NCBI GenBank assembly: GCA_017505625.1
Contig: JAFVOW010000102.1
Span: forward strand, 1-36,981
DNA: 36,981 nt
Reading direction: 5' to 3'
Source of the DNA: Clostridia bacterium
GTDB taxonomy: Bacteria; Bacillota; Clostridia; Christensenellales; Borkfalkiaceae
Shown here: piece by piece, positions 1-36,981 of the stretch
How the letters are laid out: the number at the start of each line of letters is the position of its first letter
Numbering within the stretch: the stretch's first letter is position 1
Translations under genes and position numbers: made by a program
The notes under the pieces: model-generated
Database searches by the model: none
Seen by the model: only the letters and a program-made list of their open reading frames with translations
What the model was told of the DNA's origin: nothing

Positions 1-696
1 ATGAACTTTTATTAATTCTTTTATATCCTTTCGCATCTCACCCATAATGCTATCATCGCGAGTAAAATAATAGTAGAGTGGCACATTTGAAATATATACT
101 TTTTTTGATTGCATTATAGCTTGTGAAACAAAAATACAATCCTCTGACTTTAGCCCTTCGGCAAACAACAAATTATCTATCGAACTACGAGTAAACAGTT
201 TATTCCAAACCATAAAATTTAATACATTTGACTCATAATCTCCATAAAGATAACCAAATGCCTGCTTGCTTGTTACAATCCCCTTATCTCCATCGGTTGC
301 GGTGGTTGATGTTTTTATGTTACCATTTACATCCTCATAATATCCACAGTGAACAATATCAGCCCCGTTTTCTTTCGCCATCCTTAAAAGTTTTTCCAAA
401 TAGTCGCTTGTAACGTGGTCATCACTATCGATAAAAGATATAAACTCTCCGCAAGCCACTGCTAATCCTGAGTTTCTAGCAACTGATAAACCACCGTTTT
501 TTTCTCTATGAATAACTTTTATTCTAGAATCTTTTTTTGCGTATTCGTCGCAAATTTCTCCACTTTTATCGGGAGAACAATCGTCTACTAAAATTACTTC
601 AAAATTAGTAAAAGTTTGGTTTAATACACTATCTAGACAACGTGATAAATATTTTTCCACTTTATAAACGGGAATAATAATACTAACCTCAGCCAT
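1..696 (-). CDS. Glycosyltransferase family 2 (partial; C-terminus lies beyond the window edge)
   Basis: Minus-strand open frame running off the window start. It is absent from the ORF track because no stop lies in the window. The ATG at 694-696 overlaps the TAA of the upstream gene (TAATG). My translation is MAEVSIIIPVYKVEKYLSRCLDSVLNQTFTNFEVILVDDCSPDKSGEICDEYAKKDSRIKVIHREKNGGLSVARNSGL...FIDSDD, the canonical GT-A/GT2 N-terminal signature with a DSDD motif. Confidence 0.88.
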   Translation of the reverse strand, partial: MAEVSIIIPVYKVEKYLSRCLDSVLNQTFTNFEVILVDDCSPDKSGEICDEYAKKDSRIKVIHREKNGGLSVARNSGLAVACGEFISFIDSDDHVTSDYLEKLLRMAKENGADIVHCGYYEDVNGNIKTSTTATDGDKGIVTSKQAFGYLYGDYESNVLNFMVWNKLFTRSSIDNLLFAEGLKSEDCIFVSQAIMQSKKVYISNVPLYYYFTRDDSIMGEMRKDIKELIKVH

Positions 697-1745
697 TAAA
701 TTCCTCCAAACATTGTAAAGTTTGCAAAAGCCCTATTGTATATCATATAGGATACAAACGCCACGCAAACAATTGTATAGAATACGTAATAAGTGTTTCT
801 ATCGTTTAGTTTTGATAAAGCGTTACCAACCAAGACCACGCCGTAAACACTAAAGTACATACTTAATCTAAAAATATTGTCTATGTTTATAACAAAAGAT
901 TGGAACACTAATCCTAGTACTGCCATGTTGATTAATGCAACGCCTTCTTTTGAGGTAAAACAATATTCGTGTGCAATAAGAATTGAACCACCTGCAAGTA
1001 AAAGTTGAATTACGTAACCAAAAATACTAAGACCTGTAGTAACGTTAGCATAATTTGCTAAATCTTCGTTCCACGCAAGTTCACGAACTATGGTGTTGAT
1101 TGCTCCAGGGAATAATACTGCCATACCCATAGCAACTACAAGTAATGCCACTTGTAATAGTCCTATTCTTCTGTGCATAAGGGGATATACAAGTAGAAAT
1201 ATAAGTGCCGATGAGTGAAAAGCCCATCCTGCTATAATAAATAGTAAAAATGGTATAAGTTTTTTATCATACGCTTTAACGAAAGCAAAAAAGGTAAAAC
1301 CCATAGCTATCGTTTGGCGAATACCCGTCATAGTAAAGAAAACGTAAGATAACGCAACTAACCCAAAAACCGAAATAAAGGGAAGATTGCTAAAACGTTT
1401 CACTACGTAAACGAATCCACCGTAATACACGCTACTAACTGCTATTAGCCACACTCTAAAGTCTAGTCCTGCGTGGGAAAACAACGCCGAACAAAAATGA
1501 TAAAAGGGGTCCTTTCCTTCGCCGTTTATAACGTTAGAAAAAAGGACGGACAAATCCCTATTAGCATTGAATGTATATGAATGGTAATAACCAACGGTGT
1601 CGGTATAATACGAGTATGAACGGAACGCCGTGATAAAAACCAACGATGCCCATATTAATATCAAGTATAGGTTTTTATATTTTTGATTTTTGCATATAGG
1701 CGACAAAAGAAACGCCCCCGCTAAAAATCCTATTATAATTAGCAT
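696..1745 (-). CDS. Polytopic membrane protein, EpsG-family / Wzy-like polysaccharide polymerase candidate
   Basis: 349 aa and almost entirely hydrophobic helices. The N-terminal pattern LILIWASLVFITAFRSYSYYTDTVGYYHSYTF resembles the EpsG-family fR..vG.Dt..Y motif. It sits among glycosyltransferases in a locus that also has a Wzx. The start overlaps the upstream gene by 7 nt. Confidence 0.55.
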   Translation of the reverse strand: MLIIIGFLAGAFLLSPICKNQKYKNLYLILIWASLVFITAFRSYSYYTDTVGYYHSYTFNANRDLSVLFSNVINGEGKDPFYHFCSALFSHAGLDFRVWLIAVSSVYYGGFVYVVKRFSNLPFISVFGLVALSYVFFTMTGIRQTIAMGFTFFAFVKAYDKKLIPFLLFIIAGWAFHSSALIFLLVYPLMHRRIGLLQVALLVVAMGMAVLFPGAINTIVRELAWNEDLANYANVTTGLSIFGYVIQLLLAGGSILIAHEYCFTSKEGVALINMAVLGLVFQSFVINIDNIFRLSMYFSVYGVVLVGNALSKLNDRNTYYVFYTIVCVAFVSYMIYNRAFANFTMFGGI

Positions 1746-2953
1746 CTCGTTCTCCCTAATAAATTTTCGTATACACGAACAAAGTCGTCTAAAACTTTTT
1801 CTTTGTTCATGTTATCTTCTATAAATTTACGGCAAGCATTTGAATAAGAAGTTTTACCGTTAATTTCAATTTGTTTTAAGCTGTCTAATACTTGTTCTAC
1901 GTTTTTAGGTTCAACCACGTATCCACAACCGTCTTTTACAAGTTCTGGATTTGCAGTAGAATTAAAAACTACTGCAGGCGTACCACAAGACAACGCTTCG
2001 GCGGTTACTTTTCCAAACGTTTCTTCGGTTGACATTTGAACGAAAGCGTCTGCCATAGAGTAATACTCAGAAAGCTCAATTACGCTTTCAGTTTTACCTA
2101 CCCATAAAATGTTATCGGGAAGTTTTACGTTTTGGTCTAGTCCTCCAACCAAGACAATTTTATAGTTTTCGGGCATTTTAGAAGCAAGTTCAATAAATAA
2201 AGATAACCCTTTGCTTTCTTCCATTAAAGTCGCTACGCCTAAAATGACAAACTTATCTTGAAGCCCTAGTTTTTCTCTTAAGTCTGATTGTCTAAATGAA
2301 AAGGCGTCTACGTCAACCGAGTTATAAATACGTTGCATTATTGTTGCCGATTTCATAATCGATTGTTGTGCTTCTGATAAAAGCCAATCAGAAACGGCGA
2401 TTACCGCAAAATTATCTAATGAATCGTATGCCTTCTTTTTATCCTTCCACATTTTTTTGGTTCTATCAAAAAACCAAGTGGGATTACACGAGTTTAGTTG
2501 CATACATTTATCACAACCCGTTTTCCATTTATAGCACTTTGCATCTGTAAAATGCGAACATTTACCCGTAAAAAGCCAACAATCGTCTAGAACGAATACC
2601 GTCGGAACTTTCTTTTTTGCTAGATACTTTGTTAGCATATTAAAGTTTATAAAGTTACCGTGCAAAACTTGAATATGAACGATATCGGGTTGAATTTTTT
2701 CTATGTGTTTTATAAATTTTTTAGTTGCACGTCTTGAATAATACGCTTGCTTACCAAAAAGTCTAGAAAAAAATGCGTGTACTTTATGGTCTAGCGTACT
2801 ACCTATACGGTAAAAATTTTGGTCGTCGCAATTTTTTTGTGGCGTTGCAATATAAACCGAATGTCCCTTTTCTCTTAGGTGCTCGGCTATATCTTTTAAT
2901 GAACGGCCACTACTTCGACTGCCGTAAATTCCGTTAACTAATAAAACTTTCAT
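1739..2953 (-). CDS. Glycosyltransferase, GT-B fold (GT4 / Glycos_transf_1)
   Basis: 404 aa. The N-terminus MKVLLVNGIYGSRSSGRS and the C-terminal EX7E-type motif STEETFGKVTAEALSCGTPAVVF are typical of retaining GT4 enzymes. The start overlaps the upstream stop (TAATG). Confidence 0.85.
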   Translation of the reverse strand: MKVLLVNGIYGSRSSGRSLKDIAEHLREKGHSVYIATPQKNCDDQNFYRIGSTLDHKVHAFFSRLFGKQAYYSRRATKKFIKHIEKIQPDIVHIQVLHGNFINFNMLTKYLAKKKVPTVFVLDDCWLFTGKCSHFTDAKCYKWKTGCDKCMQLNSCNPTWFFDRTKKMWKDKKKAYDSLDNFAVIAVSDWLLSEAQQSIMKSATIMQRIYNSVDVDAFSFRQSDLREKLGLQDKFVILGVATLMEESKGLSLFIELASKMPENYKIVLVGGLDQNVKLPDNILWVGKTESVIELSEYYSMADAFVQMSTEETFGKVTAEALSCGTPAVVFNSTANPELVKDGCGYVVEPKNVEQVLDSLKQIEINGKTSYSNACRKFIEDNMNKEKVLDDFVRVYENLLGRTRC

Positions 2954-4239
2954 TACTTTTTCTCTATAAGTTCGTTTAATTCTTTTTTGAGATTTTGTTG
3001 AATTTCACTACGATTATGAAGTTTTTTACCGCACTCCCAACCTTTTTTAGCGTATTCGTCGAGATATGCGTCGTCATCTCTAATTTTTATTAAGGTTTGC
3101 TCTAACTGTTTTTTGTCGGTTACTACGATTGCACCGTCGTGGCGAAGAAGATGGTCTATTGAACCACATCTAGCATCGCCAACAGCGAGTTGCGGTCTGC
3201 AAGCCACCATTTGTCCTACGATTTTAGTAGAAAACGATTCTCTAACGGCAAGTCTTTCTTTAAGTCTAAAAGACTCTACGTGTACTAAAACGTCGCACTC
3301 ACGTTGAATTCTTTCGATTTCCGTATAAGGAACTTTACCCTTAAAATCTATTGCTTTACATTTTTTATATTTTTTTAAGATGGATTTTTTTAGTTGAGAT
3401 GCAGAATAAATATCTAAAGTCATCCCCCCGCCTATTTTATCGATAGCCCTGCCAATTCTAAGTAGTTCTTCCCATCGATGATTACCAAGATTTCCTGTAA
3501 ACACGAGTTTTCTTTCTTTATTATATTCAGTCTTAAACGTAGGTTCACCGTCAAAGACGTTGCCGTTTGCCATAATAACGCAAGGCTTTTTAAACCATCT
3601 TTCAGCACACTCTTTACCGACTTCAGAAACAACGTAAAGATACTCGCACATTTTTACCGTTCTTCTTACCTTTCCCCTTTGAGTTAATCTATCTATCCAA
3701 AAGAAGGGATTTAAAGAAAACTGATGCAAAGAATAGTTATCATCGCCGTAGTACCCTACCATTTTCACAGGCTGAATTTTAGCAACGAATTGGTGTACCC
3801 AATTCATATAAGGCATTCTATAGATAGGCGTAAACATAACGTCAGCGTTAAACTCTTTTACAACGTCAATTAAGTTTTGGTTACGCCAACGTCCAATTCG
3901 CCAAATAAAATTACGTCCCCAGCTAAAAATTCTGAGGTGAGTTTTTCTTGCAACGTTCATCCATTTGGTTTCGGTTTTACCCATCTCGTCTTTTTCGTCT
4001 AAATTTTCAGGCTCTATAATTTTACCGACGGGGTTCTTCTTGTTTTTTAAATTAGCAACAATTTGACCCATAGAAATTTGAAAATATTTAATGTTGGTCA
4101 TCTCAGTATTAGGATTACCGCCCATACAGTAAATATTTAAAATTTCTAAATCATCGATGCCGCCAAACAAATCGGAAAATACTTTGCCGAAACTATTATT
4201 TTTATTCCACGGATAATCGGAAACTATAAGTAATTTCAT
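2953..4239 (-). CDS. Putative glycosyltransferase-like protein (GT-B-like C-terminal half, family unassigned)
   Basis: 428 aa with no TM segments. The C-terminal part (GKVPYTEIERIQRECDVLVHVESF...ESFSTKIVGQMVACRPQLAVGD...GAIVV) resembles the second Rossmann domain of GT1/GT4 enzymes. I do not recognise the N-terminal half (MKLLIVSDYPWNKNNSFGKVFSDLFGG...NIYCMGGNPN). It abuts the flanking genes with 0-1 nt spacing. Confidence 0.4.
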   Translation of the reverse strand: MKLLIVSDYPWNKNNSFGKVFSDLFGGIDDLEILNIYCMGGNPNTEMTNIKYFQISMGQIVANLKNKKNPVGKIIEPENLDEKDEMGKTETKWMNVARKTHLRIFSWGRNFIWRIGRWRNQNLIDVVKEFNADVMFTPIYRMPYMNWVHQFVAKIQPVKMVGYYGDDNYSLHQFSLNPFFWIDRLTQRGKVRRTVKMCEYLYVVSEVGKECAERWFKKPCVIMANGNVFDGEPTFKTEYNKERKLVFTGNLGNHRWEELLRIGRAIDKIGGGMTLDIYSASQLKKSILKKYKKCKAIDFKGKVPYTEIERIQRECDVLVHVESFRLKERLAVRESFSTKIVGQMVACRPQLAVGDARCGSIDHLLRHDGAIVVTDKKQLEQTLIKIRDDDAYLDEYAKKGWECGKKLHNRSEIQQNLKKELNELIEKK

Positions 4240-5232
4240 TTATCTACTCCTATGGTTTAGGTAAAATCCCAAAGCAAAAGACATAACTTTATAGCCAAAA
4301 ATTCGATAAATTTTATATGCTTTGCTTACTTTAGGGTGAACGTGATAATATTTGAGATATTTTTTACAAAACTCTTTTAGCGATTTTCTAATTTCCTTTT
4401 TTTGCTTAGTAGTTGCTTGAACACTTTTTCTATACGTCAATGCCAAGGTAATCATAACTTGATAACAAACGTAGTTCATTAATATGTGAGATTTTCCACT
4501 TTCCACATCTAAAATAGACGGAGCATTATTAATAATTTCACATAAATCAAAGAGACTTTGAACTTTCATAGTCGTTGCCACAGACCCTGGACGGCCTATC
4601 CTATAAACGTACACCCTTTCTTGTATGGCGTCCACTTTAGGATTGGCACTGAATAATCTCACACACCAATCTATATCTTCTATAATTTTACTGTCGTCAA
4701 AATATGCTTGTGACTTTTCCAAAAACTTGCGGGAAATACACATCCCCCAAGCCGAAGGATTTAATCTATCATTAACTATAAGGAACTTTATTTTATCTTC
4801 ATTATCGGCTTTATAAAAATCAGTATAATCTATATCAGGCGTTAATACGTACTTTCCCGTAGACATTACATACCCTTGATAAAAAAGTTCTACAATATCG
4901 GGATTAGATTGTTCAAGTTTATTATTAATCTTAGATAAAACTTCACCATCAATCCAATAATCGTCAGAATCTAAAAAACATAAATAATCGCCGAGAGCAG
5001 ACTTCATCCCCACGTTTCTTGCCGACGCCGCCGTCCCGTGTTTTTTATGTATAACCCTAACTCTATTATCTTGACTTGCGTACTCTTCACAAATAGCAGG
5101 ACAAGTGTCGGGAGATTCATTATCTACAAGAACAAGTTCAAAGTCAGTAAAACTTTGACATAACACACTGTCTACACATTGTCTTAAATATTTTTCAGTT
5201 TTATAAACGGGGATAATTATACTAAATTTCAT
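4240..5232 (-). CDS. Glycosyltransferase family 2
   Basis: 330 aa. MKFSIIIPVYKTEKYLRQCVDSVLCQSFTDFELVLVDNESPDTC...ARNVGM...FLDSDDYW is the standard GT2 signature. The first acidic pair reads DN instead of DD. Confidence 0.88.
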   Translation of the reverse strand: MKFSIIIPVYKTEKYLRQCVDSVLCQSFTDFELVLVDNESPDTCPAICEEYASQDNRVRVIHKKHGTAASARNVGMKSALGDYLCFLDSDDYWIDGEVLSKINNKLEQSNPDIVELFYQGYVMSTGKYVLTPDIDYTDFYKADNEDKIKFLIVNDRLNPSAWGMCISRKFLEKSQAYFDDSKIIEDIDWCVRLFSANPKVDAIQERVYVYRIGRPGSVATTMKVQSLFDLCEIINNAPSILDVESGKSHILMNYVCYQVMITLALTYRKSVQATTKQKKEIRKSLKEFCKKYLKYYHVHPKVSKAYKIYRIFGYKVMSFALGFYLNHRSR

Positions 5233-5244
5233 ATCTATCCTTAT

Positions 5245-6363
5245 TTAAATCTTATAAATTTCTTTTATTTCTTCTTTTACAGAGTTTACCGTATAATCTT
5301 TTGCTTTTTCGTAAGCTTTCTCGCCCATTTCTTTGGCTTCTTCTCCGCTAAACACTGATAATATTTTTTTAGATAGTGTTTGGTAATCAGTAGGATTAAA
5401 CAAATACCCGTTTTCGCCATCTTCTATCAGTTCTTTATGGCCACGGTTTATCGACGCAATAATCGGTTTTTTACACAACATTGCTTCGATTATATTTAGT
5501 GGCAATCCTTCTCTATGACTACAAGATACGATTAAGTCAGTTATCGGAACAACCTTTTCTAAATCGGTTCTATAACCTAAAAATTTAACCGTTTCTTCTA
5601 GTCCTAATTCTTTTACTTTTTCAGTAAGTGTTTGTTGTAAAGGACCGTTTCCTGCGAGCAATACTTTTAGGTTAGGAATTTTATCTTTAATCTCGTTTAC
5701 TGCATTTATTAGGGTTGATTGGTTTTTATTTTTATTTAACTCTCCCGTACACAAAATAACGAAATCGTCTTGTTTTAAGTTTTCGTTTTCTCTCAAAACT
5801 TTGTAAGTGTTTTCATCAACCACGTGGTACCTTTCTTCAGAAACACCCACGCCGTGCATATGCACGACGTTGGTTTTAAACTTTTTACTTGCTAATTCAT
5901 AATCTTCTTTAGTAATAGTAATTAGCGTATCGCATTTTTTTGCAAAATGTTTTTCTATCGGATAAAACACCATCCACGCTTTTTTAGAAGCACCTTTGTA
6001 AAAATGAAAGCCGTGTGCCATGTAAACTACTTTAGTTCCTTTACGCCTTGCTTTTTTTGCTGCAAGTCTTGTGATAATTCCACCCATCGGGGTGTTGCAC
6101 TGAATTAAATCGTAGTTTTCGGTATTAATAATTTGTTTTAACTGTTTTAATGCTTTAAGATTATCCTTGCTTTTAGGAGAACGAGAAAACGGAACGTCAA
6201 AAACCTTTTCGACAAAATCTAATTTTAAGCCGTTTTTTTCTGACAAATTATCTTTTGCGGCAACGTGTACTTCTACTCCATCCTCGTGCAAAACTTCAAC
6301 TAGTGGTTTATGAAATTGACAAATATGGCTTTGAACTGTTGCCACCAACAAAACTTTTTTCAT
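5245..6363 (-). CDS. Glycosyltransferase, GT-B fold (GT4 / Glycos_transf_1)
   Basis: 372 aa. MKKVLLVATVQSHICQFHKPLVEVL at the N-terminus and SHREGLPLNIIEAMLCKKPIIAS...ELIEDGENGYLF at the C-terminus are typical of GT4. Confidence 0.85.
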   Translation of the reverse strand: MKKVLLVATVQSHICQFHKPLVEVLHEDGVEVHVAAKDNLSEKNGLKLDFVEKVFDVPFSRSPKSKDNLKALKQLKQIINTENYDLIQCNTPMGGIITRLAAKKARRKGTKVVYMAHGFHFYKGASKKAWMVFYPIEKHFAKKCDTLITITKEDYELASKKFKTNVVHMHGVGVSEERYHVVDENTYKVLRENENLKQDDFVILCTGELNKNKNQSTLINAVNEIKDKIPNLKVLLAGNGPLQQTLTEKVKELGLEETVKFLGYRTDLEKVVPITDLIVSCSHREGLPLNIIEAMLCKKPIIASINRGHKELIEDGENGYLFNPTDYQTLSKKILSVFSGEEAKEMGEKAYEKAKDYTVNSVKEEIKEIYKI

Positions 6364-7311
6364 TTATTTTTTACGCTTCTTTATCTCTAAAATCTTGTTA
6401 TATATACCTTGTTGATTTGACATTTGCATTATCCTATGGCCAGGGTCTCCATTACCTTCTATTATCGCAACTCCGTTTTCGAGTACCGCCAAGTCCCAAC
6501 CAACGTATTCAACTGAAAGGATTTCTCTGGATGCCTCTATAACCGTTTGCTTTACCCTTTCCCAATTTGGAACTTCAAACCCTAACATCTTCGCTTTTGT
6601 TTGAGGGTGAAAAATATATTTTGTTAATGCCACATCAATACAAGGAGAAATAACAATACCCGAATCTATATCAATGGCACCACAAACTCCCCCAGAAGAG
6701 AAATTGTCCACCAAACTTCCGCCACCACCAATTCTTAATGCGCAAGCCACAATCTCACCTTTGTAAGTTAAAGCTCGTATGGTGTTAACAGAATCAGGGT
6801 TCAGCTTAGATAAAGATTTGTGCTGAACCAACAATTCCTCTGCAATATAATCACGATAGTTTTCAATGTTATATTTTCCAATTTCTTCAGCGTTCAACTT
6901 AAATATTCCATTACCTTTGGAACCCACAATCGGTTTCATTATAATCGAACCATGTTTTTTGCAAAAATCCTCTAACTCTTGGCCTGTGGCATTCTCTAAA
7001 ACCAAATATTCTCTTTTTATATATGCCTTAAATTTTTCATTAAACTTTTGTTTATCTGAAAATACCATTAATTCCTGTTTGCAATTATTTTTGATGATTT
7101 TTTTACTTTTCTTATAAGTTAGATATTTTGCTCTTTCATAATTAGATTTCTTATAAAATTCATAACGGAAAAAATCATCAAAACTTGTACCAAAACGCAA
7201 TGCGCAATAAATTTGCTGGAAATATGCTCTTATATATCTTCCACGATAAAAAGTTTTTATGTTTTTATTAAATCTTTTAATTTGCTGTTTTAGAATTTTT
7301 AACTTATACAT
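6364..7311 (-). CDS. Sugar-transfer-associated ATP-grasp protein (ATPgrasp_ST-like amidoligase)
   Basis: 315 aa. The layout matches what I recall of Pfam ATPgrasp_ST: an N-terminal F.rYeFYkks..er..Yl segment, DKqkFnekF, KP..GskG.Gi, RIGGGGSLVDNFSSGGVCGAIDIDSG, HPQT...G..vPnW, and EYVGWDLAVLENGVAIIEGNGDPG at the C-terminus. Its stop directly abuts the next ATG (TAAATG). Confidence 0.7.
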   Translation of the reverse strand: MYKLKILKQQIKRFNKNIKTFYRGRYIRAYFQQIYCALRFGTSFDDFFRYEFYKKSNYERAKYLTYKKSKKIIKNNCKQELMVFSDKQKFNEKFKAYIKREYLVLENATGQELEDFCKKHGSIIMKPIVGSKGNGIFKLNAEEIGKYNIENYRDYIAEELLVQHKSLSKLNPDSVNTIRALTYKGEIVACALRIGGGGSLVDNFSSGGVCGAIDIDSGIVISPCIDVALTKYIFHPQTKAKMLGFEVPNWERVKQTVIEASREILSVEYVGWDLAVLENGVAIIEGNGDPGHRIMQMSNQQGIYNKILEIKKRKK

Positions 7312-7328
7312 AAATATTTTCCTATTCT

Positions 7329-8900
7329 CTAAAAGGGTATTTTAGTATGCACTGCGTAATACAAGTTTTCTATTATTGCTCTTTTTTTCGTATGTTCAAT
7401 ATTTTGAACTAAAACGCCTGTTGAATCAACTTTTTGATTCATATTATAACGCACCAATTTATAAATTTCATCGCCTATTCTCTGTTCTATTGACGCACTT
7501 AAAAATAAACAAAGAAGTTTTCTATTGTTGTAAGGAATTGCAATATCAAAAGAATATCTATGTTCTCCCGTAATAGTTAAGCCGTTCCATGCAGGGACTC
7601 TAAATTCCCAAAAAAATTGCTCTTGCCAGGGAACGTTACTATTTTTTGTTTCGTTAAAATACTTCTTTATGTAATCTTTGAATATTCTATCAGTTTTTCT
7701 AACCAACTTCCTATCGCCAAGAAACACTTTGTATAGCGTAGTACATTTTCTAGGAGATGGGGTTTTGCCAAATCTTTTCCTACCATTAAACCGTTTAGAA
7801 TAATATGCTCTGCCAATTTCTGAGCACCACGATTTAACCTCCACGTCAAAGTCGTTAACACTAGAAAAATAGCATCTCTTTCTTATATCGTTAGCATTAT
7901 TATAAAGGGTCCCACCACCGTTCCAAAACAATATTTCTCTAACTAAATCTAAATCATCAAAATCATCGTCTTCACTAGAAATTTCATATGTTTTATGCTT
8001 TAATCCCAGATTTTCGCATATTTTTTGTGCAGCCTTAGCATCAACTTTTTCCTTGTCAACTGAAACGTAACTAAAATAACTAAACTTTTCGTATAAACCG
8101 TTTGCACACGATAGCGTCGTTTTACTGTCACAACCGCCTGTAAGCGATATTGCTACGTGATTCCATTTTTTTGAAATCATTTTCAAACTATTGTGTAAAA
8201 CTTCTCCAATTTCAGTTGCTAACTCATTTTTTCCTTTAGATGTTGTTTCTATAGCATAGAATCGTCTCACTGTTATTTCGTCACCAATTGTAACGCAGTG
8301 ATTAGGAACTAACCTCTTTATTTCAGCAAAAGGAGATAAATCTCCTGGAAGATAATTGCCAAACAAACGGAAATGTTTATAGTTTATCAATCTTTTAACG
8401 TACTCGTCTTCTTTAAGATTCATTAAATCCCCTATCAATCGTGAGTGCGTAGAAACTATAATATTTTCATTAATTTTTCCATAGTAAGTTGTTTGTATGC
8501 AAGAAGGGTCTCCCAAAAGGTGTACCCCACTTTCATCTAAAATTATAAGGGTAAAAATACCACTTATTTGATTAAACTTCTCAAAAAAAGCGTTTTTATC
8601 GTTTACCCAAAAAGATAGCAGTTCTTGTACAATTTCGCTTTCTTCATATTGCAAAGTAAACGGATTGTACGCGTGTCCTATTAACACAAAACAGTTTTGC
8701 TCTAAACTGCAAACGTAACTCTTTTGTTTTTTATGCACTAAAAGTGTATATTGGTTTACGATTTTCTTTTCCCAATTATCATAAAAAGGATATTCTTTTT
8801 CATTAACCTGTGAATCGGTAAATAAAAACCCGTAAGCAAACAATTTATCCCTTAATGCTACGTTAACGTCTAAAATGCCCTTGATTTGTTCCGTAGTCAT
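7329..8900 (-). CDS. Asparagine-synthetase-like PP-loop ATP pyrophosphatase lacking the N-terminal nucleophile Cys (putative carboxylate-adenylating amidoligase)
   Basis: 523 aa. The central ISLTGGCDSKTTL matches the SGGxDS PP-loop. The preceding roughly 200 aa (SGIFTLIILDESGVHLLGDPSCIQTTYYG...IIVSTHSRLIGD) resemble the Ntn-type domain of AsnB. The protein begins MTTEQ, so there is no Cys2. The start overlaps the upstream stop (ATGA). Confidence 0.55.
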   Translation of the reverse strand: MTTEQIKGILDVNVALRDKLFAYGFLFTDSQVNEKEYPFYDNWEKKIVNQYTLLVHKKQKSYVCSLEQNCFVLIGHAYNPFTLQYEESEIVQELLSFWVNDKNAFFEKFNQISGIFTLIILDESGVHLLGDPSCIQTTYYGKINENIIVSTHSRLIGDLMNLKEDEYVKRLINYKHFRLFGNYLPGDLSPFAEIKRLVPNHCVTIGDEITVRRFYAIETTSKGKNELATEIGEVLHNSLKMISKKWNHVAISLTGGCDSKTTLSCANGLYEKFSYFSYVSVDKEKVDAKAAQKICENLGLKHKTYEISSEDDDFDDLDLVREILFWNGGGTLYNNANDIRKRCYFSSVNDFDVEVKSWCSEIGRAYYSKRFNGRKRFGKTPSPRKCTTLYKVFLGDRKLVRKTDRIFKDYIKKYFNETKNSNVPWQEQFFWEFRVPAWNGLTITGEHRYSFDIAIPYNNRKLLCLFLSASIEQRIGDEIYKLVRYNMNQKVDSTGVLVQNIEHTKKRAIIENLYYAVHTKIPF

Positions 8901-9799
8901 AACATTCCTACCTTTAAATTTTGAATAATTCTGCTAGTCAATCTCTCTCCGTTTCCCTCGCCCACAAAACTATTGTGTGGGGTGACGATAACGTTTTCCT
9001 TTTGCCATAAAGGACTGCTATTAGAAAGCGGTTCTTCATTAAAAACGTCTAGCACTGCACCGTAAAGCTTAGCATCAAGTGCTTCTAACATTGCATTTTC
9101 TTCTACAACTTGTCCTCGTGCAATATTAACTAAAATGCTTCCGTCTTTCATTTGACTAAATCTAGTTCTATCAAAAAGACCTTTAGTTAACTCGGTAAGT
9201 GGCAAAGTTAAAACTACTACGTCTGCGATATTTAATGCCTTATCGATATCGTTAATTTTATAAACTTTTCCAATTACGTCGTCTTGTCTTTCTTCTAGGT
9301 CGACGCCAATTAAATTAGTTCCAAAAGCCTTAAACCTTTTAGCACACTCTAAGCCGACGTTACCACAGCCGACGATTAAAACGGTTTTACCGTAAAGTTC
9401 AAAAATCTCTCTTTGCTTATCCCATTTGTTTTGGCTTTGGTTAGCGTTAAAAGTTTTTGCTTTTTTATATAAACTTAAAACTCCCCAAACGGCATATTCC
9501 GCCATAGGAATAGAATATACTCCACGTGCGTTAAAAATCTTTATACCACGTGAATTTATTTTATCCATTGGTACACGGTCAAACCCTGCACTTGTAAGCT
9601 GTACGTATTTAAGCGAAGAAAACTCGTCTATATCGTGATATAAAAACAGACCGTTGCAAATTACACCTTCAATATCAATAGGACTGCAAGGCAACTCGTC
9701 CTTTTCGTTTTGCATAAAAACTACGTCGTGACCGAGTGTTTTTAAGTTATTTAGTTGTTCGCTTGCGTTTCCCCAAGCACCCGTAACCAGTAGTTTCAC
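8897..9799 (-). CDS. D-isomer-specific 2-hydroxyacid dehydrogenase, NAD-binding
   Basis: 300 aa. Motifs seen are the Rossmann VGCGNVGLECAKRFKAFGTNLIGVDL, NIARGQVVEENAMLEAL, LDVFNEEPL and TPHNS, the family catalytic layout. The start is GTG and overlaps the upstream TAG by 1 nt. Confidence 0.85.
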   Translation of the reverse strand: MKLLVTGAWGNASEQLNNLKTLGHDVVFMQNEKDELPCSPIDIEGVICNGLFLYHDIDEFSSLKYVQLTSAGFDRVPMDKINSRGIKIFNARGVYSIPMAEYAVWGVLSLYKKAKTFNANQSQNKWDKQREIFELYGKTVLIVGCGNVGLECAKRFKAFGTNLIGVDLEERQDDVIGKVYKINDIDKALNIADVVVLTLPLTELTKGLFDRTRFSQMKDGSILVNIARGQVVEENAMLEALDAKLYGAVLDVFNEEPLSNSSPLWQKENVIVTPHNSFVGEGNGERLTSRIIQNLKVGML

Positions 9800-10797
9800 T
9801 AACAGTTTTCCTCTTTTTTTATTAATTTATTTTTTATCGTTTGAATTAATTTACCTACACCCCAATAAATTAACTTGCAAACGTAATGTAATATTGTCGC
9901 AGCGACTAATATACTTGCCGTTATCACTATCCAATTTATCGGGAAAGAGAAATACTTCTTTAGCACGGCTATAATTACGTATTGTACAACGTATATTTCT
10001 AGAGTTAATTTAGCAAGGTACGATAAACAACTTTTAATTACCTTAGGCAATCTTTCAAGTTTTTTATCGATTGAAGCAAAAGTCCAAAACACAAAAAACA
10101 ATAATGCGAAAGTTAATACTTGACTTATTATTTGAAACGGTGCAAGAACGGTATGTTTACTAAAAATAAGCTTAACTACAAAGCACAAAACGAAAAGCAC
10201 TACCGTAATTACTGGTATATACCAGTGAAACTTATTACGAAATCTTTCGTCGTTATACTTAAAGTATCCACCAAGGAGCATACTTTCAAAAAACAAGAAC
10301 CTTATCATCCACTCGTTTACGTTGTCGATATGATAACGACTTTTATCGTAGAAGAATAAGTAAAGGATTATATACGCTAATGCAACGATACCTGAGATTA
10401 AAGGAATTCTCTTTTTAAGCGGTTCGTATCTTCCAACGAAATAAAACGGAATATATAACAGCATTATAGAAGCTACAAAATGATAGTTGGTGGGGTAAAT
10501 AAACCACCACACAAACCCCGTTTTGTCAAACGTATAATACCCAAACGCAAAATAAACTAAGGTTATTAAAACTACGGGTAGATAAATTCTCCAAATTCTT
10601 TTACCGTACCAAAGGGGAAAACTTTTTTTAACGCTTAAAAGACAATACCCCGAAACGGCAAAGAAAATTACGTCACCTAAAAGACCACCTTTAGCGATAA
10701 TGTCTGTAGGATATATTCCTGTATAATGAGAATTGGTTATTAAGCACGTAGCAAGTGCTCTTAAAAACACTACAAAAAAAACTATTTTTTTATCCAA
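9799..10797 (-). CDS. Membrane O-acyltransferase (acyltransferase family 3)
   Basis: 332 aa with about 10 hydrophobic helices. The N-terminal FLRALATCLITNSH resembles the lRalA...H motif of Acyl_transf_3. The start is TTG (no in-frame ATG nearby) and overlaps the upstream gene by 8 nt. Confidence 0.7.
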   Translation of the reverse strand: MDKKIVFFVVFLRALATCLITNSHYTGIYPTDIIAKGGLLGDVIFFAVSGYCLLSVKKSFPLWYGKRIWRIYLPVVLITLVYFAFGYYTFDKTGFVWWFIYPTNYHFVASIMLLYIPFYFVGRYEPLKKRIPLISGIVALAYIILYLFFYDKSRYHIDNVNEWMIRFLFFESMLLGGYFKYNDERFRNKFHWYIPVITVVLFVLCFVVKLIFSKHTVLAPFQIISQVLTFALLFFVFWTFASIDKKLERLPKVIKSCLSYLAKLTLEIYVVQYVIIAVLKKYFSFPINWIVITASILVAATILHYVCKLIYWGVGKLIQTIKNKLIKKEENC

Positions 10798-11623
10798 TTT
10801 TTTCTAAAACTTTTTTTACTGCGATTTTAAGTTCAGTAAGGTTTTCCTTAAAATCTATTTTACCGTTTTCGCAGTCTTTTTGAAATGCGATAATTTCCTT
10901 CATGCCACTATCAAAGATTTTTTTAATTTCATTTAGGTCTGTTATAACCAAAGTGTTACAAAAACTTCTAGATAGTATTGCTGAAGTTGAACCTAGTCTA
11001 TGGTGTTCTGCTATAACTCGTTCGGCAGGGAGAAGCCCTTTGCCTAATGCGGCGATACCGCCAAATCCGTACGGAACACCTCTTGCCCTAAATTTGTTGC
11101 AAAGTTTTTCTACAGTGCCGTCGGCGAGAAGTTGAAACATAAACTTCATACCGTAGCCAAGACTTAAGTCGTTAAGTCCTATAAAAATCTCGTCAATACC
11201 GTCAAGTTCTAAAATATCATTAATGCAATCTACAGCTTCTGGAGTTTCTACAAGCGGTAAGGTTTTTGCTCTACCGTCTACTAAGCGAATAAATTCCTTA
11301 ACTTCTTCCACCGTCTTAAAGTAAGGTAGCATTATAATATCCGCCCCGGCCTCTATAATTTCGTCGATTTCTTGTTTAGAAGAACAATACTTGTCCGTTT
11401 CTTCGTGAATAGGATTACACCTTGCAACGACCTTAGCTTTAGAAAGAATCTCTTTCATTTTTTTTACGTCTTTAGGTGTGTGATGGCTTTGCACGGTATC
11501 CATACCGCCTTGCCTATCACTTTTCCCGATATACTCCATATCGACGAATATTCTATCAACCCCACTTGCTTCAGCAATTAACGCAACTTCGGGTTGATTT
11601 GTTATGTACATTAGTTTAAGCAT
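10790..11623 (-). CDS. HpcH/HpaI aldolase / citrate-lyase-like TIM-barrel protein
   Basis: 277 aa. GVDRIFVDMEYIGK, IIMLPYFKTVEEV, and especially PLVETPEAVDCINDILELDGIDEIFIGLNDLSLGYG match the iEt.eav.n...i....gvD.lfiG..DLs..lG core of the family. It overlaps the upstream gene by 8 nt. Confidence 0.55.
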   Translation of the reverse strand: MLKLMYITNQPEVALIAEASGVDRIFVDMEYIGKSDRQGGMDTVQSHHTPKDVKKMKEILSKAKVVARCNPIHEETDKYCSSKQEIDEIIEAGADIIMLPYFKTVEEVKEFIRLVDGRAKTLPLVETPEAVDCINDILELDGIDEIFIGLNDLSLGYGMKFMFQLLADGTVEKLCNKFRARGVPYGFGGIAALGKGLLPAERVIAEHHRLGSTSAILSRSFCNTLVITDLNEIKKIFDSGMKEIIAFQKDCENGKIDFKENLTELKIAVKKVLEKIG

Positions 11624-12275
11624 TTGAATCTTTGTCCTCTTCAGTAGCTACTACATTTTCAGCCGTTTGCGGGCCTTTTACCGTAGCACCGACGTTTTCG
11701 TTGTTTGCGTTAGTAAACACTTTTCCTATGGTCTTGAAAAATATTTTTAAGTCTAACCAAAAAGAAAGATGCTCTACGTACCAAACGTTAAGTTCGATTC
11801 GCCTATTCCACTCAACTTCTTTTCTTCCGTTAACTTGTGCCCAACCGGTAATTCCCGGACGAACGTTGAACATTTTCTTTTGTTCGTCGGTGTATTGGTC
11901 GTAAGGCCAAGGATGATAAGTTAGAGGCGGGCGTGGACCTATTAAAGACATGTCACCTTTAAGCAAATTAAAAAACTGAGGTAATTCATCTAAAGACGTT
12001 GCACGCAAAAATTTACCTACTTTAGTAACACGTGCATCACCTTTACCAGAATACACCCCACTTCCCATTTTTTCCGCACCGACACACATCGAACGGAATT
12101 TATAGATATTGTACACTTTTCCTTTTTTGCCGATTCGTTGTTGTTTAAAAATAATCGGACCCTTAGAAGTTACTTTTACTAAGAAGGCGATAATAAGTAA
12201 AATCGGAGAACATACGATTAAACCGATAAGCGAAACGAAAATATCAAAAAATCTTTTTAAAAAATACTTATACAT
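11616..12275 (-). CDS. Initiating phosphoglycosyl transferase (bacterial sugar transferase, small monotopic PglC/WbaP-C type)
   Basis: 219 aa. It has a single N-terminal hydrophobic helix (FFDIFVSLIGLIVCSPILLIIAFLV), then KGPIIFKQQRIGKKGKVYNIYKFRSM, DELPQFFNLLKGDMSLIGPRPP and RPGITGWAQVNGR, which are textbook PF02397 motifs. It is the first gene after a promoter. Confidence 0.9.
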   Translation of the reverse strand: MYKYFLKRFFDIFVSLIGLIVCSPILLIIAFLVKVTSKGPIIFKQQRIGKKGKVYNIYKFRSMCVGAEKMGSGVYSGKGDARVTKVGKFLRATSLDELPQFFNLLKGDMSLIGPRPPLTYHPWPYDQYTDEQKKMFNVRPGITGWAQVNGRKEVEWNRRIELNVWYVEHLSFWLDLKIFFKTIGKVFTNANNENVGATVKGPQTAENVVATEEDKDSNA

Positions 12276-12303
12276 ACAATTTGCCTATTTTATAATATAT
12301 AAT

Positions 12304-12332
12304 ATTATAACTCTATAATACTTAAAAGTCAA
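12304..12332 (-). promoter_or_regulatory. Sigma-A type promoter for the PGT-to-GT2 operon
   Basis: The minus strand reads TTGACT (12332-12327), a 17-nt spacer, then TATAAT (12309-12304). This lies about 30 nt upstream of the ATG at 12275. Confidence 0.55.
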
Positions 12333-12490
12333 TGCGCAAGTGAAACTTTTATCAAAAACATCCTTTTGCACCTTTTAAATCTTACTTTTTTGTCTATTTT
12401 TGGCTAATTTTTAGTGTTTTTTGCAATATCTTTAGCCAATTTATCGAAAAAAATATTTAACTAAAATCCTAACTTAATAAGTATATAAAC

Positions 12491-12534
12491 AAAAAACAAA
12501 ACCCTTCTCTAAACTATTCGAGAGAAGGGTTTTT
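12491..12534 (-). terminator. Rho-independent terminator after wzx (hairpin is flanked by A/T runs on both sides)
   Basis: A 9-bp stem, cccttctct (12502-12510) paired with agagaaggg (12521-12529), with a 10-nt loop. The minus-strand tail is ttttgtttttt. It lies about 35 nt after the wzx stop. Confidence 0.75.
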
Positions 12535-12563
12535 GGCTTATTTAACTTAAAACTACCAAAATT

Positions 12564-14039
12564 CTAACTATTTTCAGGATGTTTTGATTTTCTATTAATC
12601 TTATTTTTTAATGCTGAAAACAACGACATTACAGCTTGATTTTTTAGAATTATCGAGAGAACTAGGTATAATATAACCGAAAGAACAACCGATACTATAA
12701 CATATAAAATCATATTCGAGAACAAGTATTTGCTAGCCAAAACGACAGGAATAATTACCAAACTAGCTATAATACTTTTTATTAACGTTTTAACCGTTCC
12801 CTTTGTATTTACATATTTTCTTCCCTTAAAATAACACATTAAGAAAGCTACTAACTCTGCAATCAAAGTCGTAAAAGCCGCTGCTTCTACACCATAAAAT
12901 GGTATTAAAATAAAATTCAACCCTACGTTGACTATTGCACTAATAATTGTAACAATAAGGTAAAAATTTTCTTCTTTTTGCGGTATTAAAACAGCATGTC
13001 CCCAAAAGTATCCGCCCAAACAAAAGATAATGGCTACACTTAGAATAATAAAACTCGGAACGGCGGATATGTAATCTGTACCAGAAAGTAAAGTTATTAT
13101 CTCTTCACTTAAAGCGATAAGTCCAATAATCGTAGGAATAACCACAATTAAGGTGGTGTGCAAAATAGTTGATGCAGTATTGGAAATTTCTTCGCTGTCA
13201 TTTTTCCCTAGAAGCATAGCCATTCTAGGAATAGAAACCACTATCGCCGAAAATAAAACACTTTTTACGATTGCATAAATTTTATGCGAAACGGCATATA
13301 TTCCCACCGAATACTCACCGCATATAAAACCCAACACCACGGTATCCGAACTCGTGTAAATAGTAATTGAAGCGATAGAAACAAATAAAATTAAAATGGG
13401 TTTTAAGTGAGTTTTTAATTCCAAATTAAATGTAAATTTGATTTTACAATATTTTCTTGCAACAAAAAAATTTATGAGATTTGAAACGGCAATAACACTT
13501 GCGGTAATAATACAATAAATAACAACGTCGTTAGAATCTTTAATAAAAACGAACATTGCAATTATTGCTAGCAGTTGAAATATAATACTCCTGACCGTAA
13601 CGAACAAAAAGTCCTCGTAAATAGAGAAAACCCAATTTACCCCTATAGTTAGAAAAGCCACCTGTGTAGATAAAATTAAAAGAGGCAAGGTGTATTCTTG
13701 AAACTTGGGAACTAACAATAAAAGAACTGCCAAAATAGCGTAGGCAAACACTGAAGATAATACGTTTATAGAAAATACTTGACTTGCAAGTTGTCCGATT
13801 TTTAGTTTATCTTCTCTAACTTTAGCTCCTTCTCTTATAGCATACGTTTCTATACCAAGACCTGCAATAAGAACAATATACGCAATTACAGCCGTTGCAA
13901 AATTATACTGTCCTAAAGACTCAACTCCTAACGTTCTAGACACGTATGGAAAAGATATTAAAGGAAAAACAACTGCCATAAGATTTTTTATGGCGTTTAG
14001 AAGCATATTAAGTTTTAAGGACTTGTTTTCTTTACCCAT
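12564..14039 (-). CDS. wzx: Wzx-type oligosaccharide flippase (MOP superfamily, polysaccharide biosynthesis protein)
   Basis: 491 aa with about 12-14 hydrophobic helices. The N-terminal NAIKNLMAVVFPLISFPYVSRTLGVESLGQYNFA is typical of PF01943 flippases. Locus context supports the call. Confidence 0.8.
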   Translation of the reverse strand: MGKENKSLKLNMLLNAIKNLMAVVFPLISFPYVSRTLGVESLGQYNFATAVIAYIVLIAGLGIETYAIREGAKVREDKLKIGQLASQVFSINVLSSVFAYAILAVLLLLVPKFQEYTLPLLILSTQVAFLTIGVNWVFSIYEDFLFVTVRSIIFQLLAIIAMFVFIKDSNDVVIYCIITASVIAVSNLINFFVARKYCKIKFTFNLELKTHLKPILILFVSIASITIYTSSDTVVLGFICGEYSVGIYAVSHKIYAIVKSVLFSAIVVSIPRMAMLLGKNDSEEISNTASTILHTTLIVVIPTIIGLIALSEEIITLLSGTDYISAVPSFIILSVAIIFCLGGYFWGHAVLIPQKEENFYLIVTIISAIVNVGLNFILIPFYGVEAAAFTTLIAELVAFLMCYFKGRKYVNTKGTVKTLIKSIIASLVIIPVVLASKYLFSNMILYVIVSVVLSVILYLVLSIILKNQAVMSLFSALKNKINRKSKHPENS

Positions 14040-14057
14040 AATAATAAAACTTTTTCC

Positions 14058-14762
14058 TTAAATAAGATTACGAATTTTTTTTATTGCACTAAAAACAACC
14101 CTTTCAAAGACGTTATATCTATCTTTAATTACCGCCTTTCTCTCAATATTGCTTAAAGTTTCCCCTTCTTTTGTCTCGCTAACTCCGCCGTCTAAAAATT
14201 CACAGAAAATTTTATCACAGTGATAAAATTTAGCGCCGTTAATTTTAGCATCCAAGAAAAACTTCCAGTCTGAAGCAATTTTAAGAGTATCGTCATAGCA
14301 ACCTATTTTTTCAAACAAATCTTTTGAAATAAAAGATGCTTGATGACAAATTGTTCCGCTATAAAAAAACCTTTTGCTAGGTTTTGAAAGATATTTATAT
14401 TCACCACAAGATTTTGAATATCGGTTACCGTATATTATATCTGCGTTAACACCCTCTAATTCCTTTGCAACGTAGGACAAAATATCGTTAGAATAGAACT
14501 TGTCCCCGCAATTCATAAAAATAAGATATTTGCCTTTTGCCTCGTAAATGGCTTGATTCATCGCATCATATATGCCCTTGTCTTTCTTGCAAACAACTTT
14601 TATCCTATCATCTTTGGGAATTTTTTCTAAAGTTTTATCTTTTGACTCGCCGTCCTTAACTATTATTTCAAAATCTTTATACGTCTGACCTAATACTGAA
14701 TTTAAGGTGTCTAATATTAAATTTTCGGCATTTAATGCAACTGTTATTATTGAAAACAACAT
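14058..14762 (-). CDS. Glycosyltransferase family 2, WcaE-like short form
   Basis: 234 aa. SIITVALNAENLILDTLNSV...FEIIVKDGESKDKT...GIYDAMNQAIYEAKGKYLIFMNCGDKF parallels my recollection of E. coli WcaE (SIITVA...FEWIVVDGGSNDGT...GIYDAMNKGI...GKF..FLNSGD). An AAGGAG SD site lies upstream. Confidence 0.85.
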   Translation of the reverse strand: MLFSIITVALNAENLILDTLNSVLGQTYKDFEIIVKDGESKDKTLEKIPKDDRIKVVCKKDKGIYDAMNQAIYEAKGKYLIFMNCGDKFYSNDILSYVAKELEGVNADIIYGNRYSKSCGEYKYLSKPSKRFFYSGTICHQASFISKDLFEKIGCYDDTLKIASDWKFFLDAKINGAKFYHCDKIFCEFLDGGVSETKEGETLSNIERKAVIKDRYNVFERVVFSAIKKIRNLI

Positions 14763-14788
14763 GCGTTTCTCCTTAAAACAAATGGGGT

Positions 14789-15766
14789 TTACCTGATTTT
14801 CTTTCCTTTACGTATCTTAGCCTTCATAATAATAGGCTTAACCAAAAAATAAACCTTAATTCGCAAAAAGATATATTTTAATTTTTCCGCTCTTCCTAAA
14901 AACTGTTTTAAAGGCTTAATTTCTTTTATAATTTTTGCGTATAGTTTTTTATAGCGTTTTCTAGTTTTTCTATTTGCTAAATTTATTAAAATACAAACGT
15001 CCATCAACTTTCTAACGTAGAAGCTTTCGGCGTTATCTTTTAATGAAGGATATTTTTCCAACACGAATTCTTTAATCGCTTTTGCGTGTTTTACAACCAC
15101 AAGCTTGCCTTCGTTAAAACTTGTAGAAGTAATGCTATTTTTATGATGAACGTAGTTATAAAATCTTTCAGCAACGAAACTAATCTTTTCTGCTTTTGAA
15201 AAGAGAAGATGAATAACACCAGCATCCTCGTTAATTTCGCCTATAGGAAAACCAATTCCGTCAAACAGGGTTTTGCAAAAAATTTTATCGCAACAAGAAA
15301 CGTCGCACTCTTTTTCACAAAGCAGTTTTATAAGCGCATTTTCCGCTTTTACCGTCTCGGTTTGTAACGGGCATAGCCCCGCCACTTTTTTTTCACCATA
15401 TATATCGAATCTTCCACAGCAACAAATTTGTGAACCGTCATTTTGCATTTTATTTATCATTTTTTCAATCATTAACGGTTCAATTAAATCGTCGCTATCA
15501 ACAAATCCCAAATATTCTCCGTGAGAATTCTCAATACCAGCGTTTCTTGCAGAACTTAGACCACCGTTCTCTTTATGGATTACAGCGATACGCTCATCTT
15601 TTAATTTATATTTATCGCAAATTTGTCCAGAATTGTCCGTAGAACCATCGTCAACCAACACAATTTCTAGGTTTTTGTAAGACTGAACCAAAATCGATTC
15701 AACACAACGCTCTAAATATTTTTCTACGTTATAGACAGGAACTATTAACGATACCTTTGGTGTCAT
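14789..15766 (-). CDS. Glycosyltransferase family 2
   Basis: 325 aa. VSLIVPVYNVEKYLERCVESILVQSYKNLEIVLVDDGSTDNSGQICD...HKENGGLSSARNAGI...FVDSDD. An AGGAG SD site precedes it, and it is the first gene after a promoter. Confidence 0.9.
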   Translation of the reverse strand: MTPKVSLIVPVYNVEKYLERCVESILVQSYKNLEIVLVDDGSTDNSGQICDKYKLKDERIAVIHKENGGLSSARNAGIENSHGEYLGFVDSDDLIEPLMIEKMINKMQNDGSQICCCGRFDIYGEKKVAGLCPLQTETVKAENALIKLLCEKECDVSCCDKIFCKTLFDGIGFPIGEINEDAGVIHLLFSKAEKISFVAERFYNYVHHKNSITSTSFNEGKLVVVKHAKAIKEFVLEKYPSLKDNAESFYVRKLMDVCILINLANRKTRKRYKKLYAKIIKEIKPLKQFLGRAEKLKYIFLRIKVYFLVKPIIMKAKIRKGKKIR

Positions 15767-15827
15767 TTAAGATTTCTCCTTTTGGGGCAAAACCATGAAA
15801 ACAATTATCATAATTTGCCATGTTAAC

Positions 15828-15856
15828 ATTATACAACATCTTTTAGACAATGTAAA
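15828..15856 (-). promoter_or_regulatory. Sigma-A type promoter for the GT2-GT2-wzx operon
   Basis: The minus strand reads TTTACA (15856-15851), a 17-nt spacer, then TATAAT (15833-15828). The leader to the ATG at 15766 is about 55 nt and carries an AAAGGAG SD site. Confidence 0.55.
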
Positions 15857-15889
15857 GTTTTACTAAAACGTTAGTAATAAATTTTAATA

Positions 15890-15918
15890 TTGACATTTTA
15901 CGGTTAGTAAATTATAAT
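15890..15918 (+). promoter_or_regulatory. Consensus sigma-A promoter for the SDR gene
   Basis: Perfect TTGACA (15890-15895), exactly 17 nt of spacer, then perfect TATAAT (15913-15918). AAGGGAGG at 15938-15945 lies 6 nt before the ATG at 15952. Confidence 0.7.
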
Positions 15919-15951
15919 ATTGTTAATAATATAAACATAAGGGAGGTTATC

Positions 15952-16716
15952 ATGGGAAGACTTGACGGAAAAGTAGCAATTATCACAGGTGGAAATTCTG
16001 GCGTTGGAGAAGCAACTGCAGAACTTTTTGCAAAAGAAGGCGCAAAGGTAGTTATTACTGCTAGACGTGTAGAAAAACTAGAAGCCGTTGCCAATAAAAT
16101 TCGTGAAAATGGTGGCGAAGCTTACGCCATTCCTTGCGACGTTTCAGACGTTAACGCAGTAAACGATATGGTAGCAAAAACGGTAGAAAAATACGGCAAA
16201 ATAGACGTTCTCGTTAACAACGCAGGCGTTTTAGAAGAAGGCTTAAAACCAATAGACGTTTGTGAGGACAAAGATTTAGAATACGTTTTAGGCATCAACA
16301 CCAAAGGTTGTTTATACTGCACTCGTGCAGTAGTTAAAGAAATGATAAAAAACAACACAGGCTCTATTATTAATCTTGACTCTGTTGCAGGTGCGTTCGG
16401 GACGGGCGGTGCTTCTTACGTAACGAGTAAAGCAGCAGTTATCGGTTTAACCAAGCATACGGCGTTAAGATTTACGGGAACGGGTATTCGTTGTAACTCT
16501 GTAAACCCTAGCACTATAGTTACCCCAATGACTATGACGACCGACCCCAAAACCCTAAACCCCAATATGATGGGACAAATGAACAAGCACATGAACTTAT
16601 CGGTTCAGCCTTGTATGCCCATAGACGTTGCGAACATTTTATTGTTCTTAGCAAGCGATGAATCCCGTGCTATCACCGGTCAAGTAATAGTATCAGACTT
16701 CGGTGCAACACTTTAA
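15952..16716 (+). CDS. Short-chain dehydrogenase/reductase (classical SDR, FabG-like)
   Basis: 254 aa. TGGNSGVGEATA (TGxxxGxG), NNAG and the S...YVTSKAAV (YxxxK) catalytic set are present. This is the only plus-strand gene in the window. Confidence 0.9.
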   Translation: MGRLDGKVAIITGGNSGVGEATAELFAKEGAKVVITARRVEKLEAVANKIRENGGEAYAIPCDVSDVNAVNDMVAKTVEKYGKIDVLVNNAGVLEEGLKPIDVCEDKDLEYVLGINTKGCLYCTRAVVKEMIKNNTGSIINLDSVAGAFGTGGASYVTSKAAVIGLTKHTALRFTGTGIRCNSVNPSTIVTPMTMTTDPKTLNPNMMGQMNKHMNLSVQPCMPIDVANILLFLASDESRAITGQVIVSDFGATL

Positions 16717-16734
16717 TAAAATTAAAACAAAACT

Positions 16735-16768
16735 AAAAACGAGCAAGTAAATAACTTGCTCGTTTTTT
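16735..16768. terminator. Bidirectional rho-independent terminator between convergent genes
   Basis: A 9-bp stem, cgagcaagt (16740-16748) paired with acttgctcg (16754-16762), with a 5-nt loop. It is flanked by aaaaa upstream and tttttt downstream, so it can serve both the SDR (+) and the dipeptidase operon (-). Confidence 0.8.
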
Positions 16769-16774
16769 AAGTTT

Positions 16775-18172
16775 TTACCAATTTATTTCGTTTAATGTAA
16801 GCAAGGCTCTAGCATAAATTCTCATAGAACGCTTTAACCTTTCGATTGAAACACTTTCATCTAGTCCGTGTGCAGAACCGTGACCTTCTTTAAATTCTTT
16901 AGGTTTATCGCACCCTTCCATGCCGTAAATATATGCGTTAGGAAGATGTTGAGCATAAGTTGTGCCGTTGATATAAGGTTTATCGTCACGACCTGTAACG
17001 TCGTTAGCAACTTTAGTTAACGCCTTAACAACTTCGTTGTCCACGTCGTTGATATAAGGTTTATGCGGATAATCTCCCCTAACCGTACAACCGAAAGATT
17101 GTGCGATTTTACTAATTTTTTCTAAAATTTGTTCGTATGTTATTTCAATGGGATATCTAACCCTTAACTCAAGTTCGGGAAAGCCGTCTACGTTTCTAAT
17201 AGTTTTAGCGTAAACAGTGGTGGTTGACATAATTTCCGACTTTACGTCAACGTTAAAATTCTCTCCGTGGACGTTAACCGAGCACAATTTAAAAAGTTCT
17301 AATACTGTCCTTTCGTTGTCAGTCAAAACTTCACTACTTAAAAGTGCTTGACAAATATTGGTTATCATATTGCCGTTGGGGTCTGGACTAGACGTATGGC
17401 GTGGTGGGGTAAACGACGTTACTACCGTATTTTTACCGTATTCTATCTTACAGTCTTTTAAGACGTCAAAATCGACTTTTCCGTTAATTTTTGCAGTTGC
17501 TAGACCGGGGTTCTCATCAAGCCCCGCAGTAAGAGAAAAACTAAAAGGCGTTTTACTCTTGATATATAAACTAGTCATACCCCTTGCACCGTACCCGATA
17601 GGATAACTACTGTCAGGAACAAGCGAAAGTCTTGGAGGAATACAAACGTTTATAAACCCTTTAGCGTCGGGATTACCTGGTACGCCTTCAATGTCCAAAC
17701 AACCAGTTTCTTCGTTACTACCCACGTATATGGCGGGATTGTATTTTAATTCTATACCAAGTTCCTTAAAAATTTTGAAGGTGTTAAACACACAAGACAG
17801 TTGCCCTTTATTATCGGTTGCTCCTCTACCGATAATGCACCCTTTATAAATGGTAGCGTTGTACGGTTCAAATTCCCAACCCGGCCCTGCAGGCACTACG
17901 TCACCATGAAGCCAAATACCCAAATCTGGTTGGCTATTTTTAAACGCCAAACTTATAACTCCTACGTTATAATCAGTAGTGTAAAAACCTTTCTGCCTTC
18001 CTAGTTCAATTACTTTATCTAGCATTTTTCTAGGCCCAATTCCAAACGGAGCATTAGGTTTAGGCTCACCTTGTTCGCTGTTAATGTTTACGAAAGTAAT
18101 AGTATCTTCTACTAGTTGTGGCTCATATTCTTCTATAAGTTTGTCAATTTTGCCTAGTAATTTTGCGTCCAT
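16775..18172 (-). CDS. pepV: M20-family metallodipeptidase, PepV/Sapep-like
   Basis: 465 aa. WLHGDVVPAGPGWEFEPY and GRGATDNKGQL match the M20 metal-binding and catalytic motifs. Size and layout fit PepV-type dipeptidases. Confidence 0.75.
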   Translation of the reverse strand: MDAKLLGKIDKLIEEYEPQLVEDTITFVNINSEQGEPKPNAPFGIGPRKMLDKVIELGRQKGFYTTDYNVGVISLAFKNSQPDLGIWLHGDVVPAGPGWEFEPYNATIYKGCIIGRGATDNKGQLSCVFNTFKIFKELGIELKYNPAIYVGSNEETGCLDIEGVPGNPDAKGFINVCIPPRLSLVPDSSYPIGYGARGMTSLYIKSKTPFSFSLTAGLDENPGLATAKINGKVDFDVLKDCKIEYGKNTVVTSFTPPRHTSSPDPNGNMITNICQALLSSEVLTDNERTVLELFKLCSVNVHGENFNVDVKSEIMSTTTVYAKTIRNVDGFPELELRVRYPIEITYEQILEKISKIAQSFGCTVRGDYPHKPYINDVDNEVVKALTKVANDVTGRDDKPYINGTTYAQHLPNAYIYGMEGCDKPKEFKEGHGSAHGLDESVSIERLKRSMRIYARALLTLNEINW

Positions 18173-18184
18173 GTTTTTAGCCCT

Positions 18185-20764
<2,580 letters not shown>

Positions 20765-20778
20765 TTAACCCATTAAAA

Positions 20779-21516
20779 TTAGTTTAATTTTTCTAAGTGT
20801 TTTAAAATAACGTTAGCGAGTACGCCGTCGCCGTTTTCATCGGCTTTATAAACGTATTTACAATGCTCGCTGTTCATTACTTCTAAGAACACGTTATCTT
20901 TATGCCCGAAATGTTCTAGGGTTTTTACCATTAACATAGTTTGTTCGTATCTACCAAACATATCGTTATCTGATACGATAAATAGCATGGGCGAATACTT
21001 TTCGGCAGTTCCTACAAAATACAAAGGAGCAGTTTCATCAACAATAAGTCTTCTACTATCTTTACCTAATTCTTTTAAAACGTTAAAGTGCGAAGTAGGT
21101 TGACCTGCGTCGTGAATATAAAAATCTATATCAGTGGGCTTTATTCCGTGCGCTTTTAGATATCTATCGTCAAAGCATAGCATCATAGAAATATAACCAC
21201 CCGCACTACTACCGCCTACGAAAATTCGTTTGCATTTTCCGTAGTTACCGATATTATCTTTAAGCCATTTTACTGCTTCGGCACAATCGGTAATAAAATC
21301 GGGGTATTTTGCGTTTGGGTACATAGAGTATTCAACCGAAGCCGTAGCGATATTATTTTTAGCTAAAGTTTTAGCAAAAACTTCTGCTTTTTTATGAGTT
21401 CCCCTTTCAAGCCCACCACCGTGAAAATATATAAACAGATCAAACTCATCGATTTCGGGAAGATGCAAGTCTACGTGCAAATTATCTTTATACTGTAAAT
21501 CTAAATAACTAATCAT
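20779..21516 (-). CDS. Alpha/beta-hydrolase esterase (HGGG + GxSxG type)
   Basis: 245 aa. It has FIYFHGGGLERG (oxyanion HGGG) and FVGGSSAGGY (nucleophile elbow). A good GGGGAG SD site precedes it. There is no signal peptide. Confidence 0.7.
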   Translation of the reverse strand: MISYLDLQYKDNLHVDLHLPEIDEFDLFIYFHGGGLERGTHKKAEVFAKTLAKNNIATASVEYSMYPNAKYPDFITDCAEAVKWLKDNIGNYGKCKRIFVGGSSAGGYISMMLCFDDRYLKAHGIKPTDIDFYIHDAGQPTSHFNVLKELGKDSRRLIVDETAPLYFVGTAEKYSPMLFIVSDNDMFGRYEQTMLMVKTLEHFGHKDNVFLEVMNSEHCKYVYKADENGDGVLANVILKHLEKLN

Positions 21517-21533
21517 ATACTCCCCTTTAAGTT

Positions 21534-22544
21534 TTAAGCATTTTTGAACTCATCTTTAAATATTGCACGAGAGAAAGCCTTTTTCCCGAATTCATCGGTG
21601 ACTACAACGTAAACCCACTCTACTTTGTCAATAGGTGTAAAAGTTCCCTCGGTTACAAACTCGTTTTCGTTTGCTAAAAATACTGCACGATTATGTGAAT
21701 TTGTTACAAAAACTATACGTTTAGCGTTAGAAGTTTTAACGCTAAAACTTCCGTTTTCACAGTCTAACGAAAAAATTTGCGGACCACACGAAGCGTAAAA
21801 TTCTTTGTTTTCCATCGCCTTGATGATAGATTCATAGTCTAACTTATCTGCTAAAATATAGGTAAACCCACCAAATGAATCACATTTAGGACTATTGGTA
21901 TCGTGTGCATTATGGTTGTCATCAGCAGCGATTACTGCCATTTTGCTACCGTGTTTTAACTGATAATCGTAATAATGCTCGTTAAACTCATTATGACCTA
22001 TTGTGTATGCCGAATAGTTGTGGATTTCCATTGCTAAGCAATCTCTATACGCTTCTGAAAAACTTTCGTCTTCAAAAGACCAAGTTGGGTGATTATGACA
22101 AGATAAAAAACCTGCTTTATGAGCGTCTTCTATCATCTTTTTTAAAAACTGTACAGAATATTCACGACTTTCTACGTAGTGGTGGTACTTTAAGGTTTTT
22201 AGTTCTTCTTCCCCAATATATTTCGTATGGTTGGGGGTGTAATATACTAGTTTGTTTTCGGGGGTTTTAGAATAAAAGTTTATATGAGATTGACTGTCCA
22301 ACTTTGCATCGAAAGGAAGATTACGAATATACGCTTCATACGCCGTAATAAACAATATTTCATTATCAGTTAGGTCATTATGCGACACTAAATGCTCGTG
22401 GTCGGTAATAGCAATAACAGAATATCCACGTTTTTTATATTCTTCTTTTACTTGTTCGGGCGTCCACTTGCCATCGGATAAATTTGTATGACAATGAAGA
22501 TTTGCTTTAAACTGTTTTTTAGTTCCGTCTATAAAACGTTTCAT
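21534..22544 (-). CDS. PHP-domain metal-dependent phosphoesterase (CehA/McbA-like)
   Basis: 336 aa. ANLHCHTNLSDGKWTPEQV...VIAITDHEH, later HNHPTW and ADDNHNAHD, form the PHP His/Asp metal ligand pattern. There is a beta-rich C-terminal extension and an AAGGAG SD site. Confidence 0.72.
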   Translation of the reverse strand: MKRFIDGTKKQFKANLHCHTNLSDGKWTPEQVKEEYKKRGYSVIAITDHEHLVSHNDLTDNEILFITAYEAYIRNLPFDAKLDSQSHINFYSKTPENKLVYYTPNHTKYIGEEELKTLKYHHYVESREYSVQFLKKMIEDAHKAGFLSCHNHPTWSFEDESFSEAYRDCLAMEIHNYSAYTIGHNEFNEHYYDYQLKHGSKMAVIAADDNHNAHDTNSPKCDSFGGFTYILADKLDYESIIKAMENKEFYASCGPQIFSLDCENGSFSVKTSNAKRIVFVTNSHNRAVFLANENEFVTEGTFTPIDKVEWVYVVVTDEFGKKAFSRAIFKDEFKNA

Positions 22545-22564
22545 AGTTGCTCTCCTTAAAACTT

Positions 22565-23134
22565 TTACTGGTTGATTTCTTGTTTTTCTTGCTTGTTTCT
22601 ATACCTAATAAGCGCAATTACTGCCGAACAAGTACACATTACGTCGTTGATTAACGCTACTGGATAGAACTTGAAAATTCCGTTCATTACCCAAAAAATA
22701 TACCAACCTAGCGCAAACTGACGCAATCTTTTTTCAGTAGGACGGCTATTGGCAATCACCGCAAACACGCCTGCAACAAGCGGGAAAATATCTTTCCACG
22801 TAGCAAAACTCAAAAGGGAAAATCCAGTCATAATTACCACGAAGAATATAACGATAGGCGTACTTGTAGCCCATTTCCATTTGTCCTTTTTTGTAAATAC
22901 CGCTAACATTATTGCCGTTAGCACACATGCAACTGCGCTAGTTAAATCGCCCTGTACTAAAAAATATGCTATCCAACAAATTTGCCCTACACAACTACAA
23001 GTCAAAATTGCAACTCTTTTTTTAAACTGTACCGAACTTACTGAAAAACACATTGCGAGAATACCGATACCGTAAACTAAAACCATATACCAGTTGCCGA
23101 GTGCATTTTGCAAGGCTAAAACCAATGCATCCAT
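22565..23134 (-). CDS. YgjV-family small polytopic membrane protein (possible solute transporter)
   Basis: 189 aa with about 6 helices. It aligns by eye with my recollection of E. coli YgjV (GIGILAMCFSVSSVQFKKR.. vs GVGVIAFLIGITTFFNRDERRFKK; FPLVAGVFAVIANS.. vs LLPVIGTIVSTWAL). It is the first gene after a promoter. Confidence 0.45.
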   Translation of the reverse strand: MDALVLALQNALGNWYMVLVYGIGILAMCFSVSSVQFKKRVAILTCSCVGQICWIAYFLVQGDLTSAVACVLTAIMLAVFTKKDKWKWATSTPIVIFFVVIMTGFSLLSFATWKDIFPLVAGVFAVIANSRPTEKRLRQFALGWYIFWVMNGIFKFYPVALINDVMCTCSAVIALIRYRNKQEKQEINQ

Positions 23135-23166
23135 TTATCTTTTACCTTTTGTCTATATTAGCTGGT

Positions 23167-23195
23167 ATTATATCATTAACGACTATTTTAGTCAA
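23167..23195 (-). promoter_or_regulatory. Sigma-A promoter with extended -10 for the YgjV-to-PepV operon
   Basis: The minus strand reads TTGACT (23195-23190), a 17-nt spacer ending in TGA, then TATAAT (23172-23167). This gives a TGnTATAAT extended -10. Confidence 0.6.
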
Positions 23196-23243
23196 TGCGT
23201 TGTATATAATCATTACTTATATCAATTTTTTTGTTCAAAAGAC

Positions 23244-23277
23244 AAAAAAGATGAGTGAATTTTCGCTCATCTTTTTT
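23244..23277 (-). terminator. Rho-independent terminator after the SGNH-like gene
   Basis: Hairpin of agatgag(tg) at 23249-23257 paired with (cg)ctcatct at 23264-23272. It is flanked by an A-run and a T-run. It starts 6 nt after the stop at 23283. Confidence 0.7.
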
Positions 23278-23282
23278 CTTTT

Positions 23283-24017
23283 TTATTTTTTATATTTTTC
23301 GGCTATCGCCTTAACACATTTTTTTGCAAGAGAAATTTCTTCTTCGGTTATAGTAACGTCGAAATCTCTAAAAGAATTATCTTCAACGTCTTTCCCCGTT
23401 AGCATTACGTACCACAACAACGCTAAGGCGTAACGGCCCAAGCCGAGACTAGCGTGAAACGTATCACGGTGAACGGTTTTAGCCCCTTCTTTTAGAAGTT
23501 CTTGAAAAACCTCGCCGGACGGAATAATAAACTCTGCGTTTATATCTTTTAACGCTTTGTCATACGCCTTTTTTATGTCGTCAAACATATCTTTTTGGTC
23601 GGTATATCCCATTTTTTCTTGTAGGAGTGAACTTCCCTGTTCGTACGCCCAAGTTTGATGTATAACTTGTTTTGCTTCGGGGGCGTATTTTTTTACGTAT
23701 GCTGAAAGTTCAGTAAGATACGGTTGATAAGTGCCGTAGTCCACACTTACAGCACTGCCTTGTTGAAAGGTTACGTAGTCCCATTTACGAGAAACTAAAG
23801 CTTCTTTAATGCTAACCAAAAAACCCGAAGCGTGTCCGTTAATACACAATTCGTATTTTTTTAAGTCTGCCATAGCGTTTTTGTAGTGGGTTACTAGTTG
23901 GCAACCGCCAATATACAAGTTTACTACTGTTAAATCGGTTTTATCTGCGTGCGCTATCCCGTAAAGATAACGGTTCGCATCATAGGAAAAACTGTTACCT
24001 ATGCAAAGTACGTTCAT
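23283..24017 (-). CDS. SGNH/GDSL-like hydrolase (DUF4886-type), putative carbohydrate esterase
   Basis: 244 aa. The N-terminus MNVLCIGNSFSYDANRYL (block I GNSFS Ser) and the C-terminal RDTFHAS (block V D..H) are as I recall for DUF4886 proteins. There is no signal peptide. Confidence 0.6.
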   Translation of the reverse strand: MNVLCIGNSFSYDANRYLYGIAHADKTDLTVVNLYIGGCQLVTHYKNAMADLKKYELCINGHASGFLVSIKEALVSRKWDYVTFQQGSAVSVDYGTYQPYLTELSAYVKKYAPEAKQVIHQTWAYEQGSSLLQEKMGYTDQKDMFDDIKKAYDKALKDINAEFIIPSGEVFQELLKEGAKTVHRDTFHASLGLGRYALALLWYVMLTGKDVEDNSFRDFDVTITEEEISLAKKCVKAIAEKYKK

Positions 24018-24036
24018 TTTTTTTCTCCATTTATAA

Positions 24037-25347
24037 CTATTTTTCTTTTATCATTATGCACGTGTAGACGGGCATAACGAAAGTTAAATCGGTTGTGGTT
24101 TTAACAAGTTCAGCGTTATGGTCTTTATCTAGAAGATAAATATCGTATTCGGTGTTTTTGTTAAACTCTACTTTTACTTGTACGTTTTCTTTATCATCGT
24201 TATCGGAATAATGCGTAATAAGAGCCATGATTTTACCGTCTTTATCAACGCCAGCTAAAGTATACACGTCTTTAATATTATTCTCAGTACGAATTTCTTT
24301 TTCTAGCTCATAAAATTCGCCACCCCATTTAAGTGCGTAATATCCTTTTAACGGACGGTAAGTATAAAAATCGAACGCACCGTTAAACCCACTAGGACGA
24401 GTGTCGTAATACATAAGCATATCAATAGAAGATTTTTGTGCTTCACTCATAACCGAAGTCATAAAAGTTGCACCCTTTATGCCGTGAACACTTTCTAACG
24501 AATACACGAAAGACTCTCGCCAATCTCTTACGTAGTTCCACTCGTTTAATATACTTTCGGTGTTATAATATCCGTATTTATCAAGTAGTGCACGATACTT
24601 TTCGCCCTTTTCGGAAATATGATAGGGCTCGATTGCATATATGTGCCACGAGAAAAAGTCAATAGGCACTTGTCTTTTTTGCATTTCACAGAGAAAATCT
24701 TCCGCCCAGTCTAGCCTGTACGCCATAGCTGGCCCACCAATTTTTAGGTGCGGAAAACGATTTTTTAGGTGTTTTGCCACTATTTCATAAAAATCAAAAA
24801 ACTGTGCTTTCGTGCCACCCCAACAGCGTTTATTAGGACTGTCGTCGGCATCTAAATCGGGTTCGTTCCAAATTTCCCAGTAAGGCATATCGTGCGTAAA
24901 ACCGTTTCCCCAACCTTCCGTGTAGTGAAGAATAACGTGCTCGCAAATTCTAGCCCATTTATGAAAATCTTTAGGCGGAATAGTGCCGTGTTTCTTTATT
25001 TGGTGTTCTATGGTTTGGCCTAAACGATAAAAGGTTTTCGTGCCCGCTTCAAGCGTACATAATATCGACTCGTCCGTGCAAGCAAAATCGTAATTTTCGG
25101 GATTAGTTTCGTCAGCGTCAAAGTTAGGAAAAATCGCCTTTATGTCGTGGGCGTAAGGGCCACCGTAAATTCCCATCGCATTAGAATCGTGATTTCGTGA
25201 ATACGGAATTTTAGCATCCCTGTATTCTATAAAATTGCTACGATATTGGTCGTTTGCGTGTCTTTTATGAAAAGGCCCGCCGTTCGTTGCGTTTAAAATC
25301 TTAAATTTACCGCAATCTTTTTTTAAATTAAACTTTAAAGTTTCCAT
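24037..25347 (-). CDS. Clan GH-A glycoside hydrolase, GH39-like
   Basis: 436 aa. PYWEIWNEPDL (acid/base Glu in the NEP motif, as in GH39 beta-xylosidases), GGPA, and a candidate nucleophile in SILNEWNYV. There is no signal peptide. The family assignment is tentative. Confidence 0.5.
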   Translation of the reverse strand: METLKFNLKKDCGKFKILNATNGGPFHKRHANDQYRSNFIEYRDAKIPYSRNHDSNAMGIYGGPYAHDIKAIFPNFDADETNPENYDFACTDESILCTLEAGTKTFYRLGQTIEHQIKKHGTIPPKDFHKWARICEHVILHYTEGWGNGFTHDMPYWEIWNEPDLDADDSPNKRCWGGTKAQFFDFYEIVAKHLKNRFPHLKIGGPAMAYRLDWAEDFLCEMQKRQVPIDFFSWHIYAIEPYHISEKGEKYRALLDKYGYYNTESILNEWNYVRDWRESFVYSLESVHGIKGATFMTSVMSEAQKSSIDMLMYYDTRPSGFNGAFDFYTYRPLKGYYALKWGGEFYELEKEIRTENNIKDVYTLAGVDKDGKIMALITHYSDNDDKENVQVKVEFNKNTEYDIYLLDKDHNAELVKTTTDLTFVMPVYTCIMIKEK

Positions 25348-25395
25348 AATATTCCCTACCTATAACGTATTACAAATCCTAATCTCGTAAATATT

Positions 25396-26310
25396 CTATA
25401 ACAAACCTTCTTGCTTCATCCAATCAACTGCACGCTTCATAGTTTCTTCGGGAGTATAACGAGGTCTATATCCTAATAATTTTTTTGCTTTACCTAAATC
25501 GGGTAACATGGGTGCGTACAAGTGCCACCAAGCCACTTTAGAGGTATTAATTTCGTTGATATATCTTTCCCAAGAAATCTTTTCAATCGGTATTTCTACA
25601 CCGTATATTCTTGCGTACGCACGAATAAATTCGCTAGTCGTTAACGAGTACTCTGAACCCACGTTAAAAATTTGTCCCGCCGAAGCAACACGATTCTCTA
25701 CAGCAAGAAAAAACAATTCAGCTATGTCTTCAGCATCGCAAGGACCAATTAAGCACTCTGGCCCGTCGGGAATATATACTGTTTCACCAAGAGCCATTTG
25801 TTTATGAAACGCTATATCTCTACCTCCGTATTGGTCTAGCGGAATTTTACCTGGACCACAAATATTAGGGGGCATAATCGCCGTAAATACGGCTTTGCCG
25901 TTTCCTGATTCTAATAACATTATTTGTATTTCGTCAAAACGCCTTTCGTACGATTTAACAAAACACTTTTCAAAACTGATTTCCGGTGTAGGAACTATTT
26001 TAGGATATCCAAACATCCAAAGCGAGCCACACGCTATAAAGTGCGACACGGTATCAGCTAAAACGTCCCAAACAAGTTTAGCACTTCCGGGGAATTCTAT
26101 AACCACGTCAAAACGTTCTTTACGAAGCACCGTCAAGCTTTCAACTTCACTTGAATTTACGGTGATAAACTTTGCTCCATTAAACGTCGTTTCATCACGT
26201 AGTTTTGTTCCACCACGAGTACCAACGTAAACGTCGTGCCCATTTTTTAATAGTTTTGGTACTAAGAAACTCCCCACGTGCCCTGTACCACCAATTACTA
26301 GTATCTTCAT
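25396..26310 (-). CDS. NAD(P)-dependent epimerase/dehydratase-family protein (extended SDR)
   Basis: 304 aa. It begins MKILVIGGTGHVGSFLVPKLLKNGHDVYV (GxxGxxG Rossmann). The C-terminal LGYRPRYTPEETMKRAVDW is typical of NAD-dependent sugar epimerases. Confidence 0.78.
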   Translation of the reverse strand: MKILVIGGTGHVGSFLVPKLLKNGHDVYVGTRGGTKLRDETTFNGAKFITVNSSEVESLTVLRKERFDVVIEFPGSAKLVWDVLADTVSHFIACGSLWMFGYPKIVPTPEISFEKCFVKSYERRFDEIQIMLLESGNGKAVFTAIMPPNICGPGKIPLDQYGGRDIAFHKQMALGETVYIPDGPECLIGPCDAEDIAELFFLAVENRVASAGQIFNVGSEYSLTTSEFIRAYARIYGVEIPIEKISWERYINEINTSKVAWWHLYAPMLPDLGKAKKLLGYRPRYTPEETMKRAVDWMKQEGLL

Positions 26311-26335
26311 TTTTTTAGTCCCTTTATTTTTTTAT

Positions 26336-28648
26336 CTAAGCTATTCCGAACGCTAGAAGCATTCTATAACCAAAAGTTCGCATGCCGTTATCTAGTAAAA
26401 GTATTGCAAACAACGAACTAACTAGGCTTAATACCAAACCAAAAGTTGCGGTTAACAACAGTTCAAAAAATATCATGCGCCTTACGGTCTTTTTTGACAT
26501 ACCCGAAAGCGAGTAAAGTTCAAACTCTTCACGGCGGGCACGGTAACTTATAACCACGTTATCCACCATGCCGATAACAGCGAAAAGTATCATCATGGGA
26601 AGAATAAACCATCCCGAGTTTATATATAAACTACCCACCACGAACAACCGATTAAATAACTCTTTGCAATCTACTATCGTCGTCATTTCTAGGGCTATGG
26701 CGCTTAGGAGTTGGTTTCTTAACAGTTCTTTTTCTATATTTTCTACTCCGTCCGCTAGAAGGGTGTCGTACTCTAAACCAAAATATTCGCTATTGAATAT
26801 TACGACGTTAATGTTATCTTTTCTCAGCTTAGACACCTTAAATTCGTATTGACTTTCTCCTATTTGAATATAAACGATATCGCCTATTTTTAGGTTTTGT
26901 CTATCGCATATTGCTAATGGAACGAATAATTCATTTCCGGTTGGCGTGCGGTCTAAATCACAAGTATCGCTTAAGGCGTTTACGTCTGATATCGACAACA
27001 TTTTTATACTCATATCGTTAATCGTCCCACTTGTCATGAGTATTGAATAAACATTTTCAACGCTGTCTAATTTTTCTATTTTTTCTCTACAAGAAGCCGT
27101 TGAGTTAGGTATAGCAAAATCGGCGTTTAACCATGACTTATAATTATTGATAACGATATCTGCCGAGTTTACTGCAGTTAATATAGTAAAAATTACGACC
27201 AAAATAACGCTTAAAAGTCTACAACTGTTTTGTAATACTCTAACTTGTTTGACGTTTTTAACTGCATAACCAAAAGAAGCAACCTTAGTTCCGTTATTTT
27301 TAATTTGTCTTTTACAAAGGATTTTATCTATGACTGAAGTTATCCACTTAAAAATTACCGGTACGCCCGTAAAAATAGTTATAAACAACAATATTTCGCT
27401 TATACAACACAAAATAAATCTAGCTTTTACAGGAAGCGTAATGGTTAAAATAAAGGTCAGCAAAAACGCAGGTAACGTATACTTATATAGAGAAATTTGT
27501 TTTTTTAGTTTTTTTGGTCTGCGTTCGGAAATTATAAACACGAACGCCGTAAACACGGATATGACAAGTGTTAAGGCAGAACTTATTACAAAGGATAAAG
27601 GGCTAAATTTTGCCGTAAAATACCTAAACCCAACCACTCTATATATAAGTTTTGAAAACGGTATAGAAAGTGCTAAACCGATAGGTGCGCCTATAAGCCA
27701 ATACAGACCAATTTCTGCATACTGCAACAAATTCATTTTACTAGCTGTAGCGCCTAAAGCCTTAAACAATGCGTTTTCGCCTGTTCGTTCGTTTGAGATA
27801 ATATAAAAACAGCAAAATACCACTGCCACGGAAAGCATTAGCGACAAGGCGATTAAAACGTAAACGATAGTATTCATAGGGCCTATCTCGCCATCTTGCT
27901 CCATAATATTTGCAACGTTTTGAAATGTCTTGTCTGAAAAATCAGCATCGTTTTTTAGCGCAGTTATACAGTCGTTAACAAAGCCATCTTCTAAAACGTT
28001 TACGTAAAGGGTGTTGCTCGGCTTAAAACTATCGCCTAGAGAAGATACTAGTAACGAATCGCTTGCCAATAGCCTCATTACACCCGTTACGTTTACCATT
28101 AACTCGTAACTACCCATAAACGGTATTTTGGAAATAGCCTTTATGGTATACGTTTTGTCGTAGCCTAAAACGTTTACGGTGAAAGAATCGCCAAGACCAA
28201 GATTATATTTTTCGGCAAAATCTAAAGACACTAAAGCGCTTTCGTTAACGCTTGAACTAGTTATGGGCAAATGCTCTATAAACTCAAATTCAAATACTTG
28301 TTCTACGTCGTAAAAGTCTACTGCAACGCCGAAAGCCGTTTGATTAGTTTGAGAAAAGTAGACGGGCAAATCGTATAAGCCCACTACTTTTGCTTTGTTT
28401 TCTAGTATTTCTTCGGCTTTATCCGAAAACATAAATCTTGATTTTGACGTAGCGTTTAAAGACACGGTAAAATCAGCCGTGCCGTATTCAACCACTTGTC
28501 GTTCGTCGGTTTCGCCGTTGATAAAAATCCCCACGTTTATACAAGCAGTAATTACAACCATGGCTAGCGCCAAAGTCAATATGAGTATTAGCGGTTGTAT
28601 AGGTTTGCGCTTTATACTGTTTTTTAAGTGTTTGAAAAACAGTTTCAT
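26336..28648 (-). CDS. ABC transporter permease, FtsX/MacB type, internally duplicated
   Basis: 770 aa. The pattern is TM1 (PLILILTLALAMVVITACINVGIF), a roughly 200-aa extracytoplasmic domain, then a 3-TM bundle. The same pattern repeats in the second half. The start overlaps the ATPase stop (ATGA). Confidence 0.8.
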   Translation of the reverse strand: MKLFFKHLKNSIKRKPIQPLILILTLALAMVVITACINVGIFINGETDERQVVEYGTADFTVSLNATSKSRFMFSDKAEEILENKAKVVGLYDLPVYFSQTNQTAFGVAVDFYDVEQVFEFEFIEHLPITSSSVNESALVSLDFAEKYNLGLGDSFTVNVLGYDKTYTIKAISKIPFMGSYELMVNVTGVMRLLASDSLLVSSLGDSFKPSNTLYVNVLEDGFVNDCITALKNDADFSDKTFQNVANIMEQDGEIGPMNTIVYVLIALSLMLSVAVVFCCFYIISNERTGENALFKALGATASKMNLLQYAEIGLYWLIGAPIGLALSIPFSKLIYRVVGFRYFTAKFSPLSFVISSALTLVISVFTAFVFIISERRPKKLKKQISLYKYTLPAFLLTFILTITLPVKARFILCCISEILLFITIFTGVPVIFKWITSVIDKILCKRQIKNNGTKVASFGYAVKNVKQVRVLQNSCRLLSVILVVIFTILTAVNSADIVINNYKSWLNADFAIPNSTASCREKIEKLDSVENVYSILMTSGTINDMSIKMLSISDVNALSDTCDLDRTPTGNELFVPLAICDRQNLKIGDIVYIQIGESQYEFKVSKLRKDNINVVIFNSEYFGLEYDTLLADGVENIEKELLRNQLLSAIALEMTTIVDCKELFNRLFVVGSLYINSGWFILPMMILFAVIGMVDNVVISYRARREEFELYSLSGMSKKTVRRMIFFELLLTATFGLVLSLVSSLFAILLLDNGMRTFGYRMLLAFGIA

Positions 28649-29298
28649 TTTACTATTAGTCCGTCCTTAAGCCTAATAATTCTATCGCCATAACAACTTA
28701 CTTTTTCGCTATGAGTAACTTGTATTATAGTTGTTTTTTGTTCTTTGTTAACACGTTTTAATAGTTCCATAACCTTAACTTCCATTACGCTGTCAAGCGC
28801 TCCCGTAGGTTCATCTAGAATAACCACGCTTGGTTTATAGCAAAGCGCCCTTGCGATTGCAACACGCTGACATTGTCCACCTGAAAGTTGGCCTGGGTAT
28901 TTATTTAAGAAAGGTTTAATTTCTAGTTCAGTAGTTAAAAAATCAAAATACTCTAAAGTTTCATTATTAATTTTTTTCGATAACGTTACGGGTAGCATTA
29001 TATTATCTTTAGCGGTAAGCGTAGAAATAAGTTTAAACGACTGAAAGACAAAACCCATATAGGAACGCCTTTTTCCCGCCAAAGCGTCGTCGGTAAAATC
29101 AAAAGGGTTTTGACCTTCCCACAATACGTTGCCGTCGTCAGGACGTAAAAATCCGCCTATGATACTTAAAAGGGTACTTTTGCCACTACCACTAGCACCC
29201 ATAATGGATACGAATTCTTTATCGGAAAAAGTAAGGTCTATGCCTTTAAGAACTTTTTCACCGTTATAACTTTTGGTAACGTTTTGTATTTGTATCAT
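28645..29298 (-). CDS. ABC transporter ATP-binding protein (MacB/LolD-like)
   Basis: 217 aa. It carries Walker A GASGSGKST, the signature LSGGQCQRVAIARAL, Walker B VVILDEPTGALD and an H-loop VTHS. The start overlaps the lipoprotein stop (ATGA). Confidence 0.95.
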   Translation of the reverse strand: MIQIQNVTKSYNGEKVLKGIDLTFSDKEFVSIMGASGSGKSTLLSIIGGFLRPDDGNVLWEGQNPFDFTDDALAGKRRSYMGFVFQSFKLISTLTAKDNIMLPVTLSKKINNETLEYFDFLTTELEIKPFLNKYPGQLSGGQCQRVAIARALCYKPSVVILDEPTGALDSVMEVKVMELLKRVNKEQKTTIIQVTHSEKVSCYGDRIIRLKDGLIVK

Positions 29299-30545
29299 AG
29301 TTCTACCCCGTAAAAAAGCGCAGGGAAAATTCCCGCAAAATAGTTTTTAAGTGTTTTTATAAAATCGTCGCCATCTACCGAATTTTTTAGCGTAGTAACG
29401 TCGGTTTTTATAATCGTAGCGTAATAGTTTGTATATTTTACACCATAGTATTCGGTTGCGAAACCGTTATAGTAAGCAGTATCAAAATTTAACGCTGTTA
29501 GACTTTCAAAAGAACTCCAATCATCGTTAGTGAAATTAACGAAAATCTCTCTTATAAATAAATCCTTTTCTCCCTGTCTTAAATAATTTGCGTGATTTTC
29601 GCTAAACTTTTTTTGAGTTTTATTAAACAAACTAATAAAGTCGTTCATTTTGTTTGCGACTAAATTTAAGTCCCCATTTGCCGAAAATTTTTCTATAAGC
29701 TGAGAAAGGTATACGTCTGAAATGGAAAATTTAGTTATCATTGATAAAACTAGTTTCCAGCCTTTTACCGACATGTTTATACTAGAAAAATCGGGGGTTT
29801 TTAGCATTAACGCTATCTCGGACGTAGTGAGATTTTTGATTGCCGAAGTAGATTCAGCGCCACCTAACACCAATTCGCCTAAAAAATACGCTAGCTTTAT
29901 AGTGGGAATAAAATTAGATAAAGTGATTTCTTCAGTAAGAGTTTTTCTGTCAGCCAATGCTTTTTCTGCATCGTCCAATTTGTATTTCCAACCGTAGTCC
30001 TGGTATTCCTTAAGATTTTTTTCGTATAAATATCCGTAATAATAATCGCTAAAATTATAAATTATGGTAGCCGTTGCATCAATGCTAAACGACGACGATA
30101 AAAGTCCTAAAAACTTTCTTAAATTAGTTATGTCTTGAGCGCTTGTAGTACCTGACTGAACGCTAGAAAATGCGCTAGCGTAGTTTTGGCTATTATTTTC
30201 AATATTTTCAAAAACTGATGTGTAAGCTTTTTCCGTTAGTCCTTGGTTTTCGGTAATTTTTGAAATTTCGTTAGCGTGGGCAGATAATAAGTTTAACGTG
30301 TTAGCCGATACGTTAGAGTTAATGCTTGCTTTATAGATATCAATTAAAAGTTGTTTTATAGTTTCCGTTGCGTAGGTTTTAGTTTGGTTTGAATATGGTG
30401 CTACGTTTTGGTTTTCTAGTGGTATACCCTTGTGTGGTGGGTTAGAATTATTATTGCAACCTAAAAAAACGGTGCTAGACACCGTTAACACTAAGATAGC
30501 AAATATAACGCATAGCGTTTTTTTGAAATTTTTAATAATTCCCAC
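29295..30545 (-). CDS. Lipoprotein of unknown function (first gene of the ABC operon)
   Basis: 416 aa. The signal peptide plus lipobox is KKTLCVIFAILVLTVSSTVFLGC followed by NNNSNPP. The mature part is N/S/T/Y-rich and looks helical, with no domain I recognise. The start is GTG, preceded by AAGGTG-tttt. Confidence 0.7.
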   Translation of the reverse strand: MGIIKNFKKTLCVIFAILVLTVSSTVFLGCNNNSNPPHKGIPLENQNVAPYSNQTKTYATETIKQLLIDIYKASINSNVSANTLNLLSAHANEISKITENQGLTEKAYTSVFENIENNSQNYASAFSSVQSGTTSAQDITNLRKFLGLLSSSFSIDATATIIYNFSDYYYGYLYEKNLKEYQDYGWKYKLDDAEKALADRKTLTEEITLSNFIPTIKLAYFLGELVLGGAESTSAIKNLTTSEIALMLKTPDFSSINMSVKGWKLVLSMITKFSISDVYLSQLIEKFSANGDLNLVANKMNDFISLFNKTQKKFSENHANYLRQGEKDLFIREIFVNFTNDDWSSFESLTALNFDTAYYNGFATEYYGVKYTNYYATIIKTDVTTLKNSVDGDDFIKTLKNYFAGIFPALFYGVEL

Positions 30546-30578
30546 AAAACACCTTATAATTTTACTGTAGTTAAGTAT

Positions 30579-30607
30579 ATTGTATCATACTAATAACGTA
30601 ATTTCAA
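30579..30607 (-). promoter_or_regulatory. Sigma-A promoter with extended -10 for the lipoprotein/ABC operon
   Basis: The minus strand reads TTGAAA (30607-30602), a 17-nt spacer ending in TGA, then TACAAT (30584-30579). Confidence 0.55.
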
Positions 30608-30624
30608 TAAAATTTTATTTATAC

Positions 30625-30664
30625 GCTTAAAATAAAATATCCCCGAAGACTTTTGTCTTCGGGG
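30625..30664 (-). terminator. Rho-independent terminator after the giant ORF
   Basis: A 10-bp GC-rich stem, ccccgaagac (30641-30650) paired with gtcttcgggg (30655-30664), with a 4-nt loop. The minus-strand tail is atattttatttt. It lies 25 nt after the TAG stop. Confidence 0.85.
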
Positions 30665-30689
30665 ATAAGTTTTGATTGTTAGTTTTTAA

Positions 30690-33600
30690 CTAGTTAGCCC
30701 AATCTACATATCCATTAAGTTCTTTACCATATAAACCAAAGAAAGTATCTTTAATAGTTTCTCTCGAATCGGTATCGGCTAAAAGATATACACATTCAAC
30801 GTTTACAAACGTTAGGTCGATATATCCATGATAACTAAATAGTACCATATTACCAGTGCCTACCGTATCGTAAATAGCACTTTCAAACGTATTAGTGCTA
30901 TCAGTAACAATAACTTCAGAACCGTTAATACCGTAAACGATTAGGTTGTAACCGTTAAGGTCGATAGAGTAACCTGCAAGGTCAATCTCAATGTTCTCAG
31001 CGTAGAGATAAACGTCTCTATCTAATACCCAATCATCAGTGAGCCAAATTTTTAGGTCTTCAAACTTTTCGCAATGTACACAATACCAACCGTGATATCT
31101 ACCACTAGCGTTTAACGAAGTACTTGTAAATCCTTTAGTTTCTTCGATATCAAAATCATAGTAGGTATCTAAGTCGGCTTCTGCTGTATATCCGCCACTA
31201 TGATAATGGTCAGTCCAACTACCAAGTTGTTTATCGCAAATTAAACAAACGGTGGTAGATTTTACACCTTCTTCAGTACAGCTTACAGTTTCACTTCTAA
31301 CAGAATGAATGTAATCGTGTTTATCGGAATCTGTTGAACCAATGTAATTACCTGCCTTGTCGTAAACGTACCAAGTAATTTCACAAGTTTGAACGTCGTA
31401 GTAACCTACTTTAGCGCCACAATTTTCATAATCTTTACGAGAATAGATTTCAACGTAAACTACGTCGCTGTAAGTATGTTCAGAACCGTCGGCATGGTCA
31501 ACATATTGCTTTTCTATAATGAATTCAACACGTAAATCCATAGTACCGTCAGCGTAAATATTACCTTCGGGTAATACACCAATAGCCTTTTCAGGGAAAG
31601 AAGTATAATCATCTGATACTTTACCTATGTAGGGAGCAACTAACTTCTTGAACAAACGTAAATCCCAATCGCTAGAAGGATTATCATTTCTATTTATATA
31701 AGCGTATTCAAATTCACCGTCTTCAAAATATAACTCAACGTCAAGGTCGCCGTTCTCATATTTATTTGGTGCAACCTTGTAAGCCGTAGTTGCGCTTAAT
31801 TCAACGTAATTAACTTCTTTACAATGCGGGCATCCTCCAATAGATACGCTTCCTAACCATAAATCTTCTACTTTAATAAGGTCTTCACTAAATACTAAAC
31901 GTAAATAATCTAAATATTTAGCGTCGTCTTCGGTTATTGCTTCGTCATCGTCGTAGTACACGGTTTCGATAGTAGACCATCTACTCAAGCATTCGTCGTA
32001 TTTGTAAGTGAGTTTGTATTCAAACGGTTCATAATCGGTTTCACCGGTTACTTCGTTAAATTGACCTTGATACGTTAAAACGTCGTGATTTATAGCGTAG
32101 CAATGATTTGAAGCTTCGTTATAGCAGTAGATGGTGTATTCCATTTTTTCCAAACCACACCAATGACATACGTATCTGCTTGCTGAAACTGATAAGAAAT
32201 CTTCTTCAACAAAACCTTCTACGTTAAGAGCTTTAACTGCATCTATAGAGCTATCGAAGTTTTCAATGGGTGCCCAACTGAGATAACAATTGTGATAGTT
32301 CAATCCATGGTCTTCATCGCCACAACAAATACACGTATTTTTGTAAGCTTCTACTTCGCCACAAAGGGTTTCGCCTATGAACTCATACTCATTTATGTAA
32401 ACACAATCGTAGTAAGTATAAGTTTCAGCATCGCCACAATCTTTACAAGTAAAGGTTGCTTTGTAACCGTCTTCACAAGTTTCACCTAGTTTTTCAATGG
32501 TTATTTCATCGTCATGAACACCTTCTTCCATACGGCGGATTTCACCGGTAACTAGATTTGCATTAATACGGATATCTATTTGTCTTGAAACGTAAGTGGG
32601 TTCGTCGTATTGGGGTCTACCTTCTTCGTCGTATTCGTTTACACTCGCCTCAGCAAGAACTGTTACTGCAACAGAAATCCAATCTTTACAAATATCACTA
32701 ACCGTGATTACACCGTTAGGAACACAACCGTCTACGATAGGAATAAGTGAAACGTATTCAGTATATCTACCGATGCCGTATTCAACTTTTTCTTTAATTT
32801 CTAGGTACTTGCCATTTCCGTCTTCAGCATCCTTACATTCAAATGCTAGTATGCCACCATCAGTATAAATTTCGTCTTCGTAATCTACTTTAACGCTTTC
32901 AATCTTGCTTACTAATTCGGTAACAGTTTCTTCTAGTTCGCCTTCAAATTCTTCAGACTTAGTGAAATCGATAGTTACGTCAAAGTCAGCATCGATATAA
33001 GACTTAACAGTGTTTATGATAATTCCTTCAACACTTTCAGGGTCTAACATTACTAAGTATTTATCAACGTCAACGTCTACGTCAACTTTTTCGGTTTCGC
33101 CGTTTTCGCCTTTGGTAACATCAAATTCTACGATACCGTCGAATACCACGGTTCCTTCTGTATCTTCAATAGAAGTACTGAACATATCGCCAACCATAGA
33201 AACTAACGCTTCAAAGTAAACGGTTTCAGTGGTTTCTTCTTGAGTAAAGCCAATGATATATTCCATTTTTTGAGTTATTTCAGTACCTTCAGCTTCAGTT
33301 GTTGAAACCATAGTAATTTTGTATTTACCGTCGGAAAGCGTTTCTACTTTAACGTCGGTAGCGATTTTGTTTTCGCCTACAACAACTTCTAACTTAGTAT
33401 TGTAATCTGTTGCGTCTACGCCTTTATAACTTAAGGTTGCAACCTTATTAAGCATTACGTATACGTCAGCAACAGTGAATCCTTCTTCATCAGTACCAAC
33501 AACTACTTTACCCATTTCAACTGATTCAGTGCCTTCGCCTGCAGTTAAAATAGCAGAAACGGTCTTATCTTCGCTATTAGCATCAAAGGTTAAGTTGTAA

Positions 33601-36600
33601 CCCATTGCAGTAGTAACACTGCCGTTGATGATGGTTGCAAGGTCGGTAATATCCCAACTTGCAACAACTTCAGCAAATAATTCGTCAGCTACTTCTATTA
33701 CTGCATTAAAGTCGAAAGTTTCGCCTTCGAACGCCATACCAAGACTATACATTTCTACGTATTCGTAAATTGATGAATCGTATTTATAAAGCACTGCTTC
33801 AACAACTGAATCTTCGGTTACGTAGTTGAGTATCAACTTATATCCCATAGCTTGAACAGTTGCAAGCTTACCGGTTTCGGTATTTTCAAGTTTAATTTCA
33901 GCAAATAAGTTTTCACCCATTAGAACGCTGATAGTACCGGTTTGGTCAGCTTCAGAAACGTCTGCTTCTACAGTATAACCTAATACGCTTAAGATACCGT
34001 CGAACGCAAGTAAGCCGTCTTCGTCAATAGCGTAATTCAAGCCAATCTTAATTAACTCTTCAATTTCGAATAAATATTTATAATCTTCGCCGTTATGAGT
34101 TAAGGTTGCAGTGTAAACTGCTTCGTATAGTTCAGTTTGTTCGTTATATACGCTTAAAGTAGCTAAACCTTCTTTAGTTTCGGGGGTGTAATCTACTTTT
34201 AATTCGTAAAGTCCGTAGTAACCTACCATAGTATATACGCCTTCAGTAACGTTGTATACTACTGAAATTCCGTCAGGAAGTTCGCCGTAAACTGAAGTGA
34301 TAGCGCCTTCAGCGTCAACTAGTACTTGAACGGTTACCATTTCGTTTGCCATTGCATACAAGCCCTTAAGCGATGCACTTAAAGCAAATGTGTCTTCAGC
34401 ATAAATGGGGCCGTTTTCGTCTTCGCCAATTACAGGTTTGTATTCCATATCTTTATATACTAATACATTAAATAATTGGTCGATTGTTAAAGTCTTAACT
34501 TGCTCAGCGTAACCGTCTACCATCGTTTCGAACATTTCAATCATTTGTTCTTTGGTCATAGGACCTGGGGTAACGCCACCACCTATAACATCATCATTTA
34601 TCGTGTCTACCGACATTTTGTCAATAAATTCCTTATCGCCAACAACTCCGCCGATAGGACCGTCTACAACACCACCGTTAGGACCTTCTCCGCCTATAGT
34701 GCCACCGCTAGGACCAGCAGTTCCGGTCATAGACATTATAATATCTATAATGGTTAATTCGTAGTTTTCTTCGAGTTTTTCTTGGATGCTAATTTCAACA
34801 CCAGCAACCATTTCAATATAGGTTTCAATTAATGCGAACGTATAATCAACGTCAAACTTGTATTCTTCAGCAAGAGCAATCGCCGAATCAGCAATTTCTT
34901 TTACCGTAAGAGTGGGAACAGATTTGAGTTTTTCTACTATAGTATCAACCGTGCCTTCGCCGTATTCTTCTTCGATAACTTCAGCAAGAGTCTTTTCTGC
35001 AAAAGTATCGGTTATAGTTGCTAGGCCGTTAACGTCTAGAGTGTAAAGTGTACCCGAACCGTCTTGTAATTCTTCTTCTGCGATTAGATATTCGTCGAAG
35101 AATTCAACAAATAGTGCACTTGCGTCAACGTCTTCCTTGCTTGCTAATGCTTTCTTAACAGCTTCTACGAAAGGAGCGTAGTTATCAAAAGCCGTTTCGC
35201 TAAACGTGTAAAGTTCGATTGCAGTGTAAATAGTTTCTACCGTGATTGCGCCGTTAGTAGATTGACTTAATAATTGGTCTAACGCTTTTAATCCTATGGT
35301 AGAACCAAATTCACCATTGTTATTTACGTCTACGTAAACGATGCCTTCGTTAACGTAAACGTCAAACGAAACTACCTTTTCTTCTGCATTTTCATCAACG
35401 AAAGTTTTAATATCTCCTTCGCCAGTGAAAACGTTTTCGGTAAGAACAACTTCAAATTGTATAAAGCCATAAGGTTCGCCGTCTTTAATGCTTATAGATG
35501 CTTTAGCTACGTTGATTGCAACTTCGTTTCTAAAGCCATCACCATACGCATAATCCGTGCTTTCTTTATAAACGGTAATCTTTGAACCTTCACCAACTAC
35601 TAGACTCATATCAGAATCGCCTACAAGTAAGCAAATTAATTGGTATAGCGAATCAGATTGAAGTTCTAATGCGGGAATCTTTGTTTCATAGCTATTACCA
35701 CAAACTGAACAGGTGTGCTTCTTTATACCCGTTGCAATTTGGCTAGGTAATTGAACGATAGATTCTTCATAAGCGTGAGGTTTAGTGGGAACGTTTACAG
35801 TATAACTATCTTCACAACCGTCTTCAGAACACTTATAAACCTTGTAACCAGCTTCGGTACAAGTAGCCACTTTTTCGTCTATTACAACGTAAGTATGTAC
35901 TTTTTCTAAAATAGTGGCATCTTCAACTACTTCCTGCTTAACGTCTTGAGGAATTTCAACTTTACTTGCAACTTCGCTAGAAACTAAAACGTTTTGAATA
36001 GCATCTGCATTTTCAGTTTCTAAAACGGTGTCTTCAGCACTAACTACTACACGACCTGCAGTTGCATGGTCGCCACTAACTGAAACTTTTGTTCCGGTAG
36101 CGGAAGCGCCTACTACTACGTTTGAAACAACACCTTGAACGTCAAGAGTGGTTTTTGCTTTTAAGTCTACGTTATCAACAACTGCGGTGGGCGCAATGCT
36201 GATTTCTGCCGATTCAGTTTCGCTGGTTGCTTCGGCTGTAACGCTTACTTTTTTAACTTCGCCGGTAACTGCTACTTTAGCTACGGCTTTAACTTCTACG
36301 TCTTCAACAGTACCTGCAATATTTACGTCAGCTTTTGCTTGAATTGCAAGACTAGTAACTTTCGCTGTGGGCGAAATAACTACCTTAGCACCGGCTGCTG
36401 ACTGACTAACGCTAAGTTTACCGAGTTTGGTGCCTTCGCCTGCTTCTAAACTACCGTTACCTGCAAGCGAAATGTCAGCCATTTCAGAATAACTTATTTG
36501 AATATGCGTATCAGATTTAACAGTACCTTTACCGCTACTCGTTACGTTAGAAAAACGAATCGTTTGGCTTGCAGCCTCTAATTCGTAGTCTACAGTCTCA

Positions 36601-36851
36601 GCGATGACTGCAGTATCAAATTCAATATCGCCGTTTGGTACTGAAATATCAAGAACACCGTTTTTAACAGTACCATTCTTGATTGTTACCAATGCGCCTT
36701 CGGTTTCCGATGCGATTTTTAGCGTGAAACCGTTAAGGTCTAACGCATAACCACCTAAATCCATCGTAACCGGCTTGTTGAGAGTAACGACTTTGTCAGA
36801 ACCGTTTGTCGCTTTTACGTCATCATTAGAAAGAACGTATTCTTGTGTCAA
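30690..36851 (-). CDS. Giant (2,053 aa) hyper-acidic protein with many CxxC motifs, function unknown; 5' end uncertain
   Basis: Uninterrupted 6.2-kb ORF followed by a strong terminator. Only short antisense ORFs overlap it. The annotated start is TTG with no SD site. See findings for the domain-level description. Confidence 0.8.
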   Translation of the reverse strand: MTQEYVLSNDDVKATNGSDKVVTLNKPVTMDLGGYALDLNGFTLKIASETEGALVTIKNGTVKNGVLDISVPNGDIEFDTAVIAETVDYELEAASQTIRFSNVTSSGKGTVKSDTHIQISYSEMADISLAGNGSLEAGEGTKLGKLSVSQSAAGAKVVISPTAKVTSLAIQAKADVNIAGTVEDVEVKAVAKVAVTGEVKKVSVTAEATSETESAEISIAPTAVVDNVDLKAKTTLDVQGVVSNVVVGASATGTKVSVSGDHATAGRVVVSAEDTVLETENADAIQNVLVSSEVASKVEIPQDVKQEVVEDATILEKVHTYVVIDEKVATCTEAGYKVYKCSEDGCEDSYTVNVPTKPHAYEESIVQLPSQIATGIKKHTCSVCGNSYETKIPALELQSDSLYQLICLLVGDSDMSLVVGEGSKITVYKESTDYAYGDGFRNEVAINVAKASISIKDGEPYGFIQFEVVLTENVFTGEGDIKTFVDENAEEKVVSFDVYVNEGIVYVDVNNNGEFGSTIGLKALDQLLSQSTNGAITVETIYTAIELYTFSETAFDNYAPFVEAVKKALASKEDVDASALFVEFFDEYLIAEEELQDGSGTLYTLDVNGLATITDTFAEKTLAEVIEEEYGEGTVDTIVEKLKSVPTLTVKEIADSAIALAEEYKFDVDYTFALIETYIEMVAGVEISIQEKLEENYELTIIDIIMSMTGTAGPSGGTIGGEGPNGGVVDGPIGGVVGDKEFIDKMSVDTINDDVIGGGVTPGPMTKEQMIEMFETMVDGYAEQVKTLTIDQLFNVLVYKDMEYKPVIGEDENGPIYAEDTFALSASLKGLYAMANEMVTVQVLVDAEGAITSVYGELPDGISVVYNVTEGVYTMVGYYGLYELKVDYTPETKEGLATLSVYNEQTELYEAVYTATLTHNGEDYKYLFEIEELIKIGLNYAIDEDGLLAFDGILSVLGYTVEADVSEADQTGTISVLMGENLFAEIKLENTETGKLATVQAMGYKLILNYVTEDSVVEAVLYKYDSSIYEYVEMYSLGMAFEGETFDFNAVIEVADELFAEVVASWDITDLATIINGSVTTAMGYNLTFDANSEDKTVSAILTAGEGTESVEMGKVVVGTDEEGFTVADVYVMLNKVATLSYKGVDATDYNTKLEVVVGENKIATDVKVETLSDGKYKITMVSTTEAEGTEITQKMEYIIGFTQEETTETVYFEALVSMVGDMFSTSIEDTEGTVVFDGIVEFDVTKGENGETEKVDVDVDVDKYLVMLDPESVEGIIINTVKSYIDADFDVTIDFTKSEEFEGELEETVTELVSKIESVKVDYEDEIYTDGGILAFECKDAEDGNGKYLEIKEKVEYGIGRYTEYVSLIPIVDGCVPNGVITVSDICKDWISVAVTVLAEASVNEYDEEGRPQYDEPTYVSRQIDIRINANLVTGEIRRMEEGVHDDEITIEKLGETCEDGYKATFTCKDCGDAETYTYYDCVYINEYEFIGETLCGEVEAYKNTCICCGDEDHGLNYHNCYLSWAPIENFDSSIDAVKALNVEGFVEEDFLSVSASRYVCHWCGLEKMEYTIYCYNEASNHCYAINHDVLTYQGQFNEVTGETDYEPFEYKLTYKYDECLSRWSTIETVYYDDDEAITEDDAKYLDYLRLVFSEDLIKVEDLWLGSVSIGGCPHCKEVNYVELSATTAYKVAPNKYENGDLDVELYFEDGEFEYAYINRNDNPSSDWDLRLFKKLVAPYIGKVSDDYTSFPEKAIGVLPEGNIYADGTMDLRVEFIIEKQYVDHADGSEHTYSDVVYVEIYSRKDYENCGAKVGYYDVQTCEITWYVYDKAGNYIGSTDSDKHDYIHSVRSETVSCTEEGVKSTTVCLICDKQLGSWTDHYHSGGYTAEADLDTYYDFDIEETKGFTSTSLNASGRYHGWYCVHCEKFEDLKIWLTDDWVLDRDVYLYAENIEIDLAGYSIDLNGYNLIVYGINGSEVIVTDSTNTFESAIYDTVGTGNMVLFSYHGYIDLTFVNVECVYLLADTDSRETIKDTFFGLYGKELNGYVDWAN
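30942..30983 (-). repeat. C-terminal copy of the DLxGYxxDLNGxxL module (aa 1957-1970, DLAGYSIDLNGYNL)
   Basis: Matches the N-terminal copy at 10 of 14 residues. It shares the 13-nt DNA string gaccttaacggtt (coding strand). Confidence 0.7.
34560..34727 (-). other. Gly/Pro-rich low-complexity hinge within the giant ORF (aa 709-764)
   Basis: TGTAGPSGGTIGGEGPNGGVVDGPIGGVVGDK...DDVIGGGVTPGP. The Pro-rich antisense ORF 34552..34764 is its mirror image. Confidence 0.7.
36720..36761 (-). repeat. N-terminal copy of the DLxGYxxDLNGxxL module (aa 31-44, DLGGYALDLNGFTL)
   Basis: See the C-terminal copy at 30942..30983. Confidence 0.7.
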
Positions 36852-36981
36852 AGTGTATGTATCTGTAAAAACGCATTGCGCCCCACGACGTTCAGTGCAA
36901 GAATAAAGAAGTTCAATTTTAGAGCAAACGAAACTTTTGAGGCTGAGTTGTGGCTACTAAACGACACGCAACAAGCGGTTA
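36852..36981 (-). other. Unresolved region: either 5' coding extension/remnant of the giant ORF or the 3' end of an upstream gene
   Basis: In the giant ORF's frame, the sequence stays open for 34 codons above the TTG (PQLSLKSFVCSKIELLYSCTERRGAQCVFTDTYT), back to a double stop TAG TAG at 36954-36959. A second frame is open from the window edge and ends in a TGA that overlaps the TTG start (TTGA). Confidence 0.3.

Follow-up and report, generated by a model that had tools for sequence, protein, structure and literature searches.

Organization of the locus

The window analyzed here, a stretch of 36,981 nucleotides from a Clostridia bacterium, was checked for open reading frames, and five genes were found on the minus strand where the first-pass annotation had placed them, between a gene for a small phosphoglycosyl transferase (PGT) and a GT4 glycosyltransferase gene, GT4a. 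The PGT gene (11616-12275, minus strand) encodes a small monotopic enzyme of 219 aa (Bac_transf, 237 bits) with the motifs DELPQ (11976-11990) and GPRP (11928-11939). A promoter-like site on the same strand (12304-12332; TTGACT-17-TATAAT, 11/12) lies 29 nt ahead of the first codon of PGT and is a possible beginning of a transcription unit running from PGT to EpsG; it was recognised by consensus matching only, and such sites were no more numerous in the region than the shuffled expectation.

The five genes encode an HpcH/HpaI-like TIM barrel (10790-11623, 277 aa; HpcH_HpaI, 35.8 bits against a cut-off of 25), an AT3 membrane O-acyltransferase (9799-10797, 332 aa; Acyl_transf_3, 82.8 bits) whose TTG start is uncertain, being merely the earliest candidate start codon, a D-2-hydroxyacid dehydrogenase (2-HADH; 8897-9799, 300 aa, GTG start; 2-Hacid_dh_C, 175.5 bits), a Cys-less AsnB-like PP-loop enzyme (AsnBL; 7329-8900, 523 aa; Asn_synthase, 23 bits against a cut-off of 21) and a sugar-transfer-associated ATP-grasp protein (ATPgrasp_ST; 6364-7311, 315 aa; Pfam, 169 bits). 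GT4a (5245-6363, minus strand, 372 aa) has a Glyco_trans_4_2 N-domain. The profile scores upheld all five earlier family assignments, and no glycosyltransferase family match was obtained for any of the five genes in the family profile search, in agreement with the earlier statement that none of them is a glycosyltransferase.

Coordinates and junctions bore out the overlaps of 8, 8, 1 and 4 nt noted before: PGT/HpcH-like (ATGCTTAA, 8 nt), HpcH-like/AT3 (TTGGATAA, 8 nt), AT3/2-HADH (TAGTG, 1 nt) and 2-HADH/AsnBL (ATGA, 4 nt). The ATP-grasp gene is preceded by a 17-nt spacer containing AGGAAAA, and GT4a abuts it with no spacer. Genes for a UDP-sugar dehydrogenase, a sugar aminotransferase or a CapD-type dehydratase were looked for in the window and not found. 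The operon continues past the left end of the window, and its left part also encodes a glucose-1-P cytidylyltransferase and a CDP-glucose 4,6-dehydratase (RfbF/RfbG).

A widespread starter module with optional inserts

The locus was compared with about 170 related loci, among them a subset of 26 HpcH-centred metagenome loci. The common element was a module of small PGT, HpcH-like protein and, as third gene, 2-HADH, usually with a conserved GT4. In the HpcH-centred subset PGT was present in 26/26 loci, the HpcH-like gene in 26/26 and 2-HADH in 24/26, and PGT adjoined the HpcH-like gene in every one. The order PGT, HpcH-like, 2-HADH, AsnBL recurred in dozens of loci from several phyla, indicating that the arrangement is not due to chance, and the order PGT, HpcH-like, AsnBL, 2-HADH was found in WOR-3, TA06 and Pacearchaeota. 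Two fusions were observed, PGT::HpcH-like (P0181, in two independent assemblies) and HADH::AsnBL (P0005). GT4a relatives with 52-60% identity directly followed 2-HADH or AsnBL in many loci, and 20/26 HpcH-centred loci carried it with an identity of >=40%; it is the fourth module member and probably adds the second sugar.

The ligase genes were not constant. Modules without them occurred (for example L076, L078 and L079), and in the HpcH-centred loci the backbone was otherwise conserved when AsnBL and ATP-grasp were absent. The two ligase-type genes occur together in many loci: ATPgrasp_ST was the neighbour of AsnBL in about 14 of the genome loci and in 5/26 of the metagenome loci. AT3 was found at the same position only in L059 and L119 (45-49% identity), and L081, the most closely related locus, lacks it; it is a rare accessory insert between the HpcH-like gene and 2-HADH. 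These findings show that the PGT/HpcH-like/2-HADH starter module is very widespread and uncharacterised, and that the five genes are a mosaic of starter-module genes and the optional inserts AsnBL, ATP-grasp and AT3. They do not form the single five-gene cassette proposed at first, since the HpcH-like gene and 2-HADH go with PGT and do so also without the ligases. The literature search found no paper on this gene combination, in agreement with the first-pass annotation, which knew of no characterised pathway of this kind.

That annotation had also proposed a small acid-derived substituent attached by amide linkage. In such a free-acid model the HpcH-like protein and 2-HADH would make a free D-2-hydroxy acid (for example D-glycerate, D-lactate or a 2,4-dihydroxy acid), and the PglB2-like ATPgrasp_ST, AsnBL or both would then join the acid to a glycan amine, or an amine to the acid. 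PglB2, a PGT with an ATP-grasp domain, makes the glyceramido sugar GATDH (PMC11130364, PMC6959607), and the ATP-grasp protein of the window scores strongly as ATPgrasp_ST. 2-HADH matched D-2-hydroxyacid dehydrogenase and PGDH best in NCBIfam, and its nearest PDB relatives are broad-specificity 2-HADH, PGDH and glyoxylate reductases. Moreover, two loci (L047 and L072) pair the same dehydrogenase with a Ddl-family ligase, like VanH/VanA; they carry CapD and PGT and lack the HpcH-like gene, a combination that our preferred reading, given below, leaves unexplained and that counts against it. Nevertheless, we consider a free acid improbable. Most module loci have no ligase able to attach it, the window has no aminotransferase or dehydratase for an amino-sugar acceptor, and the PGT::HpcH-like fusion implies action on the substrate or product of PGT. 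Ligase-free modules and this fusion together argue against a small acid ligated later and favour reactions that take place on the initiating sugar while it is linked to a nucleotide or a lipid.

The reading that we prefer, with a probability of about 0.42, is that the starter module and its inserts give the first sugar of a gut-bacterial polysaccharide an acidic branch of three carbons, which is then capped. It is supported by the persistence of the module as a unit without ligases and by the PGT::HpcH-like fusion. Gene order, overlaps, fusions, folds and motifs were observed directly; every substrate in this scheme is inferred.

Proposed formation and reduction of the branch

The HpcH-like protein would be a Mg-dependent enzyme that joins pyruvate, through its C3, to an NDP-4-keto-6-deoxy sugar at the C4 ketone, giving a 4-C-(2-oxo-3-carboxypropyl) branch comparable to that of shewanellose. 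Its motifs are D28-M-E-Y31 (11531-11542), R37-QGGMDT (11495-11515), R68-CNP (11411-11425), LVE126TPEA (11234-11254) and GLND152LS (11162-11179). In alignment, E126 and D152 fall on the metal-ligand positions of aldolases of the HpcH family, which supports an aldolase-type reading, and we propose that the protein is a pyruvate-enolate enzyme of class II aldolase type. The same motifs are present in a proteobacterial branch at 45% identity, and the family comprises at least 8000 90%-identity clusters. In Foldseek the AF2 model (pLDDT 87) came as near to pyruvate kinase barrels as to HpaI/HpcH/YfaU (TM about 0.6); the protein belongs to the pyruvate-kinase-like barrel superfamily, as a divergent member. 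Several of these features count against the preferred reading, namely the equal distance from pyruvate kinase and aldolases, the weak family membership (35.8 bits) and the apparent replacement, in the motif alignment, of the catalytic or base His by Tyr. Ketone acceptors are also unusual among HpcH/HpaI family enzymes.

The likeness to PEP-binding pyruvate kinase, as close as that to aldolases, would also suit a muramic-acid-like route, in which the barrel takes an enolpyruvyl or carboxyethyl unit from PEP and places it on one of the hydroxyls of the initiating sugar, 2-HADH reduces it to a lactyl ether, and AsnBL and ATP-grasp add amino acids in the manner of Mur ligases. The GxND motif presumably resembles that of PEP-utilising enzymes, 1-carboxyethyl sugars occur in rumen Butyrivibrio exopolysaccharides, AsnBL homologues adjoin MurE (L019, 540 bits) and MurC (L065, 386 bits), and P0502 is a fusion of an AsnBL domain with Glyco_tran_28_C. 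However, a 2-HADH acts on C=O and not on the C=C of an enol ether, and the frequently linked CapD dehydratase would be left without a role. In L114, L141 and L169 a class IV (BCAT-like) aminotransferase and a DapDC-like decarboxylase stand in place of 2-HADH, and this variant needs a 2-oxo acid rather than an enol ether. We regard the muramic-acid-like route as very improbable.

The neighbouring gene that would process C2 thus varies, being 2-HADH in most loci and aminotransferase plus decarboxylase in these three, which points to a 2-oxo acid as the product of the HpcH-like enzyme. In the preferred scheme of an acidic C-branch, 2-HADH would, judging from its family, reduce the side-chain 2-oxo group to D-2-hydroxy. 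Proteobacterial loci had neither 2-HADH nor the aminotransferase/decarboxylase pair beside the HpcH-like gene.

The keto sugar in most relatives would be UDP-4-keto-6-deoxy-GlcNAc from a CapD/PglF-type dehydratase. A CapD-like gene (Polysacc_synt_2, E 1e-116) lay directly upstream of PGT in 18/26 HpcH-centred loci, spanning at least 7 distinct arrangements; such a gene was also upstream in L005, L012 and L027. No SDR reductase or DegT that could consume the 4-keto product was found in L005, and tblastn found no DegT in any non-proteobacterial starter-module locus. In the window, the sugar may come from an unlinked dehydratase or may be CDP-4-keto-6-deoxyglucose made by the operon's own RfbF/RfbG, for whose CDP-glucose 4,6-dehydratase no 4-keto-processing partner is visible. 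The CapD-linked loci and this dehydratase together link a keto-sugar source to the module and support the preferred reading. Against it, no UDP-GlcNAc 4,6-dehydratase was found in the window or the extended operon, many module loci have none within 10 kb, and, to our knowledge, a CDP-linked keto sugar is not a known type of PGT donor. The window PGT matched PglC structures (158 bits) about as well as WbaP (144 bits).

Proposed amidation of the carboxylate

AsnBL carries a PP-loop, TGGCDSK (8121-8141), and the family signatures KSWCSEIGR (7809-7835) and DIAIPYNN (7524-7547). Its description as a Cys-less AsnB-like protein proved apt, for it has the full two-domain AsnB fold, no N-terminal Cys (the first Cys is residue 64) and G-H-A in place of the glutamine-binding N-G-E (canonical AsnB, 93% by hhalign). 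The best Foldseek matches of its AF2 model (pLDDT 86.5) were beta-lactam synthetase, carbapenam synthetase, TsnB9 and AsnB. No specific Pfam or NCBIfam model was found for it, Asn_synthase being borderline and the NCBIfam matches sub-threshold, and the family forms 250 50%-identity clusters at E<=1e-30. We propose that AsnBL is a carboxylate-AMP-forming amide synthetase; its many invariant Arg/Lys residues suggest a nucleotide- or pyrophosphate-linked substrate. In keeping with its fold, it would adenylate the new carboxylate. The nitrogen of the amide would come from ammonia or, since AsnBL cannot hydrolyse glutamine, more likely from an amino compound.

AsnBL adjoined 2-HADH or the HpcH-like gene in about 30 loci. 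Canonical AsnB overlapped the HpcH-like gene by 1-4 nt in L086, L087 and L088 and shared an operon with it in L082, L089 and L090. This coupling, the AsnBL adjacency and the HADH::AsnBL fusion indicate that the carboxylate is amidated. The proteobacterial pairs occur inside legionaminic-acid-type operons with NeuB, NeuC, a CMP-transferase and a small PGT, and could modify a nonulosonic acid instead, which counts against the preferred reading. In all, canonical AsnB was found in several related loci (c33 in L038, L039, L054 and L058; AsnB in L082-L090), and it co-occurs with AsnBL in some, so that the two are not simply redundant.

The main rival, which we judge unlikely, is that AsnBL and ATP-grasp amidate a (HexNAc-)uronic acid residue at its C6 carboxylate, using ammonia, amino acids or amino alcohols, with the UDP-sugar dehydrogenase encoded outside the window and the HpcH-like protein and 2-HADH acting on the initiating sugar, unrelated to the ligases. 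A UDP-sugar 6-dehydrogenase was present in 22 loci and directly upstream of AsnBL in about 15, where AsnBL is followed by an NAD epimerase and often a TupA-like ATP-grasp; L006 combines dehydrogenase and AsnBL, surrounded by four ATP-grasp genes. A remote AsnBL homologue follows wecB-wecC on the E. coli capsule plasmid pCE1537-B, and the ATP-dependent amidoligase Cj1438C of C. jejuni, the Campylobacter precedent invoked before and a real one, acts on GlcA in the growing chain (PMC11800397). The dehydrogenase, MurE/MurC and wecB-wecC contexts mean that the carboxylate target of AsnBL in the window is not fixed, a point against the C-branched sugar. The analogy to uronic-acid amidation fits other loci but not the window, which, with its extended operon, has no dehydrogenase or epimerase; about 24 other PGT/HpcH-like/2-HADH/AsnBL loci also have neither. 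AsnBL lies between the HpcH-like gene and 2-HADH in deep-branching phyla and is fused to 2-HADH in P0005, proteobacterial AsnB is translationally coupled to the HpcH-like gene where uronic-acid genes are absent, and in L002 AsnBL and ATP-grasp remain by 2-HADH while the TupA-like ATP-grasp stands by the dehydrogenase. ATPgrasp_ST finds its closest precedent in Neisseria PglB2, an enzyme that N-acylates an amino sugar (PMC11130364) and is no uronamide ligase.

To complete the proposed C-branched unit, ATPgrasp_ST, by sequence a RimK/GshB-like carboxylate-amine ligase (NCBIfam match alpha-L-glutamate-ligase-like), would add a further amino acid to the carboxylate brought in by the AsnBL step. 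AT3 would O-acylate the completed unit, PGT would put the sugar on undecaprenyl phosphate, and GT4a would add the second sugar.

Comparison with known systems

The HpcH-like protein shares with the class II pyruvate aldolases HpcH/HpaI/YfaU the TIM barrel, the metal-binding Glu/Asp and a Pfam match above the gathering score, but is only about 15-19% identical to them. Unlike these catabolic enzymes, it is biosynthetic and PGT-linked by context. Its residues K34-H48 form a conserved lid that is disordered, and its C-terminus is extended by 45 residues of helical structure.

AsnBL has the two-domain AsnB fold in common with its best structural matches, beta-lactam synthetase, carbapenam synthetase and TsnB9 (Foldseek E 5e-16 to 1e-14), at 11-14% sequence identity. 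The N-domain of beta-lactam and carbapenam synthetase does not act as a glutaminase, and enzymes of the beta-lactam synthetase type adenylate a carboxylate by the PP-loop before attack by a non-glutamine nitrogen. That group acts on small secondary-metabolite acids, whereas AsnBL sits in polysaccharide and cell-envelope loci. Canonical AsnB amidotransferases of the WbpS/WbtH type convert a sugar carboxylate to an amide in O-antigen loci; their Cys2 and glutamine-binding motif are missing in AsnBL.

With C. jejuni HS:2 glucuronamide formation by the C-terminal amidoligase of Cj1438, the locus would share the ATP-dependent amide decoration of a polysaccharide carboxylate, which in HS:2 is capsular (PMC11800397). 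The HS:2 logic suits the AsnBL homologues flanked by UDP-sugar dehydrogenase, epimerase and TupA-like ATP-grasp. In contrast, the window has no uronic-acid synthesis or amine-donor pathway (aminotransferase, decarboxylase, phosphatase), and its ligases are of the ATPgrasp_ST and AsnB-like families. Neisseria PglB2, a PGT fused to ATP-grasp, makes a glyceramido-acetamido-trideoxyhexose (PMC11130364, PMC6959607). It resembles the window in combining a sugar-transfer-associated ATP-grasp with a small PGT and puts a hydroxy-acid amide on the initiating sugar. However, it N-acylates a 4-amino sugar from a dehydratase and an aminotransferase, neither of which the window encodes, and the window ATP-grasp is a separate, optional gene travelling with AsnBL.

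Shewanellose, 2-acetamido-2,6-dideoxy-4-C-(3'-carboxamide-2',2'-dihydroxypropyl)-D-galactose, accompanies an 8-epilegionaminic acid derivative in the O-polysaccharide of Shewanella putrefaciens A6 (PMC4052302). Its structure is known, and no paper on its biosynthesis was found in the literature search. The 2'-keto group is kept as a gem-diol in shewanellose, whereas the window 2-HADH would reduce it. The amide would be formed in the window by Cys-less AsnBL and ATP-grasp and in the proteobacterial operons by glutamine-dependent AsnB, and the window has no UDP-GlcNAc 4,6-dehydratase. Shewanellose resembles the proposed product in being a 6-deoxy-HexNAc that bears, at C4, a three-carbon branch derived from pyruvate, with the carboxylate amidated, and it is a structural precedent in favour of the preferred reading. 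The proteobacterial HpcH-like/AsnB/legionaminic-type gene set matches what is expected for shewanellose, and these operons may be linked to its formation.

Organization of the polysaccharide operon

The window has a G+C content of approximately 35%, and ORF and family searches placed a polysaccharide operon on its minus strand. In transcription order, the operon starts with two GT2 genes (15766-14058) and a Wzx-like flippase gene (14039-12564). A gap of 288 nt, in which a promoter-like TTGACT-17-TATAAT sequence was noted (12332-12304), separates these from a small phosphoglycosyl transferase (PGT) gene (12275-11616). The five genes under study lie directly downstream and encode an HpcH-like protein (10790-11623), an O-acyltransferase (AT3, 9799-10797), a D-2-hydroxyacid dehydrogenase (2-HADH, 8897-9799), a Cys-less AsnB-like protein (AsnBL, 7329-8900) and an ATP-grasp protein (ATPgrasp_ST, 6364-7311). 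They are followed by a GT4 gene (GT4a, 6363-5245), a GT2 gene, a gene for a 428-aa protein, a second GT4 gene and an EpsG-type polymerase gene (1745-696). The coordinates of the five ORFs and the overlaps of 8, 8, 1 and 4 nt were exactly as the first-pass annotation had given them, and its family calls were upheld for all five genes (HpcH_HpaI, 35.8 bits; Acyl_transf_3, 82.8 bits; 2-Hacid_dh_C, 175.5 bits; Asn_synthase, 23 bits; ATPgrasp_ST, 169 bits). Family searches found no glycosyltransferase among the five, and an Rfam search of the window gave no match.

The operon is cut by the left end of the window (positions 1-696 and beyond), and its continuation was read from contigs carrying an identical EpsG gene (L091, 11050-17325; L093). 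It encodes a GT2, a 334-aa protein that carries an HVRGAD motif and by eye resembles a fucosyltransferase, a glucose-1-P cytidylyltransferase (382 bits), a CDP-glucose 4,6-dehydratase (454 bits), a further GT2, and uncharacterised proteins of 377 and 508 aa. Because its operon encodes this cytidylyltransferase and dehydratase, the locus makes a keto sugar, which is CDP-linked. No 4-keto reductase, 3-dehydrase or other recognisable 4-keto-processing partner was seen in the continuation, and UDP-GlcNAc 4,6-dehydratase was absent both from it and from the 37-kb window.

The 428-aa protein (2953-4239, minus strand) had no Pfam or NCBIfam match; it is kept in at least 13 related polysaccharide loci at 22-78% identity, always adjoining a GT4 gene and an EpsG-type polymerase gene. 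Elsewhere on the minus strand, a 2053-aa ORF with a TTG start (30690-36851) had no Pfam match at E<=1e-4 and adjoins a 416-aa ORF, also without a Pfam match, and an ABC-ATPase/FtsX-permease pair (28645-29298 and 26336-28648). Carbohydrate-utilisation genes unrelated to the present finding lie beside the operon (16775-25347, minus strand) and encode an M20 peptidase, a GH2 beta-galactosidase (856 aa), an esterase, a PHP-domain protein, a DUF4886 protein and a GH39-like protein.

Features of the encoded proteins

The HpcH-like protein matched the HpcH/HpaI class II aldolase/citrate-lyase family (PF03328, cut-off 25 bits) over residues 8-158 of 277, and its scores against NCBIfam equivalogs were far below their cut-offs. 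The AF2 model (pLDDT 87) is a (beta/alpha)8 barrel of the pyruvate-kinase-like superfamily, for which Foldseek returned HpaI, HpcH and YfaU at TM scores of approximately 0.60-0.67, with pyruvate kinase barrels equally close. The segments LVE126TPEA and GLND152L align with MIETREA and GPTDL of the hydroxyketoacid aldolase 6r62, which contain the divalent-metal ligands Glu and Asp; E126 and D152, like R68, were invariant (the first two among 24 homologues). By eye only, R68 falls where the family has its enolate-stabilising Arg, and D28-x-E30-Y31 where it has the D-x-E-H motif, with Tyr apparently in place of the catalytic His. From these motifs and the model, the protein is predicted to be a divergent, metal-dependent enzyme that binds pyruvate or another 2-oxo acid. 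Its family comprises at least 8000 clusters at 90% identity, mostly of 277 aa and approximately 70% identical. A PEP-mutase/phosphonate route, with PepM and a phosphonopyruvate reductase-like 2-HADH, was rejected: the sole PEP_mutase match was weak (E 0.006), no PepM signature motif was seen in the sequence, and neither PEP mutase nor isocitrate lyase was among the top 50 Foldseek matches of the model.

The dehydrogenase belongs with the D-isomer-specific 2-hydroxyacid dehydrogenases and carries the GxGxxG motif and the catalytic Arg, Glu, His triad (motifs at residues 144-149, 225-229, 251-257 and 273-277). ATPgrasp_ST matched the sugar-transfer-associated ATP-grasp family (PF14397, cut-off 31.4 bits) over nearly its full length, and its nearest NCBIfam models are alpha-L-glutamate ligases; its gene shares the operon with the PGT gene, and it was placed as PglB2-type by profile and operon. 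The Acyl_transf_3 multi-spanning membrane domain covers residues 11-306 of AT3. Assignment of the PGT donor sugar from similarity was dropped, PglC and WbaP scoring about equally. GT4a as a BshA-like enzyme acting on a free hydroxy acid was also rejected, since the 104-bit BshA match reflects generic GT4 similarity and the other GT4 of the window matches BshA too.

AsnBL has no specific Pfam or NCBIfam model: the Asn_synthase match was borderline (cut-off 21 bits), NCBIfam matches were sub-threshold, and sequence matches in the PDB were marginal only. The family is nevertheless large and well conserved, with 1522 homologues at 90% clustering and 250, 1709 and 3929 clusters at 50% identity at E<=1e-30, 1e-10 and 1e-3, respectively. 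The AlphaFold model built from 24 homologues (pLDDT 86.5, pTM 0.90) matched beta-lactam synthetase, carbapenam synthetase (CarA), TsnB9 and AsnB over its full length across both domains (Foldseek). The PP-loop is intact (TGGCDS, residues 254-259, SGGxDS-type). The N-terminus reads MTTEQ, so the nucleophile Cys2 is missing; the first Cys is residue 64, the N-domain contains no Cys invariant among the 24 homologues, and in profile-profile alignment (hhalign) G-H-A stands opposite the glutamine-binding N-G-E of canonical AsnB. Because the N-terminal Cys is lacking and N-G-E is replaced while the PP-loop is kept, AsnBL is predicted to be an adenylating amide synthetase unable to use glutamine, and the earlier label of a Cys-less AsnB-like enzyme is correct. 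A fusion of AsnBL with a GT28 C-terminal domain occurs in one representative.

Genomic contexts of AsnBL

A scan with an AsnBL profile, using one genome per species and followed by tblastn and ORF clustering over flanks of +/-10 kb, gave 72 loci from Clostridia, Erysipelotrichaceae, Bacteroidales, Coriobacteriaceae, WOR-3, TA06 and one Pacearchaeota MAG. In half of these (36/72), AsnBL had PGT, HpcH-like and HADH genes beside it or close by, most often arranged in this order and ending with a GT4 52-60% identical to that of the window; in the deep-branching phyla the order was PGT, HpcH-like, AsnBL, HADH. ATPgrasp_ST was present in only about 14 of the 72 loci and AT3 in one (L059). A reading of the genes upstream of the module in WOR-3 and TA06 as amino-sugar genes was rejected, as on sequence inspection they look like housekeeping genes (phosphotransacylase-like, RpiB-like).

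A UDP-sugar 6-dehydrogenase gene was found in 22 of the loci, and in about 15 of these AsnBL sits directly between it and an NAD epimerase gene, often followed by a TupA-like ATP-grasp gene. In the AsnBL tree, these uronic acid-type contexts are intermixed with those of the PGT/HpcH-like/HADH type. In view of such repeated association of AsnBL with HexNAc-uronic acid genes, we retain as an alternative that the ligases of the window amidate a uronic acid made elsewhere. No UDP-sugar 6-dehydrogenase occurs in the window or the extended operon, and the uronic acid framing in the first-pass annotation is not supported for this locus.

Several other neighbourhoods were recorded. AsnBL homologues lie immediately downstream of MurE (540 bits; L019, 8499-11578) and immediately upstream of MurC (386 bits; L065, 9989-13030), the latter beside a protein DivIVA-like by eye; these neighbours hint that peptidoglycan precursors are the substrates of some AsnBL homologues. 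Plasmid matches were remote homologues only. A remote AsnBL homologue follows wecB-wecC in the kps-like capsule locus of E. coli plasmid pCE1537-B (NZ_MT162140.1, 46652-48997; L084), which contains wecB, wecC, a 74-aa ORF and a gene for a 781-aa "asparagine synthase-related protein" whose C-terminal 430 aa are 26% identical to AsnBL. A UDP-sugar dehydrogenase, two ATPgrasp_ST, AsnBL and two more ATPgrasp_ST genes follow one another in this order in L006 (~7000-14300), a set that may build a peptide-like decoration stepwise on a sugar acid. L047 and L072 (~2500-8600) carry a CapD-like gene on the opposite strand, then PGT, 2-HADH and D-Ala-D-Ala-ligase-family (Ddl) genes with no HpcH-like gene, followed by UDP-sugar dehydrogenase, AsnBL and epimerase genes; their 2-HADH and Ddl-family genes resemble a VanH/VanA pair within a polysaccharide locus.

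A starter module with optional inserts

Look-ups of HpcH-like homologues revealed a ligase-free opening of PGT, HpcH-like and HADH genes, without AsnBL, in three loci (L076, L078, L079). A PGT::HpcH-like fusion was present in two independent assemblies, and an HADH::AsnBL fusion in L081, which is syntenic with the window locus and contains no AT3. A metagenome scan with the HpcH-like profile yielded 26 loci with adequate flanks, which contained PGT (26), HADH (24), GT4a (20), a CapD-like dehydratase (18), AsnBL (11), ATP-grasp (5) and AT3 (1). Many share a backbone of CapD, PGT, HpcH-like, HADH and GT4a, into which either AsnBL or the set of ATP-grasp, AsnBL and a 456-aa membrane protein is inserted. 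AT3 recurs between HpcH-like and HADH in L059 and L119. The five genes are a mosaic, the ligases being optional inserts, because the inserts vary on one shared backbone. The first-pass annotation had treated them as a single decoration cassette; this view was not sustained, and co-occurrence mining showed ATP-grasp and AsnBL inserted together in some loci but the five genes as no fixed unit.

The 456-aa polytopic protein, inserted with AsnBL between HADH and GT4a in L130 (14354-15724) and nine similar loci, resembles a transporter of the NhaC type, as judged only by eye from its sequence, and may bring in the amine or amino acid that AsnBL would use.

A CapD/PglF-type gene (Polysacc_synt_2, E 1e-116) lay immediately upstream of PGT in the 18 metagenome loci mentioned and in L005, L012 and L027. 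The product of this family is UDP-2-acetamido-2,6-dideoxy-hexos-4-ulose. No SDR reductase or DegT to consume the 4-keto product was found in L005, and tblastn detected DegT in none of the non-proteobacterial module loci. A general tie of the module to CDP-glucose 4,6-dehydratase (RfbF/RfbG) was rejected, as the pair occurs only in the window's own locus, RfbF being also present in L058.

The gene after HpcH-like varies, 2-HADH being the usual one. In L114 (7680-14832), L141 and L169 the order is CapD-like, HpcH-like, a DAP-decarboxylase-family gene (E 1e-23), PGT, a class IV (branched-chain/D-amino-acid type) aminotransferase gene (E 3e-70 to BCAT structures) and a GT4a-like gene, with no 2-HADH. 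2-HADH, class IV aminotransferase and DAP decarboxylase all work on a 2-oxo acid, at its C2 or C1, and this variant suggests conversion of the branch to an amino acid or amine.

The proteobacterial branch

A proteobacterial branch of the HpcH-like family is 45% identical and keeps the same motifs. Its genes invariably share an operon with a canonical AsnB that contains the Cys, and in three genomes the two overlap by 1-4 nt. CBS-DegT, NeuB, NeuC and CMP-transferase genes belong to the operon as well, often together with genes for acetamidino formation; a small PGT gene adjoins it, and HADH is absent. In Rhodobacterales and other Proteobacteria (L082/L083, L086, L087, L089, L090), the conserved operon consists of CBS-DegT, AsnB, HpcH-like, NeuB, a PglD-like acetyltransferase, NeuC and CMP-transferase genes, with the small PGT adjoining it, and is a candidate gene set for shewanellose and legionaminic acid. 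To our knowledge, shewanellose is the only natural product that fits the logic of an AsnB, HpcH-like and NeuB-type operon. This sugar is 2-acetamido-2,6-dideoxy-4-C-(3'-carboxamide-2',2'-dihydroxypropyl)-D-galactose, and it occurs along with an 8-epilegionaminic acid derivative (PMC4052302). Formally, its branch corresponds to pyruvamide whose methyl carbon has been linked to the C4 ketone carried by the CapD/PglF product.

Proposed function of the module

The starter module needs neither a ligase nor a nucleotidyltransferase and can be fused to PGT; therefore, the substrate of HpcH-like and HADH must be a sugar that has already been activated by linkage to a nucleotide or lipid, and the other reactants must be common metabolites. 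The same two properties, no need for a ligase and fusion to PGT, argue against the earlier proposal that a free hydroxy or amino acid is made and attached by amide linkage, of which the families and the amide-forming logic stand.

We tentatively propose, at a probability of about 0.3, that the PGT/HpcH-like/2-HADH module is an unrecognised route to shewanellose-related, C-branched acidic sugars. The class II aldolase-like enzyme would join pyruvate to a nucleotide-linked 4-keto-6-deoxy sugar through a C-C bond in an aldol-type addition. Reduction, transamination, decarboxylation or amidation would then vary the branch, with amidation falling to the new Cys-less AsnB-like ligase family. In the window, 2-HADH would reduce the side-chain 2-oxo group, AsnBL would adenylate the new carboxylate and form an amide, ATPgrasp_ST would extend it, AT3 would O-acylate, and PGT and GT4a would start the repeat unit. 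Weak points of this proposal for the window are the absence of UDP-GlcNAc 4,6-dehydratase from the window and the operon's continuation, the CDP linkage of the window's keto sugar, and the fact that RfbF/RfbG are not general to module loci. Nor does the proposal account for L047 and L072, which carry CapD, PGT, HADH and a Ddl-family ligase without HpcH-like.

Two enzyme families, both uncharacterised and very widespread, underlie this version of a known polysaccharide-decoration logic. How shewanellose-type branched sugars are made appears to be uncharacterised, and the C-branching of nucleotide sugars known to us is carried out by ThDP or SAM enzymes, not aldolases. Thousands of polysaccharide operons in gut Firmicutes begin with this module, and it is also present in Bacteroidales, WOR-3, TA06 and a MAG labelled Pacearchaeota. 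Cultured carriers in the comparison set include Faecousia intestinalis CLA-AA-H192 (L026), Erysipelotrichaceae bacterium NK3D112 (L069) and Ruminococcaceae bacterium P7 (L045). Because gut and rumen metagenomes hold the module in extreme abundance, as the HpcH-like cluster count indicates, and it is currently annotated as aldolase plus dehydrogenase, its chemical assignment would alter the reading of a large share of commensal capsule and exopolysaccharide loci. The AsnBL family would add a new class of glycan or cell-envelope amide ligases beside ATP-grasp and canonical AsnB enzymes, and the optional addition of ligase genes to a conserved backbone seems to be a means by which surface antigens are diversified within species.

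Comparison with known systems

No paper was found on the PGT/HpcH-like/2-HADH module or on AsnBL, and a literature search on the five-gene combination found nothing relevant. Beta-lactam synthetase and carbapenam synthetase, AsnB homologues that do not use glutamine, are precedents for AsnBL in this respect. Cj1438C of C. jejuni (PMC11800397) is a precedent for amide decoration of capsule carboxylates. A UDP-sugar 6-dehydrogenase encoded in the locus to supply the uronic acid, as expected for a pathway of the Cj1438/WbpS type, is present in the 22 AsnBL loci but not in the window or the extended operon. For ATPgrasp_ST, the precedent is Neisseria PglB2, which joins a PGT to an ATP-grasp and yields a glyceramido sugar (PMC11130364, PMC6959607). 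Of the UDP-GlcNAc 4,6-dehydratase and DegT-type aminotransferase that would make the 4-amino acceptor in a PglB2-type pathway to N-acylated bacillosamine, the window has neither, no CapD/PglF-like or DegT-like gene being present. Of the hypothetical shewanellose-type set, the window encodes a PGT and both the aldolase-like and AsnB-like enzymes but no CapD, and the CDP-glucose 4,6-dehydratase of its own operon lies just outside. In shewanellose the 2-oxo group is kept as a gem-diol, whereas the window encodes a 2-HADH proposed to reduce it.

Follow-up and report, generated by a model that had tools for sequence, protein, structure and literature searches.

The DNA analysed here, a stretch of 36,981 nucleotides from a Clostridia bacterium (the window), carries the gene of a giant protein that we infer, with moderate confidence, to be a Sec-exported fibrous surface protein, tethered by its N-terminus, probably adhesive, and possibly partnered with a neighbouring ABC system. 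We place it at the cell surface because the complete gene encodes an N-terminal membrane anchor; since no domain with an established role in binding or catalysis turned up in the protein, the term adhesin is argued from its architecture.

The ORF list of the window gives the protein as 2,053 amino acids read from a TTG start (30690–36851, reverse strand), and the initial annotation, whose listed sequence features are all present, had described it as lacking a recognisable export or anchoring signal. The lack of a signal is true only of the truncated ORF. By BLASTN, two independent assemblies (L019 and L020) are 99.99% and 100% identical to the window, respectively, but only from position 36865 downward, with total divergence upstream, so that the contig divides as follows:

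30690–36865, reverse strand: 5'-truncated giant gene, residues 46–2103 of the complete 2,103-residue protein
36866–36981, no strand assigned: foreign contig end of 116 nucleotides, unrelated to L019 and L020

The shared 2,053 residues are identical in the window, L019 and L020, and independent assemblies from ENA and Logan carry identical sequence. In L019 and L020 the complete gene encodes 2,103 amino acids (231 kDa), 50 more at the N-terminus than the window ORF, and begins with a signal anchor (MSTTRKVSRTVTSIIVAVLMLALAGVITYVSL; the full N-terminus in L019 is MSTTRKVSRTVTSIIVAVLMLALAGVITYVSLNLFKSNDSIFVSDSDTYT, then LTQEYV). This anchor has a basic n-region and a 21-residue hydrophobic segment and no lipobox, and the sole hydrophobic segment of the protein covers residues 6–36 (Kyte-Doolittle values up to 2.6). 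A consensus promoter (TTGACA-N17-TATAAT) and a Shine-Dalgarno site lie upstream of the L019 gene. In the window, the terminal 116 nucleotides take the place of the promoter, the Shine-Dalgarno site and codons 1–45. They had no match in Rfam or in JGI metagenomes and no second copy among the sequences compared, and they reflect a breakpoint specific to this strain or else a chimeric end of the assembly. The missing export signal is thus an artefact of the contig end.

The protein is a member of no described family. The initial annotation could not place it either: comparisons with Pfam, NCBIfam, PHROGs, PADLOC and PDB sequences were empty or non-significant, and Foldseek searches of PDB and BFVD gave no significant match. 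Its own family comprises approximately 28 clusters among 1.84 billion representatives, and a pattern-limited scan of 185,579 species representatives gave only 14 loci; every member is from a gut MAG, labelled as Christensenellaceae, Ca. Scatosoma, Ca. Coproplasma or uncultured Clostridia. With 18 intact members (1,669–2,555 amino acids) and identical sequences in independent assemblies, the gene is real. The N-terminus is a signal anchor or a lipoprotein signal in 17/17 homologues.

AlphaFold2 models built from the 18-sequence alignment reached mean pLDDT values of 72 and 71, with only moderate confidence outside residues 1–310 and the last 130. From N- to C-terminus, the protein has the following parts:

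35922–36851, reverse strand: N-terminal beta-solenoid stalk, window-ORF residues 1–310 (pLDDT approximately 90)
36720–36761, reverse strand: N-terminal DLxGYxLDLNGxTL module, residues 31–44, in the first solenoid rungs (conserved 18/18)
35664–35906, reverse strand: pair of His/Cys knuckle modules, residues 316–396 (beta-hairpins, pLDDT 70–85)
34722–35654, reverse strand: beta-sandwich-like, then helical region, residues 400–710 (pLDDT 40–85)
34563–34721, reverse strand: disordered Gly/Pro-rich linker, residues 711–763 (pLDDT approximately 30)
32832–34562, reverse strand: acidic, mostly beta middle region, residues 764–1340, with weakly repeated (L/M)GY-start units
31044–32831, reverse strand: Cys/His-rich C-terminal region, residues 1341–1936 (all-beta model, pLDDT 60–90)
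30693–31043, reverse strand: C-terminal cap domain, residues 1937–2053, homologous to the start of the N-terminal solenoid
30942–30983, reverse strand: DLAGYSIDLNGYNL within the C-terminal cap

The solenoid, whose short, alternating strands are spaced by approximately 17–26 residues, is the best-conserved part of the family, and its model agrees with the beta-solenoid proposed earlier from the V/A/T/S pattern of residues ~130–300. Distant relatives of its rungs, detected by weak profile similarity, carry SLH domains, and one of these SLH-anchored proteins has a Pectate_lyase_5 adhesive domain. The matching modules noticed at the two ends of the protein proved to be related: residues 31–44 (DLGGYALDLNGFTL) and 1957–1970 share 9/14 identities, and a local alignment of residues 1–44 with 1937–1970 has an E-value of 2.6e-4. 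The N-terminal module is kept throughout the family (18/18) and its C-terminal counterpart in 17/18, and pLDDT is again close to 90 in the final stretch of roughly 130 residues.

Every Cys motif listed in the initial annotation was found, and these motifs are kept among homologues, contrary to the loss that the annotation would have taken as refuting: 24 of the 33 Cys are each retained in at least 15/18, and H319, H359, H1446, H1845 and H1884 are also conserved. In the first pair, the leading knuckle is canonical (H319, C331, C341, C346) and the second degenerate (H359, C381, C384); their His and Cys are invariant (18/18) except for C346 (13/18), and no Pfam or NCBIfam model covers residues 316–396. 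A regex scan identified two more canonical knuckles in the C-terminal region (H1446/C1459/C1469/C1472 and H1845/C1858/C1869/C1872), which also holds conserved CxxC pairs at 1507/1510, 1562/1565, 1674/1677 and 1924/1927; His and Cys of residues 1341–1936 are conserved in 15–18 of 18 homologues. We regard these motifs as putative zinc ribbons. The module (H-x11-12-C-x9-10-C-x2-4-C) occurs in up to 55 copies in other giant extracellular Clostridia proteins, and its 595 profile hits belong to proteins whose domains include LRR_5, Flg_new, Big_2, FN3, dockerin and CWB2. In 110 non-family proteins, with up to 40 matched stretches each, almost all of these stretches fall on the knuckle region (profile positions ~375–470).

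Residues 400–710, of moderate to low model confidence, include conserved motifs such as GEGTxDxL...LPxxTVxEIA. The Gly/Pro hinge reported initially is present (residues 701–800 hold 18 Gly and 5 Pro, and pLDDT is below 50 over 711–763), and its length and sequence differ among homologues, as in the EKEP repeats of P0003. The recurring (L/M)GY(T/K/N)(V/L) starts of the middle region number three, at residues 957, 1002 and 1083, with a weak repeat signal (residues 978–1020 resemble 1054–1101, E=0.007); the number of units varies among relatives, P0003 having one more than P0002. The acidic composition also held, with 18.8% D+E versus 6.4% K+R, and a net charge of -252 (pI 4.1) for the full protein, in which, as in the ORF, LPXTG, SLH and RTX motifs are absent.

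Among the closest parallels are giant fibrous surface proteins of gut Firmicutes (InlB B-repeat/BspA-type LRR/Big_2/FN3). Like the window protein, these are giant, acidic and exported by an N-terminal signal, are built of modules in an extended, beta-rich form, and have a tandem H-x-C-x-CxxC module of approximately 39 residues. Their Pfam domains, in contrast, are all missing from the window protein, which lacks LPXTG, SLH, CWB2 and dockerin, carries three canonical and one degenerate Cys module versus a median of 19, and is approximately 95% family-specific. The N-terminal parallel beta-solenoid stalk of approximately 300 residues is reminiscent of beta-helix adhesins and stalks (Ag43 and other autotransporter passengers, the ChiW stalk, Pectate_lyase_5 'adhesive domain' proteins, SLH-anchored solenoids), although none of the matches, whether by rung profile (SLH-anchored proteins) or by Foldseek (5gzt, 8opz, 7kob), is significant. 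Those proteins rely on SLH domains or a C-terminal barrel for anchoring, whereas the family described here uses an N-terminal TM segment or lipid; the host is of the class Clostridia, and there is no partner for secretion across an outer membrane. RTX/LapA-type adhesins are likewise giant, very acidic, repeat-containing surface proteins adjoining ABC transporter genes, but the window protein has an N-terminal Sec-type anchor in place of type 1 secretion, without GGxGxD nonapeptides or a C-terminal secretion signal, and without HlyB-type ABC, MFP or TolC components. The surface role first suggested from size and neighbourhood is now better supported by the anchors in all homologues, the Cys module common to LRR_5, Flg_new, Big_2, FN3, CWB2 and dockerin proteins, and the SLH domains of distant rung relatives.

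Downstream of the giant gene lie a lipoprotein and an ABC transporter:

30638–30667, reverse strand: intrinsic terminator directly 3' of the giant gene (13-bp stem, 7 G-C pairs, T-tail)
30579–30607, reverse strand: promoter-like site of the lipoprotein/ABC operon (TTGAAA, 17 nt, TG-n-TACAAT), a consensus match only
29295–30545, reverse strand: orphan lipoprotein, 416 amino acids (signal ending VFLGC, then NNNS)
28645–29298, reverse strand: type VII (MacB/LolD/BceA-like) ABC ATPase, 217 amino acids (Pfam ABC_tran, E=2.8e-31)
26336–28648, reverse strand: duplicated FtsX/MacB-type permease, 770 amino acids (Pfam FtsX twice, E=1.9e-17)

The terminator and promoter-like site place the giant gene and the ABC operon in separate transcription units. 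An equivalent hairpin and T-run is found in the spacers of L001, L002, L003, L024 and L025, and comparable extended -10 boxes in all of these except L003 (4/5). The lipoprotein has no match in any library searched, a Cys-containing lipobox in all its orthologues, and homologues found only beside giant genes. The best NCBIfam matches of the ATPase are DarD, LolD, MacB, DevA, FtsE and YbbA, and its best PDB matches are MJ0796, BceA, LolD, YtrE, MacB and YbbA. For the permease, a hydropathy map indicates approximately 10 TM segments and two extracytoplasmic domains; its PDB sequence matches to FtsX and MacB are weak, as is the MacB_PCD match of its orthologues (weak or faint). This duplicated 10-TM layout presumably resembles that of YbbP, to which the searches run gave no sequence match. 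The four-gene cassette is present in the window and L019, and in 10/10 distinct closer-relative loci with downstream sequence, window not counted (L001, L002, L003, L006–L010, L024, L025), at 31–52% protein identity and between unrelated flanking genes. The linkage noted initially is therefore conserved and no coincidence of the window contig; the polysaccharide locus also invoked as context is not conserved beside the gene, since relatives have other genes on the flanks. Six more distant members with downstream sequence lack a nearby cassette (L004, L012, L013, L014, L018, L026).

Type VII ABC systems (LolCDE-LolA, FtsEX-EnvC/PcsB, MacAB-TolC, YbbAP-TesA) work with a dedicated extracytoplasmic partner (PMC5985334, PMC12646458), and the ATPase and the FtsX permease with its large extracytoplasmic domains fit this superfamily, as does the conserved gene linkage to extracytoplasmic proteins. 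Here, the partners would be the orphan lipoprotein and the anchored protein of 231 kDa, neither of which is similar to LolA, EnvC, MacA or TesA, and the candidate partnership is read from gene linkage. An alternative that we consider unlikely, yet the best of the rivals, is that the giant protein is a client of a new envelope machine, in which the duplicated type VII ABC transporter, with the lipoprotein as adaptor, would act by ATP-driven mechanotransmission on the protein's membrane anchor, either in LolCDE-like extraction, release or handover or as an FtsEX-EnvC-like conformational switch. The adjacency in all ten closer-clade loci and the restriction of the lipoprotein to the cassette favour it, as do the lipid or single-TM anchors of the family, which are objects that LolCDE- and YbbAP-type transporters handle (PMC5985334, PMC12646458). 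Against it stand the separate transcription units, the outer clade without a nearby cassette, a linkage known from gene neighbourhood rather than interaction, and the fact that MacB-type transporters of Firmicutes often serve in peptide resistance or efflux and have nothing to do with the genes beside them.

Less probable still is a structural envelope component (S-layer-like, sheath or spacer) in place of an adhesin. Large size, a pI of 4.1, SLH domains in distant rung relatives, and a consensus promoter and strong terminator that would suit high expression are consistent with this, but the protein lacks SLH, CWB2 and any other module for wall binding, its 33 Cys and single N-terminal TM anchor are atypical of bacterial S-layer proteins, and most related genomes are without the family in the pattern-limited scan. 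We give little credence to a surface-tethered polysaccharide depolymerase or lyase with a catalytic beta-solenoid and a link to the glycan genes nearby: GH2, GH39 and EPS genes within the window and the weak Foldseek likeness to ChiW (5gzt, probability 0.87), a tailspike depolymerase (8opz) and Ag43 (7kob) point that way, but all E-values are at least 7e-3, TM-scores do not exceed 0.30 (for ChiW and the tailspike, 0.17), the protein matched no lyase or GH family, and the glycan genes are not conserved neighbours. Finally, the window's first in-frame start (TTG, without hydrophobic segment or Shine-Dalgarno site) might suggest a dead gene, or a hyper-acidic zinc-ribbon protein that stays in the cytoplasm for want of an export signal. 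This reading is the least credible of all, being already contradicted by two otherwise identical assemblies, in which the gene is intact and has its promoter, Shine-Dalgarno site and signal anchor, and by the anchors in all homologues.

In the tethered, probably adhesive arrangement that we favour, Sec would insert or export the protein, leaving its N-terminus in the cytoplasmic membrane. The rigid beta-solenoid stalk would project outward, followed by the probably metal-binding His/Cys knuckles, the flexible Gly/Pro linker and the variable acidic beta-rich spacer, and then by the distal Cys-rich region with its second beta-helix-like cap. As fibrous surface proteins of similar construction do, the protein would most likely bind glycans, other cells or host material, or aggregate cells, a step argued by analogy that is weaker than the topology. 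The orphan lipoprotein and the duplicated type VII ABC transporter probably serve it as a dedicated extracytoplasmic partner system rather than adjoining it by chance. If the breakpoint at 36865/36866 is biological, the giant-gene copy of the window strain would be inactive.

The giant gene was called in the window as an ORF of 2,053 aa (30690-36851, minus strand) whose start is the first TTG past two in-frame stop codons. The exact 2,053-aa product had no match in the contig index; via the downstream lipoprotein (P0129), which is present on seven contigs, we reached two near-identical copies of the locus, L019 (ENA, 59 kb; 99.99% identity to the window over 17.6 kb) and L020 (Logan; 100% identity over 13.6 kb). 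In both, identity to the window begins at 36865 and runs downward only, the last 116 nt (36866-36981) being unrelated. Both hold a full-length gene of 2,103 aa, in which the shared 2,053 residues are identical and whose product starts with MSTTRKVSRTVTSIIVAVLMLALAGVITYVSL (Kyte-Doolittle value 2.6; the N-terminal sequence is also given as MSTTRKVSRTVTSIIVAVLMLALAGVITYVSLNLFKSND), and an AAAGGAG Shine-Dalgarno sequence and a TTGACA-N17-TATAAT promoter lie upstream of this start. Since the terminal 116 nt are foreign to L019 and L020, the 2,053-aa NCBI annotation is a truncated form of the 2,103-aa gene. The NCBI record contains the shortened protein, ENA and Logan the 2,103-aa form, and none of the three gives it a name. 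The public annotation is thereby corrected: the NCBI protein is without its first 50 residues, the anchor among them.

A frameshift was considered as another way to recover a leader. Slippage by one base in a T5 or G4 run approximately 20 nt upstream of the TTG would have fused the ORF to a weakly hydrophobic leader with a GTG start (MSFSSHNSASKVSFALKLNFFILALNVVG), and this GTG aligned with the ATG of the homologue P0002. The slip was rejected because L019 and L020 match the window only to 36865 and differ from it completely upstream, where they carry the anchor, Shine-Dalgarno sequence and promoter. A group II intron, an IS end or another RNA was likewise rejected as the source of the 116 nt, which had no match in Rfam, no repeat among the sequences compared and no exact match in JGI metagenomes. 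In L019, the region on the upstream side of the giant gene (L019:2-3359) encodes an 893-aa P-type cation ATPase and an ORF of 112 aa without a Pfam match, both of which the window would also hold had the contig run on.

The initial annotation had reported no export or anchoring signal, and this proved to be an artefact of the contig end. The full-length protein (231 kDa, pI 4.1, net charge -252) has a single hydrophobic segment by hydropathy, residues 6-36, and this signal anchor combines the basic n-region and h-region of Sec-dependent anchored proteins and lipoproteins. The starts of 17 homologues show M-K/R-rich n-regions followed by approximately 20 hydrophobic residues; six carry a signal anchor, and in the other 11 a Cys in a lipobox-like context follows the hydrophobic stretch. 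Scans of the giant protein agreed with the absence of LPXTG, SLH and RTX motifs noted before. A regex scan found neither LPxT[GAS] nor NPxTG, and a C-terminal hydrophobic segment is absent. GGxGxD is also missing, and no MFP or TolC is encoded nearby; RTX adhesins use an HlyB-type ABC transporter, whereas the one adjoining the giant gene is of FtsX/MacB type.

Downstream of the giant stop codon lie a terminator with a 13-bp stem and then a promoter-like site (spacer at window 30579-30667). These are followed by a 416-aa lipoprotein whose signal ends in VFLGC, a LolD/MacB/BceA-like ATPase and, last, a 770-aa duplicated FtsX permease with approximately 10 TM segments. The lipoprotein matched nothing in Pfam, NCBIfam, PHROGs, PADLOC or PDB sequences. 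The permease gave two FtsX matches (Pfam, E=1.9e-17), its orthologues a weak or faint MacB_PCD match, and it has two extracytoplasmic domains (approximately residues 45-258 and 500-670). The best NCBIfam matches of the ATPase were DarD, LolD, MacB, FtsE and YbbA, all under their equivalog cut-offs, and its best PDB matches were MJ0796, BceA and LolD. The ABC genes have the features of type VII (MacB-superfamily) transporters. The cassette does not qualify as a LolCDE system, which comprises LolC/LolE with a LolA-binding hook and a LolA/LolB partner in a diderm envelope: its proteins showed no LolC, LolE or LolA family match, and the LolD model scored the ATPase at 179 bits against a cut-off of 308.

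The same order, giant gene and then cassette, occurs in the window/L019 and at L001, L002, L003, L006-L010, L024 and L025, that is, in every closer relative (31-52% identity) having downstream sequence, while the outer flanking genes differ. Every lipoprotein orthologue carries a Cys lipobox, and a strong terminator hairpin with a T-run was present in all five giant-to-lipoprotein spacers examined (L001, L002, L003, L024, L025); the adjacency is thus conserved despite separate transcription. An extended -10 promoter was found in four of the five spacers, none being evident in the 70-nt spacer of L003. Among the outer, more distant members (L004, L012, L013, L014, L018, L026), the cassette is absent within the available flanks.

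The window also contains two groups of glycan-related genes:
696-11623, minus strand: exopolysaccharide or capsule-type biosynthesis locus
18185-26310, minus strand: glycan-utilisation cluster

The first encodes an EpsG-family polymerase, GT1, GT2 and GT4 glycosyltransferases, a sugar-transfer ATP-grasp enzyme, a 2-hydroxyacid dehydrogenase, an acyltransferase_3 and an HpcH/HpaI aldolase, and two of its ORFs (2953-4239 and 7329-8900) had no Pfam match. The second, also found in L019, encodes a GH2 beta-galactosidase, an esterase (BD-FAE/Abhydrolase_3), a PHP-domain protein, a YgjV membrane protein, a DUF4886 protein, a GH39-like protein and an NAD epimerase, and does not lie beside the giant gene in other species. 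The surface role proposed initially had drawn on both the lipoprotein/MacB-type ABC genes and the polysaccharide locus; the former link is retained by synteny, but the polysaccharide genes (EpsG, GT1/2/4, ATP-grasp; GH2, GH39) are not conserved neighbours of the giant gene.

The full-length family comprises 18 members of 1,669-2,555 aa with 23-54% identity to the window protein. Searching 1.84 billion representatives with a profile of the N-terminal 310 residues and no word filter retrieved 113 proteins at E<=1e-3, 28 of them at E<=1e-30, and the giant family is thus small. A pattern-limited scan of 185,579 species genomes yielded 14 giant-gene loci, every one of them from a gut MAG (human, Hadza and goat caecum samples) bearing the label Christensenellaceae, Ca. 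Scatosoma, Ca. Coproplasma or uncultured Clostridia; no close relatives were found in JGI metagenomes. The locus of the homologue P0005 (L025:1742-5494, 18793-19557) is flanked by SpoIIR, a faint SipL match, Spo0A and a cell-wall hydrolase, and since these are sporulation genes, at least some carriers are probably spore formers. Relatives differ in module copy number. Compared with P0002, P0003 carries an additional central unit of approximately 47 aa that starts MGY, and a linker with EKEP repeats; P0006 contains three solenoid rung blocks that are near-identical and approximately 44 aa long; and P0005 and P0006 (noted with L002:8001-15668) carry 10-13 Cys modules rather than 3-4.

The initial annotation could place the protein in no characterised family, and all our searches concur. 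No significant match was obtained in Pfam, NCBIfam, PHROGs or PADLOC, the only Pfam match at E<=1 being a chance one to DUF6911, and the family profile gave only chance matches to PDB sequences. AlphaFold2 models of the two halves, built from 18-sequence alignments, had mean pLDDT values of 72 and 71. Foldseek searches with both halves against the PDB, and with the C-terminal half against BFVD, returned only generic all-beta folds (TM-score <=0.30, rmsd approximately 12-60 Å), such whole multi-domain queries of approximately 1,000 residues being a weak test.

All motifs listed in the initial annotation are present, the Cys motifs where it had placed them, and the models bear out its two structural readings. 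The V/A/T/S pattern corresponds to a confident beta-solenoid (residues 1-310, pLDDT approximately 90), and the proposed Gly/Pro hinge to a disordered linker (residues 711-763; 18 Gly and 5 Pro fall within residues 701-800). Between them are predicted beta-hairpin modules (316-396, pLDDT 70-85) and a beta plus helical region of lower confidence (400-710), and the remainder beyond the linker is modelled as largely long antiparallel beta structure. The last approximately 130 residues (pLDDT approximately 90) are homologous to the solenoid start: the DLxGYxxDLNGxxL modules at 31-44 and 1957-1970 share 9 of 14 residues, and tiled self-comparison matched residues 1-44 to 1937-1970 (E=2.6e-4). The same comparison related 978-1020 to 1054-1101 (E=0.007). 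Three (L/M)GY unit starts were found (957, 1002, 1083), and D+E amount to 18.8% of residues, K+R to 6.4%.

Conservation of the Cys motifs among homologues, a point on which the first reading had been made to depend, was clear: 24 of 33 Cys are kept in at least 15 of the 18 members, and H319, H359, H1446, H1845 and H1884 are conserved too. The recurring unit is H-x11-12-C-x9-10-C-x2-4-C, with canonical copies at 319, 1446 and 1845 and a degenerate copy at 359-384, and several CxxC pairs are conserved alongside the three canonical modules. A profile search matched 595 proteins among the candidates scored, many of which are giant extracellular proteins of gut Clostridia. When 110 non-family matches were re-scanned, nearly all matching stretches fell on the His/Cys module (profile positions approximately 375-470), which these proteins carry as tandem copies of approximately 39 aa (median 19, up to 55) together with LRR_5, Flg_new, Big_2, FN3, transglutaminase, dockerin or CWB2 domains, all extracellular contexts. 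The module consensus (window 35664-35906; P0019, P0025-P0128) reads H-x-[YW]...[AP]TC[TS]ExG...CxxCG...IPAxGH. The Pfam and NCBIfam copies searched contain no model for it, and as to the zinc-ribbon reading of the initial annotation, Pfam zinc-finger matches were sub-threshold only (E>=0.027). To judge from its sequence, the module looks like an undefined extracellular His/Cys repeat family, and metal binding by one His and three Cys is plausible in secreted proteins of strict anaerobes.

The giant gene is real, intact elsewhere and linked to the cassette of type VII ABC and lipoprotein genes, and its product is family-specific and has an N-terminal anchor. The protein would be exported in a Sec-dependent manner and tethered in the membrane by its N-terminus, with the remaining approximately 2,060 residues outside, arranged in the order solenoid stalk, knuckles, flexible linker, variable spacer and Cys-rich distal region. 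Other fibrous surface proteins suggest, by analogy, that its most likely role is adhesive or aggregative.

A structural, S-layer-like role was also considered. Distant relatives of the solenoid rungs (E 1e-24 to 1e-4, profile positions 140-330, proteins of 500-1,100 aa) point to the cell surface, SLH domains occurring in five of the ten tested and a just sub-threshold Pectate_lyase_5 'adhesive domain' in one; the giant protein has neither SLH (PF00395) nor CW_binding_2 (PF04122) repeats (Pfam, E<=1), and proteins having only the cap module in common with it carry no informative domains. For a depolymerase role, the N-terminal half gave weak Foldseek matches to three beta-helix proteins, namely ChiW, a tailspike and Ag43. 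As to membership of the pectate-lyase-like right-handed beta-helix clan (Beta_helix, Pectate_lyase_5), the solenoid model is confident, no Pfam match was obtained, and the best beta-helix matches in Foldseek were non-significant (E>=0.012, TM-score <=0.30, whole-half query). A cytoplasmic protein or a dead gene, as the anchorless ORF of the window might suggest, is at odds with the intact, anchored gene of L019 and L020.

Type VII ABC transporters act via extracytoplasmic domains on dedicated partners, namely EnvC, LolA, MacA-TolC and TesA (PMC5985334, PMC12646458), which makes a dedicated partnership plausible here too, as a tentative possibility. It is rather doubtful that the giant protein, lipoprotein and ABC transporter constitute an undescribed envelope machine of Christensenellales, in which ATP-driven mechanotransmission would extract, release or conformationally control the 231-kDa fibre; if true, it would add a fifth kind to the four type VII ABC partner systems named.

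Gut Firmicutes commonly have giant surface proteins that are uncharacterised. The Christensenellaceae, gut bacteria that are heritable and associated with health, form flocs and grow physically associated with methanogens; to our knowledge, their surface biology is essentially undescribed, and a literature search on Christensenella surface proteins found nothing relevant. Three elements are defined here. The first is a family of giant tethered surface proteins that is restricted to one lineage and has no detectable relatives by sequence or structure, and the second a His/Cys tandem module widespread in extracellular proteins. The third is the conserved and undescribed pairing of the giant gene with genes for an orphan lipoprotein and a duplicated ABC transporter of MacB type; this pairing could widen the type VII ABC partner repertoire to Gram-positive-type envelopes.
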